A stretch of DNA of 64,000 nucleotides from Candidatus Omnitrophota bacterium. Its GTDB lineage: Bacteria; Omnitrophota; Gorgyraeia; Gygaellales; JAQTUX01. This document shows positions 1-64,000 of this stretch, piece after piece (position 1 is the stretch's first letter; each line of letters opens with the position of its first letter). Location: the NCBI GenBank assembly GCA_028707125.1, contig JAQTUX010000001.1, positions 977,493-1,041,492 of the forward strand. Direction: 5' to 3'. The notes under the pieces were generated by a model. The model had not been told where the DNA came from, did no database searches, and saw only the letters and a list, made by a program, of their open reading frames with translations. A program made the translations under genes and the position numbers.

Positions 1-752
1 GGTTTAACCGCGCAAAGAAGAAACTGGTTGAGGCAAACCTGCGGCTGGTAGTAAGCATAGCGAAGAAATATACTAACAGGGGGCTCTCCTTTTTGGACCT
101 GATCCAGGAAGGGAATATGGGCCTGATGCGGGCAGTGGAGAAATTTGAATACAAGCGCGGATATAAATTCTCCACTTATGCCACCTGGTGGATACGCCAG
201 GCAATAACCCGTTCCATAGCCGACCAGGCGCGCACCATAAGAATACCCGTGCATATGACGGAGACGATAAATAAGATCATACGCATAACGCGGCTTTTCG
301 TGCAGGAGAACGGCAGGGAGCCGCTGCCGGGAGAAATAGCCAGGGAAATGCGCATGCCTCAGGATAAGGTCAAGGCAATACTGAAGATCGCTCAGGAGCC
401 GATATCGCTGCAGATGCCCATAGGAGACGAGGGGGATACGCATTTTGGGGATTTTATTGAAGATAAGAGGGCGGTTTCTCCCGCGAACGCTACCGTGCGT
501 TCCATGCTGAAGGATGAGATGAACAGCGCGCTGGATACCCTAAGCGACCGCGAAAGAAAGATATTGACCTTGAGGTTCGGCATGACCGACGATTCTCCCC
601 GCACGCTTGAGGAGGTGGGCAATATATTTGACGTCACCAGAGAGCGGGTGCGTCAGATAGAGGCAAAGGCATTAAGGAAACTCAGGCACCCCACCCGCTC
701 GCGCCGGCTGCGTTCTTTTCTGGATATGACTTTGGCGCATGAAAGGGATTAA
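1..752 (+). CDS. rpoD: RNA polymerase sigma-70 factor RpoD, 3' portion (regions 2-4); the 5' end lies outside the window
   Basis: The frame is open from base 3 and translates as ...[54 protein letters not shown]..., the sigma-70 region 2.x signature, with a region 4 HTH at the C-terminus; the stop is at 752. Confidence 0.9.
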
Positions 753-773
753 GCGCGTAGAGTTGGCTTTAAG

Positions 774-814
774 CCCGCTGAGGCCTCCCTTTGAGTTCCC
801 TCAGCGGGTTTTTT
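774..814 (+). terminator. Rho-independent terminator after rpoD
   Basis: CCCGCTGAGG, a 15-nt loop, CCTCAGCGGG, then TTTTTT. Confidence 0.7.
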
Positions 815-832
815 GTCGGTCAATTTTAGTAT

Positions 833-860
833 TGCAAATTCGCGTTCGTGGTTGTATAAT
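833..860 (+). promoter_or_regulatory. Sigma-70-type promoter upstream of the tRNA pair
   Basis: TTGCAA (833-838), a 16-nt spacer, then TATAAT (855-860), about 45 nt upstream of the first tRNA. Confidence 0.5.
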
Positions 861-904
861 ATTTCATCTATCTATACGCTTTTGAGGGGGTTGCAAAATA
901 TATC

Positions 905-978
905 GGGCCCATAGCTCAGTTGGTTAGAGCAGCTGACTCATAATCAGCGGGTCAGAGGTTCAAGTCCTCTTGGGCCCA
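905..978 (+). tRNA. tRNA with a CAU anticodon, most like tRNA-Ile2 (lysidine type); elongator Met is not excluded
   Basis: Cloverleaf GGGCCCA..GCTC AGTTGGTTA GAGC..GCTGA CTCATAA TCAGC..GGTTCAAGTCC..TGGGCCC A. The anticodon loop is CUCAUAA. Acceptor pairs C4-G69 and C5-G68 and the T-arm GGTTCAAGTCC resemble E. coli ileX more than metT. CCA is not encoded. Confidence 0.8.
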
Positions 979-1106
979 CGAAGTTCGCCGAAGGCGAACG
1001 AGTCCCGAGCAGCAGTTGTTAGTGTTGAGGCTGCGAGGGAGTCCCTCGTTGCCTGCGGAATAGGAAGGCAACTCGGGATCAAATTTTTACTTCGTAAAAA
1101 TTTGTC

Positions 1107-1183
1107 GGGCGATTGGCTCAGCTGGTTAGAGCGTTGCGTTCACATCGCAAAGGTCACAGGTTCGAATCCTGTATCGCCCACCA
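1107..1183 (+). tRNA. tRNA-Val (anticodon CAC)
   Basis: GGGCGAT acceptor, D arm GCTCAGCTGGTTAGAGC, anticodon stem-loop TTGCG TTCACAT CGCAA, T arm GGTTCGAATCC, 3' ATCGCCC A with an encoded CCA. Confidence 0.85.
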
Positions 1184-1288
1184 CTACGCTTTAGTTTAGA
1201 TAGTTGGCGTAGTGTTGTCCCGAGCAGCAGTCGTTAGATTTTAGACTGCGAGGGACCACGATTGAGATGCAGACAACCGAAAGAGGAT

Positions 1289-2011
1289 ATGCCTGAAGTA
1301 AGCATACGCGAGCAAATAAAAAAACTCTTAGAACTTCAGAATGTTGATTCTGAGATCTATAGATTGAACCGCGAGAAAGAGGATAAGCCGGCTTTGCTTA
1401 AGCAAATGGAGGCGGCCTTTGAGGAAAAGAAGGCGCTCCTGCAGAGGCTTGAAGATGAACGCAAGGCCCTGCTTCTTAAGCGCAAAGAAAAAGAAGGCCA
1501 GCTTGCCCAGAAAGAAGAACAGGCAAAGAAGCTGGAAGGGCAGTTGTTCCAGATAAAGACGAATAAGGAATATACAGCGATGCGGAAGGAGATAGCCGGC
1601 ATCAAGGCGGACAATTCTTTGATAGAAGACGAGATAATCTCCCTGTTTGAACAGGCAGACAATAAGGATAAGGAAATAGACGCGGAAAAAAAGCGCCTGC
1701 AAGAGGAAGAGGCAAGATTCAACAGCGAGAAGAAGGCGGTTGATGAACGCGTTAAAGAAATAGACGCCCTGATCAATACGCTTAAGGAAAAAAGAGGGCA
1801 GATGGCGCCCTTGATAGAAAAGAGCGTGCTCGCGCAGTACGAACGCATTTTAAAGAACAGAGACGGTTCTGCCATAGTCGCGGTTAAAGATAACTGCTGC
1901 GGGGGCTGCTTCATAAACCTTCGGCCTCAGGTAATAAACGAGATCAAGATGAATGAGCGGCTTGTGTTCTGCGGCAGCTGCTCGCGTATTTTATGCATAG
2001 ATAATGAGTAA
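1289..2011 (+). CDS. COG1579-family zinc-ribbon coiled-coil protein (putative nucleic-acid binding)
   Basis: A long charged coiled-coil (MPEVSIREQIKKLLELQNVDSEIYRL...) ends in CGGCFINLRPQ...FCGSCSRILC, a CxxC...CxxC ribbon. The ATG at 1289 follows AAAGAGG; an upstream TTG at 1262 is possible. It sits directly upstream of rnhA as in many genomes. Confidence 0.7.
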   Translation: MPEVSIREQIKKLLELQNVDSEIYRLNREKEDKPALLKQMEAAFEEKKALLQRLEDERKALLLKRKEKEGQLAQKEEQAKKLEGQLFQIKTNKEYTAMRKEIAGIKADNSLIEDEIISLFEQADNKDKEIDAEKKRLQEEEARFNSEKKAVDERVKEIDALINTLKEKRGQMAPLIEKSVLAQYERILKNRDGSAIVAVKDNCCGGCFINLRPQVINEIKMNERLVFCGSCSRILCIDNE

Positions 2012-2423
2012 TGACGAGGTCTTTGACATATATATAGACGGCGCCTCAAAGAATAACCCCGGGCCGGCGGGTATAGGCGTGATCATCTGCCGCGGGGAAG
2101 AAGTAGTCAAGAATGTGTCGCGCTTTCTTGGCGAGGCGACAAATAATATAGCCGAATACAGCGCGCTTATTTGCGCCCTGGAAGAAGCGGTTTCTTTGGG
2201 CATCAAGCGGGTAAGGGTCAATACCGACAGCCAGCTTGTTTACAGGCAGATCAAGCGGGAATACAGGGTAAAAGACCTCAATATCAAAGTGATGTTTGAG
2301 AAGGCGCTTATGCTGCTTTGCCGTTTTGATCATTTTGATATAAGGCATATACCGCGCGCTGAGAACGAGGGCGCGGATCGGCTGGCAAACATAGCAGTTA
2401 AGAAAGCGATAGAAAAGAAATAA
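2004..2423 (+). CDS. rnhA: Ribonuclease HI family protein (RNase H-like)
   Basis: 139 aa reading DIYIDGASKNNPGPAGIGVII...ATNNIAEYSALICALEEA...RVNTDSQLV...HIPRAENEGADRLAN, an RNase H fold with DEDD-type motifs. Confidence 0.75.
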   Translation: MSNDEVFDIYIDGASKNNPGPAGIGVIICRGEEVVKNVSRFLGEATNNIAEYSALICALEEAVSLGIKRVRVNTDSQLVYRQIKREYRVKDLNIKVMFEKALMLLCRFDHFDIRHIPRAENEGADRLANIAVKKAIEKK

Positions 2424-2425
2424 TG

Positions 2426-2870
2426 CAGGTTGGATAGCCGCCCCCGTACCAACTGGCGCGGGGGAGGAAAGTCCGGGCTCCGGAAGGTTTTGCGTACCCC
2501 GATAATTTCGGGGCTATCCTCCTACGCCCATCGATGAGTAAATCATGGTAGGGCTTCGGAGCGATAAGGATCAGAGCCACAGAGACGAGTAGCGGCTGAA
2601 GATGCGATTATCAAGATCCTTCGCCCCGCTTTGCGGGGCTCAGGATCACATCGCAGCCTTCGGTTGCGATGTGAAACGCGGCAATCTCTACGCGGAGCAA
2701 GGCCAGAAAGGAGACGATGAGCCACGAAACCTGGCTCGCTTGCACCGAGTGTCACCCGCAAGGGAATATGATACGAGGTGCTATCAGTCTTGGGTAGGCC
2801 GCAGGACGCCCTCAGCAATGAAGGCGCTTAGATGAATGGCTATCATAACAGAACCCGGCTTATTAACTTG
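2426..2870 (+). ncRNA. rnpB: RNase P RNA (bacterial type A, M1 RNA)
   Basis: Contains the universal P4 strands GGAGGAAAGTCCGGGCTCC (5') and ACAGAACCCGGCTTAT (3'), plus AGATGAATGGCT and GCAAGGCCAGAAAGG-like blocks matching E. coli M1 RNA. P1 can form between CAGGTTGGATAGCCG (2426-2440) and CGGCTTATTAACTTG (2856-2870). Confidence 0.9.
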
Positions 2871-2902
2871 CATTATTTCATTATCTATAGGGGGATGTAA
2901 AG

Positions 2903-3475
2903 ATGAAAAGGGATTTAAGGGTTGCTTTCGCGGCAGGCGCGCTGTTCCTGATCCTCGGCGGAAGGTCTTTTGCCGTATCGTTTGATCTGACAGATGAGCA
3001 GTTGTCTGAAGCAGTGGAATATGGCCGGCAGGGAGGCAATAATTTATCCCTGGGATCTGAATGGACGGTCACTAAGCCCGGATTAAAGGGCTGGGTTGAG
3101 GTGAAGACGCCTTTTAAGGCGGCGGCTGAATTTGTCAGGAATAATCCTTCAAGGAAGCGGTTCGCGAACAGCGAGCTAAGAGAAGTGATCGAACCGCTTA
3201 AAGGCAACCTTATCTTTACTTACTATCATTACAAACTGGACGATGAGTTTACTCAAAGGCCTTCGCCTACGGGCGAGTATTACGCCTTTTTAATGGCAGG
3301 GGAAAAGTACGTTTATCCCTTACGTTACACAACCGGTACCCGGTTTAAGGAGATAAGCCTGGATTTTGTTTTTCCCGCTGAAGATATTGAAGAGGGCTCG
3401 CAGATAAAGTTCGTTTTCAGGGAACCGTCGGGTTTCCAGCGGGATTTCGTTTTTGATTTAGATAAAATACGATAA
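2903..3475 (+). CDS. Hypothetical secreted protein with an N-terminal signal peptide
   Basis: RBS GGGGGATGTAAAG before the ATG; N-terminus MKRDLRVAFAAGALFLILGGRSFA; no family recognised. Confidence 0.5.
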   Translation: MKRDLRVAFAAGALFLILGGRSFAVSFDLTDEQLSEAVEYGRQGGNNLSLGSEWTVTKPGLKGWVEVKTPFKAAAEFVRNNPSRKRFANSELREVIEPLKGNLIFTYYHYKLDDEFTQRPSPTGEYYAFLMAGEKYVYPLRYTTGTRFKEISLDFVFPAEDIEEGSQIKFVFREPSGFQRDFVFDLDKIR

Positions 3476-3487
3476 GGGAGGGTATTT

Positions 3488-4237
3488 ATGTCAGGTCATT
3501 CAAAGTGGAAGACAAATAAGTCAAGAAAAACAGCGGCAGACGCGAAAAAAGGCGCTGTCTATACAAAGTTGATCAAGGAAATAACTGCCATAGCCAGGGA
3601 TGGCGGCGGCGATCCGGATACTAACGCGCGCCTCAGGGCGGTTATGCAGAAGGCAAAAGAAGCGAACATGCCCTCTGATAACGTCAAGACCGCGATCAAG
3701 CGCGGCACCGGCGAATTACCGGGCGTTTCTTACGAAGAGGTTGTATATGAGGGCTACGGACCGGCCGGCGTCGCTATAATGGTCGAGACCCTCACAGACA
3801 ACAAAAACCGCACCTCTGCTGAGGTGAGGAATATATTCTCCAAAAAAGGCGGAAACCTCGCGGGCGCGGGTTCCGTAAGCTGGATATTCAACACAAAGGG
3901 CTTCATCGTGATAGACACATCAAAGGTGAAGGAGGAACAGCTTCTTGACATAGTGCTTGAGGCAGGCGCTGAGGATATGAAGGTTGAGGGAGACACCTAT
4001 GAAGTCATCACGCAGCCAAAGGACCTGGAAAATGTCAAGGGCGCCCTTTCCAAGCATAATATCGAGTGGCAATCGGCGGAGATAATGAAAATACCCTCTT
4101 CAAGCGTAAAGGTCGCTTCCGAGCAGAACGCGAAGAGCCTCCTTGCTTTAATAGACGCCCTGGAGGAACAAGAGGATGTCCAGAACGTATATTCCAATTT
4201 TGATATACCGGATGAACTGCTGGTTAACACAGAATAG
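3488..4237 (+). CDS. yebC: YebC/PmpR family DNA-binding transcriptional regulator
   Basis: MSGHSKWKTNKSRKTAADAKKGAVYTKLIKEI...GGDPDTNARLRAV is the canonical YebC N-terminus, in the conserved position upstream of ruvC. Confidence 0.9.
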   Translation: MSGHSKWKTNKSRKTAADAKKGAVYTKLIKEITAIARDGGGDPDTNARLRAVMQKAKEANMPSDNVKTAIKRGTGELPGVSYEEVVYEGYGPAGVAIMVETLTDNKNRTSAEVRNIFSKKGGNLAGAGSVSWIFNTKGFIVIDTSKVKEEQLLDIVLEAGAEDMKVEGDTYEVITQPKDLENVKGALSKHNIEWQSAEIMKIPSSSVKVASEQNAKSLLALIDALEEQEDVQNVYSNFDIPDELLVNTE

Positions 4238-4248
4238 CTGATCAACAA

Positions 4249-4731
4249 ATGCGTATCCTGGGCATAGACCCCGGCCTTTATATAACCGGTTACGGCCTCA
4301 TAGACTGTAACAAGTCAAGGTGTTCATTGATAGAAGCGGGGATAATCAAAACAGGGCAGAAAGAAGCCCTGCCTGAACGGCTGGGCAGGATCTTCCGGGG
4401 GCTGTGCGGTTTAATTGAGGAAACGCGTCCGGACGCGATGGTTTTAGAAAAGCTGTATGCTCATTATAAGCACCCTCTTACTTCATGTTTGCTGGGCCAT
4501 GCCAGAGGGGCTGCCTGCCTGGCGGCGGCGAACTCCAAGATCGCCTTTGTTGAGTATCCTTCCACGCGCATCAAGAAGGCGATAGTGGGCAGGGGCAGCG
4601 CTTCAAAGGGGCAGGTAAAAAGAATGGTTGAGAGCATATTGGGCGCCGGCACGCTTGACGGGCCGTATGACGCGACGGACGCGCTGGCAGCCGCCATGAC
4701 GCATTTTCATGTCATCAGGAGCAAGGTATGA
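4249..4731 (+). CDS. ruvC: Holliday junction resolvase RuvC
   Basis: MRILGIDPGLYITGYGLID... is the RuvC fold, in yebC-ruvC-ruvA order. Confidence 0.9.
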   Translation: MRILGIDPGLYITGYGLIDCNKSRCSLIEAGIIKTGQKEALPERLGRIFRGLCGLIEETRPDAMVLEKLYAHYKHPLTSCLLGHARGAACLAAANSKIAFVEYPSTRIKKAIVGRGSASKGQVKRMVESILGAGTLDGPYDATDALAAAMTHFHVIRSKV

Positions 4732-5348
4732 TAGCCAAGCTTTACGGCAAGGTTATTGACAGCGGCGATGACTACCTGCTGCTGGATGTGGGAGGCATAT
4801 GTTACGAGGTCTTTATTCCGGCGGCGATCTTAAAAAAGATCGAACAGGAAGGCATAAACGGCAGCATTGAGTTGATCACTTATCATTATCATCAGGTCGA
4901 GCCGTCAAAGAGCTTTCCCGTGCTTATCGGTTTTATCAATAATATAGAGAAGGAATTCTTCGAGCAGTTCATCACTGTTTCCGGTATCGGGCCGAAGGCG
5001 GCGCTCAAGGCGTTCAGCAAGCCGATATCGCTTATCGCCAAGGCGATCGATGAAGGCGACGTAAGTTTTCTGCGTTCGCTTCCCGGCATAGGCCAGCAGC
5101 GCGCCAGAGAAATAGTCGCCAAGCTCCAGGGGAAGGTCGGCAAGTTCGCCCTGATCCAGGACAACATAGAGGGCGGGGCGGCGGATGGAAAAGGCGACAT
5201 ATCGCGAGAGGCAATGGGCGTGCTCGAGCAATTGCAGTACAAAAAAGGCGAGGCAGAGCGGATGGTGAAAGCGGCATTTGAGCGCGCCCCGCAGATATCT
5301 TCGGTAGAGGAGATCCTGAACGAGGTCTACCGGCAGAGGAGGAAATAA
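4728..5348 (+). CDS. ruvA: Holliday junction branch-migration protein RuvA
   Basis: MIAKLYGKV...LLLDVGGICYEVFIP..., with HhH motifs FITVSGIGPKAALKA and a C-terminal domain III. Confidence 0.85.
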   Translation: MIAKLYGKVIDSGDDYLLLDVGGICYEVFIPAAILKKIEQEGINGSIELITYHYHQVEPSKSFPVLIGFINNIEKEFFEQFITVSGIGPKAALKAFSKPISLIAKAIDEGDVSFLRSLPGIGQQRAREIVAKLQGKVGKFALIQDNIEGGAADGKGDISREAMGVLEQLQYKKGEAERMVKAAFERAPQISSVEEILNEVYRQRRK

Positions 5349-5965
5349 TGGACGAGGGTATCGTGAAGGGCGTTATCGAGGCGTTGTTGTTCATAAGCGA
5401 CAGCCCTCTTTCCATAGAGCGGATGCAGGGCGCTTTCGATGCCATAGAAAGCCCGTATTTGCTTCAGTGCCTTGATTCGTTGAAAAAAGAATACGATGAG
5501 TCCGGCCGCGGCCTGAAGATAGTGGAAGTCGCCGGCGGCTATCAGTTTGTCAGCGCGCCGCAGTACCTGCAGTTCCTTAAGAAATTTTACAGGCAGAAGA
5601 ACACCGACCGCCTCAGGCCCGCGGCCCTGGAGACGCTGGCCATCATTGCCTACAAACAGCCGCTGACCCGCATTGATATAGAGAAGATCAGAGGGGTTAA
5701 CGTTGACGGCGTGATCAAGAGCCTCATGGATAAGGGGATCATACGCGTAGCCGGCAGGAAAAAACATACCCCCGGCAGGCCTTTTTTATACGGGACTACC
5801 AGGGTTTTTCTGGAAAGATTCGGTTTGAATTCTTTGGCTGACCTGCCCGAGATGGAAGAGTTCAAGGCGGGCGCGGCGGCCCTGGTTGATCAGGAAGAGA
5901 ATATAGAGGAGGAAAAAGATGCAGTTGTTGAAAACGCTGCGCAGGCAGATAAACAGGCTGGATAA
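5348..5965 (+). CDS. scpB: Segregation and condensation protein B (ScpB)
   Basis: [19 protein letters not shown]....[11 protein letters not shown]...[29 protein letters not shown] is the ScpB winged-helix tandem. Confidence 0.85.
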   Translation: [205 protein letters not shown]

Positions 5966-6983
5966 AGATATAATAAACCTTTTGAATAAAAGGGCGGAGA
6001 TAATACTCAAGGTAGGGCGCGTTAAGGTAAGGTCCGGCAAGGGGATCTATTCTCCCGACAGGGAAGCGGATGTCCTTAAGAGATGCACGCTTTTAAACAG
6101 GGGGCCTTTGACTAAAGGGGCGGTCCAGGCGATATACAAAGAGATCATGTCCGCGTCGCTTTCTCTGGAGAAGCCGATATCTATCGCTTATTTAGGCCCG
6201 GAGGCGACCTTTACGCACCTGGCAGCGTTGAAGAAATTCGGTTCCCAGGTCAATTATTACCCCTGTAATACCATAAGCGAAATATTCCTGGAAGTGGAGA
6301 GGGGCGTGGCCGACTACGGAGTTGTCCCTATTGAGAATTCTATTGAAGGCGCGGTTACGCATACGCTTGATATGCTTGTTGATTCCGACCTGAAGGTATG
6401 CGCGCAGATCATACTGGACGTGTCTCATAATCTGCTAAGCCGTTACGGCCTGAAGGCGATAAAGTATGTGTATTCCAATCCTCAGGTATTCGGCCAGTGC
6501 AGGTTATGGCTGCAGAAGAATCTGCCTCAGGCAGAGCTGGTAGAGGTTTCTTCTACCACGCGCGCCGCGCAGCTTGCCGGCAAGAACAGATACAGCGCCG
6601 CCATTGCCTCTATACTGGCGGCCAAGGTGTATAAATTAAAGGCCCTCGCGCGGGATATTGAAGACAGCCCGCATAATATAACGCGTTTTCTGGTGATCGG
6701 CAGCCACGAAGTTCCGCCTACCGGATACGACCGCACCTCGGTTGTGTTCTCGGTCAAAGACAAGGTAGGCGCGCTTCATGATATGCTCGCGCCTTTTAAG
6801 AAATACAGGCTCAACCTTACCAAGATCGAATCAAGGCCGTCCAAGAAAAGGGCATGGGATTATTATTTCTTCATTGACTTAAACGGCCACTGCCGCGATA
6901 CAAAGGTGAAGAAGGCATTGGATGAGCTGGAAGAGAAGTGTAAGTTCTTAAAAGTGCTGGGGTCGTATCCTATTATTGAGTGA
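5919..6983 (+). CDS. pheA: Bifunctional chorismate mutase / prephenate dehydratase (P-protein) with a C-terminal ACT domain
   Basis: N-terminal CM helix (LRRQINRLDKDIINLLNKRAEI), a PDT domain (IAYLGPEATFTHLAA...VVPIENSIEGAV) and a C-terminal ACT domain; 47-nt overlap with scpB. Confidence 0.85.
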   Translation: MQLLKTLRRQINRLDKDIINLLNKRAEIILKVGRVKVRSGKGIYSPDREADVLKRCTLLNRGPLTKGAVQAIYKEIMSASLSLEKPISIAYLGPEATFTHLAALKKFGSQVNYYPCNTISEIFLEVERGVADYGVVPIENSIEGAVTHTLDMLVDSDLKVCAQIILDVSHNLLSRYGLKAIKYVYSNPQVFGQCRLWLQKNLPQAELVEVSSTTRAAQLAGKNRYSAAIASILAAKVYKLKALARDIEDSPHNITRFLVIGSHEVPPTGYDRTSVVFSVKDKVGALHDMLAPFKKYRLNLTKIESRPSKKRAWDYYFFIDLNGHCRDTKVKKALDELEEKCKFLKVLGSYPIIE

Positions 6984-8110
6984 TGGAAGATCTTGTAAGA
7001 AAAAATCTATCAGAGATCAAGCCCTATGTCCCGGGCAGGCCCATAGACGAGATAAGGCGCGAGTATAACCTGAAGAAGGTCATTAAGCTTGCTTCTAACG
7101 AGAACCCTCTGCCGCCGCCGCCTTCTGTGCGCCGCGCCATATCCAAAGCGGTTATGGAAGCAAACAGGTATCCTGACGGGGATTGTTATTATTTAAAATC
7201 AGCCGTGTCTGATAAGCTGGGAGTGAAGAATTTCAACCTTATTTTCGGGAACGGCTCGGACGAGATCATTGACATCATCATAAAGGCCTTTATGAACGAC
7301 GGGGAGGAAGTTGTCACCTCCGATACAACCTTCCTGGAGTATGAGATAGTTTCCAGGATCAATTCCAGGCGGGTGGTCCTTGTGCCCCTGAAGGGTCTCA
7401 AATATGATCTGGAGGCGATGCTTAAGGCGATCAATGCCAGGACAAAGCTGGTTTTTATAGCCAACCCTAACAATCCCACAGGCACCTACGTAGACCGCCG
7501 GGAAACAGAGGATTTCCTCGCGCGCGTTCCGGATAACGTAATAGTTATCTTTGATGAGGCATATAGCGAGTTCATTGACGCGGATGATTTTCCCCGATCA
7601 ATGTCTTATCTGGATAAGAACGTTATTTTGCTAAGGACATTTTCCAAGGCCTACGCCCTGGCAGGGCTGCGCCTCGGCTTTGCCGTGGCAGGCGCTGAGT
7701 TTATAAAGGCGATGGAGAAGGTGCGCCAGCCCTTTAACGTAAATTCGCTGGCGCAGGCAGCAGCCATAGCAGCGATCAATGATGAGCGTTTTCTGGCTAA
7801 GACAAAGAGTATTGTCAGCCGGGGCAAGAAGTATCTCTATAAGGCATTGGACAAAACTGGCATTGAATACGTAAGGTCGGAGGCCAACTTCATACTGGTC
7901 GATCTTAAAAGGGATTGTGCCGGCGTGTTTGAGGAAATGCTGCGATACGGATTAATAGTCAGGGATATGAAGCAATATGGGCTAAGCACTTATATACGTG
8001 TTACGATAGGCACGGAAGAGGAGAACAGGAAATTCGTCGGTATTTTAAATAAGGTTATGCGGGCAAAGGAGAATCAGCATGATAATCGTCTTAAGGCCGG
8101 ACGCTACTAA
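6980..8110 (+). CDS. hisC: Histidinol-phosphate / aromatic aminotransferase (class II PLP)
   Basis: KLASNENPLPPPPSV...YPDG...FSKAYALAGLRLGF are HisC family motifs; the gene is embedded in the aromatic amino-acid cluster. Confidence 0.85.
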   Translation: MMEDLVRKNLSEIKPYVPGRPIDEIRREYNLKKVIKLASNENPLPPPPSVRRAISKAVMEANRYPDGDCYYLKSAVSDKLGVKNFNLIFGNGSDEIIDIIIKAFMNDGEEVVTSDTTFLEYEIVSRINSRRVVLVPLKGLKYDLEAMLKAINARTKLVFIANPNNPTGTYVDRRETEDFLARVPDNVIVIFDEAYSEFIDADDFPRSMSYLDKNVILLRTFSKAYALAGLRLGFAVAGAEFIKAMEKVRQPFNVNSLAQAAAIAAINDERFLAKTKSIVSRGKKYLYKALDKTGIEYVRSEANFILVDLKRDCAGVFEEMLRYGLIVRDMKQYGLSTYIRVTIGTEEENRKFVGILNKVMRAKENQHDNRLKAGRY

Positions 8111-9095
8111 AAGACAGACAGACCACATAGTTGAGCGGGTGAAGAAGCTGGGATTGACCCCTCATCTTTCCAAGGGCACAGAGCGCACCATTATCGGTGT
8201 CATAGGCCCGGAGGATATCCTGCGGGTTACGCCGCTTGAAGTATTCCCCGGAGTTGAGAGGGTGATGTCTGTGCTCGCTCCGTATAAGCTGGTTTCGCGC
8301 GAATTCAGGCAGCAGGATTCCGTGCTGGATCTGGGAAAGGGCGTTAAGGTGGGAGGCAAGGAAATAATAATTATGGCCGGGCCTTGCGCGATAGAGAGCT
8401 TGAAGTGCTTGAAAGATACAGCCAGGAAGGTAAAGGCGGCAGGCGCTAAAGTATTAAGAGGCGGCGCGTTCAAGCCGCGGACATCGCCTTACAGCTTCCA
8501 GGGATTGGGAGAGAAGGGGTTGAGATACCTTAAAGAGGTAGGCGATGAGTTCGGCCTTGTTACGGTAACCGAAGTGATGGACCCCAGGGACGTTGGGCTC
8601 GTGGCTGAGTTCTCTGATATGCTGCAGATAGGCGCCCGCAATATGCAGAATTTTAATCTCCTTAAAGAGGTCGGCGGCACACAAAAGCCGATACTGCTTA
8701 AAAGGGGTATGTCTTCTACCATAAAGGAATGGCTTATGTCTGCTGAGTATGTGCTTTCCGGGGGGAATTTTAACGTAGTCCTTTGCGAACGCGGCATACG
8801 CACCTTTGAGGATTTTACGCGCAACACCCTTGATATAAGCGCCATACCCGCGGTAAAACAGCTTTCGCATCTGCCGATAGTGGTTGACCCCAGTCATGCC
8901 GCTGGCAGATGGGGCATGGTCCCCAGTTTGTCAAAGGCAGCCATCGCGGCCGGCGCGGACGGCTTGATCATAGAGGTCCACCCTGATCCCGAAGAGGCCT
9001 TGTCAGACGGAGTGCAGTCCTTGCTTCCGGAAAGATTTAAGCAACTCATACAGGAATTAAAGGCGGTTGCCGCGGCAGTGGGAAGAAAGTTATGA
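8079..9095 (+). CDS. aroF: 3-deoxy-7-phosphoheptulonate (DAHP) synthase, type I-beta with an N-terminal ferredoxin-like regulatory domain
   Basis: [12 protein letters not shown]...[20 protein letters not shown]...DPSH is the KDO8PS/DAHPS I-beta core, preceded by an ~80-aa ACT/FL-like domain as in Thermotoga-type DAHPS. Confidence 0.85.
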
Positions 9096-9928
9096 GATTA
9101 TTCAGGAAAGTAGCGATAGTAGGGGTTGGCTTGATCGGCGGCTCAATAGGCCTTGAAATAAAAAAGAGGTCTTTGGCAGGAGAGGTCATTGGCATGGCGC
9201 GCCATAGGCGCACCCTCAGCATCGCCAGGAAAAGAGGCGCTATTGACAGGGGCGTATCCGGCCTTGAAGAAATTAAGGACGCCGACCTTGTTATTCTCGC
9301 CGCGCCTGTCGGCACTATCATAAATATGGCCCCGCGATTATCCAAGGTCTTGAAGCGGGGTTGTATCGTAAGCGACGTGGGCAGCACCAAGGCATCCATC
9401 GTAGAGAAGATGGAACGGCTCCTGCCGCGGGGCATTGATTTTGTGGGAGCGCATCCTCTGGCGGGAATGGAGAAGCGGGGAATATCCAACGCGCGGCTGG
9501 GGCTTTTTAAGGGCTCTATATGCGTTTTATGCCGGGCAAAGAATACAAGACAAGGGTCGGTTTTGAAAATAGGCAGGTTATGGCGCCTTTTGGGAAGCAG
9601 GGTTTGGGTCACATCGCCGAAAAACCACGACAGGACTCTCGCGTTTGCCAGCCATCTGCCCCATATAGCGGCCTTTAGTCTGGTTAACGCGGTACCTGCC
9701 GCCTGCCTGAGATTTTCCTCCGGCGGATTCAAGGATACCACGCGCATAGCCTTATCTGACGAGGAGATCTGGAAAGACATCTTTATCAGCAATAAGAAAT
9801 ATGTTACGGAATCCATTGAGTCGTATCAGGAAAAGATCGCGCAATTCAAGTCGGCTCTGCGTTCCAGCGATAGATCGCGCTTATCGCGCCTCATAAAGCA
9901 GGCCAGGAGTAAGAGAAGTTTAATATAA
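9092..9928 (+). CDS. tyrA: Prephenate/arogenate dehydrogenase
   Basis: [19 protein letters not shown]... Rossmann N-terminus and GAHPLAG motif. Confidence 0.85.
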
Positions 9929-9932
9929 ACAT

Positions 9933-10050
9933 TAATTACCAATTCACCAATGACCAAATCCCAATAAATGTCCAATTATCCAATTCCCAATTTTTCTCAT
10001 TGGACATTGGTAATTGGTAATTTATTTGTCATTGGTAATTGGTCATTGGA
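9933..10050. repeat. Imperfect ~118-bp palindrome made of 7 CCAAT-containing units followed by 7 ATTGG-containing units
   Basis: Left arm ..taCCAATtcaCCAATgaCCAAAtcCCAATaaatgtCCAATtatCCAATtcCCAAT, a tttttct centre, then the right arm cATTGGacATTGGtaATTGGtaatttatttgtcATTGGtaATTGGtcATTGG. Lies in the tyrA-cmk gap. Confidence 0.8.
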
Positions 10051-10067
10051 AATTTAATTTACTAGGT

Positions 10068-10724
10068 ATGATAATCGCCATAGACGGACCGGCGGGGGCA
10101 GGCAAGAGTACCGTCGCCAAAAAATTAGCCCAGAGATTGGGCTTTATTTATATTGATACCGGAGCGATGTACCGAGCAGTCACTCTGAAGCTGCTGGAGG
10201 GCCGCGTAGACATAAAAGACGAGAAGGCGGTTGTTGAGGCGGCAAGGAGCTGCAAGATCGGACTGAAGAATCCGCCCGGAGGCGGCCTCCAGGTATTTCT
10301 TGATTCAGCGGATGTTTCTCAGCAGATAAGGCAGCCGCGCATAACGGAATTCGTCTCCGATGTGGCCAGGATAAAAGAGGTAAGGTCTGTAATGCTGGGT
10401 TTGCAAAGGAAGGCGGGCGAGGGCAAAGACGCTGTTATTGACGGCAGGGATATCGGGACCGTGGTCTTTCCCGGCGCCGAGAAGAAATTTTATATTGACG
10501 CGGATTTTCAGGAGAGGGTAGAGCGGCGTTTCAAAGAGCTGGCGGCGGCAGGGCAGGATGTGAGCCGCGGCAGCGTGGAGAAAGATCTGCGTAACAGAGA
10601 TAGTATAGATTCAAACCGCGAGGTAGCGCCGTTGAAAAAGGCCGATGACGCGGTTCGTATTGACACGACGAATATGACGATAGAGGAAGTCGTCAATACT
10701 CTATTTAACCAAGTTTTAGCGTAA
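10068..10724 (+). CDS. cmk: Cytidylate kinase
   Basis: MIIAIDGPAGAGKSTVAKKLAQRLGFIYIDTGAMYRA is the canonical Cmk start. The listed ORF start at 10014 falls inside the palindrome, so ATG 10068 is preferred. Confidence 0.85.
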   Translation: MIIAIDGPAGAGKSTVAKKLAQRLGFIYIDTGAMYRAVTLKLLEGRVDIKDEKAVVEAARSCKIGLKNPPGGGLQVFLDSADVSQQIRQPRITEFVSDVARIKEVRSVMLGLQRKAGEGKDAVIDGRDIGTVVFPGAEKKFYIDADFQERVERRFKELAAAGQDVSRGSVEKDLRNRDSIDSNREVAPLKKADDAVRIDTTNMTIEEVVNTLFNQVLA

Positions 10725-10834
10725 AACGTAAAGCGAAAAGCGCAAAACTAAAGTGTAAAACTTAAAACTATATAACAAAAACTTTAAACTTTACGTTTTG
10801 GTTTTACGCTTTGCGCTTTACACTTTTCACTTTC
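10718..10834. repeat. Family-A intergenic palindromic repeat, copy 1 (cmk-lepA gap)
   Basis: agcgtaaaacgtaaagcgaaaagcgcaaaactaaagtgtaaaacttaaaacta...aaaactttaaactttacgttttggttttacgctttgcgctttacacttttc; over 95% identical to the copies at 38421 and 58383. The left end contains the cmk stop codon. Confidence 0.85.
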
Positions 10835-10837
10835 ATT

Positions 10838-12634
10838 ATGGATAAATCACTTATTCGCAACTTCAGCATAATTGCCCACATTGACCACGGTAAATCAACG
10901 CTTGCCGACAGGATCCTTGAGTTTACCGGAGCCGTGGACATGGGGCATACCAACGACCAGCTGTTGGACGATATGGACCTGGAGCGTGAGCGCGGTATCA
11001 CCATTAAGGCGTCTATGGTGAGGATAGATTACCATTCAAAGGGCGGCAGCGATTTTATATTGAATCTTATAGATACGCCCGGGCACGTTGATTTCAGCTA
11101 TGAGGTCTCAAAGTCGCTTGCCGCCTGCGAGGGCACGCTGCTTGTGGTGGATGCCACCCAGGGCATAGAGGCGCAGACAGTGGCGAATTATCTCCTGGCG
11201 AAGGAGAACCGCCTTAAGATAATACCCGTGGTCAACAAGATAGACCTGGGCAGCGCGGATATAGAGCGCACCTGCCTTCAGTTGATGGAGATGTTCCATT
11301 TCAACGAGGAAGAAATAATCCTCGCCTCCGCGAAGACCGGTGAAGGGATAGAAGAGATACTGGAAAGGGTGATCGGTTATTTTCCCGCCCCAAAAGGGAA
11401 TGAGAACGCGCCCCTCAAGGCGCTGGTGTTTGATTCGCGTTACGATACATTCAGGGGCGTCTACGTTTACGTCAAGGTGATAGACGGCAGGATCACGCCG
11501 GACCTTTCCCTGCGGTTGATGCAATCCAATAAGGTATATAAAGTTGAAGAGTTGGGGGTCTTCTATAATCTTAAGTTCGTAAAAGTAGATTCACTTGGCT
11601 GCGGCGAGGTCGGGTATATCCTGGCAAACATCCGCGACCCCGCCGAAATAGTCATAGGCGATACGCTTACCAACGAGGCCCAGCCGGCTGATTCCGTTCT
11701 ACCCGGTTACAAGAAAATGAACCCGCTTGTTTTTTGCGGCATATATCCGGTGAATGCCGGCGACTTTAACGGGCTGCGCGATGCCATAGATAAACTGAAG
11801 CTTTCCGACGCTTCCTTTATTTTTGAACCCGAGTATTCGGCTTCTTTCGGCCACGGCTTCCGCTGCGGATTTCTGGGGCTGCTGCATATGGAGATAGTCC
11901 ACGAGCGCCTGCAGAGGGAATATGACCTGAATTTAATACTCACCCTCCCCAATGTTGTCTACAAGGTGATAAACCGCAAAGGAGAGACAAAAGATGTTGA
12001 CTGCCCGCAGGAGCTGCCTGCCCCTCCCGATATACAGGAGGTCAAGGAACCGTTCGTGTCAATGATGTTCATAGTCCCGGTTGAGTCAATAGACCCTGTA
12101 TGCGAGATCGCCAAATCGCGAAGAGGTGTATATAAATCCACGGAGTTCATAGGGCAGGACAGGGTAAAGCTGATATTTGAAATGCCTTTATCCGAGATAA
12201 TCGTTGACTTTTATGATAAAATAAAGTCCATGACCAAGGGGTATGGCTCCATAGATTATGAATTTACGGATTACCGCCCCACTGAGATCGTGCGGCTTGA
12301 TATCCTGCTTAACGGCGTGATCTGCGACGCGTTTTCTTCTCTGACCCACAAAAGCAAGGCGCAGTCAAAGGGCAGGGGGATCGTTGAAAAACTTAAGGAG
12401 TTGATACCGCGCCAGCTCTTTGAGATCAGCGTCCAGGCGGCGGTGGGCTCTCAGGTGCTGGCGGCCGAGAAGATAAGGTCTGTGGGTAAACACGTGACCG
12501 CGAAGTGCTATGGCGGCGATATCACAAGAAAAAGGAAGCTTTGGGAAAAACAGAAAATGGGCAAGAAGAGGATGAAACAATTCGGCAAGGTAGAGATACC
12601 GCAGGAGGCCTTTTTGGAGGTATTAAAGATATGA
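10838..12634 (+). CDS. lepA: Elongation factor 4 (LepA)
   Basis: MDKSLIRNFSIIAHIDHGKSTLADRILE...; G domain, EF-G-like domains and the LepA C-terminus. ATG 10838 is preferred over the upstream in-repeat start. Confidence 0.9.
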   Translation: MDKSLIRNFSIIAHIDHGKSTLADRILEFTGAVDMGHTNDQLLDDMDLERERGITIKASMVRIDYHSKGGSDFILNLIDTPGHVDFSYEVSKSLAACEGTLLVVDATQGIEAQTVANYLLAKENRLKIIPVVNKIDLGSADIERTCLQLMEMFHFNEEEIILASAKTGEGIEEILERVIGYFPAPKGNENAPLKALVFDSRYDTFRGVYVYVKVIDGRITPDLSLRLMQSNKVYKVEELGVFYNLKFVKVDSLGCGEVGYILANIRDPAEIVIGDTLTNEAQPADSVLPGYKKMNPLVFCGIYPVNAGDFNGLRDAIDKLKLSDASFIFEPEYSASFGHGFRCGFLGLLHMEIVHERLQREYDLNLILTLPNVVYKVINRKGETKDVDCPQELPAPPDIQEVKEPFVSMMFIVPVESIDPVCEIAKSRRGVYKSTEFIGQDRVKLIFEMPLSEIIVDFYDKIKSMTKGYGSIDYEFTDYRPTEIVRLDILLNGVICDAFSSLTHKSKAQSKGRGIVEKLKELIPRQLFEISVQAAVGSQVLAAEKIRSVGKHVTAKCYGGDITRKRKLWEKQKMGKKRMKQFGKVEIPQEAFLEVLKI

Positions 12635-13206
12635 AAAACAGGGCCTGGCCTGTAATAAAAGAGTGGCTTGAGGCGCTGGTGGTAGCGGCAGCGATCGCTT
12701 TTCTTATCAGCACATTCATAGTTCAATTGTTCAAGATACCCACCGGCTCTATGACTCCGACGCTGCAGGCGGGCGACAGGATAGTAGTGAATAAATTCAT
12801 ATACGGGGCGAAACTCCCTTTTGTTTTTAAGAATATCCCCGCGTTGAGGCCGCCCAAGAGAGGCGACATCATGGTGTTTATTTTCCCCGGGGCGGATAAG
12901 AAGGACTATATAAAGCGCGTTATTGCCCTGCCGGGAGAGTCCGTAGAAATAAAGGGCGGTATGGTATATATAAACGGCCGGCCGCTCAAGGATGAGCCGT
13001 TTAACAGAGTGTATTATTATAGCAAAGGAGATTTTTCCAGGGAAGGGCATAAACTTGTGGTGCCGGAGAATTCTTTTTTTGTATTGGGCGATAACAGCGC
13101 CATCTCTTTTGATTCCAGATGGTGGGGGTGCGTGGACAGGAAGTATGTATTAGGCAAGGCCATAGCAATATTCTGGCCGCCGTTCAGGATAAGGATACTC
13201 AAGTGA
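12631..13206 (+). CDS. lepB: Signal peptidase I
   Basis: MKNRAWPVIKEW...TGSMTPTL..GDRIVVNK...GDNSAISFDSRWWG carries the S26 catalytic Ser/Lys motifs. ATGA overlap with the lepA stop. Confidence 0.85.
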   Translation: MKNRAWPVIKEWLEALVVAAAIAFLISTFIVQLFKIPTGSMTPTLQAGDRIVVNKFIYGAKLPFVFKNIPALRPPKRGDIMVFIFPGADKKDYIKRVIALPGESVEIKGGMVYINGRPLKDEPFNRVYYYSKGDFSREGHKLVVPENSFFVLGDNSAISFDSRWWGCVDRKYVLGKAIAIFWPPFRIRILK

Positions 13207-13766
13207 ATATCGCCAATAAGATATCTTTATTCAGGGTATTGAGCGTACCTTTCTTTATCGCCTGCCTGATCTACTATGTCCCTGAAAAGGATTACCTCAG
13301 GTTCTTCGCGCTGGGCATATTTTTCCTCGCCGTTATTTCCGACGCCATTGACGGATACATAGCCAGGAAGGCAAAATTAAAGACAAAGGCCGGCGCTATA
13401 CTTGACCCGCTTGCCGACAAATTGCTTCTTTTGAGCGCGTTTATCTGCCTGTATCTGATTAGGGGTTTCCCCGGGGGCATAAGCTTGCCGGTATGGGTCA
13501 CGCTGATGGTCGTCAGCCGCGATTGCATCATACTTTTAGGGGCGGTGGTGATTTACGTTGTAAAACAGTCCATTGAGATCGTGCCTACAAAATGGGGGAA
13601 GATCACCACCATTTTTCAGATGCTTACCGTTATGGTCGTATTATTGCAATGGAGATACTCTTTTTCTGTATGGTATATCGCTTCCGTATTTACATTGATC
13701 TCCGGGTTTGACTACGTGAGAAGAGGTTTCAAGATATTGTATCCGCCTTCGCCCGTCAATGAGTAA
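13203..13766 (+). CDS. pgsA: CDP-diacylglycerol--glycerol-3-phosphate 3-phosphatidyltransferase (CDP-alcohol phosphatidyltransferase family)
   Basis: NIANKISLFRVL...DAIDGYIARK...LDPLADKLL is the CDP-OH transferase motif D-G-x2-A-R-x8-G-x3-D-x3-D. The start is assigned to the GTG at 13203, overlapping the lepB stop. Confidence 0.75.
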   Translation: MNIANKISLFRVLSVPFFIACLIYYVPEKDYLRFFALGIFFLAVISDAIDGYIARKAKLKTKAGAILDPLADKLLLLSAFICLYLIRGFPGGISLPVWVTLMVVSRDCIILLGAVVIYVVKQSIEIVPTKWGKITTIFQMLTVMVVLLQWRYSFSVWYIASVFTLISGFDYVRRGFKILYPPSPVNE

Positions 13767-14391
13767 AGTATTCCTCGCGGTAATTATCAGTTATCTTATC
13801 GGTTCCATCCCTACCGCTTATATATTCGGCCGTCTGGTCAAAGGCGTAGATATACGCGAATACGGCTCAGGCAATGTGGGCGCCACAAACGCCTTCCGGG
13901 TCCTGGGGAAGCTGCCGGGAGCCATAGTCCTGCTTCTAGATATCTTCAAGGGGTTGTTTGTCGTTGTTTTCCTGGCGGGATATCTTATGCCTTCCGCGGA
14001 TATTTTAAGCGCGAATACGTTCAGGATCGTCACGGGCATCTGCGCTATCAGCGGGCATAACTGGACGATATTCTTGAATTTCAAGGGAGGCAAGGGTGTC
14101 GCGGCCAGCCTTGGTGTTTTGATCGGCATATGCGTAATGAACCCTTCTCTTTGGATAGTTATCGGCTTATCGTTACTAGTATGGCTGACAGTTTTTCTCC
14201 TATCGCGCATAATCTCACTTTCTTCAATAGCCGCCTCCGCGGCGCTTCCTGTATTTACCGCGCTTTTCAAATCGTCCCCGGAACTGCTTATTCTCTCTCT
14301 GTTGTTGTGCGCGCTTTCCCTTTGGCGCCACAAAGCCAATATCAAACGCCTGATTGAAGGCAGCGAGCCCCGCCTGAAAACGCTTTCATAA
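13759..14391 (+). CDS. plsY: Glycerol-3-phosphate acyltransferase PlsY (acyl-phosphate dependent)
   Basis: LIGSIPTAYIFGRL..DIREYGSGNVGATNAFRVLG is the PlsY signature. Confidence 0.85.
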   Translation: MSKVFLAVIISYLIGSIPTAYIFGRLVKGVDIREYGSGNVGATNAFRVLGKLPGAIVLLLDIFKGLFVVVFLAGYLMPSADILSANTFRIVTGICAISGHNWTIFLNFKGGKGVAASLGVLIGICVMNPSLWIVIGLSLLVWLTVFLLSRIISLSSIAASAALPVFTALFKSSPELLILSLLLCALSLWRHKANIKRLIEGSEPRLKTLS

Positions 14392-14524
14392 TCCACCTGA
14401 TATACCCTTGTTTTGCCTCTATATATAGGTATACTTTTAATAGAGATATCTATATATCCCCACCAGCCATAAAGGAGGTTTGACCCTTATGTCCGGGATC
14501 CGGCATAAGGGGATAGGGGATAAC

Positions 14525-14574
14525 GGCCGGGTTACCGCAAATTGCGACTATGCGGTGAGCCCGGCCTTTTTTTT
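14525..14574 (+). terminator. Rho-independent terminator downstream of plsY
   Basis: GGCCGGGTTACCGC...GCGGTGAGCCCGGCC imperfect stem followed by TTTTTTTT. Confidence 0.6.
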
Positions 14575-14585
14575 GAAAAAAATAC

Positions 14586-14612
14586 TTGACAAAATCCCGC
14601 TGATAAATATAA
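14586..14612 (+). promoter_or_regulatory. groESL promoter (sigma-70 type)
   Basis: TTGACA (14586-14591) followed by TGATAAATATAAT containing TATAAT (14607-12), upstream of the CIRCE element. Confidence 0.5.
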
Positions 14613-14660
14613 TAAGGACTTCAAGAGGAACAGAGGTTTCTCTTTTTTTAGGCCGTATAG

Positions 14661-14687
14661 TTAGCACTCGTAACTTTTGACTGCTAA
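14661..14687 (+). promoter_or_regulatory. CIRCE element (HrcA operator) for groESL
   Basis: TTAGCACTC-gtaactttt-GACTGCTAA against the consensus TTAGCACTC-N9-GAGTGCTAA (one mismatch), 38 nt before groES. Confidence 0.85.
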
Positions 14688-14724
14688 AATATCCTAAACA
14701 AAATCAACATAATAGGAGGTGTAC

Positions 14725-15015
14725 ATGAACATACAACCATTGGGCGACAGGGTTGTAATCAAGCCACTTGAGGCAGAGGAAAAGACCAAGGGCGGCATAG
14801 TCCTTCCTGATACCGCGAAGGAAAAACCGCAAGAGGGCAAGGTAGTCGCGGTAGGAAAAGGCAAGGTGCTTGACAGCGGCTCAACTCAGGCGCCTGAAGT
14901 AAAAGTCGGCGATAAGGTGCTCTACGGGAAATATTCCGGCACAGAGGTGACTACGAAAGACGGCGACGAACTGCTTATAATGAAGGAAGAGGATATATTG
15001 GCGATTCTCAAATAG
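14725..15015 (+). CDS. groES: Co-chaperonin GroES
   Basis: [44 protein letters not shown]; RBS AGGAGG 6 nt upstream. Confidence 0.9.
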
Positions 15016-15026
15016 GTACAATTTAA

Positions 15027-16688
<1,662 letters not shown>

Positions 16689-16718
16689 TCCCTGATCAGT
16701 AAAATCGCAGATCAAAAA

Positions 16719-16750
16719 GGGCAGGATTAACCTCCTGCCCTTTTTATTTT
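16719..16750 (+). terminator. Rho-independent terminator after groEL
   Basis: GGGCAGGA ttaacc TCCTGCCC followed by TTTTTATTTT. Confidence 0.75.
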
Positions 16751-16817
16751 TGATCACGAGGGGAGGGGTCCTGTATTATCAGGCAGCAGGGCCCTGCTGC
16801 CTCGCTACGAGATGCTA

Positions 16818-16895
16818 CCCCACACTTACGTGTGGGGAATGGCAATCCTGAGCATCTTCGGATAGCCAGATGATTCTACACACGTAAGTGTGTAG
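16818..16895 (+). repeat. Family-C double-hairpin element, copy 1 (upstream of gatC)
   Basis: CCCCACAC-ttac-GTGTGGGG aatggcaatc...gatt CTACACAC-gtaa-GTGTGTAG agga. Conserved with the copies at 42846-42914 and 46472-46491. Confidence 0.8.
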
Positions 16896-16944
16896 AGGAA
16901 AAATCATTTACTTTTCGGTGGGTGGAGGATATAATTATAGAACC

Positions 16945-17232
16945 ATGATCGATAAGAAGACAGTAGAATATGTTGCCAATTTGGCGCGGATGGAATTGGA
17001 CGCGAAGGAGTTGGATATGCTCGCCAGGCAGCTTGAGGATATCCTGCGCTTTATAGACAAGTTAAAAAAAGTGGATGTAAGCGAAGTCAAACCCTCCAGC
17101 CATATTCTTCCTTTAGCCAACGTTTTTAGAGAGGATACAGTTAAGGAATCCCTCCCTCAGGAAGAGGCGCTCAAAAACACCGTGTTTAAGAAGGGCGGCC
17201 TGTTCGTAGTGCCCAGGATCATTGAGGAGTAA
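16945..17232 (+). CDS. gatC: Asp/Glu-tRNA(Asn/Gln) amidotransferase subunit C
   Basis: MIDKKTVEYVANLARMELDAKELDMLARQLEDIL is typical GatC (95 aa). The upstream extension to 16888 lies within the hairpin element. Confidence 0.8.
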   Translation: MIDKKTVEYVANLARMELDAKELDMLARQLEDILRFIDKLKKVDVSEVKPSSHILPLANVFREDTVKESLPQEEALKNTVFKKGGLFVVPRIIEE

Positions 17233-18671
17233 TGGAACTAAATCGCCTGACGATTCACGAACTCCTGGATAACAAAGAGATTGCCGCGCCTGATATCTTT
17301 GATTCTCTGGCCAGGAGGATAAAGGATGTAGAAGGTAAGGTTAAGGCGTTTGTAAGGGTTGACAGAACAGAGTCCGGCCAGCCGCGGCAAAATCCGCAAG
17401 CCGAGACCCTGTTAAAAGGCATACCGATAGTCATAAAGGATAACATCTGTGTTAAGGGCTCTCTCACAGAATGCTGCTCAAAGATATTGCAAGGATTCTC
17501 TCCGCCTTACGATGCTACAGTCATAACCAAATTGCGCGCGGCAGGGGCCGCGATCTACGGCTTGAGGGCCAATATGGATGAGTTTGCTTTTGGGTCATCC
17601 ACTGAGAATTCTTGTTTCGGCGCCTCGCGCAACCCGCATGACCCGTCCCGAGTTCCGGGCGGCTCATCAGGCGGTTCTGCCGCCTGCGTTGCCGCTGATG
17701 AAGCGATAGCCGCTTTGGGCTCTGACACAGGCGGCTCAATAAGACAGCCGGCTTCTTTTTGCGGGGTGGTGGGGCTTAAGCCGTCTTACGGCAGGGTATC
17801 CAGGTACGGATTGATCGCCTTTGCCTCAAGTTTAGACCAGATCGGCCCGATCACCAAGGATGTGCGCGACGCCGCCATACTGCTTAGCGTGATCGCCGGC
17901 TATGATGAAATGGATTCTACCAGCCAGAGGATCCCCGTGGCGGATTATACCAAGGCGTTGACAGGCGACATAAAGGGCCTTAAGATCGGCGTGCCTAAGG
18001 AGTATTTTGTTGAAGGTGTTGATAAAGAGGTCAAGGACGCGGCGCGGGAAGCGATAGAGGTCTTTAAAAAAAAGGGGGCTGTTGTCAGGGATATCTCGCT
18101 TAAATATACAGAGTACGCGGTGCCTACCTATTATATAATCGCCACTGCCGAGGCAAGCTCAAATCTGGCGAGATTTGACGCGGTGCAATACGGATACAGG
18201 CCAAAGCTTCCGGCTAAGGCGTCGCTTATAGAGATGTATAAGAAGGCGCGCGGTGAAGGTTTTGGCCAGGAGGCCAAGCGAAGGATAATACTCGGCACAT
18301 ACGTACTTTCTCATGGTTATTATGACGCGTATTATCTGCGGGCTCAGAAGGTGAGGACGTTGATAAAAGGCGATTTTGACCGGGCGCTTAATGAGGTTGA
18401 CTGCGTTATCACGCCTACATCTCCTTCCTGCGCGTTCAGGATCGGCGAGAAACTTGAAGACCCTCTTTCTATGTACCTGTCGGACATCTATACGATCTCC
18501 GCTAATCTCGCGGGTATTCCGGCCATATCCATACCCGCGGGAATGAGTAAAAGCGGCCTGCCCATAGGTATCCAGATATTGGGAAAGGCCTTTGATGAAG
18601 CGACGGTTCTAAGGGCCGCGCATAGTTTTGAACAGAACACCGAGTGGCATAAGATAAAGCCCAATCTTTAA
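17232..18671 (+). CDS. gatA: Glu-tRNA(Gln) amidotransferase subunit A
   Basis: Amidase signature GGSSGGSAACVAA and Ser-cisSer-Lys triad region. Confidence 0.9.
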   Translation: MELNRLTIHELLDNKEIAAPDIFDSLARRIKDVEGKVKAFVRVDRTESGQPRQNPQAETLLKGIPIVIKDNICVKGSLTECCSKILQGFSPPYDATVITKLRAAGAAIYGLRANMDEFAFGSSTENSCFGASRNPHDPSRVPGGSSGGSAACVAADEAIAALGSDTGGSIRQPASFCGVVGLKPSYGRVSRYGLIAFASSLDQIGPITKDVRDAAILLSVIAGYDEMDSTSQRIPVADYTKALTGDIKGLKIGVPKEYFVEGVDKEVKDAAREAIEVFKKKGAVVRDISLKYTEYAVPTYYIIATAEASSNLARFDAVQYGYRPKLPAKASLIEMYKKARGEGFGQEAKRRIILGTYVLSHGYYDAYYLRAQKVRTLIKGDFDRALNEVDCVITPTSPSCAFRIGEKLEDPLSMYLSDIYTISANLAGIPAISIPAGMSKSGLPIGIQILGKAFDEATVLRAAHSFEQNTEWHKIKPNL

Positions 18672-18672
18672 G

Positions 18673-20094
18673 ATGGAATACGAAACAGTCATAGGATTAG
18701 AAGTCCACGCGCAGCTAAAGACAAACACCAAGGCGTTCTGCGGCTGCAGGAATGAATTTGGTTTAGAGCCGAATTCTTCCGTGTGCCCTGTGTGCCTGGG
18801 GTTTCCCGGTTCGCTGCCGGTATTGAATAAGCGGGCTTTTGAGCTGGCCATTAAGACCGCGCTTGCCCTGGGCTGCCGGATACAGCCGCTTACAAAATTT
18901 GACAGGAAGAATTATTTTTATCCGGACCTGCCCAAGAATTTCCAGATATCTCAATACGACATGCCGCTTTCGCTGAATGGCTTCCTGCAGATAGAGGAAG
19001 AAGGATATAAGAAGAGGATCGGGATAAAACGCATACACCTGGAAGAGGACGCGGGCAAGCTTATGCACGAGGAAAACAACAGTTTAGTTGATTTTAACCG
19101 CGCGGGCACTCCCCTGATGGAGATCGTGAGCGAGCCGGATATGAGCTCGCCGCAGGAGGCATACGACTATCTGACCGCGCTCAAGCTTATATTGCAATAC
19201 CTGGAAGTGTCTGAGTGCAGCATGGAGAAAGGCACGTTGAGGTGCGACGCCAACATATCTTTACGCGAAAAAGGGGCTAAGGCGTTAGGGGTAAAAGCGG
19301 AATTAAAAAACCTCAACTCATTCAAGGCGGTCAAGGCCGCGCTGGAGTACGAAGAGATACGCCAGAGGGCTGCCCTTGAGGCAGGCGGGAAGATAATCCA
19401 GGAGACGCGCCTTTGGAATGACGCCTCTCTCAAGACGGTGCCGATGCGCAGCAAAGAGGAGGCGCAGGATTACAGGTATTTTCCCGAACCTGATCTGATC
19501 AGTTTTACGATCGGAGAAAAAGAGGTAGAGGGCATAAGGAAAACCATCCCGGAACTGCCGCTCAAGAGGAGGCAGAGATTCAGCGATGATTATGGCTTAA
19601 GCCGCTACGACGCGGGGGTGCTTATATCGGACAGGTTATTGGCGGATTATTTTGAGGGCTGCCTCAAGATAAGGAATGCCCCCAAGCCGATAGCGAACTG
19701 GCTCAACGGCCCGGTCATGTCCTTTATGAACGAGCGCGGCGCCTCTATCGCGGAACTGGGGATAAGGCAGGGCGATCTTATAGACCTGATCGCCCTGGTT
19801 GAAGACGGCACGATAAATAACCTGACCGCCAAGGATGTGCTCAGGGAAATGTTGCAGACAAAAAGCAGCCCCCGTGATATAATAAAACAGAAAGACCTGG
19901 CGCAGATCTCCGACAGCGGCGAATTGTCCGGCCTGATCGAAGAGGCGGTCAGAGAAAACGAGAAGACCGTAGCCGATTATAAGGCGGGGAAGGTATCGGC
20001 GCTTATGTTCCTTGTGGGACAGGTCATGCGCAAAAGCAAAGGCAAGGCCAACCCCAATCTATTGCAGGATATGATCAAAAGGAGATTGTCTTGA
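18673..20094 (+). CDS. gatB: Asp/Glu-tRNA(Asn/Gln) amidotransferase subunit B
   Basis: MEYETVIGLEVHAQLKTNTKAFCGC... is the GatB N-terminus, with a C-terminal YqeY-like domain. Confidence 0.9.
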   Translation: MEYETVIGLEVHAQLKTNTKAFCGCRNEFGLEPNSSVCPVCLGFPGSLPVLNKRAFELAIKTALALGCRIQPLTKFDRKNYFYPDLPKNFQISQYDMPLSLNGFLQIEEEGYKKRIGIKRIHLEEDAGKLMHEENNSLVDFNRAGTPLMEIVSEPDMSSPQEAYDYLTALKLILQYLEVSECSMEKGTLRCDANISLREKGAKALGVKAELKNLNSFKAVKAALEYEEIRQRAALEAGGKIIQETRLWNDASLKTVPMRSKEEAQDYRYFPEPDLISFTIGEKEVEGIRKTIPELPLKRRQRFSDDYGLSRYDAGVLISDRLLADYFEGCLKIRNAPKPIANWLNGPVMSFMNERGASIAELGIRQGDLIDLIALVEDGTINNLTAKDVLREMLQTKSSPRDIIKQKDLAQISDSGELSGLIEEAVRENEKTVADYKAGKVSALMFLVGQVMRKSKGKANPNLLQDMIKRRLS

Positions 20095-21389
20095 GGACCT
20101 CGAAGAAAATAATTATCGCCCTGTCACTAGGCATATTTCTGGCCGCGTTCATCGTGAACATATCTGAATCGGCAGCTAGGAAAAAAGACGAGCAGAAGGA
20201 CGAGCTTTTTAAGCAGGTTGAGATGTTCGCCGAGTCGTTAGGAATAATAAAGAAGGAATACACGGAAGAGCCGGATACAAAGAAACTGATCTACGGCGCG
20301 CTTCAAGGCATGCTGTCTTCCCTTGATACCCATAGCCAATTCCTTACGCCCGAAGATTACGCCGAGCTTAAGGTAGACACAACGGGAAAATTCGGAGGGC
20401 TGGGCATAGAGATAACGATGAAGGACGGCCTGCTTACCGTGGTTACGCCCATAGACGACACCCCCGCCTGGAAGGCGGGGATAAAGGCGGGAGACCGCAT
20501 AGTAAAGATCGACGGAGAGATCACCAAGGACATAACCTTGAGCGACGCGGTAAAGAAGTTAAGGGGCGAGCCGGGGAGCGAAGTAGCGCTTACGGTCTTA
20601 AGGGAAAATACCGCGAACCTGCTGGATTTTAAGATCGTAAGGAGCATTATAAAAGTAGAGGATATTAAAGACGCCTTGATCCTGGAGGATGGTGTTGCCT
20701 ACATACGTCTGGCGGAATTCAGGGAAAATACGCCCGCGGAGCTTGATAAGACGCTGACAAATCTACATAAGGAAGGGATGAAGAGCGTCATACTTGACCT
20801 GCGCAATAATCCCGGAGGCCTGCTTGACGCGGCGGTAAAGGTCGCGGAGCGTTTTCTTCCGGAGGGAAAGACCATCGTCTCCACAAAGGGCAGGGATGAG
20901 GCGCAGAATTCAGAGATGGTTTCAGGTAGCAGGGACTCTTATGGCATTCCCATGATCGTTCTGGTAAACGAGGGGTCGGCTTCCGGCAGCGAGATCGTGG
21001 CAGGCGCGCTTAAGGACCATAAAAGGGCGCTGATCGTAGGCGCCAAGACATTCGGCAAGGGCTCTGTCCAGACAGTCGTCCCGCTTAGCGACGGCTCCGC
21101 GCTAAAGCTTACCACAAGCTTGTATTTTACCCCTTCGGGCGAATCCATCCATAATAAAGGGGTCAGCCCTGATGTGGCTGTGGAGCAAGCAGCGCGGGAG
21201 CAGCCGGCCGCGCTGGAAGAGGAAGGCGTTAAGCCGGGTAAGGCGGAAGATATTTTTGACCAGATAGAGAAAGGGAATAAAGAACAGCAGGATAAAAAGA
21301 CAGTCATTGATTACAAGCTGGATAATCAGCTTATGCGCTCCGTTGATATACTTAAGGCGATCTCTATATATGAAGAAAAAAAATTATAA
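20091..21389 (+). CDS. ctpA: Carboxyl-terminal processing protease (S41 family, PDZ-containing)
   Basis: N-terminal signal anchor, a PDZ (GLGIEITMKDG...GDRIVKIDGE) and an S41 domain (NEGSASGSEIVAGALKD...GSVQ). TTG start with a GGAG RBS. Confidence 0.8.
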   Translation: MRTSKKIIIALSLGIFLAAFIVNISESAARKKDEQKDELFKQVEMFAESLGIIKKEYTEEPDTKKLIYGALQGMLSSLDTHSQFLTPEDYAELKVDTTGKFGGLGIEITMKDGLLTVVTPIDDTPAWKAGIKAGDRIVKIDGEITKDITLSDAVKKLRGEPGSEVALTVLRENTANLLDFKIVRSIIKVEDIKDALILEDGVAYIRLAEFRENTPAELDKTLTNLHKEGMKSVILDLRNNPGGLLDAAVKVAERFLPEGKTIVSTKGRDEAQNSEMVSGSRDSYGIPMIVLVNEGSASGSEIVAGALKDHKRALIVGAKTFGKGSVQTVVPLSDGSALKLTTSLYFTPSGESIHNKGVSPDVAVEQAAREQPAALEEEGVKPGKAEDIFDQIEKGNKEQQDKKTVIDYKLDNQLMRSVDILKAISIYEEKKL

Positions 21390-22185
21390 GCTTATAATAT
21401 TGATCCTTGCCATTGTTACGGCCGGGCAAGGGGTTTTTATCTGGAAGAGGTCGATTCCCAGGACGCCAAGGATGCCGCGTGTCTCCAGGAAAGAGGCCGC
21501 GCCAAAGGCGCTGATCGCCATTGTCATAGATGATTGGGGGTATAATCTTAATAACACGGAATTCATAAAGGAGACAAAAGAGCCCTTCTCTGTTTCTATC
21601 TTGCCCAATCTCCCTTTCTCAAAGACAATTTCGGAGGCCGCGTACAATAACGATAAGGAGATCCTGCTGCATCTGCCGCTTGAACCGCATAACGAGGAGA
21701 CGCTGGGCCTGGAGAAGAATACCATATTGACCACGATGAGCGAAAAGGAGGTCAGGGATATACTACGGGTAGCGCTTGAAGATATTTCTCACGCCAGGGG
21801 CGTATCCAATCATATGGGCTCCAAGGCCACTGAGGACGTGGACCTTATGAAGACGATATTTAACGAGATGAAAAGGAACGGCCTTTATTTTCTGGACAGC
21901 CTGGTCTCTCCCAATTCGGTTTGTTTTGACCTGGCCCATAAGATGGACGTGAAGTTTGCCAAGAGGAGCGTATTCCTGGACAATAAGGAAAACCCGGACT
22001 ATATCATAGGCCAGATAGGCAAACTCGTTAATAAGGCGAAGGTTTTCGGTTACGCCATAGGCATAGGCCATGACAGGCATTCTACCCTGGCCGTGCTTAA
22101 GAAGTACCTGCCGAAACTTACGGAGAGCGGATACAAGCTGGTTACGGTCTCCGAGCTTATAGAATATGCTGACTCTGGGGATTGA
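21370..22185 (+). CDS. Divergent polysaccharide deacetylase family protein (YibQ-like)
   Basis: N-terminal TM, then ALIAIVIDDWGYN...HLPLEP...GVSNHMGSKAT, the PF04748-type motifs. Confidence 0.65.
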   Translation: MKKKNYKLIILILAIVTAGQGVFIWKRSIPRTPRMPRVSRKEAAPKALIAIVIDDWGYNLNNTEFIKETKEPFSVSILPNLPFSKTISEAAYNNDKEILLHLPLEPHNEETLGLEKNTILTTMSEKEVRDILRVALEDISHARGVSNHMGSKATEDVDLMKTIFNEMKRNGLYFLDSLVSPNSVCFDLAHKMDVKFAKRSVFLDNKENPDYIIGQIGKLVNKAKVFGYAIGIGHDRHSTLAVLKKYLPKLTESGYKLVTVSELIEYADSGD

Positions 22186-23137
22186 GACCTCCTGTGACGA
22201 GACCTCCGTTGCCGTCGTAAGGAGCGGTAAGGACGTTCTTTCAAACATAGTTTCTTCCAGTTTACCTCTTCATAAGAGATACGGCGGCGTTGTCCCGGAG
22301 ATAGCCAGCCGCCATCATCTTGAGGCGATCGCCCCGGTTTTCAAGGCGGCTTTGGATACGGCCGGTTGCGATCTGGGCCAAATAGGCGCTGTATGCGCTA
22401 CTTTCGGCCCGGGGCTGGCAGGTTCGCTTTTGGTCGGAACTTCTTTCGCGCGCGCGCTGGCGTTTTGCCGCGGGGTTCCATTAGTAAAGGTAGATCACGT
22501 TCATTCGCATATATATGCCGCCTGTTTAGGCAGGAAATTACCTATGGTTTTTCCTTTTATTGGTTTCGTGGCTTCGGGAGGGCACACGGATATCTTTTTT
22601 GTGCGGGATTTCAATAGAATGGAATTGATGGGTTCCACGCTGGACGACGCCGTGGGAGAATCGTTTGATAAGGTTGGCAGGATCCTGGGGCTGGGTTATC
22701 CCGGCGGGCCGGAGATCGAAAAACTTGCCTCGCGAGGCGATCCCGGTAAAATAAGATTTTCCTGCGCGAATATGAAAGGGACGCTCAACTTCAGCTTCAG
22801 CGGCATAAAAACCGCGGTATTGTATTACACAAAGGGAAGGAAGATCAGCCGGGCGCTTAAAGCGGATATCTGCGCCTCTTTTCAGAAGGCGGTGGCAGGC
22901 GTGCTTATAGATAAGGTGTTATCGGCCTGCAGGGCGAAAAGCGCCGGCCGTTTGTTTGTGGGGGGCGGGGTGATGTCAAACAGTTATTTACGCCATAAAC
23001 TAAGCGGGGCTTGCCATAGTAACGGCATAGAAATGTTCATGCCGGATAAGGAATATTGTCTTGATAACGCGGCAATGGCCGCGGGTCTGGGGTTTCAACT
23101 CTTAAAATCGCGAGGTGGTCATGTTAAGCCAGGGTGA
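22166..23137 (+). CDS. tsaD: tRNA N6-adenosine threonylcarbamoyltransferase TsaD
   Basis: MLTLGIETSCDETSVAVV...HHLEA... is the Kae1/TsaD family. Confidence 0.9.
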   Translation: MLTLGIETSCDETSVAVVRSGKDVLSNIVSSSLPLHKRYGGVVPEIASRHHLEAIAPVFKAALDTAGCDLGQIGAVCATFGPGLAGSLLVGTSFARALAFCRGVPLVKVDHVHSHIYAACLGRKLPMVFPFIGFVASGGHTDIFFVRDFNRMELMGSTLDDAVGESFDKVGRILGLGYPGGPEIEKLASRGDPGKIRFSCANMKGTLNFSFSGIKTAVLYYTKGRKISRALKADICASFQKAVAGVLIDKVLSACRAKSAGRLFVGGGVMSNSYLRHKLSGACHSNGIEMFMPDKEYCLDNAAMAAGLGFQLLKSRGGHVKPG

Positions 23138-23552
23138 TATTATGTTGAGGTTGGTATTGGCCGTGCTGTTCAGCGGGGCCATAGGGTTTGAAAGGCAGAT
23201 ACGGCACAGGGGCGCCGGGCTTCGCACGCATATATTAGTGTGCCTGGGCTCAACCCTGATAATGTTGACATCAATATACGTTTTTGATATATATAGAGGT
23301 GAGGCGGCGATAGATCCCGCGAGGATCGCCGCGGGCGTAGTCACAGGCATAGGTTTTCTCTGCGCCGGAACCATCATAAGATCCGGAGAGGCGATACGGG
23401 GATTGACTACGGCGACGAGCCTGTGGCTGGTTGCCGCGGTCGGCCTGGCCATCGGCATAGGATTTTACAGCGCCGCGTTCATGGCCACTGTTTTGGCTTT
23501 AGCCGTCCTTATGATGCTTCGCCGTTTTGAAGACAGGGTTTTTAGCAGATAA
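23121..23552 (+). CDS. MgtC/SapB family membrane protein
   Basis: LRLVLAVLFSGAIGFERQ...GLRTHILV...GIGFLCAG...GLTTAASLW is the MgtC signature. Confidence 0.7.
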   Translation: MLSQGDIMLRLVLAVLFSGAIGFERQIRHRGAGLRTHILVCLGSTLIMLTSIYVFDIYRGEAAIDPARIAAGVVTGIGFLCAGTIIRSGEAIRGLTTATSLWLVAAVGLAIGIGFYSAAFMATVLALAVLMMLRRFEDRVFSR

Positions 23553-23574
23553 ACCATTGAAGGAGGTGGTAAAG

Positions 23575-24075
23575 ATGCCCCTCAGAAGAAAAGCGTTGGA
23601 GGAAAAGGTTCTTGACGTAGATGCCAGTATGCAGGGCGCGCTGATCTTTAAGGATTCGGTTAACCTGCGCATCAACGGAAAATTTGAAGGCACGCTTGAA
23701 ACCAGAGGCAGCCTTACGTTAGGGCAGACCTCATATGTTAACGCCGCCATAACGGGAGACGAGATCGTCGTTGCCGGCCGCGTTAACGGTAAGATCACCG
23801 CCAGGGTAAAGCTTACCCTGCTTTCCAGCGCGATAGTGCAGGGCGAGATCATGCCTTCCAAGTTGGTGATAAACGACGGGGCGCTGTTTGAGGGCACCTG
23901 CCGTATGCTGCAGGATTATTTTAACGCGGAGGAGCTTGCCCGTTACCTGGAGGTTGACATTAATTCCGTTATGGAATGGGCGGATTCCGGAAAGGTCCCG
24001 GGCAATAAGGAGTCCGAAGGGTGGAAGTTTGAGCGCAAGGCAGTTGATGAGTGGATAGCTTCAGGGAGGATCTAG
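23575..24075 (+). CDS. Bactofilin (DUF583 beta-helix) fused to a C-terminal excisionase-family HTH (HTH_17) domain
   Basis: Strong RBS GAAGGAGGTG. Residues ~20-120 show bactofilin-like repeats (VNLRINGKFEGTLETRGSLTLGQTSYVNAAITGDEIVVAGRVNGKITARVKLTLLSSAIVQGEI). The C-terminus EELARYLEVDINSVMEWADSGKVPGNK...WKFERKAVDEWI resembles excisionase/MerR-type HTH. Confidence 0.6.
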   Translation: MPLRRKALEEKVLDVDASMQGALIFKDSVNLRINGKFEGTLETRGSLTLGQTSYVNAAITGDEIVVAGRVNGKITARVKLTLLSSAIVQGEIMPSKLVINDGALFEGTCRMLQDYFNAEELARYLEVDINSVMEWADSGKVPGNKESEGWKFERKAVDEWIASGRI

Positions 24076-24080
24076 ATCAG

Positions 24081-24383
24081 ATGTCGGAGAAATTGTTGAC
24101 CATCAGGGAGGTGTCGCACCTTCTGGAGATCTCGGAAAAAGAAGTGGTGGACCTGGCTGAGCAGGGCAAGATACCGGCTTACAAAGTCGGCGGTTTGTAC
24201 CTGCGTTTTAAGAAAGATCAGATAGATGAGATCAGGCACAGGTTCGTGCCTGACAGCGCGGCCGCGAGGATGAAGTATACGCCTTTTGAGCGCGCCCGCG
24301 ACTTTCTGGTGTATAACGATTTCTATATTGTCTCAGCCACGGTCATATTGGCCATAGTTTATATTATTTTTAAAGGGATTTAA
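24081..24383 (+). CDS. Excisionase-family HTH (HTH_17) protein with a C-terminal transmembrane helix
   Basis: MSEKLLTIREVSHLLEISEKEVVDLAEQGKIPAYKVGGLYLRFKKDQIDE (TIGR01764-like), then a hydrophobic tail FYIVSATVILAIVYIIF. Confidence 0.6.
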   Translation: MSEKLLTIREVSHLLEISEKEVVDLAEQGKIPAYKVGGLYLRFKKDQIDEIRHRFVPDSAAARMKYTPFERARDFLVYNDFYIVSATVILAIVYIIFKGI

Positions 24384-24388
24384 TTTAA

Positions 24389-25054
24389 GTGAAGTCAGAT
24401 AAGCCGGGCTTCCGCGATATAGGGTTTGCCAAGGTTGACATAGACAGGCACAGGCGAAGAGGTTTTCCGGAGGTGATTTTCTGCCAGGGCAAGACAGCCG
24501 GGCAGATAAAGGCGATAGCCGAAGAGATCCTGCGCGATAAACAGCCGCTGCTGCTTACCAGGATCGCCGAAGATACCTTTGTTTATCTTAAGAGGCAATT
24601 CCCCAAACTCAATTATAACAAAGAAGCAAGGGCCGCTTATTATATAGCTGTAAAAAAGAAGAAGCGCGGGCCTGCCGTAATAGTGACCGCGGGCACATCT
24701 GATATCCCTGTCGCCGAAGAGGCGCGCGTTACGCTTGAACTCAGCGGTGTCAAGGCCAAGAGGATTTATGACTGCGGAGTAGCAGGGCTGCACAGGATAA
24801 GACCCTATATAGGGTCTTTGCGCCGGGCAAAGGTCATAATAGTCGTCGCGGGCATGGAAGGGGCGTTGGCGAGCATAGTTTCAGGGATGGTTTCCTGTCC
24901 GGTCATCGCCGTGCCTACCAGCGTGGGTTATGGTTCAAGTTTTAAAGGGCTCTCCGCGTTGCTTACAATGCTTAACAGCTGCTCTCCCGGAGTCGCGGTG
25001 ATGAATATTGATAACGGTTTCGGCGCCGGATACTTCGCCGGCCTTATAGCATGA
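24389..25054 (+). CDS. larB: LarB-like (PurE-related) nickel-pincer nucleotide cofactor biosynthesis carboxylase
   Basis: GFAKVDIDRHRRRGFPEVIF..GKT...VTAGTSDIPVAEEA...VVAGMEGALASIVSGMVSCPVIAVPTSVGYGSSFKGLSALLTMLNSC...NIDNGFGAG matches LarB family motifs throughout. GTG start. Confidence 0.7.
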   Translation: MKSDKPGFRDIGFAKVDIDRHRRRGFPEVIFCQGKTAGQIKAIAEEILRDKQPLLLTRIAEDTFVYLKRQFPKLNYNKEARAAYYIAVKKKKRGPAVIVTAGTSDIPVAEEARVTLELSGVKAKRIYDCGVAGLHRIRPYIGSLRRAKVIIVVAGMEGALASIVSGMVSCPVIAVPTSVGYGSSFKGLSALLTMLNSCSPGVAVMNIDNGFGAGYFAGLIA

Positions 25055-25458
25055 ATAAAGCCACGCTGAGAGAAGCGGTAAGATTCCACGGCCACCTTGG
25101 GCCGTGGCTTGTTTTGGGGCTTTTGATGGGGCCGTACGCCTTGAAGAAAATACGCGCCGGGAAATATTTCAAATTGCGCGTTAAGGTGTGGGGGGCCGGC
25201 GAAAGACCGAAATCCTGCTTAATTGACGGGCTTCAGCTTTCTACGGGCGCAACTTACGGCAAGGGGAACATAGAGAAGCTGAAAGGGCCCAGGGTCAGGG
25301 TCTTATTCCATAATCTGGAAAACAATAAAAAGGCCCTGATATATCTGAAGAAGGGCCTAGCCGGCGCGCTGGAAGATTTAAAAAGCCACAGGGATTCCGA
25401 AAGATTCGCGATGAAATTATGCGAGATCAAACCATCAATGATTTTTACAGATAATTAA
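25051..25458 (+). CDS. FmdE-domain-like protein (FHGH motif)
   Basis: 135 aa reading TLREAVRFHGHLGPWLVLG... resembles the N-terminal FmdE/FwdE domain (PF02663) but lacks the full CxxC set. Confidence 0.45.
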   Translation: MNKATLREAVRFHGHLGPWLVLGLLMGPYALKKIRAGKYFKLRVKVWGAGERPKSCLIDGLQLSTGATYGKGNIEKLKGPRVRVLFHNLENNKKALIYLKKGLAGALEDLKSHRDSERFAMKLCEIKPSMIFTDN

Positions 25459-25469
25459 GAAGGAGCGTA

Positions 25470-26807
25470 ATGGCATTATCAGGTTTAGACATCTACAAAT
25501 TATTGCCTAAGACGAACTGCAGGAAATGCGGCTTTGCTACCTGCCTTGCCTTTGCCATGCAGTTGGCGAAGAAGGCGGTTACCCTGGATAAATGCCCGGA
25601 CCTTACGCGGGAGGCAAAGGATGCTCTTCAGGCCCAGGCAATGCCGCCTATCCGGCTTATCGCCATAGGAGGAGAGGGTAATAAGCTTGAAGTAGGCAAT
25701 GAAACGGTGATGTTCCGCCATGAGGAGAAATTTCACCGCCCCGCAGGCATCGGTTTTATCATAGACGACGACCTTAGCGAGGCGGCTATTGAAGACAGGA
25801 TCAGGGCAGCGGGAAATTTGCGCTTTGAGCGTATCGGAGAGGCGCTGAATTTGAACATTATCGCCGTAAGGCAGAAGAAAAACAGGAGCGCTTTTGTTAA
25901 TGCCGTAAAAAAGGTGTGCTCTTCTTCGGATCTTCCTTTGGCGCTGATGAGCAATGATGAAGCGGCCCTGCGGGATGCCCTGTCTTTGCTTAAGGATAAG
26001 AGGCCGCTTATATTCAAGGCGGACAAAGAAAACATTGAGCAACTCTCATCGCTTGCCGCGGAATTCAAGGCGCCTCTGGTTGTGAGCGCGCAAAACCCTG
26101 AAGAGTTATCCCTGCTGGCTAAACAGGCCGCTTCCAAGGGCGTCAATGACATCGTGCTGTATCCCGACAGCCGGACAGTAAAGAAAAGATTGTGGGACCT
26201 GACCCAGATAAGGAGGCAGGCGCTGAAAAAGAACAACAGGGCCCTTGGCTATCCCACGCTGACTGTCGTTGATGAGGAGGACGCGTTCCTTGAAGCGATC
26301 ACGGCGTCTGTTTTCATATTAAAGTATTCCAGCATAGTCCTGCTAGGTAATTTTCATTCATGGGAGATACTGGCTCTGCTTACCTTAAGACAGAATATCT
26401 TCACCGACCCCCAGAAGCCGCTGCAGGTGGCGCCCAAACTTTATGAGATCGGACAGGTTGACGCCGATTCTCCGCTCATCGTTACCACGAATTTTTCGCT
26501 GACCTATTATACCGTGCTTACTGAGGTAGAGGCCAGCAAGGTGCCTTCCTATATACTTAGCGTGGATACCGAAGGGATGTCCGTGCTCACTGCCTGGGCA
26601 GCGGAGAAATTTACTTCGGAAAGCATTGCCAAGGCGTTGAATGATGACTCCGTTAAAAGCAAGGCTTCCCGTAAGGAGGTCATACTTCCGGGTTACGTCG
26701 CGGTATTGAGCGGGAAACTGGAAGAGGACTCAGGATGGAAGGTGCGCGTAGGGCCTAAAGAGGCGTCAGGGCTTCCCGCATTTTTGAAGGCGTTAAGGAA
26801 TCCATAA
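25470..26807 (+). CDS. acsC: Corrinoid iron-sulfur protein large subunit (acetyl-CoA decarbonylase/synthase gamma; AcsC/CdhE)
   Basis: N-terminal [4Fe-4S] domain MALSGLDIYKLLPKTNCRKCGFATCLAFAMQLAKKAVTLDKCPDL, a TIM-barrel middle and a C-terminal B12-binding region; 445 aa, as for AcsC. Confidence 0.85.
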   Translation: MALSGLDIYKLLPKTNCRKCGFATCLAFAMQLAKKAVTLDKCPDLTREAKDALQAQAMPPIRLIAIGGEGNKLEVGNETVMFRHEEKFHRPAGIGFIIDDDLSEAAIEDRIRAAGNLRFERIGEALNLNIIAVRQKKNRSAFVNAVKKVCSSSDLPLALMSNDEAALRDALSLLKDKRPLIFKADKENIEQLSSLAAEFKAPLVVSAQNPEELSLLAKQAASKGVNDIVLYPDSRTVKKRLWDLTQIRRQALKKNNRALGYPTLTVVDEEDAFLEAITASVFILKYSSIVLLGNFHSWEILALLTLRQNIFTDPQKPLQVAPKLYEIGQVDADSPLIVTTNFSLTYYTVLTEVEASKVPSYILSVDTEGMSVLTAWAAEKFTSESIAKALNDDSVKSKASRKEVILPGYVAVLSGKLEEDSGWKVRVGPKEASGLPAFLKALRNP

Positions 26808-26809
26808 TA

Positions 26810-28714
26810 ATGAACAAAGATACTTATACGATCACATTTTTTCATCCCGGCGCCACGAAGATAGAGGTGCATAAAGGCAGGGATATTTTATCTGCCGCGC
26901 TGGCAGCGGGCATATACATTAACTCAAGCTGCGCCGGAGACGGCGTATGCGGCCGCTGCAAGGTGATCATTAAAAAAGGCGAAATAACCACGGAGCCGTC
27001 CGGACGCGTCTCCATGGAAGAGAGGCATAAAGGATATGTGCTTGCCTGTCAGACAACCGTGCATAGCGACGTAGAAGTAGAAGTGCCTGCCGGATCAATG
27101 CTGGACCTGGACAGCGTTTCTGAAGAAGACGAAAGATTCTTGCGCCTGAAAGGGCTGTACAGCCAGGCAGAGGATGTGGATAAGGCGGAAGGCGTGATCA
27201 AGGAGAAACTATTCGCGCATAGCCCGCTGGCAACCAAGGTTTATCTTAAGATGCCCGCGCCGACGTTTAATGACACGGCCAGCGATTTAGAGAGATTATA
27301 CAGAGAACTCAGAAAAAAGAAAGACATACCTGTATTACAGAGCGGCCTGACCAACATTAAGCGCCTGGGTATGCTGTTAAGGGAGAGCGGCTTTAAGGTT
27401 ACAGCGCTTTTAGGGGAGAGGAACGGGACCGTAGAGGTCATTTCTCTGGAGTCAGGCGATACGTCCAGGGATAATTACGGCGTTGCCTTTGATATCGGCA
27501 CTACCACTATTACCGGCCAGCTGGTGGATCTTAATACCAGGAAAATATTGGGCACAAAGGGGACCTACAATAAACAGGCCGCTTTCGGCAGCGATGTCAT
27601 TACGCGCATTATTTACGCGGCAGAGGAAGGCGGACTGGAAAAGCTGCATCACGCGGTGATCGATAATATCAATTCCATAATCCAGGAATTGGTAAAAGAA
27701 GGCGGCGTTGAGTTGAGCGATGTAAATGCCGTGATGTGCGCGGGCAATACCACTATGATACATCTGCTCCTGCGGGTCGATCCCGCGTTTATCAGGAAGG
27801 AGCCCTATGTCGCCACTGCCAATTTTATGCCGGTGATCAGGGCGGCAGAGGCAGGGATAAAGATAAATCCCAGGGGCCTGCTTGCCTCTATGCCCGGGGT
27901 AACTACGTATGTGGGCGGCGATATAACAGCCGGCGTGCTGGCAAGCGGGATCAACAGGTCCGACAAACTAAGTATGCTGATAGATATAGGCACAAACGGC
28001 GAGATAGCCCTGGGGAATAAGGACTGGCTGGTTTCTTGCGCCGCTTCCGCCGGCCCGGCCTTTGAGGGCAGCGGAGTCAAGTACGGCATGAGAGCGGCCA
28101 AAGGCGCGATCCAACGAGTGGATATATCGGCATCGGGAAAGGCCAGGGTTGAAACCATAGGGAATGCCAGGCCCAGAGGCATATGCGGTTCGGGTTATAT
28201 TGACTGCCTGGCGGAATTGTTTAAGAAGGGCCTGATAGACAAAAACGGCAAATTCCGCGATGACAGTGAGGAATTTATCCTGGTTCCCCGGAAGGAAGCC
28301 GATACGGAATACGATATCACAATTACGGAAGCGGACATTGAGAATCTCAAGCGTTCCAAAGGGGCGATCTACGCCGCGGCAACGGTATTGCTGAAGAAAA
28401 TGGACCTGGATTTCAACGATATTGAACGCTTTTATATCGCCGGAGGTTTCGGCACATATCTGGATATAGATAAGGCCGTGGCGATCGGCATGCTTCCCGA
28501 TTTAAATAGAAAGAAATTTTCATTCATAGGCAATAGTTCTCTCGTAGGCGCGCGGGAGGGGCTGCTTTCTTACGAAGCTAAAACAGAGGCGGAAGAGATC
28601 GCGAGGAAAATGACCTATATTGAATTAAGCATAGAGCCGGCATATATGGATGAATATGTGGCGGCTTTGTTCTTTCCGCATACGGACTTGAACAGGTTCC
28701 CCAGCGTAAAGTAA
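26810..28714 (+). CDS. Reductive activator of CoFeSP (RACo): [2Fe-2S] ferredoxin plus ASKHA ATPase
   Basis: N-terminal plant-type ferredoxin (SSCAGDGVCGRCKV...LACQT), a linker, and a C-terminal ASKHA domain (FDIGTTTITGQLVD...); about 630 aa, matching RACo architecture. Confidence 0.75.
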   Translation: MNKDTYTITFFHPGATKIEVHKGRDILSAALAAGIYINSSCAGDGVCGRCKVIIKKGEITTEPSGRVSMEERHKGYVLACQTTVHSDVEVEVPAGSMLDLDSVSEEDERFLRLKGLYSQAEDVDKAEGVIKEKLFAHSPLATKVYLKMPAPTFNDTASDLERLYRELRKKKDIPVLQSGLTNIKRLGMLLRESGFKVTALLGERNGTVEVISLESGDTSRDNYGVAFDIGTTTITGQLVDLNTRKILGTKGTYNKQAAFGSDVITRIIYAAEEGGLEKLHHAVIDNINSIIQELVKEGGVELSDVNAVMCAGNTTMIHLLLRVDPAFIRKEPYVATANFMPVIRAAEAGIKINPRGLLASMPGVTTYVGGDITAGVLASGINRSDKLSMLIDIGTNGEIALGNKDWLVSCAASAGPAFEGSGVKYGMRAAKGAIQRVDISASGKARVETIGNARPRGICGSGYIDCLAELFKKGLIDKNGKFRDDSEEFILVPRKEADTEYDITITEADIENLKRSKGAIYAAATVLLKKMDLDFNDIERFYIAGGFGTYLDIDKAVAIGMLPDLNRKKFSFIGNSSLVGAREGLLSYEAKTEAEEIARKMTYIELSIEPAYMDEYVAALFFPHTDLNRFPSVK

Positions 28715-28718
28715 GGAT

Positions 28719-29468
28719 ATGGGTTATATAATCGCAGTTGCGGGCAAGGGCGGAACAGGCAAGACCACGATAGCGTCGCTGCTGGTCCGGCTCCTTAAGG
28801 ACGCGGGCAAAACTTCCATTATCGCTATTGACGCCGACCCGAATTCCAATTTAGGCGATGCCCTGGGCGTTGAAGTAAAGGAGAGTATCGGCAGCATCCT
28901 GGACGATGTGGCAAAAGACCCGCGCCAGATCCCGGCGGGCACTACAAAAGACAGGTTTTTAGAATACAGGATCCAGGATTCCGTTGTTGAGGCGGATGGC
29001 TTTGACCTGCTTAGCATGGGCAGGCCTGAAGGCCCCGGCTGTTACTGTTTCGTGAATAATCTGCTGCGCGCGATGATCGCGCGGCTGGCGTCGGCTTATA
29101 AGTACGTGATCATAGATAATGAGGCGGGGTTTGAGCATTTGTCGCGGCGCACAATGCGCAGCGCCGACGTGCTTCTCATAGTTTCCGACCCATCTTCTGC
29201 CGGATTACGCGCCGCAGCAAGGATAGATAAACTATCGCGGGAATTGGATATCGCCATAAAAAGAAGGGTGCTTGTGATAAACCGCGTTAGCGGCTCAACA
29301 GCGGATACCGGCATTATACAGAAGTCAGGCATTGAGATGCTTGGCAGCATAGCCGATGATAAGGCCGTAAACGACATATCCGTCAGCGGCGGCTCGGCCT
29401 TTTCGTTGAGCGGCGCGTCGCCGGCATACCGGCAATTGAAAAAGATCGGAGAGAAAATATGGGCTTAG
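28719..29468 (+). CDS. cooC: CooC/AcsF-type Ni-insertion ATPase (CO dehydrogenase/ACS maturation factor)
   Basis: MinD/ParA-type Walker A (AVAGKGGTGKTT) plus the CooC-specific GPGCYC (CxC) metal-binding motif. Confidence 0.8.
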   Translation: MGYIIAVAGKGGTGKTTIASLLVRLLKDAGKTSIIAIDADPNSNLGDALGVEVKESIGSILDDVAKDPRQIPAGTTKDRFLEYRIQDSVVEADGFDLLSMGRPEGPGCYCFVNNLLRAMIARLASAYKYVIIDNEAGFEHLSRRTMRSADVLLIVSDPSSAGLRAAARIDKLSRELDIAIKRRVLVINRVSGSTADTGIIQKSGIEMLGSIADDKAVNDISVSGGSAFSLSGASPAYRQLKKIGEKIWA

Positions 29469-30421
29469 AGCTGGTCAAGGAAAAATGGGCGTCCGCGATC
29501 AACGTGGTGCAGATAGGCGCCGCGAAAGAAGACGGCGGTACGCGTACGCATACTGTGAAGGCAGGCGGCGAGAGCACTCTTGCCTTCCTGGAGGAAGAGG
29601 GAGGAATTCCCCACAGGCCGCTGATCGCCTATGAGGTATGGGATATAGAACCAGGTGACTGGCCTGACGAACTGAAAAACGCCTATGGCAAGGTTTTAAA
29701 GAGCCCTCTTGATTGGGCGCTTAAATGCGTAAATGAATTCAAGGCAGGCCTGCTTTGCCTGCGCCTGCAGGGCGCGCATCCGGATTCAGGTGACAGGACT
29801 GCCGATGCCTCGGTAAAGTTAGTCAAGGAATTGCTGAAGGCGACAGGGGTCCCTCTTATAATACTGGGCTGCGGCGATGATGCTAAGGATAATCAAGTGC
29901 TTGTGTCCTGCTCTCAGGCAGCCGCCGGAGAAAGATGCCTCATAGGCGACGCTGTCCAGGAGAATTATAAGACGCTTGCCGCGGCGGTGATCGCTGACGG
30001 CCACTCCATTATCGCCGAGTCGCCCATTGATATCAATATCGCCAAACAGCTCAATATCCTCATATCGGACATGGGTGTCGCGCTTGATAAGATCGTGATA
30101 AATCCCACGATAGGGTCTTTGGGTTATGGCCTTGAATACGCCTATTCTATTATGGAAAGGGCGCGTTTGGCCGCTCTCTCGGGAGATAAAATGATGCAGA
30201 TGCCCTTTATATGTTTTGTGGGTTATGAGGCCTGGCGGGCAAAAGAGGCAAAGTCAACCCTCAAGGAAACGCCTGAATGGGGCGATGAAAAAATGCGCGC
30301 TCCTTTATGGGAGGCGTTGACCGCCAGCGCGCTCCTGCAGGCAGGGGCGGATATCCTGGTGATGCGCCACCCTATGTCTATAAAATATATCGAGCAGCAT
30401 ATAGACGAATTAATGAAATGA
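29459..30421 (+). CDS. acsD: Corrinoid iron-sulfur protein small subunit (acetyl-CoA decarbonylase/synthase delta; AcsD/CdhD)
   Basis: 320-aa TIM-barrel protein (…VPLIILGCGDDAKDNQVL...) with the size and placement of AcsD beside acsC/acsE. Confidence 0.75.
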   Translation: MGLELVKEKWASAINVVQIGAAKEDGGTRTHTVKAGGESTLAFLEEEGGIPHRPLIAYEVWDIEPGDWPDELKNAYGKVLKSPLDWALKCVNEFKAGLLCLRLQGAHPDSGDRTADASVKLVKELLKATGVPLIILGCGDDAKDNQVLVSCSQAAAGERCLIGDAVQENYKTLAAAVIADGHSIIAESPIDINIAKQLNILISDMGVALDKIVINPTIGSLGYGLEYAYSIMERARLAALSGDKMMQMPFICFVGYEAWRAKEAKSTLKETPEWGDEKMRAPLWEALTASALLQAGADILVMRHPMSIKYIEQHIDELMK

Positions 30422-30577
30422 TAAACTCTAAACTCGAAACCCTAAACTCTCAACAAACCCAAAACCCAAAACTCCAAACCCAAAACCTCACTATGATGAT
30501 TGATGTTTTGAGTTTGTGGTTTAGAGTTTGTGATTTGTTTAGTGTTTAGAGTTTAGTGTTTAGGGTTTGATTTGAGG
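30422..30577. repeat. Family-B intergenic imperfect palindrome (~155 bp), acsD-acsE gap
   Basis: Left arm of aaac-containing units (aaactctaaactcgaaaccctaaactctcaacaaacccaaaacccaaaactccaaacccaaaacctca) and a right arm that is its approximate reverse complement (tgttttgagtttgtggtttagagtttgtgatttgtttagtgtttagagtttagtgtttagggtttgatttgagg). Confidence 0.8.
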
Positions 30578-30585
30578 ATTAGAAT

Positions 30586-31374
30586 ATGTTTATCATTGGC
30601 GAACTAATTAACGGGATGTACAAGGATATCGGCGCCGCGATCAGGGCCAAGGATAAGTCCGTTATCCAGAAAAAGGCGCTGGCGCAGATAAACGCGGGGG
30701 CTGACGCGCTTGACGTTAATTGCGGCCCGGCTTCCAGCGATCCGGTAAATGATATCAAATGGCTGGTGAACGCCATACAAGAGGTAACCGACAGGGCATT
30801 GTGTATTGATTCAAGCAAGCCCGAAGTCGTAAAGTCCGGTTTAGAGGCAGCCAAAAACAGCGCTATCATTAACTCAACTACTGCCGATGAAGAAAAGCTT
30901 GGCGTCCTGGTCCCGTTGGCTAAACAATATAAGGCCAAACTGATCGGCCTGACCATCAGTAAAAAGGGCATACCGCAGAATAAAGACCAGCGGTTAGAGT
31001 TGGCCGCGGCCATACTCGCCGCGGCGCAGGAAGGCGGCCTGAATACGGAAGATGTGTTCCTCGATCCCATAGTAATACCGGTAAATGTGGCTCAAGCGCA
31101 AATGAAAGATATCCTTGAGGCGGTAAGGGAGTTTAAGATAATCTCCGACCCGCCGGCAAAGACAGTAGTCGGCTTAAGCAATGTTTCGCAGGGTACTTGT
31201 CAACGCAACATCATAAACAGGGTTTTCCTGGTTATGGCTGTTGCCTGCGGTTTGGACGCGGCAATACTTGACCCCCTGGATAAAGACCTGGTTGACGCCG
31301 CGATCACCTCAGATTTGATCCTGAATAAGCAGATATACTGCGATTCGTTCCTTGAAGCGTATAGAAAAAAATGA
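30586..31374 (+). CDS. acsE: Methyltetrahydrofolate:corrinoid/iron-sulfur protein methyltransferase (MeTr, AcsE)
   Basis: MFIIGELINGMYKDIGAAIRAKD...DVNCGPASSD...INSTTADEEK...GLSNVSQGTCQRNIINRVFLVMAVACGLDAAILDP...IYCDSF aligns closely along its length with Moorella AcsE (262 aa). Confidence 0.85.
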   Translation: MFIIGELINGMYKDIGAAIRAKDKSVIQKKALAQINAGADALDVNCGPASSDPVNDIKWLVNAIQEVTDRALCIDSSKPEVVKSGLEAAKNSAIINSTTADEEKLGVLVPLAKQYKAKLIGLTISKKGIPQNKDQRLELAAAILAAAQEGGLNTEDVFLDPIVIPVNVAQAQMKDILEAVREFKIISDPPAKTVVGLSNVSQGTCQRNIINRVFLVMAVACGLDAAILDPLDKDLVDAAITSDLILNKQIYCDSFLEAYRKK

Positions 31375-31451
31375 GGCGAGGTAGCTCAGTTGGTTAGAGC
31401 ATGCGGCTCATACCCGCAGTGTCGGCGGTTCGAATCCGCCCCTCGCTACCA
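31375..31451 (+). tRNA. tRNA-Met (anticodon CAU), elongator type
   Basis: GGCGAGG..GCTCAGTTGGTTAGAGC..TGCGG CTCATAC CCGCA..GGTTCGAATCC..CCTCGCT A, with an encoded CCA. It starts one base after the acsE stop. Confidence 0.8.
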
Positions 31452-31455
31452 TTAT

Positions 31456-32451
31456 TTGAAAGTGTCCATCCAAAATAAATTCAAACACACAATAACCCAA
31501 CACAATCTCATCTCTAACCACGACCGTATCCTCATCGGCGTATCAGGCGGGCCTGATTCTGTAGCGTTGTTATGCCTGCTTAATTCAATAAAGAAAGAAT
31601 TCAAACTTGACCTCGTGATAGGCCATCTGGACCACGGGCTGCGCAGAGAATCGGTTAAAGATATGGACTTTGTTTTGGGGCTGGGCAGAAAGCTCAAAAT
31701 TCCCGTGGTGTGTGAAAGGATCAAACTTAGCTCAGAAGGAAAGGGCTCTTTGGAGGAGACTGCCAGGTTCGCAAGGCTGGATTTTTTCCGTCGGGTTTGC
31801 AAAGAATTTAACCTGAACAAGGTTGCACTGGGCCACAATATGGACGACCAGGCAGAGACAGTGCTTATGCGCGTCTTAAGGGGGACCGGTTTGTTCGGGC
31901 TTGCCGCTATTAAACCCGGGAGGCGCATAGGGGCATTAGAAGTGATCAGGCCGCTTCTTGATATTGAAAGAAAGGGCATAGAAAAATACCTTAAAGAGAA
32001 ACGCGTCACGCCTGTTATTGACAGGACGAATACCCGGGACATATTCTTTAGAAATAAGATACGCAACCGCCTGCTTCCCGAATTAACAAAATATAACCCC
32101 AACATAAAACAAATCCTTGCCAATACTGCCAGGCAGTCAGGAGACGACTATGATTTTTTGCTTAATGCCGCCAGGAAGGCGCTGAGGTCGGTCAAGGCCT
32201 CTGCCTCAAAGACAAGAGTAAGATTAGAATTAAGGCGTTTAACCAGATGCCATCCCGCGATGTTCAGGATGGTCTTACGCTTCGCTTATCAGCATATAAA
32301 AGGCGATTTGAGGCGCCTGACCTTCCGCCACCTTGAAGAATTGGAGGCGCTTGTATTCACGAGGCCGCTTCGTTCGGTAGTAAACCTGCCCCGGAACATC
32401 GCTGCCAGGAAAGAGAAAAGATTCCTATCCATTTATTCCTCAAAAGGATAG
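31456..32451 (+). CDS. tilS: tRNA(Ile)-lysidine synthetase TilS (short form)
   Basis: PP-loop ILIGVSGGPDSVALL, HLDHGLR, ALGHNMDDQAETVLMR. The start is assigned to the TTG at 31456 just after the tRNA; the longer listed ORF start overlaps the tRNA and is unlikely. Confidence 0.75.
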   Translation: MKVSIQNKFKHTITQHNLISNHDRILIGVSGGPDSVALLCLLNSIKKEFKLDLVIGHLDHGLRRESVKDMDFVLGLGRKLKIPVVCERIKLSSEGKGSLEETARFARLDFFRRVCKEFNLNKVALGHNMDDQAETVLMRVLRGTGLFGLAAIKPGRRIGALEVIRPLLDIERKGIEKYLKEKRVTPVIDRTNTRDIFFRNKIRNRLLPELTKYNPNIKQILANTARQSGDDYDFLLNAARKALRSVKASASKTRVRLELRRLTRCHPAMFRMVLRFAYQHIKGDLRRLTFRHLEELEALVFTRPLRSVVNLPRNIAARKEKRFLSIYSSKG

Positions 32452-32460
32452 GAAAAAACC

Positions 32461-32505
32461 TTGCTAAAATAAACGGCGCGTTATATAATAGATACCTTAT
32501 ATAAT
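32461..32505 (+). promoter_or_regulatory. Candidate promoter for ftsH
   Basis: TTGCTA, a 17-nt spacer, then TATAAT (32484-89), followed by a second TTATATAAT copy at 32497-32505. Confidence 0.4.
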
Positions 32506-32539
32506 GGTTCGCGGGCGATAACTCATAAAGGAGCGATAA

Positions 32540-34429
32540 ATGCAGCAGAAACAGCAGAAAAACAGGAAGATCCAGCCGAAGAAGTTTAACCGGCCGGCTA
32601 TGATATGGCTTATTCTTGTATTGGGTATATTTTATCTTTTCAGCATAGCCAATGTATCGCTTACCGGCATACCAAAAGAGCTTCAATACGGGCAATTCTA
32701 CCATATCCTGAAAGATAATCCGCAGACCAGCACCATAAAGTCGGTTATCAAGACCGGCAGTATCCTGCAGGGCGAGTTCAGCGACGGAAATAAGTTTTTC
32801 GTTAACGTGCCTGATGAGGACGAGGACCTGCTTTCCCTTCTGAAGAATAACGTGGCCGAGTTTGATATCAAGCCGCCGAAGACCCTGCTTGCCAGTTTAT
32901 TTTTCTCTTTCGGCCCGGTAATAGTGATCCTTATAATCTGGTGGCTTATGGCCGCGAAGGGAGAGCAGTTAGGCAACAGGGTAATGTCATTCGGCAAGAT
33001 CCGGCCGAGGATCCACAGCGAAAAAGACGCGCAGGTAACTTTCAATGACGTTGCCGGAGTGGATGAAGCGAAGGAGGAGTTAAAAGAGGTCATAGAATTC
33101 CTTAAGGACCCCAAAAGATTTCAAAGATTGGGCGGCAAGATCCCGAAAGGCGTCCTGCTTGTCGGCCCTCCGGGCTGCGGCAAGACATTAGTCGCCAGGG
33201 CTGTTGCCGGTGAGGCGGGCGTCCCTTTCTTTTCCATCAGCGGATCTGATTTCGTGGAGATGTTTGTAGGCGTAGGCGCCTCAAGGGTGCGCGACTTGTT
33301 TGACCAGGGCAGGCGCGCGGCAAAAGTTTCGGGCAAAGGCGCCATCATATTCATTGATGAAATTGACGCTGTGGGCCGCTTAAGGTTTTCCGGCATAGGG
33401 GGAGGCCACGACGAAAGGGAACAGACATTGAACCAGCTTTTGGTTGAGATGGACGGGTTTGATACTACCTATGGCCTTATACTCATAGCCGCCACCAACA
33501 GGCCTGATACGCTTGATCCCGCTTTACTTCGTCCGGGAAGGTTTGACAGGCGTATAGTCATAAGCTTTCCCGATATCGGGGGCAGGGAGGCGATATTAAA
33601 AATTCACACTAGAAAGATAAAACTGGCTGACAAGGTTGATTTAAGATCCATAGCCAGCCAGACGCCGGGTTTTTCAGGGGCAGACCTGGCAAACCTGTGC
33701 AATGAGGCGGCGCTGCTCGCGGCGCGGCACGACAAAGAATCTGTGGGTATGTCAGAACTTGAACATTCAATTGAACGCGTGCTTATGGGGCCCGAGAAGA
33801 GAAGCCACGTTATGTCCAGGCGCGAAAAGGAGATCACGGCATACCACGAATCAGGCCACGCGCTGCTTTCTTTGTTAATGCCCGACGTAGACGTGGTGAA
33901 GAAGGTCTCGATCATACCCAGAGGCATGGCAGGCGGCTATACCTTTACGCCTCCGTTAGAAGATAAGCATTATCATACCAGAAAAGAATTGCTCGGCAGG
34001 ATATCGGTGATGTTGGGAGGCAGGGCTTCGGAAGAGATCATACTGCAGGATTTTACCACAGGGGCCCAGAACGACCTGGAGGGCGCGACGCATATGGCAA
34101 GGCGTATGGTGACCGAATTCGGCATGTCGGAAAAGTTAGGCCACATTACGCTGGGAAAAAGAGAAGGGTTGATATTCCTCGGCAAGGATATAGTGGAAGA
34201 GAGGAACTACAGCGATGAGACGGCGCACCTTATAGATGAAGAAGTGAAAAAGATAGTGGACGGCTGCTATGCCGCTTCCAGGAAGATGCTTAAGGAGAAC
34301 GAGGACAAACTGCGGATGCTTTCGGCGCGGCTGCTGGAAAAAGAGATCCTTGATGGAGAAGAGGTAAAGGCGCTTCTTGGCTTATCGGGGGCGAAGGATG
34401 GATCACAGGATAAAGTCCGGGACGCATAA
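32540..34429 (+). CDS. ftsH: ATP-dependent zinc metalloprotease FtsH
   Basis: Two N-terminal TM segments, AAA+ motifs ([14 protein letters not shown]), HEAGH zinc site, 629 aa. Confidence 0.95.
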
Positions 34430-34439
34430 TATCAGGGTT

Positions 34440-35633
34440 ATGCCGGAAACGGATGTATGCCTGGCAGAACGCCTGATGAAGGAAGCAGGCGTTGACGGCT
34501 ACGGCATAGGCATCATGGCCCCCAAGGCCGTATCGCTTTTAATTAAGATAAAAGGCCTCTCCAACATATCGGCCAATATTTTAAAACAGGAATTGCTTTC
34601 GTTGGGAGCGGACGCGGCTATCTCCAGAGGCTCGCTTACCGGAAAGGTAAAGAAAACCGATTGTCTTGTTATGGGCAATCTTGCCCAGTACCAGCGCCTC
34701 CGCGGTAAACTGGAGCGCCAGCCCTTCGGATTGGGGTTATTGGCTGAAGAGGTCAACAGGGCGATAATCAATTTCCAGAAGGAAGATTTCATTCTCTCTG
34801 CCGGAAGTTTCAGGATAAAACTGGGCAGGAAAACCGGGATCGCCGCCATAATCAATATTACGCCCGACTCATTCAGCAACGACGGTATATATCGCGGCTC
34901 TATCGCGGATGTCAAGGCGCGCGCCTTAACGCTGGCAGAACGGGCCATACAGGACGGCGCTGATATAATTGATATAGGGGGCGAATCAAGCAGGCCCGGC
35001 GCCGCTAAAATTACGATAAGGGAAGAACTTAAAAGGGTGATACCGGTGATCAGATTCCTGGCGAAAAAGATAAACAAGCCGGTTTCCATAGATACTTATA
35101 AACCGGAAGTGGCGGACGCGGCCGTTGATTGCGGCGCTTCTATAATAAATGACATTACCGCCTTATCCAATATAAAGATGCGCCGGATCGCGGCGCGCGC
35201 GAAAGCGGCGGTTGTGCTCATGCATATGAAGGGCACGCCCCGCACTATGCAGAAGAACCCCGCGTACAGCTCGATCATTGATGAGATATTGGATTTTCTT
35301 AAGGCAGCGGCAGCGAAAGCGGAAGAAGCAGGCGTAAAAAGAGAAAGCATTGTCGTTGACCCGGGTATCGGTTTCGGAAAGACAGCGCGGCATAACCTTG
35401 AAATTATCAGGCATCTCAAGGAATTCAGAGGCCTGGGCTTGCCTATAATGGCAGGCATATCCAGAAAGTCATTTATAGGGCATGTCCTGGGCCTGCCCGT
35501 GAATGAAAGGTCGCTGGGCACGGCCTCTGCCGCGGCCGCCTGCATATTAAACGGCGCTTCAATAATCAGGGTCCATGACGCAGGCCAGGCCCGGCAGGTC
35601 AGGGACATGGTTGACGCGGTAAGAGGGGCGTGA
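34440..35633 (+). CDS. folP: Dihydropteroate synthase with an ~130-aa N-terminal extension of unknown function
   Basis: The C-terminal 270 aa are pterin-binding DHPS (AIINITPDSFSNDG...DIIDIGGESSRPGA...). The N-terminal part (MPETDVCLAERLMKEAGVDGYGIGIMAP...) matches no family I recognise. The start could instead be ATG 34398. Confidence 0.7.
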   Translation: MPETDVCLAERLMKEAGVDGYGIGIMAPKAVSLLIKIKGLSNISANILKQELLSLGADAAISRGSLTGKVKKTDCLVMGNLAQYQRLRGKLERQPFGLGLLAEEVNRAIINFQKEDFILSAGSFRIKLGRKTGIAAIINITPDSFSNDGIYRGSIADVKARALTLAERAIQDGADIIDIGGESSRPGAAKITIREELKRVIPVIRFLAKKINKPVSIDTYKPEVADAAVDCGASIINDITALSNIKMRRIAARAKAAVVLMHMKGTPRTMQKNPAYSSIIDEILDFLKAAAAKAEEAGVKRESIVVDPGIGFGKTARHNLEIIRHLKEFRGLGLPIMAGISRKSFIGHVLGLPVNERSLGTASAAAACILNGASIIRVHDAGQARQVRDMVDAVRGA

Positions 35634-35636
35634 GAT

Positions 35637-36401
35637 ATGAGTGAGATTTTATGGTTATGGAAGCCCCTTATCGAGATCGCGGTATTATGGTTCGTGATCT
35701 ACCATATAATGCTTTTCTTTGAGGGCACAAGGGCGCTGCAGGTGCTTCGCGGCATTGTCATATTGATCGCCAGTTTTTTTATATCACAGCGCCTGGGCCT
35801 GACCACAATAGACTGGCTGCTCGCGAAGTTGTTCGGCATATCCATTATCGCTATCTTTATTATTTTTCAGCCGGAGATAAGGCACGGCCTGGCGCGGCTT
35901 GGCCAGAGGCACCTTTTTGACGTCGTAATGAAGGAGGAAGAGGAGGAGGAGGTGCTGGCTGAGGTTGCCGATGCCGCTACGCTCCTCGCGGAAAAGAAGA
36001 TCGGGGCATTGATCGCCCTGGCCAAGGAAAGCCCTCTGAGGCCTTATATTGAAAGCGGCGTTATATTGGATTCGCGCGTATCATCAGAGTTGCTGCAGGC
36101 AATATTTTCTCCCACGGGCTTGCTTCACGACGGAGGAGTCATTATACAGCAGGGAAGGATAGTCGCAGCCGGCTGCCTTTTCCCCCTGACCGAAAAACCT
36201 GACCTGAGCAGGTCGCTGGGCACCCGCCACAGGGCGGCGCTTGGCCTGTCAGAGGATACCGACGCGGTGGTGATCGTGGTATCGGAAGAGTCGGGCAACA
36301 TAACCATCGCCTATAAAGGCAGATTATTATACTGCAAGGACAGGGACTATCTCCTCTCTGAATTAAAATTCGGTCTTCAAAGGAAAGAGGCGCATGGCTG
36401 A
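35637..36401 (+). CDS. cdaA: Diadenylate cyclase CdaA (c-di-AMP synthase)
   Basis: Three N-terminal TM helices, then a DAC domain with DGGVII (DGA-like) and RHRAALG (RHR) motifs. Confidence 0.85.
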   Translation: MSEILWLWKPLIEIAVLWFVIYHIMLFFEGTRALQVLRGIVILIASFFISQRLGLTTIDWLLAKLFGISIIAIFIIFQPEIRHGLARLGQRHLFDVVMKEEEEEEVLAEVADAATLLAEKKIGALIALAKESPLRPYIESGVILDSRVSSELLQAIFSPTGLLHDGGVIIQQGRIVAAGCLFPLTEKPDLSRSLGTRHRAALGLSEDTDAVVIVVSEESGNITIAYKGRLLYCKDRDYLLSELKFGLQRKEAHG

Positions 36402-36531
36402 TAAGGCGGAATTTAAAGAAAGAATATACGGCTGGTTTACAAACCACCCCTGGCTTAAACTTATCGCTTTGGTCCTGGCAATAATATTGTGGTTTTACGT
36501 GCAGGGCGAGATAAACAAGTTCAATTATTGA
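36394..36531 (+). CDS. 45-aa small membrane ORF resembling the N-terminal anchor of CdaR/YbbR (possible remnant)
   Basis: MADKAEFKERIYGWFTNHPWLKLIALVLAIILWFYVQGEINKFNY; overlaps the cdaA stop and the pdxJ start (TGATG). The position and TM sequence are like the start of the cdaR normally found after cdaA. Confidence 0.35.
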   Translation: MADKAEFKERIYGWFTNHPWLKLIALVLAIILWFYVQGEINKFNY

Positions 36532-37259
36532 TGAAGAGACTGGGTGTAAACATTGACCATATCGCGACCATCAGGAATATAAGAGGCGGCGTGGAGCCCG
36601 AGCCGGCCCTGGCCGCGCTTATCGCGCAGCAGGCAGGCGCGGACAGCATTGTGGCCCACCTCAGGGAAGACAGGCGGCATATCAACGAAAGAGATGTGAA
36701 TATTCTCAAGGATGTTGTTAAGGTAAAATTTAATCTGGAGATGTCTATCGCGCCTGAGATCGTTAAGATCGCCTGTAAATTGAAACCTGGCCAGGCGACA
36801 CTTGTGCCGGAAAAAAGGCGGGAGATAACCACGGAAGGCGGGCTTGACGTTGTAAAACATAAACGGAGGATCTCAAAGGCGCTCAGCCGGCTTTCAAAGG
36901 CAGGCATAGAGGTATCGCTTTTTATAGACCCGGAAAAAATACAGATAAAAGAGGCGGCGGATATCGGAGCGGGCATAGTTGAGCTGCATACGGGAAGATA
37001 TGCCGAGGCGAAAAAAGACAGCGCGCGCGAAAAAGAGCTTTTGAATCTTATCTTTGCCGCTGAGTCCGCGAAGAAATCAGGGCTTAGAGTATGCGCCGGA
37101 CACGGGTTAAATTATTTTAATGTAGGGCCGGTTGCCGGGATCAAAGAGGTGGAAGAATTGAATATCGGTTATTCTATCGTATGCAGGGCAAGCATCGTCG
37201 GTTTTGAAGAGGCGGTTAAGAGCATGAAGAGATTGTGCAAGGGGATTTATGACGCATGA
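36531..37259 (+). CDS. pdxJ: Pyridoxine 5'-phosphate synthase
   Basis: MKRLGVNIDHIATIRNIRGG..EP is the PdxJ TIM barrel. Confidence 0.9.
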   Translation: MKRLGVNIDHIATIRNIRGGVEPEPALAALIAQQAGADSIVAHLREDRRHINERDVNILKDVVKVKFNLEMSIAPEIVKIACKLKPGQATLVPEKRREITTEGGLDVVKHKRRISKALSRLSKAGIEVSLFIDPEKIQIKEAADIGAGIVELHTGRYAEAKKDSAREKELLNLIFAAESAKKSGLRVCAGHGLNYFNVGPVAGIKEVEELNIGYSIVCRASIVGFEEAVKSMKRLCKGIYDA

Positions 37260-37615
37260 TATACGGCAACGGCGTAGATATAATTGAGGTCAACAGGATA
37301 AGACAGGCGGTGGAGAAATGGGGAGAGAGCTTTCTGGGCAAGGTATTCACTCAACAGGAACTGGAGTGCGCGAAAAAGAGGGGCTCGCCCTATGAACATC
37401 TGGCAGGCAGGTTTGCCGCCAAAGAGGCGGTTGCCAAGGCATTTTCCGACAATTCCATTACCTGGCGGGACATTGAGATAATAAACGATGGCAACGGCAA
37501 GCCATCCTGCAACATACTTAACGGCAAGAAAAAATATTTCCAGATACACGTTTCAATTTCTCATATAAAAAAATATGCGGTTGCCAGCGCGGTTGTTACG
37601 AAGGAACCCCAATAG
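37256..37615 (+). CDS. acpS: Holo-[acyl-carrier-protein] synthase
   Basis: MIYGNGVDIIEVNRI...GRFAAKEAVAKA is the AcpS family. Confidence 0.85.
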   Translation: MIYGNGVDIIEVNRIRQAVEKWGESFLGKVFTQQELECAKKRGSPYEHLAGRFAAKEAVAKAFSDNSITWRDIEIINDGNGKPSCNILNGKKKYFQIHVSISHIKKYAVASAVVTKEPQ

Positions 37616-38468
37616 CCATAAAGGCGATTTCGGCCGCGTATTTATTCTCGCGGCATCAAAAGGCATGACCGGAGCCGGTATACTCTGCGCGAAGGCGGCA
37701 ATGCGCGCGGGGGCAGGGCTGGTGACTCTCGGTATACCGAAGACGCAATACCCGATCGTGGCAAAGAGGCTGCTTGAGGCAATGACAGCGCCTCTGGAAG
37801 ATACTGGCGATGGGTGTTTGGCGCTGAAGGCATTAAGCCGCGTAAGGGATTTTTTAAAAAGAACTGATGTGCTGGTAATAGGCCCCGGCCTTTCGCGGCA
37901 TAAACAGACCCAGCAGCTGATACGTAAAGTCATCGCTGAATTTAACGGCAGCATGGTTGTGGATGCCGATGCTATAAATGCTTTGGCAGGGCATCTTGAT
38001 CTATTGTCTGTCCTGAAGAGCCCGCGGTCAGTAATGCTGACGCCTCATCCCGGAGAGTTTTCCCGGCTCGCGCGTATGTCCGCGGCAAAACTGCGGAAAG
38101 ACAGAAAAATATCCGCCCGGTCTTTCGCGAAGAAATATAAGATCGTTCTGGTGCTAAAAGGGCATAACAGCGTGGTCTGCGGCGAAGGCCGCTGCTACAT
38201 AAATAGGACAGGCAACCCGGGGATGGCTACTGCCGGAAGCGGCGATGTGCTTAGCGGTATGGCGGCCGCGTTTCTCGCGCAGGGGCTGGATACGTTTGAG
38301 GCGGCAAAGACAGCCGTGTATCTGCACGGGCTGGCAGGGGATCTGGCAGCCAGGGAGAAAACGCAGATATCCTTGATAGCGTCCGATATTATAGAGAAGA
38401 TCCCGGAAGCGGTTAAACAAAGCGTAAAACGTAAAGCGAAAAGCGCAAAAGTAAAGTGTAAAATTTAA
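37575..38468 (+). CDS. nnrD: ADP-dependent (S)-NAD(P)H-hydrate dehydratase (YjeF C-terminal domain)
   Basis: HKGDFGRVFILAASKGMTGAGILCAKAA...GPGLS...LTPHPGEF...GNPGMATAGSGDVLSG are carbohydrate-kinase-like Nnr2 motifs. The last ~17 aa (KQSVKRKAKSAKVKCKI) are encoded by repeat A2. Confidence 0.8.
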   Translation: MRLPARLLRRNPNSHKGDFGRVFILAASKGMTGAGILCAKAAMRAGAGLVTLGIPKTQYPIVAKRLLEAMTAPLEDTGDGCLALKALSRVRDFLKRTDVLVIGPGLSRHKQTQQLIRKVIAEFNGSMVVDADAINALAGHLDLLSVLKSPRSVMLTPHPGEFSRLARMSAAKLRKDRKISARSFAKKYKIVLVLKGHNSVVCGEGRCYINRTGNPGMATAGSGDVLSGMAAAFLAQGLDTFEAAKTAVYLHGLAGDLAAREKTQISLIASDIIEKIPEAVKQSVKRKAKSAKVKCKI

Positions 38469-38534
38469 AACTATATAACAAAAACTTTAAACTTTACGTT
38501 TTGGTTTTACGCTTTGCGCTTTACACTTTTCGCT
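38421..38534. repeat. Family-A intergenic palindromic repeat, copy 2 (nnr-recX gap; left arm in-frame with the nnr 3' end)
   Basis: agcgtaaaacgtaaagcgaaaagcgcaaaagtaaagtgtaaaatttaaaactatataacaaaaactttaaactttacgttttggttttacgctttgcgctttacacttttcgct. Confidence 0.85.
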
Positions 38535-38536
38535 AT

Positions 38537-39007
38537 TTGACATTGAATATCTCTAAGGATTATAAGTCAGCAATTAACGCTGCGCTAAGGCTGATCAGGT
38601 TCAGGCCAAGGAGCGAGAATGAAATAATATCGCGCCTTGAGGATAAGGGCTATGGAACCGCCGTTATAAAAAAGGCGGTCAAGTACCTGAAAGGCGCCGA
38701 TTATTTAAACGACGCCGAGTTCTGCAGGATATGGATCGGATCGCGAAAGGATAAGCCGTTAGGTTTCAAGAAGATCATTCAGGAGCTCAAAGAAAAGGGA
38801 GTAAAGCGGGATATTATTGAACACGCCGTTAAAGAATCCCAATGTGATTATAACGAGGGGGAAGTGATCGAGCGGCTGGTCAGCAAGAGGTTTGTCCAGG
38901 CGCACGGACCGGATAAAGGCAATATTAAAAGAAGGGTTTATTCGTTTCTCCTGCGCCGGGGATTCAGCCCGGACGCGGTCAATGAAGCGATATCTAAAAT
39001 AGAATGA
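38537..39007 (+). CDS. recX: Recombination regulator RecX
   Basis: Three-helix repeats (ALRLIRFRPRSENEIISRLEDKGY...) of the RecX family. The listed ATG 38501 lies inside repeat A2, so the start is placed at TTG 38537 and is uncertain. Confidence 0.7.
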   Translation: MTLNISKDYKSAINAALRLIRFRPRSENEIISRLEDKGYGTAVIKKAVKYLKGADYLNDAEFCRIWIGSRKDKPLGFKKIIQELKEKGVKRDIIEHAVKESQCDYNEGEVIERLVSKRFVQAHGPDKGNIKRRVYSFLLRRGFSPDAVNEAISKIE

Positions 39008-41619
39008 ATGCCGACGCACTAAGAGAAAAATTTCTGGAATTCTTCAAATCTAAGGGGCACGAGATAGCGCGAAGCGATTCGCTTGTGCCTAAAGACGACC
39101 CTACGGTGTTGTTCACCTCAGCCGGAATGAACCAGTTCAAGAAGAATTTCTTAGGCATAGACAAGCACCTGAAGCGCGCGGTCAGCTCTCAGAGGTGTTT
39201 AAGGACAGGCGATCTGGATAAGGTAGGAAAGACCGCGGGCCACCATACGTTCTTTGAGATGCTGGGTAATTTCTCTTTCGGCGATTATTTCAAGAAAGAG
39301 GCGATAAACTGGGCCTGGGAGTTTCTTACCAGGGAATTGAACATCCCCGATGATAAACTATGGGTGTCGGTATATAACGATGACACGGAGGCATATGAGG
39401 CCTGGTCAAAGGACATAAAGCTGCCTAAGCCGAGGATGATCAAATTGGGCGATAAAGAGAATTTCTGGCCTTCAGAGGCAAAGCAGAAAGGCCCTAACGG
39501 CCCTTGCGGCCCCTGCTCGGAAATATTTTACGACCGGGGAAAAGGCGTTGGCTGCGGTGAGCCGGTATGCGACCCGAGCTGTGACTGTGGAAGGTTCGTA
39601 GAGATATGGAATCTCGTTTTTACTCAGTTCAACAGGAAAGAGGGTGGGGCGCTTGAGCCCCTGCCTCAAAAAAACATAGATACGGGTATGGGGCTGGAAC
39701 GCTTGACCGCGGTAATGCAGGGTAAGGCCAACAATTTTGAGACCGAACTTTTTCAGCCGATCATAAAGGAAATTATAGCTAAAATAGGGGGCAGGCCTAA
39801 GAAGGAACTGCTCTATGCTATAGCCGATCATATAAGGGCAGCCGTATTCGCCATTGCCGACGGAGTTATCCCCTCAAATGAGGAGAGGGGTTATGTTGTC
39901 AGAAAACTTATCAGGAAGGCTGTTTATGATCTGCGGAAACTGGGAACTAATGATAAATTTCTTTATAAGCTTGTTTATCCAGTTATTGAGACAATGAAGA
40001 TCGCTTATCCAGAATTGGGTAAGCGACACGAGAATATTACGCAGATTATTCTTGCTGAAGAGGAAAAATATTTACAGATTCTGGAGTCTGTGGCTGGAAT
40101 ATGTTTTGATAAGTTTGCCGGTATAGATAAAATGGATAACAAAAAAATCGGCAGGGTTAGTTTCGACCTTTATGACACTCACGGCATACCCATAGAACTT
40201 ACAGAGGAGTGGCTTAAAGGACACGGTTATAGCTTCTCCAAGGATGAGTTCGAAAGGAATCTCTCGCGGCAGCGCGAGCAATCGCGCGGCAAAAGCACGA
40301 TGAAAGGCGATGTATTCTCGGTTGCCGGGCTTAAAATAGATACAGCGGCAACTGTGTTTAAAGGTTATGATTCCCTTGAATCAGAGGCAAAGATATTAAA
40401 GATATTTAAAGGCGCGGATGAAATGAAGTCCGCCTCTGAAGGCGATGAGGTTGCTGTCGTATTGGACAAAACGCCGTTTTATCCTGAATCAGGAGGACAG
40501 GTTGCCGATAGGGGAAGCATCCTCAAGAAGGGCTGCCTGTTTGAGGTTAAGGATACGCAAAGGACGGGTTCTGTGATAGTCCATTACGGCGTAGTAGCAA
40601 AGGGCGCCTTCAAAGAAAAGGATAAGGTTTCGGCTAACGTAGATAAACAAAGGCGGCTTGCTATTGCCAGGAACCATACCGCGACTCATATGCTCCAGTC
40701 CGCTCTCAGGCAGGTGCTGGGAGAACATATCCAGCAGCAGGGCTCGTTAGTGGCAGAGGACAGGCTGAGGTTTGATTTTACCCATTTTAAGGCCGTAAGC
40801 CCCGAAGAGATCTCCAGGATAGAGGAGATCGTGAATAAAATGATCATTGATAACGAAGTATTGACGGCCAGGCAGATGCCGCTGTCCGAGGCAAAGAAGA
40901 CAGGGGCGCTGGCATTTTTCGGCGAAAAATATTCAGATAAGGTGCGGGTCGTGGCGATAGGCGGTTTTTCCCGGGAACTCTGCGGCGGCACGCATCTTGG
41001 TTCAACCGGGCAGATCGGCTTATTTAAGATCGTTTCCGAGTCATCCATAGCGCAGGGCGTACGGCGCATAGAGGCGCAGACCGGGGCCGCCGCTTATAAC
41101 AACATCCAACAGGGCGGCGCTGTCCTTAGGGAGCTTTCAGGCATTTTAAAAGTTCCTGCCGAGGAGATAGTAAGCCAGGTGGAAAAGCTGAACAACCGGC
41201 TCAGGGATTTAAACAGCAAGTTGGATTCCTGCCGGTTGGAGGCGTTCAGGTCGGCGATCGGCGATATGATCAAAACGGGCATTAAGATAGGCGGTATCTC
41301 GTTCATATGCCGGCGCGTAGAACAGGCAGATATGGAGTTATTAAGGCCTATGGCGGATATGTTGAGGCAGAAAGCCGATAAAACGGTATTGCTGCTTGCC
41401 TCTGTTCTGGAAGACAGGGCCGCGCTCGTTGTGGCGTTAAGCAATGATATGAAGGATACGCCGCTGGACGCCTCAAAGATAATAAAGGATATTGCCGCGG
41501 TATTGGGCGGCAGCGGCGGCGGCCGTAAGGACTTCGCGCAGGCAGGCTCACGCGATATCAAAGCGCTTGAGGAAGCGATCGCCAGAGCGCCGGAAATAAT
41601 AAAGGGATATTTAAAATGA
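39004..41619 (+). CDS. alaS: Alanine--tRNA ligase
   Basis: 871 aa with a class II core (FTSAGMNQFK), an editing-domain HxxxH/CxxxH region (HTATHML...CGGTH) and a C-terminal DHHA1. Confidence 0.95.
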   Translation: MNADALREKFLEFFKSKGHEIARSDSLVPKDDPTVLFTSAGMNQFKKNFLGIDKHLKRAVSSQRCLRTGDLDKVGKTAGHHTFFEMLGNFSFGDYFKKEAINWAWEFLTRELNIPDDKLWVSVYNDDTEAYEAWSKDIKLPKPRMIKLGDKENFWPSEAKQKGPNGPCGPCSEIFYDRGKGVGCGEPVCDPSCDCGRFVEIWNLVFTQFNRKEGGALEPLPQKNIDTGMGLERLTAVMQGKANNFETELFQPIIKEIIAKIGGRPKKELLYAIADHIRAAVFAIADGVIPSNEERGYVVRKLIRKAVYDLRKLGTNDKFLYKLVYPVIETMKIAYPELGKRHENITQIILAEEEKYLQILESVAGICFDKFAGIDKMDNKKIGRVSFDLYDTHGIPIELTEEWLKGHGYSFSKDEFERNLSRQREQSRGKSTMKGDVFSVAGLKIDTAATVFKGYDSLESEAKILKIFKGADEMKSASEGDEVAVVLDKTPFYPESGGQVADRGSILKKGCLFEVKDTQRTGSVIVHYGVVAKGAFKEKDKVSANVDKQRRLAIARNHTATHMLQSALRQVLGEHIQQQGSLVAEDRLRFDFTHFKAVSPEEISRIEEIVNKMIIDNEVLTARQMPLSEAKKTGALAFFGEKYSDKVRVVAIGGFSRELCGGTHLGSTGQIGLFKIVSESSIAQGVRRIEAQTGAAAYNNIQQGGAVLRELSGILKVPAEEIVSQVEKLNNRLRDLNSKLDSCRLEAFRSAIGDMIKTGIKIGGISFICRRVEQADMELLRPMADMLRQKADKTVLLLASVLEDRAALVVALSNDMKDTPLDASKIIKDIAAVLGGSGGGRKDFAQAGSRDIKALEEAIARAPEIIKGYLK

Positions 41620-42839
41620 AGATAATACGCAGATACAACAGGGAACTTGAGAAGATCTACAGCCGTAATCTGATAAGGCAGAAGTCCATGCAGGAGCGCG
41701 TGCGCAAGATAATAGACGACGTCAGGCTGAACGGGGACGACGCGCTGGCAAAATATACGCGTAAATTTGACAAGGTAAAACTGCTGCCCAGGCAATTCAG
41801 GGTAGGGCCGCTGGAGATAAGCGGCGCTTATCAGAATATAAACCGGGATTTTGTTTCTAATCTCAAACTTATAATAGAGAACATAAACCGGTTCTACAAG
41901 AGGCAGATAAGAAAGAAGTGGAAGATCAAGGATTCCGACGGCGTAGAGTTGGGAGAAAAGATAGAGCCGATAGAACGCGTAGGTATTTACATACCGGCAG
42001 GCACAGCCCCGCTTGTCTCAACGGTCTATATGACAGCCGTGCCAGCGCGCATAGCAGGGGTAAAGGACATAGCGTTATTTACTCCTCCGGATGAGAACGG
42101 GAACGTTAATCCTCACATACTTGTAGTCGCGGACCTGCTTAAGGTCAATGAGATCTACAAGGTCGGGGGGGCGCAGGCGATCGCCGCCGCCAGTTTTGGC
42201 ACAAGGACCATACCGAAGGTGGATAAGATCGTAGGCCCGGGCAATGCTTACGTAACAGAGGCAAAGAGGCAGTTGTTCGGCTATGTGAATATCGATATGC
42301 TGGCAGGGCCGACAGAACTGGTTGTGATCGCCAACAGGTTCAGTAATCCCAAGTTCGTTATTGCCGACCTTAAATCGCAGATAGAGCATTCCGGCGGCAT
42401 GTCAATACTTATTACTACAAGCAGGGATCTGGCGAAGACGGCCGCGGCGCAGTTAGACGCGAAAGGGGCGATAATCCTGACAAAGAACCTGGCTGAGGCG
42501 GCAGAGATATCTAACCGCATAGCGCCGGAACACCTGGAGATCATGGTAAACAATCCCAAAAAGATCCTGAAGCTTATAAAGAACGCCGGGGCGGTATTCC
42601 TGGGGGCATATAGCCCTGTTTCGGTAGGGGATTATGTAGCCGGGCCCAGCCACGTATTGCCGACCGCCGGCTCTGCCCGGTTCTTTTCGGGGTTGTCTTT
42701 AAGCGACTTTACGAAGTCAATACACATAATTTCTTACTCCAGGAAAGCGCTTGAGGCGATAAGGCAGCCGCTTGAGGCGATCGCCGGAATTGAAAAATTG
42801 GAAAAACACATTGAGTCGGTAAAGGCGAGGTTCGAGTAG
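41616..42839 (+). CDS. hisD: Histidinol dehydrogenase
   Basis: 407 aa, HisD family (…IPAGTAPLVSTVYMTAVPARIAGV...). Confidence 0.85.
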   Translation: MKIIRRYNRELEKIYSRNLIRQKSMQERVRKIIDDVRLNGDDALAKYTRKFDKVKLLPRQFRVGPLEISGAYQNINRDFVSNLKLIIENINRFYKRQIRKKWKIKDSDGVELGEKIEPIERVGIYIPAGTAPLVSTVYMTAVPARIAGVKDIALFTPPDENGNVNPHILVVADLLKVNEIYKVGGAQAIAAASFGTRTIPKVDKIVGPGNAYVTEAKRQLFGYVNIDMLAGPTELVVIANRFSNPKFVIADLKSQIEHSGGMSILITTSRDLAKTAAAQLDAKGAIILTKNLAEAAEISNRIAPEHLEIMVNNPKKILKLIKNAGAVFLGAYSPVSVGDYVAGPSHVLPTAGSARFFSGLSLSDFTKSIHIISYSRKALEAIRQPLEAIAGIEKLEKHIESVKARFE

Positions 42840-42845
42840 AAGAGA

Positions 42846-42914
42846 CCCCACACTTACGTGTGGGGAATGACAATCTAAGCATAGCCAAAGGATTCTACAC
42901 ACGTAAGTGTGTAG
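42846..42914 (+). repeat. Family-C double-hairpin element, copy 2 (hisD-hisB gap)
   Basis: CCCCACAC-ttac-GTGTGGGG aatgacaatctaagcatagccaaaggatt CTACACAC-gtaa-GTGTGTAG agga. Confidence 0.8.
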
Positions 42915-42934
42915 AGGACACTGAAGGTGGAAAG

Positions 42935-43546
42935 ATGAAAAAACGTAGCGCAGAAGTAAAAAGAAAAACAAAAGAAACTGATATTACTGTTAAATTAAAT
43001 ATCGACGGTTCTGGCAAATCTAAAATAAATACTGGCATAGGCATATTAGACCACATGCTGGAATTATTCGCTTTCCACGGATTATTTGATTTGGAAATCA
43101 TGGCTAAAGGTGATTTGAACATAGATATACATCATACTAATGAAGACGTTGGCATCGTATTGGGAGATGCTTTTAAAAAGGCATTAGGAAATAAAGAAGG
43201 TATCAAAAGATCTGGTTCCAGTTCATGGCCGATGGAAGATGTAGTCGCCAATGTGGCGGTGGATATCAGCGGGAGAGGATTTTTTGAAAAGATAACCAGG
43301 GCGACGATCGGATATCCAGAACCCAAAGAAGAAGATGGATACTCTTATTCTTACGCTAATCATTTCTTTGAATCGTTTGCAAAAAGAATGGGAATGAATT
43401 TAAATATAAAATTGGATAGCCAGAATCCGGATTTGCATACTAATTTGGAACCTATTTTTAAGGCCTTCGGTGCGGCGCTGGACCAGGCTACTCAGATAGA
43501 CCCGCGCCGGAAGGGAGTACCCTCAACGAAGGGAATTATAGATTGA
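42935..43546 (+). CDS. hisB: Imidazoleglycerol-phosphate dehydratase
   Basis: KRKTKETDITVKLNIDGSG...GIGILDHMLELFAFHG...DIHHTNEDVGIVLG carries the IGPD His motifs. It is conspicuously AT-rich relative to its neighbours. Confidence 0.85.
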   Translation: MKKRSAEVKRKTKETDITVKLNIDGSGKSKINTGIGILDHMLELFAFHGLFDLEIMAKGDLNIDIHHTNEDVGIVLGDAFKKALGNKEGIKRSGSSSWPMEDVVANVAVDISGRGFFEKITRATIGYPEPKEEDGYSYSYANHFFESFAKRMGMNLNIKLDSQNPDLHTNLEPIFKAFGAALDQATQIDPRRKGVPSTKGIID

Positions 43547-43547
43547 G

Positions 43548-44168
43548 ATGGTAGCGTTGATCGATTACGGTTCAGGCAACTTAAGAAGCGTGCAAAAGGC
43601 CTGCGAGCGCGTCGGTATGCGGGTAAAGGTAACGCAGAGCGGCGAGGATATAAAAAGCGCGGATAGGCTTATACTGCCAGGCGTCGGCTCCTTTGACGAT
43701 TCCATGGTAACGCTGGAGAAGTTAAAACTCTTATCCTCTATCCGATCATTCATAAAGTCCGCGAGGCCGTATCTGGGCATATGTTTAGGCATGCAGATAC
43801 TGTTTGAGCGCAGCGAAGAAGGCAGGCAGGTAAAAGGGCTGGGGGTCTTTGAGGGAGTAGTAAAGAAATTCATGCCGGCAGGAGGCATTAAAGTCCCCCA
43901 TATGGGCTGGAACAGGGTCGCGCGCCCCTCTCGTCCGGTCGATACCTCAGAAAGATTGTTCAAAGGCATAGCAGACGGCTCGTTCTTTTACTTCTGCCAC
44001 TCTTATTACCCTGAACCGAAGGATGATTCAATATCCGCGCTTACCTGCAGTTACGGCCTTGATTTCGCGGCGATGGTCTGCCGCGGGAACACCTTCGGCG
44101 TGCAATTCCACCCGGAGAAAAGCCAGGAGTTAGGATTGCAGGTTCTGCGCAATTTTGCTGAATTATGA
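43548..44168 (+). CDS. hisH: Imidazole glycerol phosphate synthase, glutaminase subunit
   Basis: MVALIDYGSGNLRSV...LPGVGSF...GICLGMQ is the class I GATase triad. Confidence 0.9.
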   Translation: MVALIDYGSGNLRSVQKACERVGMRVKVTQSGEDIKSADRLILPGVGSFDDSMVTLEKLKLLSSIRSFIKSARPYLGICLGMQILFERSEEGRQVKGLGVFEGVVKKFMPAGGIKVPHMGWNRVARPSRPVDTSERLFKGIADGSFFYFCHSYYPEPKDDSISALTCSYGLDFAAMVCRGNTFGVQFHPEKSQELGLQVLRNFAEL

Positions 44169-44899
44169 TAATAATCCCCGCGATTGACCTGAGAAGCGGT
44201 AAGGTAGTCCGCCTTAAGCAGGGCAGATTTGAGGACGAGACGGTATATTCCGACGACCCTCTTGGCACAGCCGGGAAATGGATCAAGGAGGGGGCTCAGA
44301 TAATCCACGTTGTCGACCTGGATGCCGCCTTGACCGGAAAGCCGAAAAATATATCCATTATTGAAGAGATAGTCGGCAATGTGAAGGCAAAAATAGAATT
44401 AGGGGGAGGATTAAGAGAGATCCCCTTGATAGAACGGCTTATAAATCTCGGGGTCGAGAGAGTGGTGATCGGTACAAAGGCGGTCGTGGATGAGGCGTTC
44501 CTTGATGAGGCGCTGCGCAGGTTTTCGGATAAAATACTGGTAAGCATAGACGTAAGGAATAAATTTGTCGCCACTTCCGGCTGGAAGGGCGTTTCGGGCC
44601 TGCAGCCCGTAGAGTTCGCCTCTTTACTGGCGAAGAAAGGCGTAAAAAGGGTTATATATACGGATATATCCAGGGACGGGATGCTCGCGGGGCCCAACTT
44701 AGAAGGGCTTCTGGATATACTTAATAAGGTGGATATCTCCGTCATTGTATCAGGCGGAGTATCTTCACTGGATGATATAGAAAAAATAAGGCGGATGAAT
44801 AAAAAGAACATAGAAGGCGTGATCATAGGCAAGGCGCTTTATGAAAATAAGTTCACTCTTAAAGAAGCCATGGAAACGGCGAAGAAAGGAGAGGTGTAG
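44165..44899 (+). CDS. hisA: ProFAR isomerase
   Basis: MIIIPAIDLRSGKVVRLKQG... is the HisA TIM barrel. Confidence 0.9.
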   Translation: MIIIPAIDLRSGKVVRLKQGRFEDETVYSDDPLGTAGKWIKEGAQIIHVVDLDAALTGKPKNISIIEEIVGNVKAKIELGGGLREIPLIERLINLGVERVVIGTKAVVDEAFLDEALRRFSDKILVSIDVRNKFVATSGWKGVSGLQPVEFASLLAKKGVKRVIYTDISRDGMLAGPNLEGLLDILNKVDISVIVSGGVSSLDDIEKIRRMNKKNIEGVIIGKALYENKFTLKEAMETAKKGEV

Positions 44900-44900
44900 T

Positions 44901-45371
44901 ATGCTCAGGACATTCGCGGTAGTTTTGATCGTGTCGGCATTGGCTCTGTCCGGCTGCCAGACCCTTGGCGCGGGGAAGGCAAAGGTTGATTCTCAGATCC
45001 AGGATCTGCAGAATCAGGTCTCTGTCATGGAGATACGCCTGAAAGAAAATGAGGAAGAATTGCTCAAGACAAGGAAGTCCGTGCAGCAGTTGGTATCGGA
45101 GAATGAAGACCTGAGGGCGGGCCTTTCGGACATGAAGAAGAAGGCGTCAAAATCCTCTGTCGCGGAATTCCGCAAACCGTTGTCAAAACAGGTGCAGATC
45201 GCCTTGAGGAACGCCGGCTTTAATCCGGGGCCGATCGACGGAAAGATGGGGGTCCAGACCAGAAATGCCATAAGGGCGTTTCAGAAGGCAAACCGCCTTC
45301 CCGTAAGCGGCGATGTGGATTATAATACCTGGCAGGCCTTAAAGGAATTCCTTTACAAAAAACAGAAATAA
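44901..45371 (+). CDS. Lipoprotein with a coiled-coil and a C-terminal peptidoglycan-binding (PG_binding_1-like) domain
   Basis: RBS AAGGAGAGG. N-terminus [19 protein letters not shown] (lipobox), a coiled-coil, then ...[48 protein letters not shown]. Inserted between hisA and hisF. Confidence 0.65.
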
Positions 45372-45372
45372 T

Positions 45373-46134
45373 ATGCTGGCTAAGCGTATAATACCCTGCC
45401 TGGACGTGAAGGACGGCAGGGTCGTAAAGGGCGTTAAATTCATCGGGCTTAAGGACGCGGGAGACCCTGTTGAGGCGGCGCTTGTTTATGACTCACAACA
45501 GGCAGATGAGCTCGTCTTTCTTGACATTACCGCCAGTTTTGAGAAACGCAAGATCATTCTTGATGTCGTCAAAAAGACCGCGGAATCGGTTTTTATGCCG
45601 CTGACAGTCGGCGGCGGCATAAAGGATATCTACGACATACGCAACCTTCTCAATGCCGGCGCCGATAAGGTCTCCATCAATACTTCGGCCGTAAAAGACC
45701 CCGTCCTCATAAGGGAAGCGGCGGATAAATTCGGCAGTCAATGTATCGTTATAGCCATAGACGCGAAAAGAACGCCGGATAAAAATGGCTGGAAGGTGTT
45801 TATTGACGGTGGAAGGACTGCCACAGACAAGGACGCGTTGAAATGGTCCGAAGAGGCCGCGGCGCTTGGAGCCGGAGAGATCCTGTTGACAAGCATGGAT
45901 AGAGACGGCACCAAAGACGGCTATGACTTAGAATTGACGCGGCGCGTTGCCGAAACAGTGGCTATTCCCGTGATCGCCTCCGGCGGCGCGGGAAAACTTG
46001 AGCACTTCGCGGAAGTACTTACGGAAGGCAGGGCAGACGCGGCCCTTGCCGCCTCGTTGTTCCATTACGGCGAATTCAGCATAAAGCAGGTAAAGGAATA
46101 CCTGAAAACCAAAGGGATAGAGGTAAGAATATGA
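45373..46134 (+). CDS. hisF: Imidazole glycerol phosphate synthase, cyclase subunit
   Basis: [23 protein letters not shown]... is the HisF TIM barrel. Confidence 0.9.
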
Positions 46135-46469
46135 AGTTTAAGTTAAGCGATTTGAAGTTTGATGTTTCGGGATTGATCCCGGTAATAATACAGGACTACA
46201 AAACTAAAGAAGTGCTGATGGTCGCCTATATGAACAGGGAATCACTAAGGCGGACTATCCGGCTGGGAAAGACATGTTTCTGGTCGCGTTCACGCAAGAA
46301 ATACTGGGTAAAGGGAGAGACCTCGGGACATTTTCAATATGTGAAGTCAATCGCTTATGACTGTGATGCCGACGCGTTATTGATAAGGGTGAGACAGGTT
46401 GGCGTTGCCTGCCACACAGGAAATAGAAGTTGTTTTTATAGAAAGATGGGGAATATCAAACCACGATGA
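46131..46469 (+). CDS. hisI: Phosphoribosyl-AMP cyclohydrolase
   Basis: 112 aa with GLIPVIIQD...CDADALLI..V...G.ACHTG, the HisI zinc motifs. Confidence 0.85.
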
Positions 46470-46471
46470 TA

Positions 46472-46491
46472 CTACACACGTAAGTGTGTAG
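46472..46491 (+). repeat. Family-C element, copy 3 (second hairpin only; hisI-trpE gap)
   Basis: CTACACAC-gtaa-GTGTGTAG followed by aggaaactt ATG (trpE). The upstream ggggaat remnant of the first half lies in the hisI 3' end. Confidence 0.7.
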
Positions 46492-46500
46492 AGGAAACTT

Positions 46501-48000
46501 ATGATATATCCTGACAAGAAAACATTTTTAAGGTTGAGTAAGAAGGGTAACCTGATCCCGGTCTATAAGAACATAAACGCTGACCTGGATACGCCGGTTT
46601 CCGCGTATCTTAAGGTGGCGGATGAGCCGTATTCTTTTCTTCTGGAATCGGTTGAAGGCAGAGAGAAGATAGCCAGGTTCTCTTTTCTCGGTCACGGCCC
46701 CGCGCTGGTTATTAAGCTGAAAGACAAGAAATTATGGATTTTAGACAGGCGCGGAGGATACAAGCCGCAAAAAGCCGTCAAGCTTGAGAATTGCGATCCG
46801 CTTAAGGAGATCAAAAAGATAAGCAGCCGGTTTAAATTCGTAAATCTTCCCGGCCTCCCGCGGTATTGCGGCGGATTCGTGGGGTACCTAGGATACGATA
46901 CCATAGGCCTGTTCGAGCCGCGCCTGTATGAAGGCATCAGGAAGAACAGGGACGACCTCAAGCTGCCGGATATGGCATTTATGCTCTGCGATACTGTTAC
47001 GGTATTTGACCACGCCAACCACCAGATGAAAATAGTCGTCAACGCCGACCTTTCCGCGGCAGGCACTAGAAAGGCGAAATTGGAACGCTATGATGACGCC
47101 GTCAAAACGATAAACCGGATAGAGGCCCGCCTTAATAAGCCGCTTAAAGCGGAACGCAAAGCAACAATCAGCCATAAACGCCTTAAAGTAGCGTCTAATT
47201 TCTCCAGGAAAGATTTTAAAGAAATGGTTTTGAAGGGAAAAGAGCGCATAAAGGAAGGGGATATAATACAGGTTGTCCTGTCGCAGAGGCTTAATGCCCG
47301 TGTTTATGAGAAACCGTTACATATATACAGGAAGCTGCGCAGGGTTAATCCCTCTCCCTATATGTATTATCTTAATCTCAAGGATTCTATAATCATAGGC
47401 TCTTCTCCTGAACTACTCGTGCGCTGCGAGAACGGCCTGGTAGAAACGAGGCCTATCGCGGGGACAAGGCCGCGGGGCAGGGACGCTCAAGAGGACAGCC
47501 GGCTGGAAAAAGAGCTGCTTCAGGATAAAAAAGAGCTGGCAGAACATTTAATGCTTGTCGATCTTGGCCGCAATGACCTGGGCAGGGTATGCGGGTACGG
47601 CAAGGTAAAGGTTAAGGAATTTATGCGGGTGGAGAAATATTCTCACGTTATGCACATTGTCAGCAGCGTAGCAGGATTGCTTTCGCCAAATAAGGACATT
47701 TATGATACAATAAGCGCGACTTTCCCCGCGGGTACTGTGTCGGGCAGCCCTAAGATACGGGCGATGGAAATAATCAACGAATTGGAAAACCTCAGGCGCG
47801 GCCCGTACGCGGGGGCGGTGGCTTATTTCAGTTTTTCCGGCAACCTTGACAGCTGCATTATCATAAGGACGATAATAATAAAGAACAAAACGGCCTATAT
47901 ACAGGCAGGCGCGGGCATTGTCGCCGATTCCGTGCCGGAGCGTGAATATCGCGAGACGCTGAATAAGGCCAGGGCGCTTATTGAAGCGATTAACGCGTAA
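46501..48000 (+). CDS. trpE: Anthranilate synthase component I
   Basis: 499 aa chorismate-binding enzyme (LESVEG..., GAVAYF..G, IIRT). Confidence 0.85.
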
Positions 48001-48035
48001 AGCGAAAAGCGCGAAACCAAAAAAAAGGAGAAAAG

Positions 48036-48287
48036 ATGTCGCTAATGATAAGATTGAGAAGGATAGCCGATACTAAGGGCGCGCATTGTTTCAGGGTAGT
48101 TGCCATAGCAAAGGAGCGCTCCAGGGACGGCAGGAACATTGAGGAATTGGGATTTTACGACCCCAGAAGCAATCCTCCCGTTATAAAGATCAACAGGGAG
48201 AGGATAGAGCACTGGATAAAGAACGGAGCCCAGTTAAGCAACACAGTCAAGGACCTTATGAAAAAGACGAAAAAAGGGGGTAAATAA
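48036..48287 (+). CDS. rpsP: 30S ribosomal protein S16
   Basis: MIRLRRIADTKGAHCFRVVAIAKERSRDGRNIEELGFYDP is S16; RBS AAGGAG. Confidence 0.85.
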   Translation: MSLMIRLRRIADTKGAHCFRVVAIAKERSRDGRNIEELGFYDPRSNPPVIKINRERIEHWIKNGAQLSNTVKDLMKKTKKGGK

Positions 48288-48562
48288 TGCAGCCGGCAGC
48301 CCAGTCAGCAGGATTGATCAATTTCATACCTTTAATTTTGATATTTCTGGTTTTCTATTTTCTGCTTATCAAGCCGCAGAAACAAAAGGAAAAGGAACAC
48401 CAGAAGATGATACACGGCCTGGAAAGGAATAACGAGGTGGTCACGACAGGCGGTGTTCACGGGACCATAGTCGGCGTCAAAGAGAAAACATTCATACTCA
48501 GGGTGGATGAAAACGTAAAGATCGAAATAGAAAAATCGGCTGTGGCATCCCTGTTGAAATAA
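48287..48562 (+). CDS. yajC: Preprotein translocase subunit YajC
   Basis: Single TM then ...GGVHGTIVGVKEKTFILRVDENVKIEIEKSAV, the YajC family, in the expected position before secDF. Confidence 0.8.
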   Translation: MQPAAQSAGLINFIPLILIFLVFYFLLIKPQKQKEKEHQKMIHGLERNNEVVTTGGVHGTIVGVKEKTFILRVDENVKIEIEKSAVASLLK

Positions 48563-48579
48563 CATCAAAAGGCGCGGAT

Positions 48580-50787
48580 ATGAAAAATAAACTTTTATTC
48601 AGAAGCGTACTGATAATCGCGGTCCTGATCATCTCGCTGTATTATACATTCCCGCTTGGCAAAAGGATCAATCTCGGCCTTGACTTAAAGGGCGGGATGC
48701 ACCTTGTCCTGCAGGTCGATACGTCAAAGTTAAGCGATAAGGAGAAATATGACGCGGTTGACCGCGCCATTGAGGTAGTCAGGAACAGGATAGACCAATT
48801 CGGCGTGAGCGAACCGGTTATCCAGCGGCAGGGAGAAAACGGCATCGTAGTCCAGCTTCCCGGCGTAACAGACAGGAAAAGAGCCATAGATCTGATCGGT
48901 AAGACGGCCCTGCTTGAGTTTAAGCTCGTATCGCAGGATCCCGAGGCGCTGAAGCAGGCGGTAGAAGGCAATGTAGCTCCGGAATATGAACTGAAATACA
49001 TCAAGGAAGATTCGCGATCAGAACCGCTTTTACTGCATAAGGAGGCGGTCATTATGGGAGATGCCTTGACAACGGCATCGGCGGCATTTGATTCCAGCCG
49101 TTTTGGCGAGCCCATAGTCAGGATCGCCTTTAATCCCGAAGGGGCAAAGAAATTCGCCCAGATCACAAAGGACAACGTAGGCAGGCAGCTGGCAATAGTG
49201 CTTGACGGCAATGTCCAGTCGGCGCCGCGCATAAACGAACCTATCCCCTCCGGCGAGGCGGTCATAAGCGGCAGATTTAACGTTGAAAAGGCGCAGGACC
49301 TGGCAATAGTGCTTCGCGTCGGCGCCTTGCCCGCGCCGATGCGTATAGAGGAAGAGCGCACCATAGGGCCGCTTCTGGGGCAGGATTCCGTCAAGAGCGG
49401 AATAAAGGCGAGCGCGATAGGCGGATCCATTGTGCTCGCGTTTATGATAGTATATTATTTGCTCTCCGGCCTGGTTGCTTCCATTGCCTTGATCTTCAAT
49501 CTTTTTATCATACTCGGCACGCTTGGCCTGCTTCCTGTCATCTTGAGCAATTTCTCAGCCACGCTTACGCTTCCCGGCATAGCCGGTATAGTACTCACCC
49601 TGGGTATGGCGGTAGATGCTAATGTGCTTATAAATGAAAGAATAAGAGAGGAATTGAGGTCGGGCAAATCCCTGAGGTCATCCATATCCTCCGGGTATGG
49701 CAAGGCATTCAGCGCTATTCTTGATTCCAATATAACCACGCTGATAGCGGCATTCTTTCTATTCCAGTTCGGCACAGGCCCTATAAGAGGATTCGCGGTA
49801 ACGCTTACCATAGGCCTTATGGCAAGCATGTTTACCGCTATAGTGGTGACCAGGCACATCTTTGAACTGCTGCTTTTAAGCCCGAAATTCACATCCTTGC
49901 GCATGCTTAACTTCGCCAGAGACACAAAGATCGATTTTATCGCGAAGCGAAAGATTTGCTACGTTGTCTCCGCCATAGTAATAACCGCGGGACTGGTCAG
50001 CTTCGCGATAAAGGGCAAGGACGCCTACGGAATAGATTTTTCAGAGGGCCAGATCCAGGAATACGCCTTCAAAGAGCCGATAGCGATGGAGGACTTGAGG
50101 TCCGCCCTGATATCTTCGGGGCTGCAGGACGCGTCTATCCAGAAATTCAAAGATAACCCCAAAGTGGTTATGATACGCACAAAAACAGACACCTCCGAAG
50201 CCGTATCAGAAATATTCGGCAGGAAATTCCCCGCGAACACTTTTGAGATCATGCGCATTGAAAATGTCGGCCCTTCCGTGGGAAAACAGCTGAGAGGCAG
50301 GGCGATCTGGGCGATACTATGGGCTATGGCCGGCATACTGGTTTATGTAGGCATCAGGTTCAAGCATTTTGACTTTGCGATCGCGGGAGTCATCGCCTTG
50401 CTCCACGATGTCTTTGTCGCCATGGGCGTTCTCCTGCTTACCGGCAGGCAGATAGACCTTTTGATCGTCACGGCCCTGCTTACCATTGCCGGTTATTCCA
50501 TAAATGATACGATAGTGATCTACGACAGGGTCAGGGAAAACGCGCGCATGTTGCGCAAATACACGCTTCGCGATCTGATAAACTTAAGCGTCAACCAGAC
50601 GATGAGCCGTACCATACTTACTTCGCTGCTGACCTTATTCGTTGTCCTGGCGCTGTTTCTCTACGGCGGGGAGGTCCTGCACAGCTTTTCCTTTGTCTTG
50701 ATCGTCGGCTTTATATCGGGGGTATATTCTACGGTTTTTATCGCGTCGGCGCTTGTGCTTGCCTGGAACAGAAGAAAGACCCTTTGA
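48580..50787 (+). CDS. secDF: Fused protein translocase subunit SecDF
   Basis: 735 aa with 12 TM segments, a periplasmic P1 domain, and SecD and SecF RND-like halves in one ORF. Confidence 0.9.
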   Translation: MKNKLLFRSVLIIAVLIISLYYTFPLGKRINLGLDLKGGMHLVLQVDTSKLSDKEKYDAVDRAIEVVRNRIDQFGVSEPVIQRQGENGIVVQLPGVTDRKRAIDLIGKTALLEFKLVSQDPEALKQAVEGNVAPEYELKYIKEDSRSEPLLLHKEAVIMGDALTTASAAFDSSRFGEPIVRIAFNPEGAKKFAQITKDNVGRQLAIVLDGNVQSAPRINEPIPSGEAVISGRFNVEKAQDLAIVLRVGALPAPMRIEEERTIGPLLGQDSVKSGIKASAIGGSIVLAFMIVYYLLSGLVASIALIFNLFIILGTLGLLPVILSNFSATLTLPGIAGIVLTLGMAVDANVLINERIREELRSGKSLRSSISSGYGKAFSAILDSNITTLIAAFFLFQFGTGPIRGFAVTLTIGLMASMFTAIVVTRHIFELLLLSPKFTSLRMLNFARDTKIDFIAKRKICYVVSAIVITAGLVSFAIKGKDAYGIDFSEGQIQEYAFKEPIAMEDLRSALISSGLQDASIQKFKDNPKVVMIRTKTDTSEAVSEIFGRKFPANTFEIMRIENVGPSVGKQLRGRAIWAILWAMAGILVYVGIRFKHFDFAIAGVIALLHDVFVAMGVLLLTGRQIDLLIVTALLTIAGYSINDTIVIYDRVRENARMLRKYTLRDLINLSVNQTMSRTILTSLLTLFVVLALFLYGGEVLHSFSFVLIVGFISGVYSTVFIASALVLAWNRRKTL

Positions 50788-50799
50788 TACCCACCCGTT

Positions 50800-52686
50800 A
50801 TGTTCAAATCTCTCAAGTTCCACAAAGGCCAGGAGATTGAAACTCAGGCGATCTCAGGGCAGCTGGTTGATTTCGGGTATAAGCGCCGGCAGTCCGTAGA
50901 TGAAGAAGGCGACTTCTCCATACGCGGCCACATCATAGACCTGTTCCCCATTACATTTGAACTGCCCGTAAGGATCGAGCTGGAGATAAATACGATCAGC
51001 AAGATCTATACTTACGCCGTATCAACCGGAGAGAATATATATGAACACGATATCATAGTAGTCCTTCCCCGTAAATCAGAACGCAAAGCCAACATAAACA
51101 TATTCAGCGAAGATTTTCCTTCTTCTAATTTCGTAGATCTAAGCGTGGGGGATTACGCCGTCCACGTGAGGCACGGCATCGGTATATTCAAAGGCAAAGA
51201 AAAGATCAAGGCCGCGGAAGGGCGCGAGGAACACCTGGTGATAGAATATGAAAATAAAGAGCGCTTGTTTGTCCCCATGCAGGAAGCGCACCTTGTGCAG
51301 AAATACCTTGCCTTCGGTTCAAGAAGGCCCAGGTTAAACCGGCTCGGCTCAAAGGAATGGCTCAGGATCAAACAAAGGGCCGGCAAAGGCATACAGAAAT
51401 ACGCGCTGGACCTGCTTCATCTTGAGTCCATGAGGCAGCTGCTTAAGGGATTTAAGTTCTCGCGAGATACCGACTGGCAGGAACGGTTTGAGAAGACATT
51501 CCCTTTTGAAGATACGCCTGACCAGATAACCGCGGCTGCCGAGACAAAGAAAGATATGGAGTCGGAGAAGCCGATGGACCGGCTCATATGCGGAGAGGTC
51601 GGCTATGGCAAAACAGAAGTGGCGATGCGCGCCGCCTTCAAGGCGGTTATGGACAATAAGCAGGTGGCGATGCTTGTGCCTACGACCATACTTGCCGAAC
51701 AGCACTATTATAACTTCTGCTCACGCCTCAAAGAATTCCCCATAAGAGTTGAGATGCTCAGCCGCTTTAAGACCGGCTCCCAGCAGCGCGGCATAACAGA
51801 GGGCCTGAAAGACGGCTCTGTTGATATAGTGGTAGGAACGCACCGGCTCCTGGGAGACGATATACATTTCAGGGATTTGGGGCTGGTCATAATTGATGAA
51901 GAACAGCGTTTTGGCGTAAAGGCAAAAGAAAAGCTTAAGACATTGCGCCTTTCGGTAGATGTGTTGACCCTTACGGCAACTCCCATACCGCGCACGCTTT
52001 ATATGAGCCTTATGGGGGCCAAGGATATGTCACAGGTTAATACCCCGCCAAAAAACCGTATCCCTGTGGCGACATATGTGGTAGAATATGATGAAAATCT
52101 GATAAGACAGGCGGTATTGAGGGAGAAAAAACGCAAAGGCCAGGCCTATTTTGTGCATAATCAGGTCTATGACATAGAGCGCACCTTGGAGAGAATAAAG
52201 GCAATACTACCCGGCAGCATAAAGGCTGCTTATGCTCACGGCCAGATGCCCCCGAAAATACTTGAAAAGGTAATGCTTGATTTCATAAAAGGCGGTATAG
52301 ACGTGCTCGTATGCACCTCTATTATTGAATCGGGCATTGATATCCCCAACGTAAACACTATAATTATAGACAATGCCGAGGCGTTCGGACTGGCAGACCT
52401 GCATCAGCTTCGCGGCAGGGTAGGCAGGTTTAACAGGCGCGCCTACGCTTACCTTCTGGTCTCCAGGGCGGCGTCTTTAAGCGGCGAGTCAAAAAAGCGC
52501 CTCGCGGCGATAGAACAATATTCTCATCTCGGTTCAGGGTTCAGCATCGCCATGGAAGACCTTGAGATCAGGGGCGCGGGCAATATCCTGGGCACCGAGC
52601 AGCATGGTTTTATAATGGCGGTCGGCTTTGACCTTTATTGCCGCCTGTTAAGGCAGGCAGTCGCGAATTATAAGCAGATAACGTAA
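50800..52686 (+). CDS. mfd: Mfd-like transcription-repair coupling helicase, short form (D3-D6 only; lacks the UvrB-homology N-terminus and the D7 C-terminus)
   Basis: GDFSIRGHIIDLFP...VRIELEINTI (D3-like); GDYAVHVRHGIGIF (RNAP-interacting D4, cf. E. coli GDYVVHLEHGVGRY); DRLICGEVGYGKTEVA (Walker A); DEEQRFGV; QLRGRVGR. It ends ~20 aa after motif VI, and secDF abuts upstream, leaving no room for D1-D2. Confidence 0.7.
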   Translation: MFKSLKFHKGQEIETQAISGQLVDFGYKRRQSVDEEGDFSIRGHIIDLFPITFELPVRIELEINTISKIYTYAVSTGENIYEHDIIVVLPRKSERKANINIFSEDFPSSNFVDLSVGDYAVHVRHGIGIFKGKEKIKAAEGREEHLVIEYENKERLFVPMQEAHLVQKYLAFGSRRPRLNRLGSKEWLRIKQRAGKGIQKYALDLLHLESMRQLLKGFKFSRDTDWQERFEKTFPFEDTPDQITAAAETKKDMESEKPMDRLICGEVGYGKTEVAMRAAFKAVMDNKQVAMLVPTTILAEQHYYNFCSRLKEFPIRVEMLSRFKTGSQQRGITEGLKDGSVDIVVGTHRLLGDDIHFRDLGLVIIDEEQRFGVKAKEKLKTLRLSVDVLTLTATPIPRTLYMSLMGAKDMSQVNTPPKNRIPVATYVVEYDENLIRQAVLREKKRKGQAYFVHNQVYDIERTLERIKAILPGSIKAAYAHGQMPPKILEKVMLDFIKGGIDVLVCTSIIESGIDIPNVNTIIIDNAEAFGLADLHQLRGRVGRFNRRAYAYLLVSRAASLSGESKKRLAAIEQYSHLGSGFSIAMEDLEIRGAGNILGTEQHGFIMAVGFDLYCRLLRQAVANYKQIT

Positions 52687-52705
52687 AATTAAACACATTG
52701 TCATA

Positions 52706-53602
52706 ATGTATAACAAAACTGTATTTCTAATCTTAAGTTTTATCTTACTGACCTCTCCCGTATTCGCTGAGAGGATAGTGGCTATCGTAAACGATGATAT
52801 CGTGACCGAGTCGGAATTAGAGGGCTTCATTCAATTTACTGAGCTTGAATTGTCCTCGCGCTATGAGGGAAAAGGCCTGGAGGAACAAATGGCGCTTGTG
52901 CGCAAGGACGCGCTCAATACGATAATTGAGAACAAGCTCATACTCCAGCAGGCAAAGAAAGAAGGCGCCCAGGTTACAAAGCGCGCGCTTGACAAACGCG
53001 TGGAAGAGATAAAAAAGAGGTATCCGTCTGAAGAGCTCTTCAGGATGTATCTGATCCAGCGCGGGCTGACGCAGTCGGATATTGAAGAGAGGATAACGGC
53101 TCAGATGCTTATAAAGGGCTTTATGGAAATGAAATTTGAGTCAAACGTGCACGTTTCTCCCGCGGAGATAACGCGTTATTATAAAGAGCACGGCGATGAA
53201 ATAAAGAAGCCGCAAATGAGAAAGGTCTCGGCGCTGGCCATCAAAGACAAAGACGCGCTTTACGGCGCCCTTAACAGGATAAGAACAGGCGGCGGCTTTA
53301 AAGAGGCTGCCGATGGCGAAACGGCAAGCTTTATAGATATGGGTATTGTGAGCGAAAAAACGTTAAGAAAAGAATTCGACGAGCTGGTTTTCAGGCCCGC
53401 CTCACCGGGTATTACCGATCATATTGAAGTCGACGGCGTATATTACGTATTCAAAATAGATGAGATCATGCCTGAAGAGCGGCTGGCCCTGGATGAGGCG
53501 CAGCCGCAGATAAAGGCGATCATTTCGTATAACAAGGTCACCAATAAGATCAAATCCTGGTTGAAAGAAGTCAAGGAAAGATCGTATATCGCGATCAAAT
53601 GA
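52706..53602 (+). CDS. surA: SurA-like periplasmic chaperone (SurA N-domain plus a degenerate parvulin-like domain)
   Basis: Signal peptide MYNKTVFLILSFILLTSPVFA, a SurA_N-type helical domain and a C-terminal rotamase-like region; the classic mfd/surA-pdxA-ksgA neighbourhood. Confidence 0.7.
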   Translation: MYNKTVFLILSFILLTSPVFAERIVAIVNDDIVTESELEGFIQFTELELSSRYEGKGLEEQMALVRKDALNTIIENKLILQQAKKEGAQVTKRALDKRVEEIKKRYPSEELFRMYLIQRGLTQSDIEERITAQMLIKGFMEMKFESNVHVSPAEITRYYKEHGDEIKKPQMRKVSALAIKDKDALYGALNRIRTGGGFKEAADGETASFIDMGIVSEKTLRKEFDELVFRPASPGITDHIEVDGVYYVFKIDEIMPEERLALDEAQPQIKAIISYNKVTNKIKSWLKEVKERSYIAIK

Positions 53603-53614
53603 GGAGGTGAGAGA

Positions 53615-53773
53615 ATGAGCTGGAAATTATTCTGGCAGATAGTGTTGTTGATAGTGATAGCGGCGGTAGTCGCGTCTGCTGCCAAGGTCGGTATGCTGCG
53701 CTGCAAGTATATGGGCGGGTCTATGCAAATGAAGATGATGCAGGGCGGGCGCCATATGATGCCGCCTAAATAG
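53615..53773 (+). CDS. Small 52-aa membrane protein with a Met-rich C-terminus
   Basis: Strong RBS GAGGAGGTGAGAG; MSWKLFWQIVLLIVIAAVVASAAKVGMLRCKYMGGSMQMKMMQGGRHMMPPK; fills the surA-pdxA gap exactly. Confidence 0.4.
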   Translation: MSWKLFWQIVLLIVIAAVVASAAKVGMLRCKYMGGSMQMKMMQGGRHMMPPK

Positions 53774-53775
53774 AC

Positions 53776-54735
53776 ATGAGGATCAAAGTCGGTATCACGA
53801 TCGGTGATCCTTCGGGTATAGGGCCCGAAGTAACGGTAAAGGCGTTGTCATCTTCTTCAATAGATAACTCCGCTGATTTTACGATCATAGGAGACAAACA
53901 CGCCTTTACGCGCGCGGCAGGAAGGTCAACGCTCATAGAGCGCGGCAACGTTGATTTTATTGATTTAAGGAACCTGAACCGGAAAAATTTCGCTTTCGGC
54001 AAGGTGAGCGCGGAATACGGCCGCGCCTCAGTTGAGTATATCAATACCGCCGCGGATCTCATAAAAGCGGGCGCTATTGACTGCCTTGTAACCGCTCCTG
54101 TCAGCAAGGAAACTATTAACAAAGCAGGTTATAGATTCCAGGGCCACACAGAATACCTCGCGGGGCTTTTTGGGGTGAAAAAATTTCTTATGATGCTTAC
54201 CGCGGGGCCTCTACGCATAGGCCTGGTAAGCCGTCATATCCCCCTAAAGCAGGTAGCGCATAAGATCAGCAGGCAAGATGTAATAGATACAATCCTGTTT
54301 ACCCACCGGGCGCTTAAGCAACTGTTCGGTATTAAGAGTCCTGCAATCTTTGTCTGCGGCCTTAACCCGCACGCCTCTGACGCCGGCCTCATCGGCAAAG
54401 AAGAAATTACCGTTATAGAGCCGGCGGTAAAAGCCGCGTCAAAAATGGCAAAAGGCCTGAAAGGCCCGCTTCCGGCTGACAGCGCCGTGCTTCTGGCAAG
54501 CAGGACAAAGGGAAGCGGCCTGGTGGCGATGTATCACGACCAGGCATTGATACCGCTTAAGCTTATAGGCGAGAATAAAGGCGTTAATCTGACCGTGGGC
54601 CTGCCTTTTGTCAGGACGTCTCCGCTTCACGGCACCGGCTTTGATATCGCGGGAAAAAACAGGGCCGATGCCTCCTCAATGATCGAAGCCGTAAAAACCG
54701 CCATCAAATGCGCGCGTATCCTAAAAAGAGGTTAG
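53776..54735 (+). CDS. pdxA: 4-hydroxythreonine-4-phosphate dehydrogenase
   Basis: MRIKVGITIGDPSGIGPEV..., plus HTEYLAG and the HDQAL/H-x-GT metal ligands. Confidence 0.9.
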   Translation: MRIKVGITIGDPSGIGPEVTVKALSSSSIDNSADFTIIGDKHAFTRAAGRSTLIERGNVDFIDLRNLNRKNFAFGKVSAEYGRASVEYINTAADLIKAGAIDCLVTAPVSKETINKAGYRFQGHTEYLAGLFGVKKFLMMLTAGPLRIGLVSRHIPLKQVAHKISRQDVIDTILFTHRALKQLFGIKSPAIFVCGLNPHASDAGLIGKEEITVIEPAVKAASKMAKGLKGPLPADSAVLLASRTKGSGLVAMYHDQALIPLKLIGENKGVNLTVGLPFVRTSPLHGTGFDIAGKNRADASSMIEAVKTAIKCARILKRG

Positions 54736-55520
54736 GCCAGAATTTCCTGGTTGAGAAGAATATCAGGAAAAAGATACTGGATATCTGTTCTTTTAAGCAG
54801 GGCGATACCGTATTGGAGATCGGCGCGGGCAGGGGAGAGATGACCTGTCTGATCGCGCCGCTGGTAAAACGGCTGATCGCCGTAGAGTTTGACAGAGATC
54901 TATGCGAAGGCCTGAAACCACGGCTGAAAGAATTCGGCAATGTTGAATTGATATGCGGCGATATCTTAAAAGTAAATATCGCCGGCCTGGGTAAGGGTAA
55001 ACGCATAAAAGTATTCGGCAACATACCCTATTATCTCACCACCCCCATCATAATCCACCTTGTCAAACACAAGAAGCATATCAGTAATGTCTATTTGACC
55101 GTGCAAAAGGAATTCGCGCGGCGCATAGTCGCAAAACCCGGCTCAAAAGATTACAGCTCATTCAGTATTTACTGCGGTTATTACCTGATGCCGCGTCTTG
55201 ACTTTGTTATCTCCAGGGGGTGTTTCTACCCTGTCCCTAAAGTAGATTCGGCGTTTTTGAATATTGAAGTAAGGAGAAGGCCTCCTTGCATAGCCGGCAA
55301 TGAGGAGTTTTTCTTTAAAATTGTCAGAGCCGCCTTTAACCAGCGCAGGAAAACCCTGAAAAACTCCCTCAAGAAGATCATCGATCCCGTGGAACTATCT
55401 TCAATTCTGGCAAAACGCGGCCTGAGGCCGGATATAAGAGCCGAGAAGTTAAGCATAGACGATTTCGCCTATATAAGCAGGAAATTTTTGACCCAGAAAA
55501 AAGATATACGAATATGTTGA
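54708..55520 (+). CDS. rsmA: 16S rRNA (adenine1518/1519-N6)-dimethyltransferase RsmA/KsgA
   Basis: KKRLGQNFLVEKNI....VLEIGAGRGEMT...NIPY are KsgA motifs. Confidence 0.9.
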   Translation: MRAYPKKRLGQNFLVEKNIRKKILDICSFKQGDTVLEIGAGRGEMTCLIAPLVKRLIAVEFDRDLCEGLKPRLKEFGNVELICGDILKVNIAGLGKGKRIKVFGNIPYYLTTPIIIHLVKHKKHISNVYLTVQKEFARRIVAKPGSKDYSSFSIYCGYYLMPRLDFVISRGCFYPVPKVDSAFLNIEVRRRPPCIAGNEEFFFKIVRAAFNQRRKTLKNSLKKIIDPVELSSILAKRGLRPDIRAEKLSIDDFAYISRKFLTQKKDIRIC

Positions 55521-55545
55521 CAACCTGCCATAAATCGTATATAAT
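55517..55545 (+). promoter_or_regulatory. Candidate sigma-70 promoter for the IMPDH-like/guaA pair
   Basis: TTGACA (overlapping the rsmA stop), a 17-nt spacer, then TATAAT (55540-45). Confidence 0.45.
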
Positions 55546-55605
55546 TTCTCATCGGTAATTCCGGTATTTTTTCACATAAATATCTGCAAACAAAGGGGTT
55601 AACAA

Positions 55606-56766
55606 ATGGGCGAGTGGATTGGCATTAACAAGCGGGCAAGGAAATGTTACGGGTTTGATGATGTGGCGCTGGTGCCGGGCATGGTTACGGTCAACCCGAA
55701 TGAGGTAGACGCGTCTCTTAAGATCGCCGGAAAGACATATAAGATCCCGATCATGGCGGCGGCAATGGACGGCGTGGTTGATGTGAAATTCGCGGTTGAA
55801 ATGTCGCGGCTGGGCGGCCTGGCCGTCCTTAATCTTGACGGCGTGCAGACCCGCTATGAGAAGCCCGATGAGATCTTAAATAAGATCGCCAAGGCCTCCG
55901 TTGAAGAGGCGACGCATCTTGTCCAGAGTTTATATCTTGAGCCGGTAAAAGAAAAACTCATAGGCGAGCGCGTTAAAGACATAAAAAAGCAGAAAGGCAC
56001 GGCCCTGGTAAGCTGCATACCCGCTAACGCGGAGCGTTTCGCGAAGATCGCGCAGGAGGCGGGCGCGGATTTCTTTGTGGTCCAATCCACAGTTACGAGC
56101 ACGCGGCATATGGCCAGGGAATACAAGGCGCTTGACCTGCATAAGTTCTGTAAAGAAACGAAGATCCCCGTCATTATCGGCAACTGCGTAACATACGAGG
56201 TAACATTAGAGCTGCTTGAGACCGGCGCTGCCGGCCTGCTTGTAGGCATAGGGCCGGGCGCTGCCTGCACCACAAGAGGCGTGTTAGGCATAGGCGTGCC
56301 TCAGGTAACTGCCACGTTAGATTGCGCCGCCGCGAGGGATTTCCATTATAAGAGGACAGGCAATTATATACCTGTTATTACTGACGGCGGAATGAGGATA
56401 GGCGGAGAGATCTGCAAGGCGTTTGCCGCCGGAGCCGACGCCGTGATGGTAGGGTCGGCGTTTGCCAAGGCAAAAGAGGCGCCGGGCAGGGGCTTCCACT
56501 GGGGCATGGCAACTTCAAACGTGAACCTGCCGCGCGGTACCCGCGTAAAAGTAGGGACCACCGGAACACTTGAAGAGATACTGTTCGGACCTGCCAAGGT
56601 TGATGACGGCTCACAAAACCTGATGGGAGCGCTTAAGACATCAATGGGTTCGTTAGGGGCCGCCAGCGTAAAACAGATGCACGACGTAGAGATCATAATC
56701 GCGCCTTCCATACAGACGGAAGGAAAGATATTTCAGGTAGGCCAGAGAGTGGGGATGGGCAAATGA
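55606..56766 (+). CDS. IMP dehydrogenase / GMP reductase family protein lacking the CBS subdomain
   Basis: FDDVALVPG..., [11 protein letters not shown], catalytic-loop [18 protein letters not shown], and the flap region MGSLGAASV; 386 aa versus ~490 for canonical GuaB; adjacent to guaA. Confidence 0.7.
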
Positions 56767-58379
56767 AAAAGAAAATAAAATCCAACCGGCTGAAAATGAT
56801 AAAACGTTATGCCAGAAGCAAGCCGTCCATTCCGGTAAAGCAGATGCGGCCGATACTTGTCCTGGATTTCGGCTCTCAATACACACAGTTGATCGCCCGG
56901 CGGATACGCGAGAACAGGGTATTCAGCAGGATAATCCCTTATAATACACCCGCGGAGGAAATCAAAAAGCTTAACCCATACGGCCTGATTCTTTCAGGAG
57001 GCCCCGCTTCGGTCTACGAAAAGGATGTCCCGCTTCCAGATAAAAAGATATTTCAGTTAGGCATACCTGTTCTGGGCATATGCTACGGCATGCAGGCGAT
57101 CGCGCGCATCCTGGGCGGCAAGGTAAAAAGCGCGACCAACAGGGAATACGGCAAGGCGGAGTTGTTCATAGACAGCATGAAGGACCTGTTTTACGAAATG
57201 CCGGGCAATCTCAGCTGCTGGATGAGCCACGGCGACCTGCTCACGAAACTGCCTCCCGGTTTTGTCAGTATCGCGCATACGATGAATTCCCGGGTAGCCG
57301 CCATAGCCAACAGGCAGAGGAAGATCTACGGCGTGCAGTTTCACCCGGAAGTCATGCATACCCAGAAGGGCGCGGAGATCCTGGGGAATTTTGTTTATAA
57401 GATCTGCGGCGGCCGCACAAACTGGATCATCGGCTCGTTTATAAAGCGCGCGGTGGAAGACATAAAAGCGGCCGTGGGAAAGAAAAAGGCGGTGCTGGGC
57501 TTAAGCGGCGGCGTGGATTCTTCGGTTGCCGCGGTGCTTGTGCACCGCGCTATAGGAAAAAATTTGAAGTGTATCTTCATAGACAACGGCCTGCTGCGCA
57601 AGGATGAGCCGCAGCAGGTAAAAAAGACCTTCAAGGAAAACTTCAAGATGAACGTAAGCTTTATAGACGCGTCCAGGCGCTTCCTTGATAAATTAAAGGG
57701 AGTGGTTGACCCGGAAGAAAAACGCAAGATCATAGGCAATGAATTCATAAAGGTATTTGAACATGAGGCGGCAAGGGCCAAACATGTTGAGTTTTTCGCT
57801 CAAGGCACGATCTATCCTGACGTAATAGAATCACGGTCCGCCTTTGGCGGCCCGTCCGCGAGAATAAAGACGCACCACAACGTAGGCGGGCTTCCGGAAC
57901 ACATGAAGCTGAAACTCGTTGAGCCGCTGAAGGACCTGTTCAAGGATGAGGTGCGGCAATTAGGCAGGGAATTAGGCATACCCGACCCCATCCTTCAAAG
58001 ACAGCCGTTCCCGGGGCCCGGGATGGCGGTAAGGGTCATCGGCGAGGTAACCGCGGACAGGATAAGGATCCTGCAGGAGGTAGACCGGCGCCTGCTTGAA
58101 GAAATAAGGGCGGCCGGGCTGTACGAACAAATATGGCAGTCCTTCGCGGTGCTTTTGCCGATAAAGAGCGTCGGCGTCATGGGCGATCAGCGTTCCTATG
58201 AGAACGTGGTCGCCATACGCTGCGTCACAAGCAACGACGGAATGACCGCGGACTGGGTGCCTTTGCCTTACGAGCTGCTCGGAAAGATATCCAACCGCAT
58301 CATCAATGAAGTAAAGGGCGTGAACCGGGTAGTGTACGACATTTCCTCAAAGCCTCCGGCTACGATTGAGTGGGAATAA
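56763..58379 (+). CDS. guaA: GMP synthase (glutamine-hydrolysing)
   Basis: GATase ([20 protein letters not shown]...GICYGMQ), a PP-loop SGGVDSSV, and a C-terminal dimerisation domain ending IEWE. Confidence 0.9.
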
Positions 58380-58382
58380 ATA

Positions 58383-58496
58383 AGCGTAAAACGTAAAGCG
58401 AAAAGCGCAAAACTAAAGTGTAAAACTTAAAACTAACAAACAAAAACTTTAAACTTTACGTTTTGGTTTTACGCTTTGCGCTTTACACTTTTCGCT
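58383..58496. repeat. Family-A intergenic palindromic repeat, copy 3 (guaA-dnaE gap)
   Basis: agcgtaaaacgtaaagcgaaaagcgcaaaactaaagtgtaaaacttaaaactaacaaacaaaaactttaaactttacgttttggttttacgctttgcgctttacacttttcgct. Confidence 0.85.
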
Positions 58497-58504
58497 AATC
58501 AATA

Positions 58505-61500
58505 ATGCCTCATTCCGATTTTGTCCATCTGCACGTCCACACTCAGTATTCTCTCCTTGACGGCGCCTGCCGTATACCCGAACTGATAAATACAGCCGTA
58601 CACCACAAGATGCCTGCCCTGGCAATTACAGACCATGGCAACATGTTCGGGGCCATTGAATTTTATCTTGAATGCCAGAAACAGGGGATAAAACCCATTA
58701 TCGGCTGCGAGGCATACATAGCTCCCGTAAGCCGCCTTAATAAAGAGCCGTCCGGAATACAAGAGGCCGCTAACCATTTTATACTGCTGGCAAAAGACGA
58801 AGAGGGCTACAGGAACCTCTGTAAACTTGTTTCCATCGGATACATTGAAGGCTTCTATTACCGCCCGCGGATAGACAAGGAAGTGCTGGCGCGATACTCA
58901 AAAGGCCTGATAGGGCTTTCCGCCTGCCTTAAAGGGGAAATACCCTGCCTCATACAGGAAAACCGGTATAATGACGCCTTAAAGGCGGCTGACGATTTCC
59001 TCAATATTATGGGTAAGGGCAACTTTTTCCTTGAGATCCAGGAGAACGGCATCCCCGAACAAAAAAAGGTCAATGAGCACCTGTTAAAGATAGCCAGGGA
59101 ATTATCAATAGGCGTAGCCGCCACAAACGACCTGCATTACCTCAAAAGGGAGGACTCCGCGGCGCATGAGGCGCTGCTCTGTATCCAGACCCAGAACACG
59201 CTTGCCGACCCCGGCCATATGAAATTCCAGACAGACGAGTTTTATTTCAAGACCCCTGATGAGATGAAAAAGATGTTCGGGGATACGCCTGAGGCGATAA
59301 AAAATACTCTCCTGATCGCGGAGTTATGCAATCTGGAAATGGACTTTTCCAAGATACACCTTCCATCTTATCATCCTCCCGACGGCAAGAACTGCCAGGA
59401 ATTTTTGAGGCGCCTGTGCGATGAAGGCCTGCGCAGAAGGTTCAAAGAAGTATCCGCGCGTATAAGCCAACGGCTGAAACAGGAACTCACCATAATAGAA
59501 AAGATGGGCTTTGACAGCTACTTTCTTATTGTCTGGGATTTCATAGACTATGCCAGGAAACAAGGCATACCGGTAGGGCCGGGCAGAGGTTCTGCCGCCG
59601 GAAGCCTGGTCAGTTACCTGCTAGGTATTACCGACATAGACCCGCTGCAATACAACCTGATCTTTGAAAGATTCCTTAATCCTGAAAGGATGGGCCTGCC
59701 TGACATAGACATTGATTTCTGTTACGAAAGAAGGCAGGAGGTCATTGATTATGTGGCGCAGAAATACGGCAAGGATAACGTCGCCCAGATCATAACCTTC
59801 GGGACCATGCAGGCGCGCGCCGTGGTCAGGGACGTAGGCAGGGTGATGAGCATACCTTATGCCGATGTTGACAGGATCGCCAAGCTGATACCTTATGACT
59901 CAGTCACTTCTTTAAGGGGCGCGGTGGAACAGGAGCCGGAACTGAATAAGATGTACAAGACCGACCAGCAGATCGAGCAGCTTATGAGCACCGCCTTTTC
60001 TCTGGAGGGCATGACGCGGCATGCCTCCATACATGCCGCCGGCGTAGTGATCACGGATAAACCCCTCACTGATTACCTGCCCTTGTTCAAGACCGGAGAC
60101 GACCAGATCACCACGCAATACAGCATGGGCATATTGGAAAAGATAGGCCTGCTCAAAATGGACTTTCTGGGCCTGCGGACGCTGACGGTAATAGACCAGG
60201 CCGTCAAGATAATCAAGAGGACAAAGGGCGTGGATATAAATATTGAGGAGCTGCCGTTTGACGATAAAAATACCTTCCGGCTGCTGGCCTCCGCCCATAC
60301 AGGCGGCATATTTCAAATAGAAAGTTCGGGCATGCGCGACCTCTTGAAGAAATTGATCCCCGAACGCTTTGAGGACCTGATCGCCCTGCTTGCTTTATAC
60401 AGGCCCGGCCCCATCGGCTCAGGCATGCTTGATGACTTTATCCAGAGGAAGCACGGCAGAGTAGCCATAAGGTATGACCATAAGAGCATGGAGCCGATAC
60501 TGGCTGAGACATACGGGATCATTGTCTATCAGGAACAGGTAATGCAGATAGCCTCTTCACTGGCGGGTTTCACGATGACGCAGGCGGATATGCTGCGCCG
60601 CGCCATAGCGAAGAAGATACCGGAAGTCATGGAAGAGCAGCGCAAGATATTTATCGACGGCTGCCTGAAAAAGAACATCAAGAGGGGGCTGGCGGAAAAG
60701 ATATTTGATCTGATTGAGTACTTTTCGGGGTACGGCTTCAACAAATCACATTCAGCGGCGTACGCGATGATCTCCTATCGCACCGCCTACCTCAAGGCCA
60801 ATTACCCCGTTGAGTTCATGTCCGCGCTTCTTACCTCAGAATGCGATAATACGGATAAGATAGTGGAATACGTGAACGAAGCTGAAAGGATGGGGATAAA
60901 GGTCCTGCCGCCGGACATAAACGAGAGTTTTATGAACTTCGCGGTAATAGACGATAATACCATAAGGTTCGGGCTCAAGGCGGTCAAGAATGTGGGCGCC
61001 GGCGCCATTGAATCCATCGTCAGATCGCGCGGCGAAAAGGGCGCGTTCAAATCTCTGGACGATTTCTGCCAGCGCGTTGACCTGCGCCTGGTGAACAAAA
61101 AGGTGACGGAAAGCTTGATCAAATGCGGGGCGTTTGATTCATTCAAGCTCTACCGCGCGCAGATGATGGCCGCGCTTTCTTACTGTCTTGATTCGGCCTC
61201 AAGACTGCAAAGAGAGCGTTCCAGCGGCCAGTTGTCCTTCTTTGGCGACGGCCCGGGAAATAATCCGGCATTCAACACAAAGGGCACGGACATCCCGGAT
61301 ATAAAGGAGTGGCCTGAGCCGCAGCTGCTCGCCTTTGAAAAAGAGATGCTGGGATTTTATATAAGCGGCCATCCGCTTGCCGGATACGCGAAGACCCTCA
61401 AGCGCTTCGTGTCCTGCCATACGGGAAACATTACATCGCAGTCAGACGGGCAGACGGTAAAACTGCTCGGCCTTATCGCCAAGATCAAACAGACGCTTAC

Positions 61501-61945
61501 ACGGGCCAAACAGGAAAAAATGGCTATATTGAAGTTAGAGGACCTGGAGGGTTCGGTTGAAGTGCTGGTATTTCCTCAGACCTTTCAACAGTACTGGCGC
61601 AACCTTCAGCCGAATAACGTCGTGCTGGTGAAAGGGCGGTTAGTCCTCAAAGAAGAAACGCCCAAGATAATCGCCAGCGAAATACAACCCATTGAACATA
61701 TCTACAATTCAATAAGTTCCGTAAATATAGACCTGACCGGCTTAAAGGAGAATGTCCTTAAGAGCCTCAAAGAACGCCTGGCCTCTTCTCCCGGCAAGGT
61801 ACCGGTCCTGCTTCATTTAAATAACGGAGGCAGGCAGAACGTCCAGATCATGGTAGGACAGGGTTTCTTCATTACTCCCACACCCGAACTTATCCGCGAC
61901 TTTGAAGAGCTTATCGGAGAAAAAAAATTTTCCTTTATAGTCTAG
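58505..61945 (+). CDS. dnaE: DNA polymerase III alpha subunit
   Basis: 1146 aa; PHP domain HLHVHTQYSLLDGA, the pol III core (GRGSAAGSLVSYLLGITDIDP), and an OB-fold C-terminus. Confidence 0.95.
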   Translation: MPHSDFVHLHVHTQYSLLDGACRIPELINTAVHHKMPALAITDHGNMFGAIEFYLECQKQGIKPIIGCEAYIAPVSRLNKEPSGIQEAANHFILLAKDEEGYRNLCKLVSIGYIEGFYYRPRIDKEVLARYSKGLIGLSACLKGEIPCLIQENRYNDALKAADDFLNIMGKGNFFLEIQENGIPEQKKVNEHLLKIARELSIGVAATNDLHYLKREDSAAHEALLCIQTQNTLADPGHMKFQTDEFYFKTPDEMKKMFGDTPEAIKNTLLIAELCNLEMDFSKIHLPSYHPPDGKNCQEFLRRLCDEGLRRRFKEVSARISQRLKQELTIIEKMGFDSYFLIVWDFIDYARKQGIPVGPGRGSAAGSLVSYLLGITDIDPLQYNLIFERFLNPERMGLPDIDIDFCYERRQEVIDYVAQKYGKDNVAQIITFGTMQARAVVRDVGRVMSIPYADVDRIAKLIPYDSVTSLRGAVEQEPELNKMYKTDQQIEQLMSTAFSLEGMTRHASIHAAGVVITDKPLTDYLPLFKTGDDQITTQYSMGILEKIGLLKMDFLGLRTLTVIDQAVKIIKRTKGVDINIEELPFDDKNTFRLLASAHTGGIFQIESSGMRDLLKKLIPERFEDLIALLALYRPGPIGSGMLDDFIQRKHGRVAIRYDHKSMEPILAETYGIIVYQEQVMQIASSLAGFTMTQADMLRRAIAKKIPEVMEEQRKIFIDGCLKKNIKRGLAEKIFDLIEYFSGYGFNKSHSAAYAMISYRTAYLKANYPVEFMSALLTSECDNTDKIVEYVNEAERMGIKVLPPDINESFMNFAVIDDNTIRFGLKAVKNVGAGAIESIVRSRGEKGAFKSLDDFCQRVDLRLVNKKVTESLIKCGAFDSFKLYRAQMMAALSYCLDSASRLQRERSSGQLSFFGDGPGNNPAFNTKGTDIPDIKEWPEPQLLAFEKEMLGFYISGHPLAGYAKTLKRFVSCHTGNITSQSDGQTVKLLGLIAKIKQTLTRAKQEKMAILKLEDLEGSVEVLVFPQTFQQYWRNLQPNNVVLVKGRLVLKEETPKIIASEIQPIEHIYNSISSVNIDLTGLKENVLKSLKERLASSPGKVPVLLHLNNGGRQNVQIMVGQGFFITPTPELIRDFEELIGEKKFSFIV

Positions 61946-61962
61946 CCCCCTGCATTTTTTCC

Positions 61963-61991
61963 TTGATTTCATAAGGTTTTGCTGGTATTAT
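61963..61991 (+). promoter_or_regulatory. Candidate promoter for hup
   Basis: TTGATT, a 17-nt spacer, then TATTAT, followed by a ~135-nt leader containing two stable hairpins (gtagatttc/gaaatctac and gcgcaacaacttacg/cgtaagttgtgcgc). Confidence 0.4.
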
Positions 61992-62127
61992 AGTTACAAA
62001 GTTATCCCTCGCGTAAGCGCTTGTAGATTTCTTCGAAATCTACTGCGCACGCTTCGGGATCAATTCGCGCAACAACTTACGTCACTTCGTTCCGTAAGTT
62101 GTGCGCTCATTGAGGAGGTGTAAGAGT

Positions 62128-62400
62128 ATGACAAAGAAAGATATAGTGCTGAAGGTTGCCGATGAAACCGGCATCAAACAGACCGACGTAAAAAAGGTGG
62201 TGCAAAAGAGTTTTGACTGTATCATTGAAGGCCTGGCACGCGGCGAAAAGATAGAACTGCGCAATTTCGGTGTCTTCAAGATCAAGCAAAGACGGCCGCG
62301 CACAGGCAGAAACCCCAGGACGGGAGAGGCTGTTCCGGTGCCTTCCAGAAAAGTGGCGATTTTTAAGCCGGGTTTGGAGATGAAACAAAAGATCAAATAA
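62128..62400 (+). CDS. hup: DNA-binding protein HU
   Basis: MTKKDIVLKVADETGIKQTDVKKVV...GEKIELRNFGVFKIKQRRPRTGRNPRTGEAV.VP...FKPG; RBS GAGGAGGTG. Confidence 0.9.
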   Translation: MTKKDIVLKVADETGIKQTDVKKVVQKSFDCIIEGLARGEKIELRNFGVFKIKQRRPRTGRNPRTGEAVPVPSRKVAIFKPGLEMKQKIK

Positions 62401-63653
62401 TGTATAAGACAATCAGGGGCACAAAAGATATTCTGCCTGAAGAGGCGCTATTGTGGCAGGAGGCCGAAAGCAGGGCGCGGCGTATCTTTGCTGTTTACGG
62501 ATATAAAGAGATCCGCACGCCGCTATTGGAAGAGGCCGAGCTGTTCAACCGCTCTTTGGGTGAAACCACCGAGATAGTCCAGAAGCAGATGTTCTTGATC
62601 AAAAGGGACAGCGACACGATCGCCCTGAGGCCGGAAGGCACGGCCTCTGTAGTCAGAGCATGGCTGGAAAACCATCTGGACAAACAAGAGCATTTTTCCA
62701 AACTGTATTATCTGGGGCCGATGTTCCGCGCGGAACGCCCGCAAAAGGGGCGCTTGAGGCAGTTTCATCACATCGGATGCGAGGCGATCGGTTCCCTTAG
62801 CGCGGAATTGGACGTTGAGGTCATTTCTCTGTTAAACAGGATCCTCGGCGAAATAGGGGTAAAGGATTTTGAATTAAGGATAAACAGCCTTGGCTGCGCC
62901 GAAGATAAAAAAAGATTATCGGCCGCGCTCAAGAAGTCGCTGAAGGGGCAGTTAAAAGAGCTCTGCGAGGACTGCGTTGAGCGTTACCAGAGAAACGTAC
63001 TGAGGATACTGGACTGTAAAAAAACCGAATGCAAAGAGGCGGTCGGCAAGCTGGACATCCTTGACAGTTACCTGTGTGAGGAATGCGGCAGCCACTTCAA
63101 AAGCGTATTAGAAGGCCTTTCTTCTTCGGGTATACCATATAAAATGTCAAACCAACTGGTCAGAGGGCTTGACTACTACACGAGGACGGTGTTTGAAGCG
63201 ACATCGGATAAACTGGGTTCGCAGGACGCGCTTGCCGCCGGAGGAAGATATGACATGCTGATAAAAGAACTTGGCGGCGATACTGAAGGGGCGGTAGGTT
63301 TCGCGCTGGGCGTGGAAAGGGCGATGCTTTCAATGGATGGCGGGCTTAAAATACCGCAGCATCAACTTCAGGCATACATCATCCCTTTATCACGGAATGC
63401 GCGCCAGGCCTGCCTCAATACTCTCCAGGCGTTGAGAAATAATAATATAATATCGGATATGGATTATGAAAACAGGTCGCTAAAGGCGAATATGCGCAAG
63501 GCAAATGATATCGGCGCGAGGTTTGCCCTGCTTGTGGGCGACGATGAAATAAGCAATAAATCCGTAGCCATAAAAGACATGCTATCGGGAACGCAGGAAT
63601 CGGTCGCCGTAGATAACTTGCAGCGTATTTTAAAGGATAAACTGGGATCATGA
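62400..63653 (+). CDS. hisS: Histidine--tRNA ligase
   Basis: Class II motifs (GTKDILPEE..., RPEGTASVVRA, GGRYD) and a C-terminal anticodon-binding domain. Confidence 0.9.
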   Translation: MYKTIRGTKDILPEEALLWQEAESRARRIFAVYGYKEIRTPLLEEAELFNRSLGETTEIVQKQMFLIKRDSDTIALRPEGTASVVRAWLENHLDKQEHFSKLYYLGPMFRAERPQKGRLRQFHHIGCEAIGSLSAELDVEVISLLNRILGEIGVKDFELRINSLGCAEDKKRLSAALKKSLKGQLKELCEDCVERYQRNVLRILDCKKTECKEAVGKLDILDSYLCEECGSHFKSVLEGLSSSGIPYKMSNQLVRGLDYYTRTVFEATSDKLGSQDALAAGGRYDMLIKELGGDTEGAVGFALGVERAMLSMDGGLKIPQHQLQAYIIPLSRNARQACLNTLQALRNNNIISDMDYENRSLKANMRKANDIGARFALLVGDDEISNKSVAIKDMLSGTQESVAVDNLQRILKDKLGS

Positions 63654-64000
63654 AGAGGACTCATACTTGCGGACAGCTTACCGAGAACAATGTGGGCAAA
63701 GAAGCGGTGCTCTGCGGCTGGGTGCACAGCAGGCGCGATCACGGTAAACTGATCTTTATAGACATAAGGGACAGGGACGGGCTTACACAGGTCGTGTTCA
63801 TCCCTAAGGAAGCGCCTGAGGCCCATAAGATAGCACAGGACCTGAGGCCTGAATTCGTGATCTCCTTGAAAGGCATCGTAAATTTAAGGCCTGAAGGCAC
63901 GCAAAACCCCCGTATTAAAACCGGGATGGTCGAGGTGCTGGCAAAGGAGCTTGAGATATTAAACCAGGCCAAGACGCCTGTTTTTGAAATAGGCGATGCT
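63650..64000 (+). CDS. aspS: Aspartate--tRNA ligase, N-terminal part (continues beyond the window)
   Basis: MKRTHTCGQLTENNVGKEAVLCGWVHSRRDHGKLIFIDIRDRDGLTQVV... is the AspRS anticodon-binding OB fold. ATGA overlap with the hisS stop; the frame is still open at the window end. Confidence 0.8.
   Translation, partial: MKRTHTCGQLTENNVGKEAVLCGWVHSRRDHGKLIFIDIRDRDGLTQVVFIPKEAPEAHKIAQDLRPEFVISLKGIVNLRPEGTQNPRIKTGMVEVLAKELEILNQAKTPVFEIGDA

What the first reader, a model, noticed from the sequence alone, without database searches (positions are those of the whole stretch)
23575..24383. Bactofilin fused to an excisionase-type HTH, followed by a second HTH protein carrying a TM anchor
ORF 23575-24075 has a bactofilin-like beta-helical core (repeated hydrophobic ladder VNLRINGKFEGTL…VAGRVNGKITARVKLTLLSSAIVQGEI) joined to a C-terminal HTH_17/excisionase-type DNA-binding domain (ELARYLEVDINSVMEWADSGKVPG…). 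The next ORF (24081-24383) is a stand-alone copy of the same HTH type (LTIREVSHLLEISEKEVVDLAEQGKIPAYKVGG) with a C-terminal transmembrane helix. A polymer-forming cytoskeletal domain covalently linked to a DNA-binding domain, next to a membrane-tethered paralogue of that domain, would be a simple DNA-to-filament-to-membrane tethering device (compare ParB/PadC-bactofilin systems, where the link is non-covalent). The HTH_17 family also contains known ligand-binding non-DNA members, so an alternative function is possible. I am not aware of this fusion being described.
Basis: inference. Interest (0 to 1): 0.6.

Follow-up and report, generated by a model that had tools for sequence, protein, structure and literature searches.

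The report
Bactofilin fused to winged-helix domain
A filament-forming (bactofilin) protein with a built-in winged-helix domain, always encoded next to a membrane-anchored copy of that domain, is a real, widespread and unstudied gene pair of Omnitrophota bacteria. Its winged helices lack the residues such domains use to read DNA, so it more likely couples filament to membrane than DNA to membrane.

Summary
ORF1 (23575-24075, 166 aa) scores above Pfam thresholds for Bactofilin (81 bits) and HTH_17 (33.6 bits). ORF2 (24081-24383, 100 aa) is an HTH_17 domain plus a C-terminal transmembrane helix. This is not a one-off: more than 1,500 database proteins match ORF1, and all 120 listed carry both domains, with every organism-named source Omnitrophota. 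In 80/80 genome loci, and in 3 divergent lineages with different neighbours, the fusion is followed directly by the HTH-TM partner. ORF1 keeps a membrane-targeting-like N-terminus (family consensus MAFKKK) and the hydrophobic residue that BacA and TtBac need for polymerisation. Both winged helices fold like BldC, RacA and Xis. However, the base-reading Arg of BldC (R30) and RacA (R19) is Glu/Asp in 77/81 ORF1 and 64/81 ORF2 orthologues, and helix alpha2 is net acidic (+3 in the DNA-bound references). I therefore favour a membrane-associated bactofilin scaffold whose built-in winged helix docks to its tail-anchored paralogue (confidence 0.4). A RacA/RocS-like DNA tether comes second (0.3). I found no paper describing the fusion. 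It is a new variant of a known kind, of moderate interest.

The parts
23115..23552 (+). Short MgtC-family membrane protein (145 aa). It is the conserved upstream neighbour, so context and a possible third component.
   Evidence: Pfam MgtC 138.5 bits. It lies directly upstream of the fusion in 78/80 loci, and the other 2 are cut by the contig end. It is also upstream in divergent L086 but absent in L082 and L087.
23560..23566 (+). Shine-Dalgarno sequence AAGGAGG for ORF1
   Evidence: Read directly from the sequence, 8 nt before the ATG at 23575.
23575..24075 (+). ORF1: bactofilin-winged-helix fusion protein, 166 aa
   Evidence: An identical protein, P0001, is on a 1.26-Mb NCBI Omnitrophica MAG contig.
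23575..23607 (+). N-terminal basic/hydrophobic tail (residues 1-11, MPLRRKALEEK; family consensus MAFKKK), resembling the bactofilin membrane-targeting sequence
   Evidence: Orthologue N-termini compared with the global MTS consensus MFSKKKK and BacA MFSKQAKS (PMC12448750). pLDDT is below 50, so the tail is predicted disordered.
23608..23901 (+). Bactofilin beta-helical core (residues 12-109), including F105 at the C-terminal polymerisation interface
   Evidence: Pfam 81 bits. phmmer hits BacA 2n3d at E 4e-8 and TtBac 6ria, and F105 aligns with BacA F130 and TtBac F105. Position 105 is F51/L27/I3 of 81. Foldseek TM is 0.84-0.87.
23917..24066 (+). C-terminal MerR/excisionase-type winged helix (residues 115-164). 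Helix alpha2 covers residues 129-138, with E134 at the position of the base-reading Arg.
   Evidence: Pfam HTH_17 33.6 bits. AF2 topology is beta-alpha-alpha-beta-beta-alpha. Best matches are BldC, RacA and Xis. Position 134 is E51/D26 of 81.
24064..24069 (+). Shine-Dalgarno-like GGGAGG for ORF2, inside the 3' end of ORF1
   Evidence: Read from the sequence, 11 nt before the ATG at 24081. The ORF1-ORF2 gap is 5 nt here, with a median of about 11 nt in 80 loci.
24081..24383 (+). ORF2: tail-anchored winged-helix protein, 100 aa
24090..24245 (+). Cytoplasmic winged helix of ORF2 (residues 4-55). Helix alpha2 covers residues 19-27, with D24 at the position of the base-reading Arg.
   Evidence: HTH_17 40.5 bits and TIGR01764 39.6 bits. 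Foldseek to BldC gives TM 0.81-0.86 and rmsd 1.0-1.5 A. Position 24 is D44/E20 of 81.
24291..24329 (+). Conserved juxtamembrane motif (residues 71-83, RARDFLVYNDFYI; family DFxYFNDFY). It is the best-conserved segment of ORF2.
   Evidence: D74, F75, D80, F81 and Y82 are invariant in alignment A2. Mean pairwise identity is 67 %, against 18 % for the preceding linker.
24318..24374 (+). C-terminal transmembrane helix (residues 80-98), followed by only 2 residues
   Evidence: Hydropathy and an AF2 helix at 80-98 with pLDDT about 90.

Best explanation
This is a conserved two-gene cytoskeletal module of Omnitrophota. [quoted passage not shown] This is inferred from its MTS-like N-terminus and its retained hydrophobic polymerisation residue. 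In place of the usual disordered C-terminal tail, every subunit carries a folded MerR/excisionase-type winged helix on a linker of about 5 residues. ORF2 is co-transcribed and tail-anchored in the membrane. It holds a paralogous winged helix in the cytoplasm on a variable linker of about 25 residues, followed by an invariant acidic/aromatic juxtamembrane motif. Both winged helices have replaced the base-reading Arg with Asp/Glu and carry an acidic alpha2. I therefore infer that they act as protein-protein docking modules, not sequence-reading DNA binders. The ORF1 domain would pair with the ORF2 domain, perhaps head-to-tail as BldC, Xis and RdfS domains pack. Alternatively the ORF2 domain could bind the bactofilin core, as BacR binds BacE/F. 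Either way the polymer would be fixed to an integral-membrane receptor. Shown here: the domain identities, the folds, the paralogy, the TM anchor, the gene pairing and the loss of canonical DNA-contact residues. Inferred: polymerisation, membrane binding, the ORF1-ORF2 contact and the cellular role. The likely role is envelope or division-site organisation in very small cells.
For: Domain and fold identity. Pairing: ORF2 lies directly downstream in 80/80 Omnitrophota loci, 43-68 % identical. It is also directly downstream in three divergent lineages whose other neighbours differ: L082 (SPOR and TPR/PDZ upstream), L086, and L087 (SIS/CTP-transferase downstream). Pairing is therefore not just inherited synteny. 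The gaps are short and the ORF2 RBS sits inside ORF1. The two HTHs are paralogues. Loss of DNA-reading features: BldC R30 and RacA R19 make the base contacts, and R30A and R19A abolish binding (PMC5859096; PMC4914108). The aligned position is E/D in 77/81 ORF1 and 64/81 ORF2 orthologues. Net charge of alpha2 is -1 in 63/81 ORF1 and -2 or -3 in 54/81 ORF2 orthologues, against +3 for BldC, RacA and Pukovnik Xis. The ORF1 HTH has pI 4.5 and median net charge -3. The alpha2 surface is nevertheless conserved, with HTH mean identity 54-56 %, close to the bactofilin core at 59 %. It is therefore under selection for some other contact. Precedents: BacR, an HTH protein encoded next to bactofilin genes, binds BacE/F and this binding blocks its DNA binding (PMC13649987). 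The membrane protein PbpC binds BacA and can substitute for its MTS (PMC12448750).
Against: No interaction was tested, and I could not run a multimer prediction. Nearly all characterised HTH_17/MerR-type winged helices bind DNA. The closest structural matches (BldC, RacA, Xis) are all DNA-bound. Basic residues persist in the wings and at the start of alpha1 (ORF1 K145, K151, R154; ORF2 K4, R9, K35, R42, K44). Weak non-specific backbone binding, amplified by the polymer, therefore cannot be excluded. ORF2-like partners in some divergent lineages have a basic alpha2 (L086 +5 with Arg at the key position; L087 +4). This suggests an ancestral DNA-binding partner. ORF1 has its own MTS-like tail, so a separate membrane anchor is not obviously needed. 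A 50-residue domain 5 residues from the C-terminal polymerisation interface might hinder filament formation.
Confidence: 0.4

Rival explanations
1. DNA-filament-membrane tether. The bactofilin polymer, bound to the membrane by its N-terminal tail, displays an array of winged helices that bind chromosomal DNA weakly or non-specifically. Avidity from the polymer makes the binding effective. ORF2 adds a second membrane-fixed DNA contact. The module would anchor or organise the nucleoid, like RacA-DivIVA, RocS or BacP-PadC-ParB, but with the link made covalent.
For: The three functional modules of RocS are a MerR-type wHTH, an oligomerisation domain and a membrane-binding element that needs multivalency. 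All three have counterparts in ORF1 (PMC11500499). RacA is among the top sequence and fold matches for both HTHs. The RacA DNA-binding domain also has a low net charge and relies on many phosphate contacts. Wing and alpha1-start basic residues are conserved. Divergent partners have a basic alpha2. A second clade of the fusion sits beside a ParA/MinD-type ATPase. Bactofilins already organise ParABS in Myxococcus (PMC5703909).
Against: The base-reading Arg is Glu/Asp and alpha2 is net acidic in both proteins across the main clade. The ORF1 HTH has pI 4.5. No ParB, PadC or parS-like element lies next to the pair. No conserved DNA site was identified.
Confidence: 0.3
2. Regulatory partner switch of the BacR type. 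ORF2, and perhaps the ORF1 domain, is a transcription factor held inactive at the membrane or on the polymer. It would be released, for example by proteolysis of the tail anchor or by filament disassembly, to regulate genes in response to envelope state.
For: BacR (YhbD) is an HTH protein encoded with bactofilins. It is recruited to the membrane by them and switches to the nucleoid on cell-wall stress (PMC13649987). ORF2 combines an HTH with a membrane anchor. An S41 C-terminal processing protease and a polysaccharide deacetylase lie in the same conserved gene string.
Against: The acidic alpha2 argues against DNA binding here too. ORF2 is not a DUF4004 protein, since no such Pfam hit appears at E<=1. 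The periplasmic tail of 0-4 residues gives no sensor or cleavage domain. The surrounding synteny is conserved as a whole and so carries little functional information.
Confidence: 0.12
3. The bactofilin domain no longer forms filaments. It would serve only as a dimerisation or oligomerisation domain for a small winged-helix protein, because the HTH caps the C-terminal interface.
For: The linker between the last beta-rung and the HTH is only about 5 residues in 68/81 orthologues. Invariant M111 could pack on the helix end.
Against: The hydrophobic interface residue (F105; F/L/I in 81/81) and the whole core are conserved at 59 % mean identity. Thirteen orthologues tolerate 5-15 extra linker residues, so the HTH is not rigidly docked.
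Confidence: 0.08
4. Excisionase or recombination directionality factor pair of a mobile element.
For: There are only family-name hits: TIGR01764 'excise' for ORF2, and Foldseek matches to Pukovnik Xis and RdfS.
Against: There is no integrase or other mobile-element gene nearby. The pair sits in a housekeeping string (GatB, CtpA, Polysacc_deac_2, TsaD, MgtC, pair, LarB, CdhD, RACo) that is conserved across the phylum.
Confidence: 0.01

Closest known systems
Canonical bactofilins (C. crescentus BacA, T. thermophilus TtBac)
   Same: They share the beta-helical DUF583 core, the short basic/hydrophobic N-terminal tail and the hydrophobic residue at the C-terminal polymerisation interface.
   Different: Canonical bactofilins have short, disordered, poorly conserved C-terminal tails (PMC12448750). 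Here the tail is a folded, conserved winged helix.
BacR (YhbD, DUF4004) with BacE/BacF of Bacillus subtilis
   Same: An HTH protein is encoded in one operon with bactofilins, binds them physically and is held at the membrane. Bactofilin binding competes with DNA binding (PMC13649987).
   Different: BacR is a separate, soluble 28-kDa DUF4004 protein with Arg before the Trp of its HTH (…LYRWKR). Here one HTH is fused to the bactofilin and the other is tail-anchored. Both are HTH_17 with Asp/Glu at that position.
BacNOP-PadC-ParB/ParA scaffold of Myxococcus xanthus
   Same: A bactofilin polymer is linked through its C-terminal region to DNA-segregation proteins (PMC5703909; PMC12448750).
   Different: That link is non-covalent and uses the ParB-like adaptor PadC. 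No ParB, PadC or ParA lies beside the pair in this window.
RacA-DivIVA (B. subtilis), RocS (S. pneumoniae) and Par of pSK1
   Same: Each combines a MerR-type winged helix, an oligomerisation domain and a membrane or pole anchor. RacA is a top fold and sequence match.
   Different: Those proteins oligomerise through a coiled coil rather than a bactofilin. Their Lys and Arg base contacts are strictly conserved, whereas here they are lost.
BldC, Xis and RdfS-type small winged-helix proteins
   Same: BldC is the best structural match (TM 0.73-0.86), and these domains tend to pack head-to-tail into oligomers.
   Different: They are free-standing basic proteins that assemble on DNA. Here the domains are acidic and attached to a polymer or to the membrane.
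RodZ-MreB and PbpC-BacA
   Same: A bitopic membrane protein uses a cytoplasmic HTH (RodZ; my own knowledge, not tested here) or a cytoplasmic tail (PbpC) to bind a cytoskeletal polymer and help hold it at the membrane.
   Different: RodZ has an XRE-type HTH, a central TM and a periplasmic domain. ORF2 is an HTH_17 protein with a tail anchor and no periplasmic part.

Membership tests
Bactofilin (PF04519 / DUF583) | Right-handed beta-helical bactofilin domain | tested here: met
   Pfam scores 81.1 bits against a cut-off of 27.9. phmmer hits BacA 2n3d at E 4e-8. The AF2 model matches BacA at TM 0.84 and TtBac 6rib at 0.87.
Bactofilin (PF04519 / DUF583) | Conserved hydrophobic residue at the C-terminal polymerisation interface (BacA F130, TtBac F105) | tested here: met
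   ORF1 F105 aligns with both residues. The position is F51/L27/I3 in 81 orthologues.
Bactofilin (PF04519 / DUF583) | N-terminal membrane-targeting sequence (consensus MFSKKKK) | tested here: inconclusive
   The family consensus is MAFKKK and this window has MPLRRK, against the published consensus. The resemblance is good but no membrane-binding assay was possible.
Bactofilin (PF04519 / DUF583) | Nucleotide-independent polymer formation | not testable with these tools
   This needs EM or sedimentation of purified protein.
HTH_17 / excisionase-family winged helix (PF12728, TIGR01764) | Profile match above the curated threshold | tested here: met
   For PF12728, ORF1 scores 33.6 and ORF2 40.5 bits (cut-off 27). 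For TIGR01764, ORF2 scores 39.6 bits (cut-off 28.8) but ORF1 only 20.1, below the cut-off.
HTH_17 / excisionase-family winged helix (PF12728, TIGR01764) | beta-alpha-alpha-beta-beta-alpha MerR/Xis-type fold | tested here: met
   AF2 secondary structure gives this topology. Foldseek matches BldC, RacA, Pukovnik Xis and RdfS.
HTH_17 / excisionase-family winged helix (PF12728, TIGR01764) | Basic or polar recognition helix with Arg or Lys base contacts (BldC K26/R30, RacA K15/R19) | tested here: not met
   The R30/R19-equivalent position is E/D in 77/81 ORF1 and 64/81 ORF2 orthologues. Net alpha2 charge is -1 and -2 to -3, against +3 in the references.
Excisionase / recombination directionality factor | Association with an integrase on a mobile element | tested here: not met
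   No recombinase lies in the neighbourhood. The housekeeping synteny is conserved in 80 loci.
RacA / RocS / Par-type chromosome-membrane tethers | MerR-type wHTH that binds DNA through conserved Lys and Arg | tested here: not met
   The fold is shared, but the Arg is replaced by an acidic residue in both proteins. DNA binding itself was not testable.
RacA / RocS / Par-type chromosome-membrane tethers | Coiled-coil oligomerisation domain plus membrane or pole anchoring element | tested here: inconclusive
   A bactofilin core replaces the coiled coil. An MTS-like tail (ORF1) and a TM helix (ORF2) supply the anchoring. The arrangement is analogous, not homologous.
BacR (DUF4004) bactofilin regulators | DUF4004 domain | tested here: not met
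   Neither ORF gives a DUF4004 hit at E<=1 in Pfam.
BacR (DUF4004) bactofilin regulators | HTH protein encoded next to, and binding, a bactofilin | tested here: inconclusive
   Adjacency is met in 83/83 loci. Binding was not testable.
BacP-PadC-ParB scaffold | ParB-like adaptor (PadC) and ParABS genes associated with the bactofilin | tested here: not met
   None lies among the genes from 18.6 to 30.4 kb of the window or in the ±4 kb of the 80 loci. The rest of the genome was not examined.

The most novel reading that the evidence does not exclude
Omnitrophota, a phylum of ultra-small and often host-dependent cells, could use a nucleotide-independent chromosome- or organelle-anchoring apparatus. 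In it a bactofilin polymer carries its own nucleic-acid or cargo-binding winged helix on every subunit, and a tail-anchored paralogue fixes the assembly to the membrane. This would be a covalent, ParB/PadC-free counterpart of the Myxococcus bactofilin-ParABS scaffold. It could have a sister version wired to a volactin-type actin and a ParA-like ATPase. Equally novel would be proof that a MerR/Xis-type winged-helix pair has been converted wholesale into a protein-protein connector between cytoskeleton and membrane.
Probability: 0.3. Interest if true: 0.7.

Novelty: new variant of a known kind. Interest (0 to 1): 0.5.

Why it matters
Bactofilins are widespread scaffolds, but how they recruit clients is known for only a few cases, and always through disordered tails or the core domain. 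Here the client or adaptor domain is built into the polymer subunit and has a dedicated membrane-anchored paralogue. The pair is conserved across a phylum that has almost no experimental cell biology. The architecture is small (166 + 100 aa) and should be expressible in E. coli. It also makes clear predictions: polymerisation through F105, membrane binding through residues 2-8, ORF1-ORF2 docking, and DNA binding either present or absent. It therefore offers a tractable test of two questions. One is how bactofilin scaffolds are coupled to membranes or DNA. The other is whether MerR/Xis-type winged helices can be repurposed for protein-protein contacts. It would also give a first handle on cell organisation in Omnitrophota.

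Tried and rejected
1. Mobile-element or excisionase reading: rejected, because there is no integrase and the housekeeping synteny is conserved.
2. Weak NCBIfam hits to MamR (19 bits, cut-off 100), MADS1 (38-43 bits, cut-off 80) and BldC subfamily (15-19 bits, cut-off 77): all far below cut-off and treated only as generic HTH_17 similarity.
3. Promoter and terminator scan of 18-29 kb: 18 promoter-like sites against 10.2±3.2 expected and 13 terminator-like sites against 12.6 expected, with none placed informatively. The operon structure rests on gene spacing only.
4. Other bactofilin or related HTH copies in the window: none found with family HMMs on the six-frame translation.
5. Foldseek against AFDB50, to look for the fusion in other phyla: the library was not available.
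6. A linker-joined ORF1+ORF2 AlphaFold run: not attempted.
7. Taxonomy of the most divergent fusions: the listing of cluster members gave no organism names. A third homologue search placed the P0307 clade in Omnitrophota through one named MAG. I found no fusion attributed to another phylum, apart from MAG records labelled 'uncultured Planctomycetales/Planctomycetia', Candidatus Makaraimicrobium/Tantalella or just 'bacterium' that share the Omnitrophota synteny. Absence elsewhere is not shown.
8. MgtC as an obligatory third component: not supported, as it is absent upstream in L082 and L087.
9. Literature: no paper in the library combines bactofilin with Omnitrophota or with excisionase. By their titles and abstracts, the 21 papers holding bactofilin and helix-turn-helix and the 12 holding bactofilin, domain architecture and DNA-binding do not describe this fusion.
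Full report
**Observation**

- ORF1 is 23575-24075 (+), 166 aa. A strong Shine-Dalgarno sequence (AAGGAGG, 23560-23566) lies 8 nt before the ATG.
- ORF2 is 24081-24383 (+), 100 aa. It starts 5 nt after the ORF1 stop, and its GGGAGG lies inside the end of ORF1.
- Orthologue N-termini support these ATG starts rather than the longer TTG and GTG alternatives.

Pfam places both ORF1 domains above threshold: Bactofilin at residues 12-109 (81.1 bits, cut-off 27.9) and HTH_17 at residues 115-164 (33.6 bits, cut-off 27). ORF2 matches HTH_17 at residues 5-50 (40.5 bits). NCBIfam adds TIGR01764 'excise' for ORF2 (39.6 bits, cut-off 28.8). Its other hits (MADS1, BldC subfamily, MamR) are all far below cut-off.

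Sequence comparison with solved structures finds C. crescentus BacA (2n3d, E 4e-8) and T. thermophilus bactofilin (6ria) for the ORF1 core.

AlphaFold2 on a 41-sequence alignment (mean pLDDT 79) gives these elements for ORF1:

- a disordered tail at residues 1-11;
- a beta-helix at residues 12-109;
- after about 5 residues, a beta-alpha-alpha-beta-beta-alpha winged helix at residues 115-162.

Foldseek matches the core to BacA (TM 0.84) and TtBac 6rib (0.87). It matches the C-terminal part to BldC, RacA, Pukovnik Xis, RdfS, small-terminase HTHs and CbpM.

The ORF2 model (pLDDT 80) has a winged helix at residues 4-55, short helices, and a long C-terminal helix at residues 80-98. Its best fold matches are again BldC (TM 0.81-0.86, rmsd 1.0-1.5 A), Xis and RacA.

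The transmembrane call is sound. In 80/80 orthologues the most hydrophobic 19-residue window lies within 0-4 residues of the C-terminus. The median Kyte-Doolittle mean is 2.55, against 1.09 for ORF1. ORF2 is therefore a tail-anchored protein. The two HTH domains are paralogues (HHalign probability 97.7 %, E 1.8e-12).

**How common it is**

ORF1 has 1,507 relatives at E<=1e-3 among 90 % identity clusters.

- The best 120 are all 166-170 aa, 64-81 % identical (one is identical), and carry both Pfam domains.
- Every one of them whose source gives an organism name is from Candidatus Omnitrophica/Omnitrophota.
- Automatic names are 'polymer-forming cytoskeletal protein', 'CcmA' or 'excisionase family DNA binding protein'.
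- An identical protein lies on a 1.26-Mb NCBI MAG contig, so the window comes from an Omnitrophota genome.

ORF2 has 155 relatives of 85-115 aa, all but one carrying PF12728. One is from the complete genome of Candidatus Velamenicoccus archaeovorus.

An exhaustive HMMER search of 1.84 billion 50 % identity representatives gave 9,152 hits. Most are plain bactofilins. Roughly two dozen of the listed clusters match over nearly the full length. Five divergent ones that I tested carry both domains.

**Gene context**

A scan of one genome per species found 112 loci, of which 80 were kept. Most are labelled Omnitrophota/Omnitrophica. The rest are MAG records labelled 'uncultured Planctomycetales/Planctomycetia', Candidatus Makaraimicrobium, Candidatus Tantalella or simply 'bacterium'. 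All share the same synteny.

tblastn with the window's proteins shows the following:

- ORF2 lies directly downstream of the fusion in 80/80 loci.
- A short MgtC-family membrane protein lies directly upstream in 78/80. The other two loci are cut by the contig end.
- The wider order is GatB, S41 protease (CtpA), Polysacc_deac_2, TsaD, MgtC, fusion, HTH-TM, LarB, (FmdE-like), CdhD, RACo.

Because the whole string is conserved, adjacency to MgtC or LarB says little about function. Three divergent relatives are more informative, because their surroundings differ:

| Relative | Identity to ORF1 | Locus | Neighbours |
|---|---|---|---|
| P0269 | 37 % | L082 | SPOR-domain and TPR/PDZ proteins upstream |
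| P0258 | 42 % | L087 | TPR/PDZ-like upstream, SIS/CTP-transferase downstream |
| P0263 | 36 % | L086 | MgtC upstream, LarB downstream |

All three keep an HTH_17 protein with a C-terminal TM directly downstream. The fusion and its partner are therefore a functional pair. MgtC is not obligatory.

**Features of the pair**

ORF1:

- The N-terminal consensus is M-A-F-K-K-K, with M-[AGS]-[FLI]-[KR]-x-[KR]-[KR] in most orthologues and MPLRRK in this window.
- This resembles the global bactofilin membrane-targeting consensus MFSKKKK and BacA's MFSKQAKS, where F2 and K4/K7 are critical (PMC12448750).
- F105 aligns with BacA F130 and TtBac F105, whose replacement by Arg blocks polymerisation. The position is F/L/I in 81/81 orthologues.
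- The core-to-HTH linker is about 5 residues in 68/81 orthologues and 5-15 residues longer in the other 13. The HTH is therefore close to the C-terminal interface but not rigidly fixed.

ORF2:

- The HTH (mean pairwise identity 56 %) is followed by a poorly conserved linker (18 %).
- Next comes a juxtamembrane motif, DFxYFNDFY (67 %), with D74, F75, D80, F81 and Y82 invariant in alignment A2. It is better conserved than the TM helix itself (37 %).

**Do the winged helices bind DNA?**

The best sequence and fold relatives, BldC and RacA, are DNA-bound structures.

- In BldC, K26 and R30 on alpha2 read bases, T27, T29 and K33 contact phosphates, and R30A abolishes binding (PMC5859096).
- In RacA, the equivalent K15 and R19 are completely conserved. 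R19A abolishes measurable binding and K15A weakens it to a Kd of about 50 µM (PMC4914108).
- The profile alignment maps BldC D24-K36 (DPKTVTRWAKAGK) onto ORF1 D128-K140 (DINSVMEWADSGK).

| Reference position | ORF1 equivalent (81 orthologues) | ORF2 equivalent (81 orthologues) |
|---|---|---|
| BldC R30 / RacA R19 | E134: E51, D26 | D24: D44, E20 |
| BldC K33 | N, S or D | E or D in 66 |

The net charge of the 13-residue alpha2 segment is -1 in 63/81 ORF1 orthologues and -2 or -3 in 54/81 ORF2 orthologues. It is +3 in BldC, RacA and Pukovnik Xis. The ORF1 HTH has pI 4.5 and median net charge -3. The ORF2 HTH has pI 6.7.

The alpha2 surface is nevertheless conserved, so it is used for something. 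Canonical major-groove reading is very unlikely for ORF1 and unlikely for ORF2 in the main clade.

Three caveats apply:

- Basic residues persist in the wings and near the start of alpha1.
- RacA's DNA-binding domain also has low net charge.
- Some divergent partners have a basic alpha2 (L086 +5 with Arg at the key position; L087 +4).

Weak non-specific binding, or an ancestral DNA-binding partner, therefore cannot be excluded.

**Mechanism**

My preferred reading (confidence 0.4) is a membrane-associated bactofilin scaffold whose subunits each carry a winged-helix docking module. That module would pair with the tail-anchored paralogue and so couple the polymer to an integral-membrane receptor.

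Three precedents support this:

- BacR (YhbD) is an HTH protein co-encoded with B. subtilis bactofilins. It binds them, is held at the membrane by them, and loses DNA binding when bound (PMC13649987).
- PbpC is a bitopic client that binds BacA near the C-terminal interface and can replace its MTS (PMC12448750).
- BldC-type domains pack head-to-tail. The Trp on alpha2 packs against the Gly-rich wing of the next subunit. ORF1 keeps that Trp (W135, 77/81) and ORF2 keeps the Gly-Gly wing (G38 invariant).

The contact itself, the polymerisation, the membrane binding and the cellular role are inferences.

It draws strength from the close architectural parallel with RocS, RacA and Par, which combine a MerR-type wHTH, an oligomerisation domain and a membrane or pole anchor. 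It also draws on the Myxococcus bactofilin-PadC-ParB scaffold.

The remaining rivals are a BacR-like regulatory switch (0.12), a non-filamentous oligomerisation role (0.08) and an excisionase (0.01). The excisionase reading is effectively refuted by the chromosomal context.

**Comparison with known systems, and novelty**

The protein is a bactofilin by every testable criterion, and both HTHs are HTH_17 members by profile and fold. They fail the functional hallmark of DNA-reading members, the basic alpha2.

The pair is not a member of the DUF4004/BacR, PadC/ParB, RacA/RocS or RodZ families. It resembles them in logic only.

I found no paper on the fusion. No paper combines bactofilin with Omnitrophota or with excisionase. 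By their titles and abstracts, none of the papers retrieved on bactofilin plus HTH or domain architecture describes it. Databases already hold over a thousand auto-annotated copies.

I rate it a new variant of a known kind, with interest 0.5. It is a clean, experimentally tractable module in a phylum without cell biology, but its parts are familiar and its function is unproven.

**Side observations**

- A second, divergent clade of the fusion (27 % identity) includes one member named as an Omnitrophica WOR_2 MAG. It lacks the HTH-TM partner.
- That clade sits after a volactin-family actin homologue (PF25216, 307 bits), a ParA/MinD-type ATPase with a C-terminal CBM48/AMPK glycogen-binding module, and two unknown proteins. 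One contig has a gas-vesicle gene nearby.
- Nearly all of the 69 ORFs of at least 150 aa in the 64-kb window are on the + strand. The minus-strand ones all overlap a longer + strand ORF.

Noticed in passing
L081 1-5850, L085, L090 1-7731, L091, L088 (related loci, not in the window): A second, divergent clade of bactofilin+HTH_17 fusions (27 % identity; member P0402 is named Omnitrophica WOR_2 bacterium RIFCSPLOWO2_12_FULL_51_8) lacks the HTH-TM partner. It sits in a cytoskeleton/positioning-type cluster. The cluster has a Volactin-family actin homologue (PF25216, 307 bits), a 209-aa unknown, and a ParA/MinD-type ATPase with a C-terminal CBM48/AMPK1_CBM module. These are followed by two unknown proteins of about 217 aa, the fusion, and then an MS-channel-like protein and a PAS histidine kinase. 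A GvpA gene lies about 5 kb away in L088. Volactin was described in haloarchaea, so a bacterial copy in this context deserves its own look.
   Followed up: partly
window 1-64000: Nearly all of the 69 ORFs of at least 150 aa lie on the + strand, and the minus-strand ones all overlap a longer + strand ORF. They are tightly packed or overlapping, so gene orientation across the whole window is extremely co-directional.
   Followed up: no
window 23115-23552: A short MgtC-family protein (145 aa, membrane domain only) overlaps the end of tsaD. It lies directly upstream of the fusion in 78/80 loci, often with overlapping stop and start codons. It is absent in two divergent lineages, so its link to the pair is unresolved.
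   Followed up: partly
window 24389-30421: Directly downstream lie LarB (nickel-pincer cofactor synthesis, 284 bits), an FmdE-like protein and CdhD with an Fe-S domain. These are followed by RACo (reductive activator of corrinoid Fe-S protein), a CbiA/MinD-type ATPase and a second CdhD-like gene. This is part of a Wood-Ljungdahl/CODH-ACS-type cluster, conserved next to the pair in many Omnitrophota.
   Followed up: partly
L086 1447-1764, L087 1456-1761, L072 (partner genes in divergent lineages): In divergent lineages the tail-anchored partner has a basic 'recognition helix' (SQRKLERLVKKGK, +5, with Arg at the base-reading position; TEKNLKSLIKKQK, +4). In the main clade it is acidic (-2 to -4). 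This suggests a shift from a DNA-binding to a non-DNA-binding partner during Omnitrophota evolution.
   Followed up: partly
window 24291-24329 (ORF2 residues 71-83): The invariant acidic/aromatic juxtamembrane motif DFxYFNDFY is the best-conserved part of ORF2. It is complementary in charge to the basic/aromatic N-terminal tail (MAFKKK) of the bactofilin. A direct tail-motif contact at the membrane surface is conceivable but untested.
   Followed up: no

What the first reader, a model, noticed from the sequence alone, without database searches (positions are those of the whole stretch)
24389..31374. Wood-Ljungdahl corrinoid module (acsC-RACo-cooC-acsD-acsE) without CODH/ACS subunits in view, preceded by LarB-like and FmdE-like genes
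acsC (CFeSP large subunit), a RACo-type activator, cooC/acsF, acsD and acsE are contiguous. No acsA/acsB (CODH/ACS catalytic subunits) occurs in the 25 kb on either side. A LarB-family carboxylase (a nickel-pincer cofactor biosynthesis enzyme, here without larC, larE or larA nearby) and a small FmdE-domain-like protein sit directly upstream. Either the catalytic Ni enzymes are encoded elsewhere, or the CFeSP/MeTr module serves a different methyl-transfer partner. LarB beside a Ni-insertion ATPase (CooC) and a corrinoid protein is an unusual association. It could mean a LarB-derived pyridinium cofactor or an unrelated carboxylation is coupled to this module.
Basis: partly seen in the sequence, partly recalled or inferred. 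Interest (0 to 1): 0.6.

Follow-up and report, generated by a model that had tools for sequence, protein, structure and literature searches.

The report
Omnitrophota acetyl-CoA pathway corrinoid gene cluster
This is an ordinary methyl-transfer half of the Wood-Ljungdahl carbon-fixation pathway from an uncultured Omnitrophota bacterium; the nickel-cofactor gene (larB) beside it is an inherited neighbour, not a partner, and only a small FmdE-like gene remains unexplained.

Summary
Window 24389-31374 encodes LarB, a 135-aa FmdE-fold protein, AcsC, RACo/AcsV, a CooC/AcsF-type ATPase, AcsD and AcsE. No CODH or ACS catalytic subunit lies anywhere in the 64 kb.

The source is an NCBI Candidatus Omnitrophota MAG (proteins MDD4910024-30, on a 1.26-Mb contig). 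AcsC, RACo and AcsE are full-length close homologues of the Carboxydothermus proteins with solved structures.

The proposed LarB-acs coupling is not supported.
- LarB ends a block (TsaD-MgtC-bactofilin/HTH-HTH-LarB) that Omnitrophota keep with or without the acs genes.
- In 7 of 11 acs-less relatives LarC follows LarB directly.
- Two relatives have LarB-LarC-AcsC.
- Nearly all genes are co-directional and tightly packed, so adjacency says little about function.

A published survey reports a Wood-Ljungdahl pathway with AcsB-E, with or without AcsA/CooS, in the families of three relatives that carry this locus. AcsB elsewhere is therefore the likely answer, but I could not check this genome.

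The unexplained part is the FmdE-like gene. It was found only in the arrangement LarB-FmdE-AcsC (66 of 66 assessable metagenome loci), at the position LarC holds in sister lineages. A 160-nt palindromic element lies between acsD and acsE. Overall interest is low.

The parts
22166..24383 (+). Upstream syntenic block that LarB belongs to: TsaD (22166-23137), MgtC (23115-23552), bactofilin-HTH_17 fusion (23527-24075), small HTH_17 protein (24051-24383)
   Evidence: Pfam assignments. The same order lies upstream of LarB in Omnitrophota loci with and without acs genes.
24389..25054 (+). LarB, pyridinium-3,5-biscarboxylic acid mononucleotide synthase (nickel-pincer cofactor biosynthesis)
   Evidence: NCBIfam LarB equivalog 284 bits against a cut-off of 175. 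227 bits to PDB 7mj0, with the Cys221 equivalent conserved.
25051..25458 (+). Stand-alone FmdE-fold protein (135 aa), function unknown; its start overlaps the larB stop by 4 nt
   Evidence: Pfam FmdE 60.5 bits. AlphaFold pLDDT 92.5; TM 0.78-0.79 to 2gvi/2glz. Invariant FHGH, C56 and DGLQ...GKGN in 120 homologues. Found between LarB and AcsC in all 66 metagenome loci where both sides can be assessed.
25470..26807 (+). AcsC, large subunit of the corrinoid iron-sulfur protein (CFeSP)
   Evidence: Pfam FeS + CdhD. NCBIfam 552 bits. 409 bits full length to 2h9a, with the C-x2-C-x4-C-x16-C motif aligned.
26810..28714 (+). RACo/AcsV, ATP-dependent reductive activator of CFeSP
   Evidence: Fer2 + RACo_linker + Raco_middle + RACo_C_ter. 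584 bits to C. hydrogenoformans RACo, 3zyy.
28719..29468 (+). CooC/AcsF-type P-loop nickel-insertion ATPase
   Evidence: Best solved relative is CooC1, 3kje (83 bits). GKGGTGKT and the C-x-C motif (GCYC) align with CooC1.
29459..30421 (+). AcsD, small subunit of CFeSP
   Evidence: Pfam CdhD. NCBIfam PRK04452.1-2, 428 bits against a cut-off of 280.
30412..30572 (.). Imperfect 79-nt-arm palindrome (degenerate CCCTAAA-like repeats and their complement) that fills the acsD-acsE spacer
   Evidence: Inverted repeat I1. Folds at -47.6 kcal/mol on the + strand (z -5.2) and -56.8 on the - strand (z -6.9). Similar elements lie in other intergenic spacers of relatives: L010 AcsC-RACo, L132 AcsD-AcsE, L002. 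No Rfam family reaches its threshold.
30586..31374 (+). AcsE, methyltetrahydrofolate:CFeSP methyltransferase (MeTr)
   Evidence: NCBIfam NF005719, 300 bits against a cut-off of 259. 269 bits full length to 2yci.
31375..31451 (+). tRNA with CAT anticodon; marks the 3' edge of the cluster, directly upstream of tilS
   Evidence: Rfam tRNA 69 bits and ARAGORN.

Best explanation
The region is the methyl-transfer half of a bacterial Wood-Ljungdahl (acs) gene cluster in an Omnitrophota genome.

How it works (established biochemistry of these families, inferred here by homology):
- AcsE moves the methyl group of methyl-tetrahydrofolate onto Co(I) of the corrinoid iron-sulfur protein AcsC/AcsD.
- RACo uses ATP and its 2Fe-2S domain to re-reduce CFeSP that has been oxidised to Co(II).
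- The CooC/AcsF-type ATPase loads nickel into a Ni-Fe-S enzyme.
- Methyl-CFeSP then hands the methyl group to acetyl-CoA synthase (AcsB). I infer that AcsB is encoded elsewhere in the genome; a CODH (AcsA/CooS) may or may not be present.

LarB is a normal nickel-pincer cofactor biosynthesis enzyme. It sits here by inherited gene order: it ends a conserved housekeeping block, and in related genomes LarC follows it. The FmdE-fold protein is a lineage-specific addition at the head of the acs module, most likely an accessory of that module, with unknown biochemistry. The palindrome between acsD and acsE is a repeat-type intergenic element.
For: Shown here:
- Full-length, high-scoring matches of AcsC, RACo and AcsE to the solved C. 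hydrogenoformans proteins, with the Fe-S motif kept in AcsC. AcsD passes its NCBIfam cut-off. The P-loop and C-x-C motif are kept in the ATPase.
- LarB equivalog with the catalytic Cys.
- The GatCAB-CtpA-TsaD-MgtC-bactofilin-HTH-LarB block is conserved in 16 acs-bearing and 11 acs-less Omnitrophota loci.
- LarC (PF01969) lies directly after LarB in 41 of 80 LarB loci. These include 7 of the 11 acs-less Omnitrophota loci, plus L002 and L013 with LarB-LarC-AcsC.
- An NJ tree of LarB groups the acs-adjacent and acs-less Omnitrophota LarBs together, which fits vertical descent.
- The FmdE-like gene occurs only in acs-bearing loci: 9 of 17 against 0 of 10 (Fisher p = 0.009, loci not independent). 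It stays with AcsC in L162, where a GltD-like gene rather than LarB lies upstream.
- 63 of 66 ORFs are on the + strand with tight spacing.

From the literature:
- Omnitrophota of Velamenicoccia and Gorgyraia carry a WLP with AcsB-E, lacking or having AcsA/CooS. The family Profunditerraquicolaceae is included, and relatives L005, L010 and L015 belong to it (PMC10066038).
Against: - AcsB was not seen. It is absent from the 64-kb window and from the 8-10 kb either side of the module in 96 related loci.
- I could not scan the rest of this MAG.
- In 14 of 14 model acetogens acsB is clustered with acsCDEF (PMC5039349), so this arrangement departs from the textbook one.
- LarC, LarE and LarA were not located for this genome.
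- LarB/FmdE/AcsC adjacency is very strongly conserved, and larB and the FmdE-like gene overlap by 4 nt. That is also what a functional operon would look like.
Confidence: 0.75

Rival explanations
1. There is no acetyl-CoA synthase in this genome. AcsE, CFeSP and RACo act as a stand-alone methyl shuttle from methyl-tetrahydrofolate to another acceptor, for example a MesB-type core methionine synthase that takes methyl groups from CFeSP.
For: - No acsB in 64 kb or near the module in 96 related loci.
- MesB and MesC are proposed to draw methyl groups from CFeSP (PMC7857596).
- Omnitrophota genomes are reduced and their WLP is often partial.
Against: - A CooC/AcsF-type nickel-insertion ATPase with intact motifs is kept inside the cluster.
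- The survey reports AcsB-E in the families to which three relatives belong.
- MesB and MesC are themselves found only in organisms with the WLP.
- No MetE-core-like ORF is in the window.
Confidence: 0.1
2. LarB and the FmdE-like protein are functionally tied to each other or to the acs module. For example, the FmdE-like protein displaced LarC in place as a metal-insertion or chaperone factor, or a LarB-derived pyridinium compound is used by the module.
For: - LarB-FmdE-AcsC in 66 of 66 assessable metagenome loci and 9 of 9 genome loci.
- 4-nt larB/fmdE overlap in the window and in L081.
- The FmdE-like gene sits exactly where LarC sits in the sister lineages L002 and L013.
- Invariant His, Cys, Asp and Lys residues.
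- None of the 120 best LarC hits in either of two searches lies on a contig whose length matches a contig that carries LarB-FmdE-acs.
- New NPN-dependent enzyme families are still being found through lar neighbourhoods (PMC13524815).
Against: - The LarB block is conserved without acs or FmdE.
- A subclade (L010, L012, L015, L026, L028) keeps LarB-AcsC with neither LarC nor FmdE between them.
- L162 has FmdE-AcsC without LarB upstream.
- A profile of the FmdE clade finds no member next to LarB in any other phylum among the 80 LarB loci.
- The LarC hit lists are truncated and also miss known Omnitrophota LarCs (L008, L022, L027), so the absence is not informative.
Confidence: 0.07

Closest known systems
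acs gene cluster of Carboxydothermus hydrogenoformans / Moorella thermoacetica (acsA-acsB-acsC-orf7/RACo-acsF-acsD-acsE)
   Same: Same five genes, acsC, RACo, cooC/acsF-type, acsD and acsE. The shared order is from my own recollection of the Moorella and Carboxydothermus operons and was not checked here. The proteins are close: AcsC 409 bits, RACo 584 bits and AcsE 269 bits to the C. hydrogenoformans structures.
   Different: No acsA or acsB is adjacent, whereas acsB is clustered with acsCDEF in 14 of 14 model acetogens (PMC5039349). An FmdE-like gene and larB lie upstream. A 160-nt palindrome lies between acsD and acsE.
Partial Wood-Ljungdahl pathway of Omnitrophota (Seymour et al. 2023, PMC10066038)
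   Same: Same phylum. Relatives with this locus (UBA1562, UBA6249, AM-2014-D7_bin-608) belong to Profunditerraquicolaceae. That family is reported to encode the WLP with AcsB-E, with or without AcsA/CooS.
   Different: In the text and supplementary text I read, the paper works at the level of KEGG gene presence. The word 'corrinoid' does not occur in its main text and 'larB' does not occur in its supplementary files. I did not search it for FmdE or for a description of the locus layout or of acsB being detached.
Incomplete Wood-Ljungdahl pathway of Dehalococcoides mccartyi with MesB
   Same: A WLP fragment in which CFeSP serves as a methyl hub. That it also lacks CODH is from my own recollection and was not checked here.
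   Different: Dehalococcoides lacks AcsE and MetF, and the flow is proposed to run from acetyl-CoA to methionine (PMC7857596). Here AcsE is present and intact.
lar genes for nickel-pincer nucleotide biosynthesis (LarB, LarC, LarE; user LarA) of Lactiplantibacillus plantarum
   Same: LarB is a clear orthologue (227 bits to 7mj0, catalytic Cys kept). In related genomes LarC directly follows it.
   Different: No larC (tblastn) and no LarA-, LarC- or LarE-type Pfam/NCBIfam assignment for any window ORF. Where checked in Omnitrophota relatives (L008, L014, L022, L027), only the larB-larC pair is linked and unrelated genes follow.
FmdE-like structural-genomics proteins 2gvi (Thermoplasma), 2glz (Desulfitobacterium), 3d00 (Syntrophus)
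   Same: Same fold (TM 0.67-0.79). Shared FHGH and DG.Q..TG.TYGKG motifs.
   Different: Only 18-21% identical. Two cysteines of the 2gvi sequence (HGHKCP, TGCT) are Gly and Ala here, and this is invariant in the clade. At 135 aa it is shorter than 2gvi (201-204 aa). It is not in a formylmethanofuran dehydrogenase operon.

Membership tests
Bacterial Wood-Ljungdahl acs cluster (CFeSP / MeTr / RACo / AcsF) | AcsC with an N-terminal [4Fe-4S] cysteine motif and full-length similarity to a characterised CFeSP large subunit | tested here: met
   C-x2-C-x4-C-x16-C aligned with 2h9a; 409 bits over residues 1-441. NCBIfam 552 bits against a cut-off of 306.
Bacterial Wood-Ljungdahl acs cluster (CFeSP / MeTr / RACo / AcsF) | AcsD small subunit and AcsE methyltransferase above curated family thresholds | tested here: met
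   AcsD 428 bits against 280. AcsE NF005719 300 bits against 259. AcsE 269 bits full length to MeTr 2yci.
Bacterial Wood-Ljungdahl acs cluster (CFeSP / MeTr / RACo / AcsF) | RACo architecture: 2Fe-2S ferredoxin domain + linker + middle + ASKHA ATPase domain | tested here: met
   All four Pfam domains present. 584 bits to 3zyy. The NCBIfam AcsV 'exception' model scores 654, below its strict cut-off of 800.
Bacterial Wood-Ljungdahl acs cluster (CFeSP / MeTr / RACo / AcsF) | CooC/AcsF-type ATPase with a deviant Walker A and a C-x-C nickel-binding motif | tested here: met
   GKGGTGKT and GCYC align with CooC1, 3kje. Whether it is the AcsF or the CooC subtype was not resolved.
Bacterial Wood-Ljungdahl acs cluster (CFeSP / MeTr / RACo / AcsF) | acsB physically clustered with acsC, acsD, acsE and acsF, as in 14 of 14 model acetogens | tested here: not met
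   No AcsB in the 64 kb or near the module in 96 related loci.
Bacterial Wood-Ljungdahl acs cluster (CFeSP / MeTr / RACo / AcsF) | AcsB (and optionally AcsA/CooS) encoded somewhere in the same genome | not testable with these tools
The only support is the literature on related families.
LarB (nickel-pincer nucleotide biosynthesis) | Equivalog-level sequence match and the catalytic cysteine (Cys221 in L. plantarum) | tested here: met
   284 bits against a cut-off of 175. Cys at residue 198 aligns with Cys221 of 7mj0.
LarB (nickel-pincer nucleotide biosynthesis) | LarC and LarE present in the same genome | tested here: inconclusive
   No LarC in the window. Two LarC searches list no hit on a contig of matching length, but the lists are cut at 120 hits. 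LarE was not searched for.
FmdE (PF02663) | Pfam match above the gathering score, and the FmdE fold | tested here: met
   60.5 bits against 22.9. TM 0.78-0.79 to 2gvi and 2glz.
FmdE (PF02663) | Cysteines of the HGHxCP and TGCT motifs seen in 2gvi (their role as metal ligands is my recollection, not tested) | tested here: not met
   HGHLGP and TGAT here; invariant or nearly so in 120 homologues.
FmdE (PF02663) | Located in a formylmethanofuran dehydrogenase (fmd/fwd) operon | tested here: not met
   No fmd/fwd genes in the window. The neighbours are LarB and AcsC.

The most novel reading that the evidence does not exclude
In this Omnitrophota clade the FmdE-fold protein replaced LarC at its own position. 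On this reading it is a previously unrecognised metal-handling factor, either finishing a LarB-derived cofactor without LarC or serving the corrinoid/nickel enzymes of the acs module. The genomes of the clade would then lack LarC.
Probability: 0.08. Interest if true: 0.6.

Novelty: new member of a known kind. Interest (0 to 1): 0.2.

Why it matters
- It removes a false lead. LarB beside a nickel ATPase and a corrinoid protein looks suggestive, but it comes from conserved gene order in a compact, one-strand genome.
- In Omnitrophota the methyl-transfer genes of the Wood-Ljungdahl pathway form a stable unit detached from acsB, unlike in model acetogens.
- In this MAG two of its genes carry generic names: AcsE is called 'dihydropteroate synthase' and the nickel ATPase 'AAA family ATPase'. 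Surveys that go by name could therefore under-call the pathway.
- The only open point is the strictly conserved FmdE-fold gene at the head of the module. The FmdE-like relatives with solved structures are structural-genomics entries with no assigned function, and this clade gives a clean genomic context in which to test one.

Tried and rejected
**Finding the source contig.** An exact look-up of AcsC and of the FmdE-like protein returned nothing in the contig index. Cluster look-up did identify the NCBI MAG and the contig length.

**Finding AcsB.**
- A Moorella AcsB A-cluster-domain probe, verified against PDB 1mjg/3i04, found nothing in the window, the 80 genome loci or the 80 metagenome loci.
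- All ORFs of 430 aa or more in the acs-bearing loci were labelled. The five unlabelled ones were ShlB-type transporters, a TPR protein, an AcsD-AcsE fusion and one protein with no Pfam hit.
- I did not run a database-wide AcsB search. Only the 120 best hits are listed, and these would all be close relatives of the query.

**Finding LarC of this MAG elsewhere.** There was no match, but the lists are truncated and also miss known Omnitrophota LarCs. By the LarB/LarC identity calibration, a LarC from this MAG would fall right at the cut. I treat this as uninformative.

**Per-genome acsB calls.** The supplementary table of Seymour et al. that would hold them is cut in the stored copy.

**Literature links.**
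- Searches for FmdE with corrinoid or cobalamin gave no title or abstract connecting FmdE to corrinoid chemistry; the papers were not opened.
- The V. archaeovorus papers held no locus detail.

**Regulatory signals.** No RNA family reached its threshold near the cluster. The promoter and terminator scans were no better than noise for defining an operon.

**Fold search.** The AlphaFold database library was not available.

Full report
**What is there.**
- LarB (24389-25054) passes the NCBIfam equivalog model (284 bits against a cut-off of 175). It aligns over its whole length with L. plantarum LarB (7mj0, 227 bits), and the catalytic Cys221 equivalent is kept.
- The next ORF (25051-25458, 135 aa) is a Pfam FmdE protein. 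Its AlphaFold model (pLDDT 92.5) superposes on the FmdE-like structural-genomics proteins 2gvi and 2glz at TM 0.78-0.79.
- AcsC, RACo and AcsE are full-length relatives of the C. hydrogenoformans proteins with solved structures: 409, 584 and 269 bits.
- AcsD passes its NCBIfam threshold.
- The P-loop ATPase is closest to CooC1 and keeps the GKGGTGKT and C-x-C motifs.
- A tRNA with anticodon CAT starts one base after the acsE stop. TilS, FtsH and FolP follow.

**What is not there.** Every ORF of 400 aa or more in the 64 kb has another clear assignment. An AcsB A-cluster-domain probe, confirmed identical to Moorella AcsB residues 491-681, finds nothing in the window. LarC is also absent from the window.

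**Source.** The window's LarB, FmdE-like, CooC-type, AcsD and AcsE proteins are NCBI entries MDD4910024, 25, 28, 29 and 30. They come from a Candidatus Omnitrophota MAG and lie on a contig of 1,261,957 bp. NCBI names AcsE 'dihydropteroate synthase' and the ATPase 'AAA family ATPase'.

**LarB is a neighbour by descent.** A scan of one genome per species with LarB returned 80 loci. In the Omnitrophota loci the block GatCAB-CtpA-(deacetylase)-TsaD-MgtC-bactofilin/HTH-HTH-LarB is conserved. It occurs in 16 loci where the acs genes follow and in 11 loci where they do not.
- TsaD lies within about 300 bp upstream of LarB in contigs labelled Planctomycetota, Brocadiales and Sedimentisphaerales too.
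- In 7 of the 11 acs-less Omnitrophota loci the gene after LarB is LarC (PF01969). LarC follows LarB in 41 of the 80 loci overall.
- Two Omnitrophota genomes (L002, L013) have LarB-LarC-AcsC-RACo-CooC-AcsD-AcsE.
- In four LarB-LarC loci that I checked (L008, L014, L022, L027), unrelated genes follow LarC (PDZ proteins, HAMP-like proteins, a histidine kinase, PilB, PolA). The lar genes are therefore scattered in this phylum anyway.
- A rough NJ tree puts the acs-adjacent LarBs in one clade next to the acs-less Omnitrophota LarBs, as expected for vertical inheritance.
- 63 of 66 ORFs in the window are on the + strand, most with short or overlapping junctions, and GC skew is positive throughout. 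Co-direction and tight spacing therefore carry little information about operons here.

**The FmdE-like gene.** Its 120 closest homologues share invariant F12-H13-G14-H15, C56, D59-G-L-Q and G70-K-G-N. Two cysteines of the 2gvi sequence are replaced by Gly and Ala.
- It occurs in 8 of the 16 acs-bearing genome loci plus the window, and in none of the acs-less ones (Fisher p = 0.009, loci not independent).
- A metagenome scan gave 80 loci. All 66 in which both sides can be read are LarB-FmdE-AcsC.
- One short contig (L162) has a GltD-like gene, then FmdE, then AcsC. There the gene stays with AcsC when LarB is not upstream.
- A profile of the clade finds no member next to LarB in any other phylum among the 80 LarB loci.
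- A subclade keeps LarB-AcsC with neither LarC nor FmdE between them.

My reading is that the FmdE-like gene belongs with the acs module. It does sit where LarC sits in the sister lineage, which leaves a small chance of displacement in place.

**Where is AcsB?** I could not scan the rest of the MAG. Indirect evidence favours 'elsewhere'.
- The cluster keeps a nickel-insertion ATPase whose known clients are the nickel clusters of ACS and CODH (the client range is established knowledge of CooC and AcsF).
- Seymour et al. (PMC10066038) report that Velamenicoccia and Gorgyraia encode a WLP with AcsB-E, with AcsA/CooS absent in 24 species and present in 19.
- They name Profunditerraquicolaceae in both groups. 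Relatives L005, L010 and L015, which carry this same locus, belong to that family.

Against this, acsB lies within the 8-10 kb fetched on either side of the module in none of the 96 related loci. In 14 of 14 model acetogens acsB is clustered with acsCDEF (PMC5039349). Detachment of acsB is thus a stable trait of this clade. A known alternative acceptor for methyl-CFeSP is the MesB/MesC core methionine synthase (PMC7857596), which I keep as a minor rival.

**An extra feature inside the coordinates.** The 165-nt acsD-acsE spacer is an imperfect palindrome with 79-nt arms, built from degenerate CCCTAAA-like repeats.
- Both strands fold far better than shuffled controls (z = -5.2 and -6.9).
- Similar elements lie in other spacers in relatives: L010 between AcsC and RACo, L132 between AcsD and AcsE, and L002 elsewhere. 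I read it as a repeat-type intergenic element rather than a conserved regulator.
- A second family of palindromes, 111 nt long and 96-98% identical, has three copies in the window.

**Verdict.** [quoted passage not shown] LarB is an inherited neighbour. The FmdE-like gene is the only part without an explanation. Novelty: new member of a known kind. Interest: 0.2.

Noticed in passing
window 31375-31462: A tRNA with anticodon CAT starts one base after the acsE stop and overlaps the mechanical TTG start (31390) of the TilS ORF. An in-frame GTG at 31462 is the likelier tilS start. A CAT tRNA directly upstream of tilS could be tRNA-Ile2, the substrate of TilS.
   Followed up: partly
window 10718-10828, 38421-38531, 58383-58493: Three copies, 96-98% identical, of a 111-nt palindromic element with 49-nt arms. 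Each lies in a short spacer between co-directional genes (cmk|lepA, nnr|recX, guaA|dnaE) and overlaps the mechanical start codons of lepA and recX. It looks like a recently spread REP/MITE-like repeat.
   Followed up: partly
window 30412-30572; L010 12052-12189; L132 13424-13467; L002 3763-3886: Palindromes built from telomere-like repeats (CCCTAAA/TTTAGGG) recur in different intergenic spacers of different Omnitrophota genomes, twice inside the acs cluster. There is a weak sub-threshold Rfam match to a plant miRNA precursor (35.7 bits against a gathering score of 90), which I take as chance hairpin likeness.
   Followed up: partly
window 23527-24383: A bactofilin-HTH_17 fusion protein and a small HTH_17 (excisionase/MerR-like) protein lie directly upstream of LarB in nearly all Omnitrophota loci where that stretch is present, with or without acs genes.
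   Followed up: no
window 34377-34850: FolP (dihydropteroate synthase) carries an N-terminal extension of about 150 aa with no Pfam match. The extension aligns with the relative L015.
   Followed up: no
window 1-64000: 63 of 66 ORFs of 70 aa or more are on the + strand, and GC skew is positive in every 2-kb bin. The - strand ORF at 2543-2818 lies inside the RNase P RNA gene (2422-2878) and is spurious.
   Followed up: partly
window 28719-29468 and 30586-31374: In the NCBI record the CooC-type ATPase is named 'AAA family ATPase' and AcsE 'dihydropteroate synthase'. Name-based surveys would therefore miss two genes of the pathway.
   Followed up: yes
L004 5503-7203; L117 8728-10317: One relative (L004) has a single 566-aa ORF with CdhD and Pterin_bind domains, an AcsD-AcsE fusion or a read-through. 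Another (L117) has a 529-aa TPR protein inserted between AcsC and RACo.
   Followed up: partly
protein hits P0199, P0200, P0243, P0249, P0250: Some LarC homologues are fused to PDZ domains (about 700 aa) or to a YebC/TACO1 domain. In L014 and L027 a PDZ protein is encoded right after LarC.
   Followed up: no
L055 10955-12109 (- strand): An IS110-family transposase lies immediately downstream of LarB in one acs-less Omnitrophota relative, at the junction where the gene order differs among relatives.
   Followed up: no

Follow-up and report, generated by a model that had tools for sequence, protein, structure and literature searches.

A heptamer-built palindrome between acsD and acsE of an Omnitrophota bacterium, probably a gene-less copy of a dispersed PF05635 element

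Does the long palindrome that parts acsD from acsE in this Omnitrophota genome belong to the regulation of the acs operon, or did it come from elsewhere? It was first described in a sequence-only reading of the window, by which we mean the whole 64-kb stretch of DNA analysed. That reading named the palindrome family B, saw in it a sign that the genome generates or tolerates long unit-built palindromes, and proposed it as a candidate attenuator within the operon.

The palindrome at the acsD-acsE junction

The palindrome is present at 30422-30577 as described (155 bp), and the stretch 30418-30585 takes in its arms and loop. It fills the gap between the two genes, directly before the ribosome-binding site (RBS) of acsE. 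The junction contains the following features:

29459-30421, + strand: acsD, small corrinoid Fe-S protein subunit (from the ORF list; PF03599 CdhD, E 9.7e-37)
30419-30421, + strand: stop codon TGA of acsD, the upstream flanking gene of the element
30418-30420, + strand: ATG at the left end of the element, overlapping the acsD stop as ATGA
30422-30486, + strand: left arm of about nine AAACNCN heptamers (sequence, inverted-repeat search, TRF)
about 30487-30503, + strand: loop CACTATGATGATTGATG, 17 nt (from folds and from comparison with L160, L196, L133 and L210)
30504-30569, + strand: right arm of GTTTNGN heptamers, an imperfect reverse complement of the left arm
30418-30549, + strand: vestigial ORF of 43 codons, MINSKLETLNSQQTQNPKLQTQNLTMMIDVLSLWFRVCDLFSV followed by a stop, crossing the hairpin in the same frame as the ORF 30307-30549
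30570-30585, + strand: spacer GATTTGAGGATTAGAAT, containing the acsE RBS
30574-30578, + strand: acsE RBS GAGGA, immediately outside the stem
30586-31374, + strand: acsE, methyl-THF:corrinoid methyltransferase (PF00809), the downstream flanking gene

The proposed architecture, a run of degenerate heptamers followed by its reverse complement, is evident from the sequence, from the inverted-repeat search, which pairs 30412-30490 with 30494-30572 (79 nt, 72% complementary) and also reports shorter arms of 68 nt (78% complementary), and from TRF, which detects period 7 in both arms. The left arm reads TAAACTC TAAACTC GAAACCC TAAACTC TCAAC AAACCCA AAACCCA AAACTCC AAACCCA AAACCTC, and the consensus of the left-arm alignment is aagATGttAAACTCT. 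RNA folding of both strands, suggested as a check, gave structures of −47.6 kcal/mol (z −5.2) for the + strand and −56.8 kcal/mol (z −6.9) for the − strand, with none of 200 shuffles as stable on either strand. The DNA fold of the region reached −28.8 kcal/mol (z −6.2), again with 0 of 200 shuffles as stable. Extrusion of a cruciform in the DNA appears unlikely, because the arms are only 72-78% complementary and are separated by a 17-nt centre.

The order of the acs operon is conserved in the relatives compared. Their acsD-acsE gaps are short, 2-24 nt in the five relatives examined versus 164 nt in the window (20 nt in L001, 5 nt in L002-L004, 4 nt in L125, 2 nt in L127, 24 nt in L129), which bears out the description of a normally tight operon interrupted right before the acsE RBS. 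The closest comparison is with L001, which shares 96% amino acid and 92% nucleotide identity over 1.5 kb and the same AcsD C-terminus (DELMK before the stop). AcsE of the window is 100% identical to MDD4910030.1, from a MAG of Candidatus Omnitrophota. Judging from these empty sites, the family B copy is a recent, lineage-specific insertion and no part of the normal regulation of the acs operon.

Dispersed copies and the PF05635 gene they carry

The sequence-only reading had allowed for there being no further copies anywhere, together with uninterrupted read-through of the transcript, in which case the palindrome would have been a benign spacer. We found many copies on other contigs: at least 13 metagenome contigs have both termini in common, set among unrelated genes. 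From these shared termini and from the ORF-bearing copies we defined subfamily B. An nhmmer profile of the left arm, built without the window, matched 30418-30486 on the + strand (E 2.3e-12), with its best − strand match over the right arm (30570-30514, E 0.0018); the corresponding right-arm profile matched the right arm of the window (E 4.3e-10). Over the 64 kb, the profiles had no match besides these two arms and thus revealed no second B copy.

Over 41-57 nt, the termini of the window copy share 93-96% identity with copies from unrelated contigs, the left arm with those in L203, L196, L144, L210, L236 and L133. At 30418-30460 the window matches the left terminus consensus, (A)TG(T/A)T AAACTCT AAACTCG AAACCCT AAACTCT AAACAAAC, with 3 mismatches in 46, and the final 36 nt of its right arm, GATTTGTTTAGTGTTTAGAGTTTAGTGTTTAGGGTTT, agree with the family consensus GATTTGTTTAGGATTTAGAGTTTAGTGTTTAGAGTTT. 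This consensus right terminus differs from the exact complement of the left arm, and the window departs from the consensus at 3 positions (30533-30569). Arrays of the generic form (AAACTCT/AAACCCT)n are themselves 84-86% identical to B. Since the similarity thus comes in part from low-complexity heptamers, membership rests on the order of the unit variants (TCT, TCG, CCT, TCT, then the irregular AAACAAAC), which recurs on unrelated contigs, on the irregular unit itself, on the asymmetry of the arms, whose mutual mismatches are conserved among copies on unrelated contigs, and on the right-arm match. The sole difference in unit number is one right-arm unit more in the window copy than in the consensus. 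In a scan of a genome collection for three consecutive AAACNCN units, generic arrays from many phyla were among the matches listed; about 15-20% of the arrays listed had an inverted partner, mostly with the T-rich arm first, unlike the window. Scans of viral contigs returned three plain direct arrays for the B pattern and none for the pattern of family A, another palindrome family of the window.

Full-length copies measure 450-540 nt and hold a PF05635/TIGR02436 ORF of 119-134 aa between the arms. They consist of an ATG, a heptamer left arm (AAACTCT AAACTCG AAACCCT AAACTCT AAACAAAC and further units), the ORF, and a right arm, ending in GATTTGTTTAGGATTTAGAGTTTAGTGTTTAGAGTTT, that is an imperfect reverse complement of the left; in the RNA fold of one full-length copy, the ends pair into a single long stem around the ORF. 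The cargo belongs to the family of 23S rRNA intervening-sequence proteins, Avd-like four-helix bundles (PF05635 43.9 bits for the L160 ORF and 49 bits for the L196 ORF, cut-off 33.8; TIGR02436 61.5 bits for the L160 ORF, cut-off 24, with a match to PDB 2rld at 3e-14). A protein search found at least 7,998 relatives of this one PF05635 subfamily at E 1e-5, and 72 of 120 protein clusters start with the arm-encoded MLNSKLETLNSKQTQ. Two copies more than 97% identical (L251, L252) lie in different operons of one Thermodesulfobacteriota contig, at the junctions rmlB-rmlD and PD-(D/E)XK-peptidase M17.

The copies form a deletion series. L133 and L210 retain just ~20 nt from the start of the ORF and ~30 nt from its end, and there is no ORF remnant in L245, L144, L203, L236 or the window copy; narrow and broad PF05635 HMMs had no match among the six-frame ORFs of the 64-kb window. 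Given its 17-nt loop and the lack of a PF05635 ORF, we class the window copy as a gene-less derivative, like L144, L203, L236 and L245. Its loop lies where full-length copies hold the ORF and could be a remnant of the beginning of that ORF (CCGTATGAT...). In full-length copies the 134-aa form of the ORF has an upstream start codon, to which the ATG of the window copy is equivalent, and residues 1-15 of the vestigial ORF are the arm-encoded N-terminal extension of the family protein; a Pfam search of these 43 codons gave no match. The stretch 30570-30583 is probably derived from the element too, and the acsE RBS itself may be of element origin, as the spacer GATTTGAGGATTAGAAT resembles, by eye, the outer-arm GATTTCGGATTTAG of full-length L251/L252.

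All 13 copies with an upstream ORF share the orientation of that ORF, and 9 of the 13 begin 0-20 nt from its stop codon (the others up to 88 nt). The window copy, whose ATG overlaps the acsD TGA, agrees in both respects. Among 13 arm pairs only 1 of 32 base pairs covaries: the arms are conserved in sequence, too much so for covariation to separate constraint on RNA from constraint on DNA. No target-site duplication was found at the window site, compared with the empty site of L001, nor at L251/L252, and the gene lists around the latter two show no adjoining transposase or reverse transcriptase; mobility is therefore read from the distribution of the copies, not from a mechanism.

Taken together, these findings make family B, in our view, very probably a miniature: a non-autonomous copy, shortened by internal deletion, of a dispersed palindromic element with a PF05635 gene. 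The copy would have inserted between acsD and acsE recently in this Omnitrophota lineage, at the acsD stop and in gene orientation, and would then have lost its ORF. The first suggestion, that the genome generates such palindromes itself, does not hold for B, whose termini recur on unrelated contigs and whose full-length relatives carry a gene; B appears to be an imported member of a dispersed family. The acs transcript would carry an interrupted hairpin of about 65 bp whose base joins the acsD stop and the acsE RBS, with the RBS itself predicted to remain single-stranded. By analogy to rRNA intervening sequences (IVSs) and to hairpin repeats of other kinds that are co-transcribed with genes, RNase III could plausibly cut the stem, which would separate the acsD and acsE parts of the message. 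On balance, acs expression is probably little affected: the hairpin would be what is left of a parasite that the operon tolerates, not an attenuator by design.

Other heptamer palindromes and PF05635 genes

Family B has company in the window. Autocorrelation over the whole 64 kb gave a period-7 signal in 42 sequence segments, versus 0-1 for periods 4-11, and this signal is confined to five loci, so the genome does tolerate several such palindromes, as had been supposed. Each has an A-rich arm followed by a T-rich arm and lies in a gap between co-directional genes. Besides family B they are:

9934-10056: CCAAT heptamer palindrome in a gene gap, with the architecture of family B and a different unit
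10720-10833: family A, copy 1; the stop TAA of the upstream ORF (10722-10724) lies inside the element
38419-38534: family A, copy 2; the upstream ORF 37575-38468 runs about 50 nt into the element
58385-58496: family A, copy 3; heptamer palindrome

The three copies of family A are near-identical. Profile and BLAST searches found no relation of B to either family A or the CCAAT palindrome, in agreement with the initial view that B and A are unrelated in sequence. A palindrome of the CCAAT type also occurs in L133 (4420-4575). Relatives bear heptamer palindromes of their own, which differ in unit and in junction: two in L125 (6213-6341, between acsC and RACo, and 11599-11672) and one in L127 (18531-18577).

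For all five window palindromes the antisense RNA folds better than the sense RNA, and hence there is no sign of selection on sense-strand RNA structure. We rejected a reading of the palindromes as antisense RNAs; the difference in stability shows simply that there is no bias towards the sense transcript.

The link between heptamer arrays and PF05635 genes extends beyond subfamily B. Eight plasmid loci (155.7 kb) contain 22 period-7 arrays, of which 16 are found no more than 200 nt from one of nine PF05635 genes, in zones that make up 2.3% of the sequence. Of 15 plasmid-borne PF05635 genes from cultured bacteria, picked by protein similarity only, about 11-12 have clear flanking heptamer arrays, inverted and with copy-specific units, and these come from four of the five phyla sampled; eight further PF05635 ORFs in loci fetched by pattern are likewise flanked by heptamers. 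Packaging between inverted heptamer arrays is seen in Cyanobacteriota, Chloroflexota, Spirochaetota and Thermodesulfobacteriota, more weakly in Bacteroidota, and gene-less miniatures were found in Omnitrophota. Insertion junctions inside operons include cas2-cas1, hsdS-hsdR, RND adaptor-permease, rmlB-rmlD and acsD-acsE. A PF05635 gene of Planktothrix is flanked by AATCCCC arrays resembling STRR1. We found the PF05635-heptamer link stated in the literature only for the Coxiella IVS.

Known systems, alternative origins and a wider reading

The closest known system is the ORF-bearing IVS of 23S rRNA (Leptospira, Coxiella burnetii, Brucella, Xanthomonas-type S23p), in which an inverted-repeat stem holds a PF05635 (S23p) ORF of about 120 aa in its loop, sense to the host transcript. 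Full-length members of subfamily B have this stem around an S23p ORF, the window copy the stem only; the element would thus have the architecture of an IVS, placed here in an intercistronic spacer of a protein operon. In the Coxiella IVS, RNase III cuts at the terminal inverted repeats, and the S23p ORF is preceded by GACAGAT heptamers whose number varies between strains; decay and deletion of the ORF are documented for 23S IVSs (PMC4990558). Family B differs in its location in an mRNA spacer instead of 23S helix 9, 25 or 45, in the much longer heptamer arrays of its arms (~65 nt), and in the missing ORF of the window copy; Rfam and Pfam searches found no rRNA in the 64-kb window. The PF05635 family is homologous to Avd, an accessory protein encoded by diversity-generating retroelements (DGRs; PMC10053308). 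Avd is a pentamer that binds nucleic acids and RT; the gene lists around L251/L252 contain neither a reverse transcriptase nor a template/variable repeat (TR/VR) pair.

Correia repeats of Neisseria and enterobacterial ERIC/IRU resemble B as palindromic gene-gap repeats of ~100-150 bp that are co-transcribed with their neighbours. The RNA hairpins of the former are cut by RNase III, those of the latter change mRNA stability. Unlike B, these repeats are not built of heptamers and create target duplications (TA in Correia), and we know of no full-length form of either that bears a PF05635 gene.

An origin of B as a REP/BIME-like repeat or classical MITE, moved in trans by a transposase (RAYT/Y1 or DDE) with the PF05635 gene as a passenger, seems very improbable to us. 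It would fit an intergenic, palindromic, dispersed repeat with gene-less miniatures, and the three near-identical copies of family A within 64 kb. REP/BIMEs, too, are imperfect palindromes, numerous in the gaps between genes of like direction, and can stabilise the upstream mRNA; target duplications are lacking in B as they are in HUH/Y1 systems acting on hairpins (for REP/RAYT, PMC3333891). REPs are 20-40 nt long, begin with a conserved tetranucleotide and are associated with Y1 transposases (PMC3333891), in hundreds of copies, whereas B measures ~150 nt, is heptameric, has no GTAG-type head and occurs once in 64 kb. A DDE-derived MITE would share the terminal inverted repeats of B; the target-site duplication of such a MITE was not found at the window site or at L251/L252, and the parent carries PF05635 instead of a transposase. 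Moreover, no gene other than the PF05635 ORF stands between the arms of any full-length copy, even in distant subfamilies whose arm units differ, which argues for a functional link and against a passenger.

Growth in place from a heptamer microsatellite, by slippage as in STRR-like repeats and then inverted duplication through template switching, is equally hard to credit. Heptameric SSRs (STRR1-3, GGGAATC, TAACTGA) are known from cyanobacteria, Xanthomonas and Beggiatoaceae; they are tandem and intergenic, often within operons, and some form inverted pairs; many bacteria have an excess of heptamer arrays, which differ between close relatives (PMC4692102, PMC4679880). The palindromes of L125 and L127, with units of their own, are in line with such growth, as are the additional right-arm unit of the window copy and the unit numbers of related copies, which differ, as in (TTTTGAA)4 versus 5 and in a (CGACTTG)n arm of 272 nt in Nostoc ATCC 53789. 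Against it stand features that recur on unrelated contigs, namely the exact order of variants with its irregular AAACAAAC, the mismatches kept between the arms, and a right arm of its own sequence, as well as intermediates with ORF ends that connect B to gene-bearing copies. STRRs are described as simple repeats without an associated gene, whereas B has a fixed, conserved series of non-identical units, a defined partner arm and gene-bearing relatives. Slippage accounts for changes in length and not for origin, and for the origin of B this explanation is largely refuted.

Least probable of all is the attenuator originally proposed, or any other cis-regulatory RNA (terminator, processing or stability element) under selection for differential expression of acsD and acsE: a strong predicted transcript hairpin lies exactly between the cistrons and leaves the RBS free, and repeats of the REP, Correia and ERIC type do alter the stability of flanking mRNAs, but the insert is missing from every relative examined, has no terminator-like stem with a U tract, folds better in antisense, and recurs between the unrelated genes rmlB-rmlD and PD-(D/E)XK-peptidase M17. 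A scan of 30400-30600 for terminator and promoter consensus sequences found no terminator and only weak promoter-like matches. Rfam at gathering thresholds matched RNase P RNA and three tRNAs in the window and nothing at the element. The RNase P RNA is long (457 nt); heptamer inserts, as in cyanobacteria, were considered and rejected, its extra length being ordinary helix expansion.

Returning to a mobile PF05635 element as the source of family B, a wider reading is possible, which we offer tentatively and which, with all its parts taken jointly, is rather doubtful. PF05635 genes and inverted heptamer arms might form one unrecognised class of selfish elements that invades rRNA helices, where it is called IVS, as well as the spacers between stop codon and RBS in operons. 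It would stay harmless because its arms fold and, in the RNA, are removed or tolerated, and it would decay to gene-less hairpins. Heptameric repeats (STRR and relatives) are in unexplained excess in bacteria, and much of this excess could stem from such elements; the 7-nt register might follow from the way in which the oligomer of four-helix bundles, or a polymerase or RT acting with it, binds or copies the arms. On this view, family A and the CCAAT palindrome of the window would be miniatures, each from a sister subfamily.

For the acs operon, the finding removes a false lead, as the hairpin would be a recent parasite remnant outside the control of Wood-Ljungdahl genes. Annotations of PF05635 proteins as "CRISPR-associated" or "defence-associated" may merely reflect the landing sites of the element. 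Two puzzles, the excess of 7-nt repeats in bacteria and the nature of 23S IVS proteins, would become one testable question.

The heptamer palindrome at the acsD-acsE junction

The family B element, a heptamer palindrome between acsD and acsE, consists of about nine 7-nt AAACNCN units, a short centre and GTTTNGN units that form their imperfect reverse complement. Its inverted arms were recovered by a repeat search (79 nt at 72% complementarity; 68 nt at 78%) and TRF found period 7 in each, bearing out the architecture described in the sequence-only reading, a run of short repeats followed by its reverse complement. The surrounding gene order is acsC, RACo, CooC-like ATPase, acsD, element, acsE, tRNA, tilS, ftsH, with the following features:

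30418-30420, ATG of the element, overlapping the acsD stop codon (ATGA) and opening a vestigial 43-codon ORF that starts MINSKLETLNSQQTQ
30422-30577, family B palindrome
30574-30578, GAGGA, the acsE RBS, immediately beyond the stem
31375-31451, tRNA gene (anticodon CAT), beginning one base past the acsE stop and directly upstream of tilS (tRNA-Ile lysidine synthetase)

This tRNA is probably not a tRNA-Met but tRNA-Ile2, the substrate of TilS. In the relative L125 (L-numbers denote fetched loci), an apparent tRNA gene, identified by reading, follows acsE at ~11525-11598, with tilS about 1.1 kb farther downstream.

Folding of both RNA strands, the check proposed in the earlier reading, and of the DNA was compared with 200 dinucleotide shuffles per molecule type, none of which folded as well: sense RNA reached −47.6 kcal/mol (z −5.2), antisense RNA −56.8 kcal/mol (z −6.9) and DNA −28.8 kcal/mol (z −6.2). 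Since antisense RNA gives a more stable fold than sense RNA for all five heptamer palindromes of the window, we see no sign of selection for sense structure.

Relatives of the operon were recovered through AcsE homologues, the window AcsE itself being 100% identical to MDD4910030.1 (Candidatus Omnitrophota MAG). In the five relatives compared for the acsD-acsE gap, the acs gene order is kept and the gap is short, confirming that family B sits in a normally tight operon, before the acsE RBS.

Length of the acsD-acsE gap in the window and its relatives (locus; AcsE identity to the window; gap)
L001; 96% aa (92% nt over 1.5 kb); 20 nt
L002-L004; 81% aa; 5 nt
L125; 77% aa; 4 nt
L127; 79% aa; 2 nt
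L129; 79% aa; 24 nt
Window; self; 164 nt

The window and L001 share the AcsD C-terminus DELMK*. The 'empty' gap of L001 (697-716) reads CGAGTAG CAAGTAG AGAGAC, which resembles two to three 7-nt units, possibly by chance. Judged from these sequences, family B is a recent insertion and not a conserved part of the acs operon; the comparison shows that it was acquired after the split from the 92%-identical relative, at the acsD stop codon and in gene orientation. A conserved acs attenuator, the operon-internal role first suggested for the element, is not supported, since the gap is short in the relatives, a scan for terminators gave no terminator-like site within the element, and it has no match in Rfam.

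Copies on other contigs and the PF05635 gene

Metagenome contigs scanned for AAACTCN AAACTCN AAACCCN AAACTC yielded at least 120 loci, many of them plain arrays. Among the matches listed, at least 13 loci share much more with family B than the repeat type: a left end, (A)TG(T/A)T AAACTCT AAACTCG AAACCCT AAACTCT AAACAAAC, the irregular unit of family B, and a right end, GATTTGTTTAGGATTTAGAGTTTAGTGTTTAGAGTTT, which departs from an exact complement of the left one. The flanking genes vary between contigs. Profiles of the arms, built with nhmmer from other copies and excluding the window, matched it at 30418-30486 (left arm, E 2.3e-12 on the + strand against only 0.0018 on the − strand) and 30477-30570 (right arm, E 4.3e-10), with no further match in the 64 kb. 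In BLAST comparisons, the window left arm is 93-96% identical over 41-57 nt to L144, L236, L133, L210, L196 and L203. Generic (AAACTCT/AAACCCT)n arrays reach up to 84-86% identity to family B, and the kinship therefore rests on variant order, the irregular unit, arm asymmetry and conserved arm-to-arm mismatches. We rejected a home-made repeat, because the same element, with the same variant order and ends, occurs on contigs with other flanking genes; of the earlier proposal that this genome generates or tolerates such palindromes, tolerance stands, with five loci in the window, and generation in situ does not.

Full-length copies carry an ORF of 119-134 aa in the loop; these copies measure ~455 nt in L160 and L196 and ~540 nt, including an outer arm pair, in L251 and L252. 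The L160 and L196 ORFs match PF05635, '23S rRNA-intervening sequence protein', with 43.9 and 49 bits (cut-off 33.8); that of L160 also matches TIGR02436, 'four helix bundle protein' (61.5 bits, cut-off 24), and PDB 2rld at 3e-14. L251 and L252, >97% identical to one another, share a Thermodesulfobacteriota MAG contig, on which they lie 39 kb apart; one is flanked by rmlB- and rmlD-like genes, the other by genes for a PD-(D/E)XK protein and a leucyl aminopeptidase. The copies form a deletion series, in which L133 and L210 retain just ~20 nt of the ORF start and ~30 nt of its end, and L245, L192, L144, L203, L236 and the window consist of arms only. Read through the left arm, the ATG of the family shares its frame with the ORF, and the arm-encoded peptide MLNSKLETLNSKQTQ starts 72 of 120 protein clusters of the B subfamily. 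Family B is thereby shown to be a gene-less member of a PF05635 element family.

All 13 copies with a recognisable upstream ORF are co-oriented with it, nine at 0-20 nt from its stop codon and the other four at 27-88 nt. No target-site duplication is visible, and neither a transposase nor a reverse transcriptase adjoins the full-length copies. In the RNA fold of a full-length copy, a single long, interrupted stem, formed by the two ends, encloses the ORF (−124.9 kcal/mol, z −3.1).

Likeness to intervening sequences and the acs transcript

ORF-bearing intervening sequences (IVSs) of 23S rRNA resemble the B family in having terminal inverted repeats that pair as a stem, a loop that holds a PF05635 (S23p) ORF sense to the host transcript, and decay of this ORF. 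They differ in location, as family B is not in 23S rRNA, the defining feature of IVSs. In Coxiella, the IVS is excised by RNase III within the stem, and GACAGAT heptamers, whose number varies by strain, lie just before the S23p start (PMC4990558). Avd, a DGR accessory protein, is homologous to PF05635 (PMC10053308); the B family combines an Avd-like protein and strong co-orientation with host genes with the lack of a transposase or target duplication. We file family B as the same kind of element as IVSs in another niche, the intercistronic spacer, and in a gene-less miniature form.

In the acs transcript, the predicted fold is a stem of ~65 bp with regular 1x1 mismatches, whose base would bring the acsD stop and the acsE RBS together, leaving the RBS unpaired. 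This RBS may itself derive from the element, as 30570-30585, the 16 nt that follow the right arm, resemble the outer arm of L251 and L252. The vestigial ORF would be ATGA-coupled to acsD and ends 37 nt before the acsE ATG, so that ribosomes could melt the stem. RNase III might also cleave this stem, by analogy with IVSs, so that acsD and acsE would end up on separate messages. The simplest reading makes family B a remnant that is tolerated and plays little part in regulation.

Heptamer arrays beyond family B

In an autocorrelation scan of the whole window, period 7 was found in 42 scan windows, against 0-1 for periods 4-11, and was confined to five loci: family B and

9934-10056, CCAAT heptamer palindrome, in a gene gap
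10720-10833, family A, copy 1
38419-38534, family A, copy 2
58385-58496, family A, copy 3

All five are palindromic, with an A-rich arm followed by a T-rich arm, and lie in gaps between co-directional genes. The three near-identical family A copies (~112 nt; AGCGTAAAACG...CACTTTTCGCT) indicate that such palindromes are copied as units. The stop codon of the ORF upstream of copy 1 lies inside the element, and the ORF upstream of copy 2 (37575..38468) runs ~50 nt into it, gaining a Lys-rich tail. Viral contigs gave no match to family A. Profile and BLAST comparisons detected no sequence relation of families A and CCAAT to family B, in agreement with the sequence-only reading for family A, and all share one architecture. 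L133 carries a CCAAT-type palindrome of this architecture in a gene gap (4420-4575, 86% over 37 nt), 2 kb from its B-type element, so families B and CCAAT are found together in a second organism. It is plausible that families A and CCAAT are miniatures of other PF05635 subfamilies.

Related Omnitrophota have heptamer palindromes of their own, with other units at other junctions (L125 6213-6341, L125 11599-11672, L127 18531-18577); one takes up the space between acsC and RACo in the same acs operon, where the window has a gap of 2 nt, and the others lie after or between tRNA genes. In tsaD, heptamer arrays occupy the same spot in L125 (1963-2031), L127 (763-829) and L129 (513-579) with three different units, GGAAAAA, GGGTAAA and ACAAGAC; the arrays keep the reading frame and, behind the conserved SGIKTAVLYK motif, code for a Lys-rich loop that varies, where the window tsaD (22166-23137) has a short loop. 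The window's class A RNase P RNA (2422-2878, 156 bits) measures 457 nt against a 367-nt model, through expansions in three helices that are not heptamer-built. Across the window, the + strand holds all non-nested ORFs of at least 150 aa, and GC skew stays positive from end to end (about +0.13); so complete a strand bias is unusual for 64 kb.

When plasmids of cultured bacteria were searched with the ORF by tblastn, 24 records were found, mostly from Nostoc, Anabaena, Aulosira, Planktothrix and Pseudanabaena, the remainder from Bacteroidota, Chloroflexota, Treponema and Monoglobus. Fifteen plasmid 'four helix bundle protein' genes, picked by protein similarity only, were checked for their flanks, and about 11-12 had clear arrays of period 7, usually paired in inverted orientation and with a unit particular to the copy (loci with such arms: L256-L269, from the five cyanobacterial genera named, Chlorohelix, Treponema and others).

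Heptamer arrays flanking plasmid PF05635 genes (source; upstream; downstream)
Nostoc flagelliforme, Aulosira; (AATTCAA)4; (TTTTGAA)4-5
Planktothrix (STRR1-like); AATCCCC and AATCGTA; CGATTTA
Nostoc ATCC 53789; (CAAGTCG)n; 272-nt (CGACTTG)n
N. punctiforme, two genes; (GGAGGTC)/(CGACCTC) and (GGGTGTG)/(CACACCC)
Ca. Chlorohelix; (ATGAAGG); (TTCATAA)
Treponema; (GAAAGGT...); (TCTCCGC...)

Of the 22 period-7 arrays in eight loci (155.7 kb), 16 are no more than 200 nt from one of the nine PF05635 genes, in flanks that make up 2.3% of the sequence. A broader PF05635 HMM found eight more ORFs in loci fetched by heptamer pattern only, each with inverted arrays of its own unit. Genes with such arms lie at L053, L082, L088, L150, L159, L163, L202 and L211, with L131 and L247 as further examples.

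PF05635 genes occur within operons, at cas2|cas1, hsdS|hsdR, RND adaptor|permease and helicase|methylase junctions. Plasmids of Anabaena cylindrica (L257), Pseudanabaena galeata (L259) and Nostoc sp. TCL26-01 (L265) carry heptamer-armed copies between cas2 and cas1 or adjoining cas1. Published 'CRISPR-associated' calls for PF05635 may reflect the place of insertion and not a shared function.

In the literature searched, we found a link between heptamers and S23p stated only for the single Coxiella IVS, though it may be described elsewhere, and the papers on heptamer repeats there (STRR, GGGAATC, TAACTGA) mention no associated gene. Family B is a miniature of the IVS-type PF05635 element, placed outside rRNA; of more interest than family B itself is that inverted heptamer arrays and PF05635 genes are generally paired.
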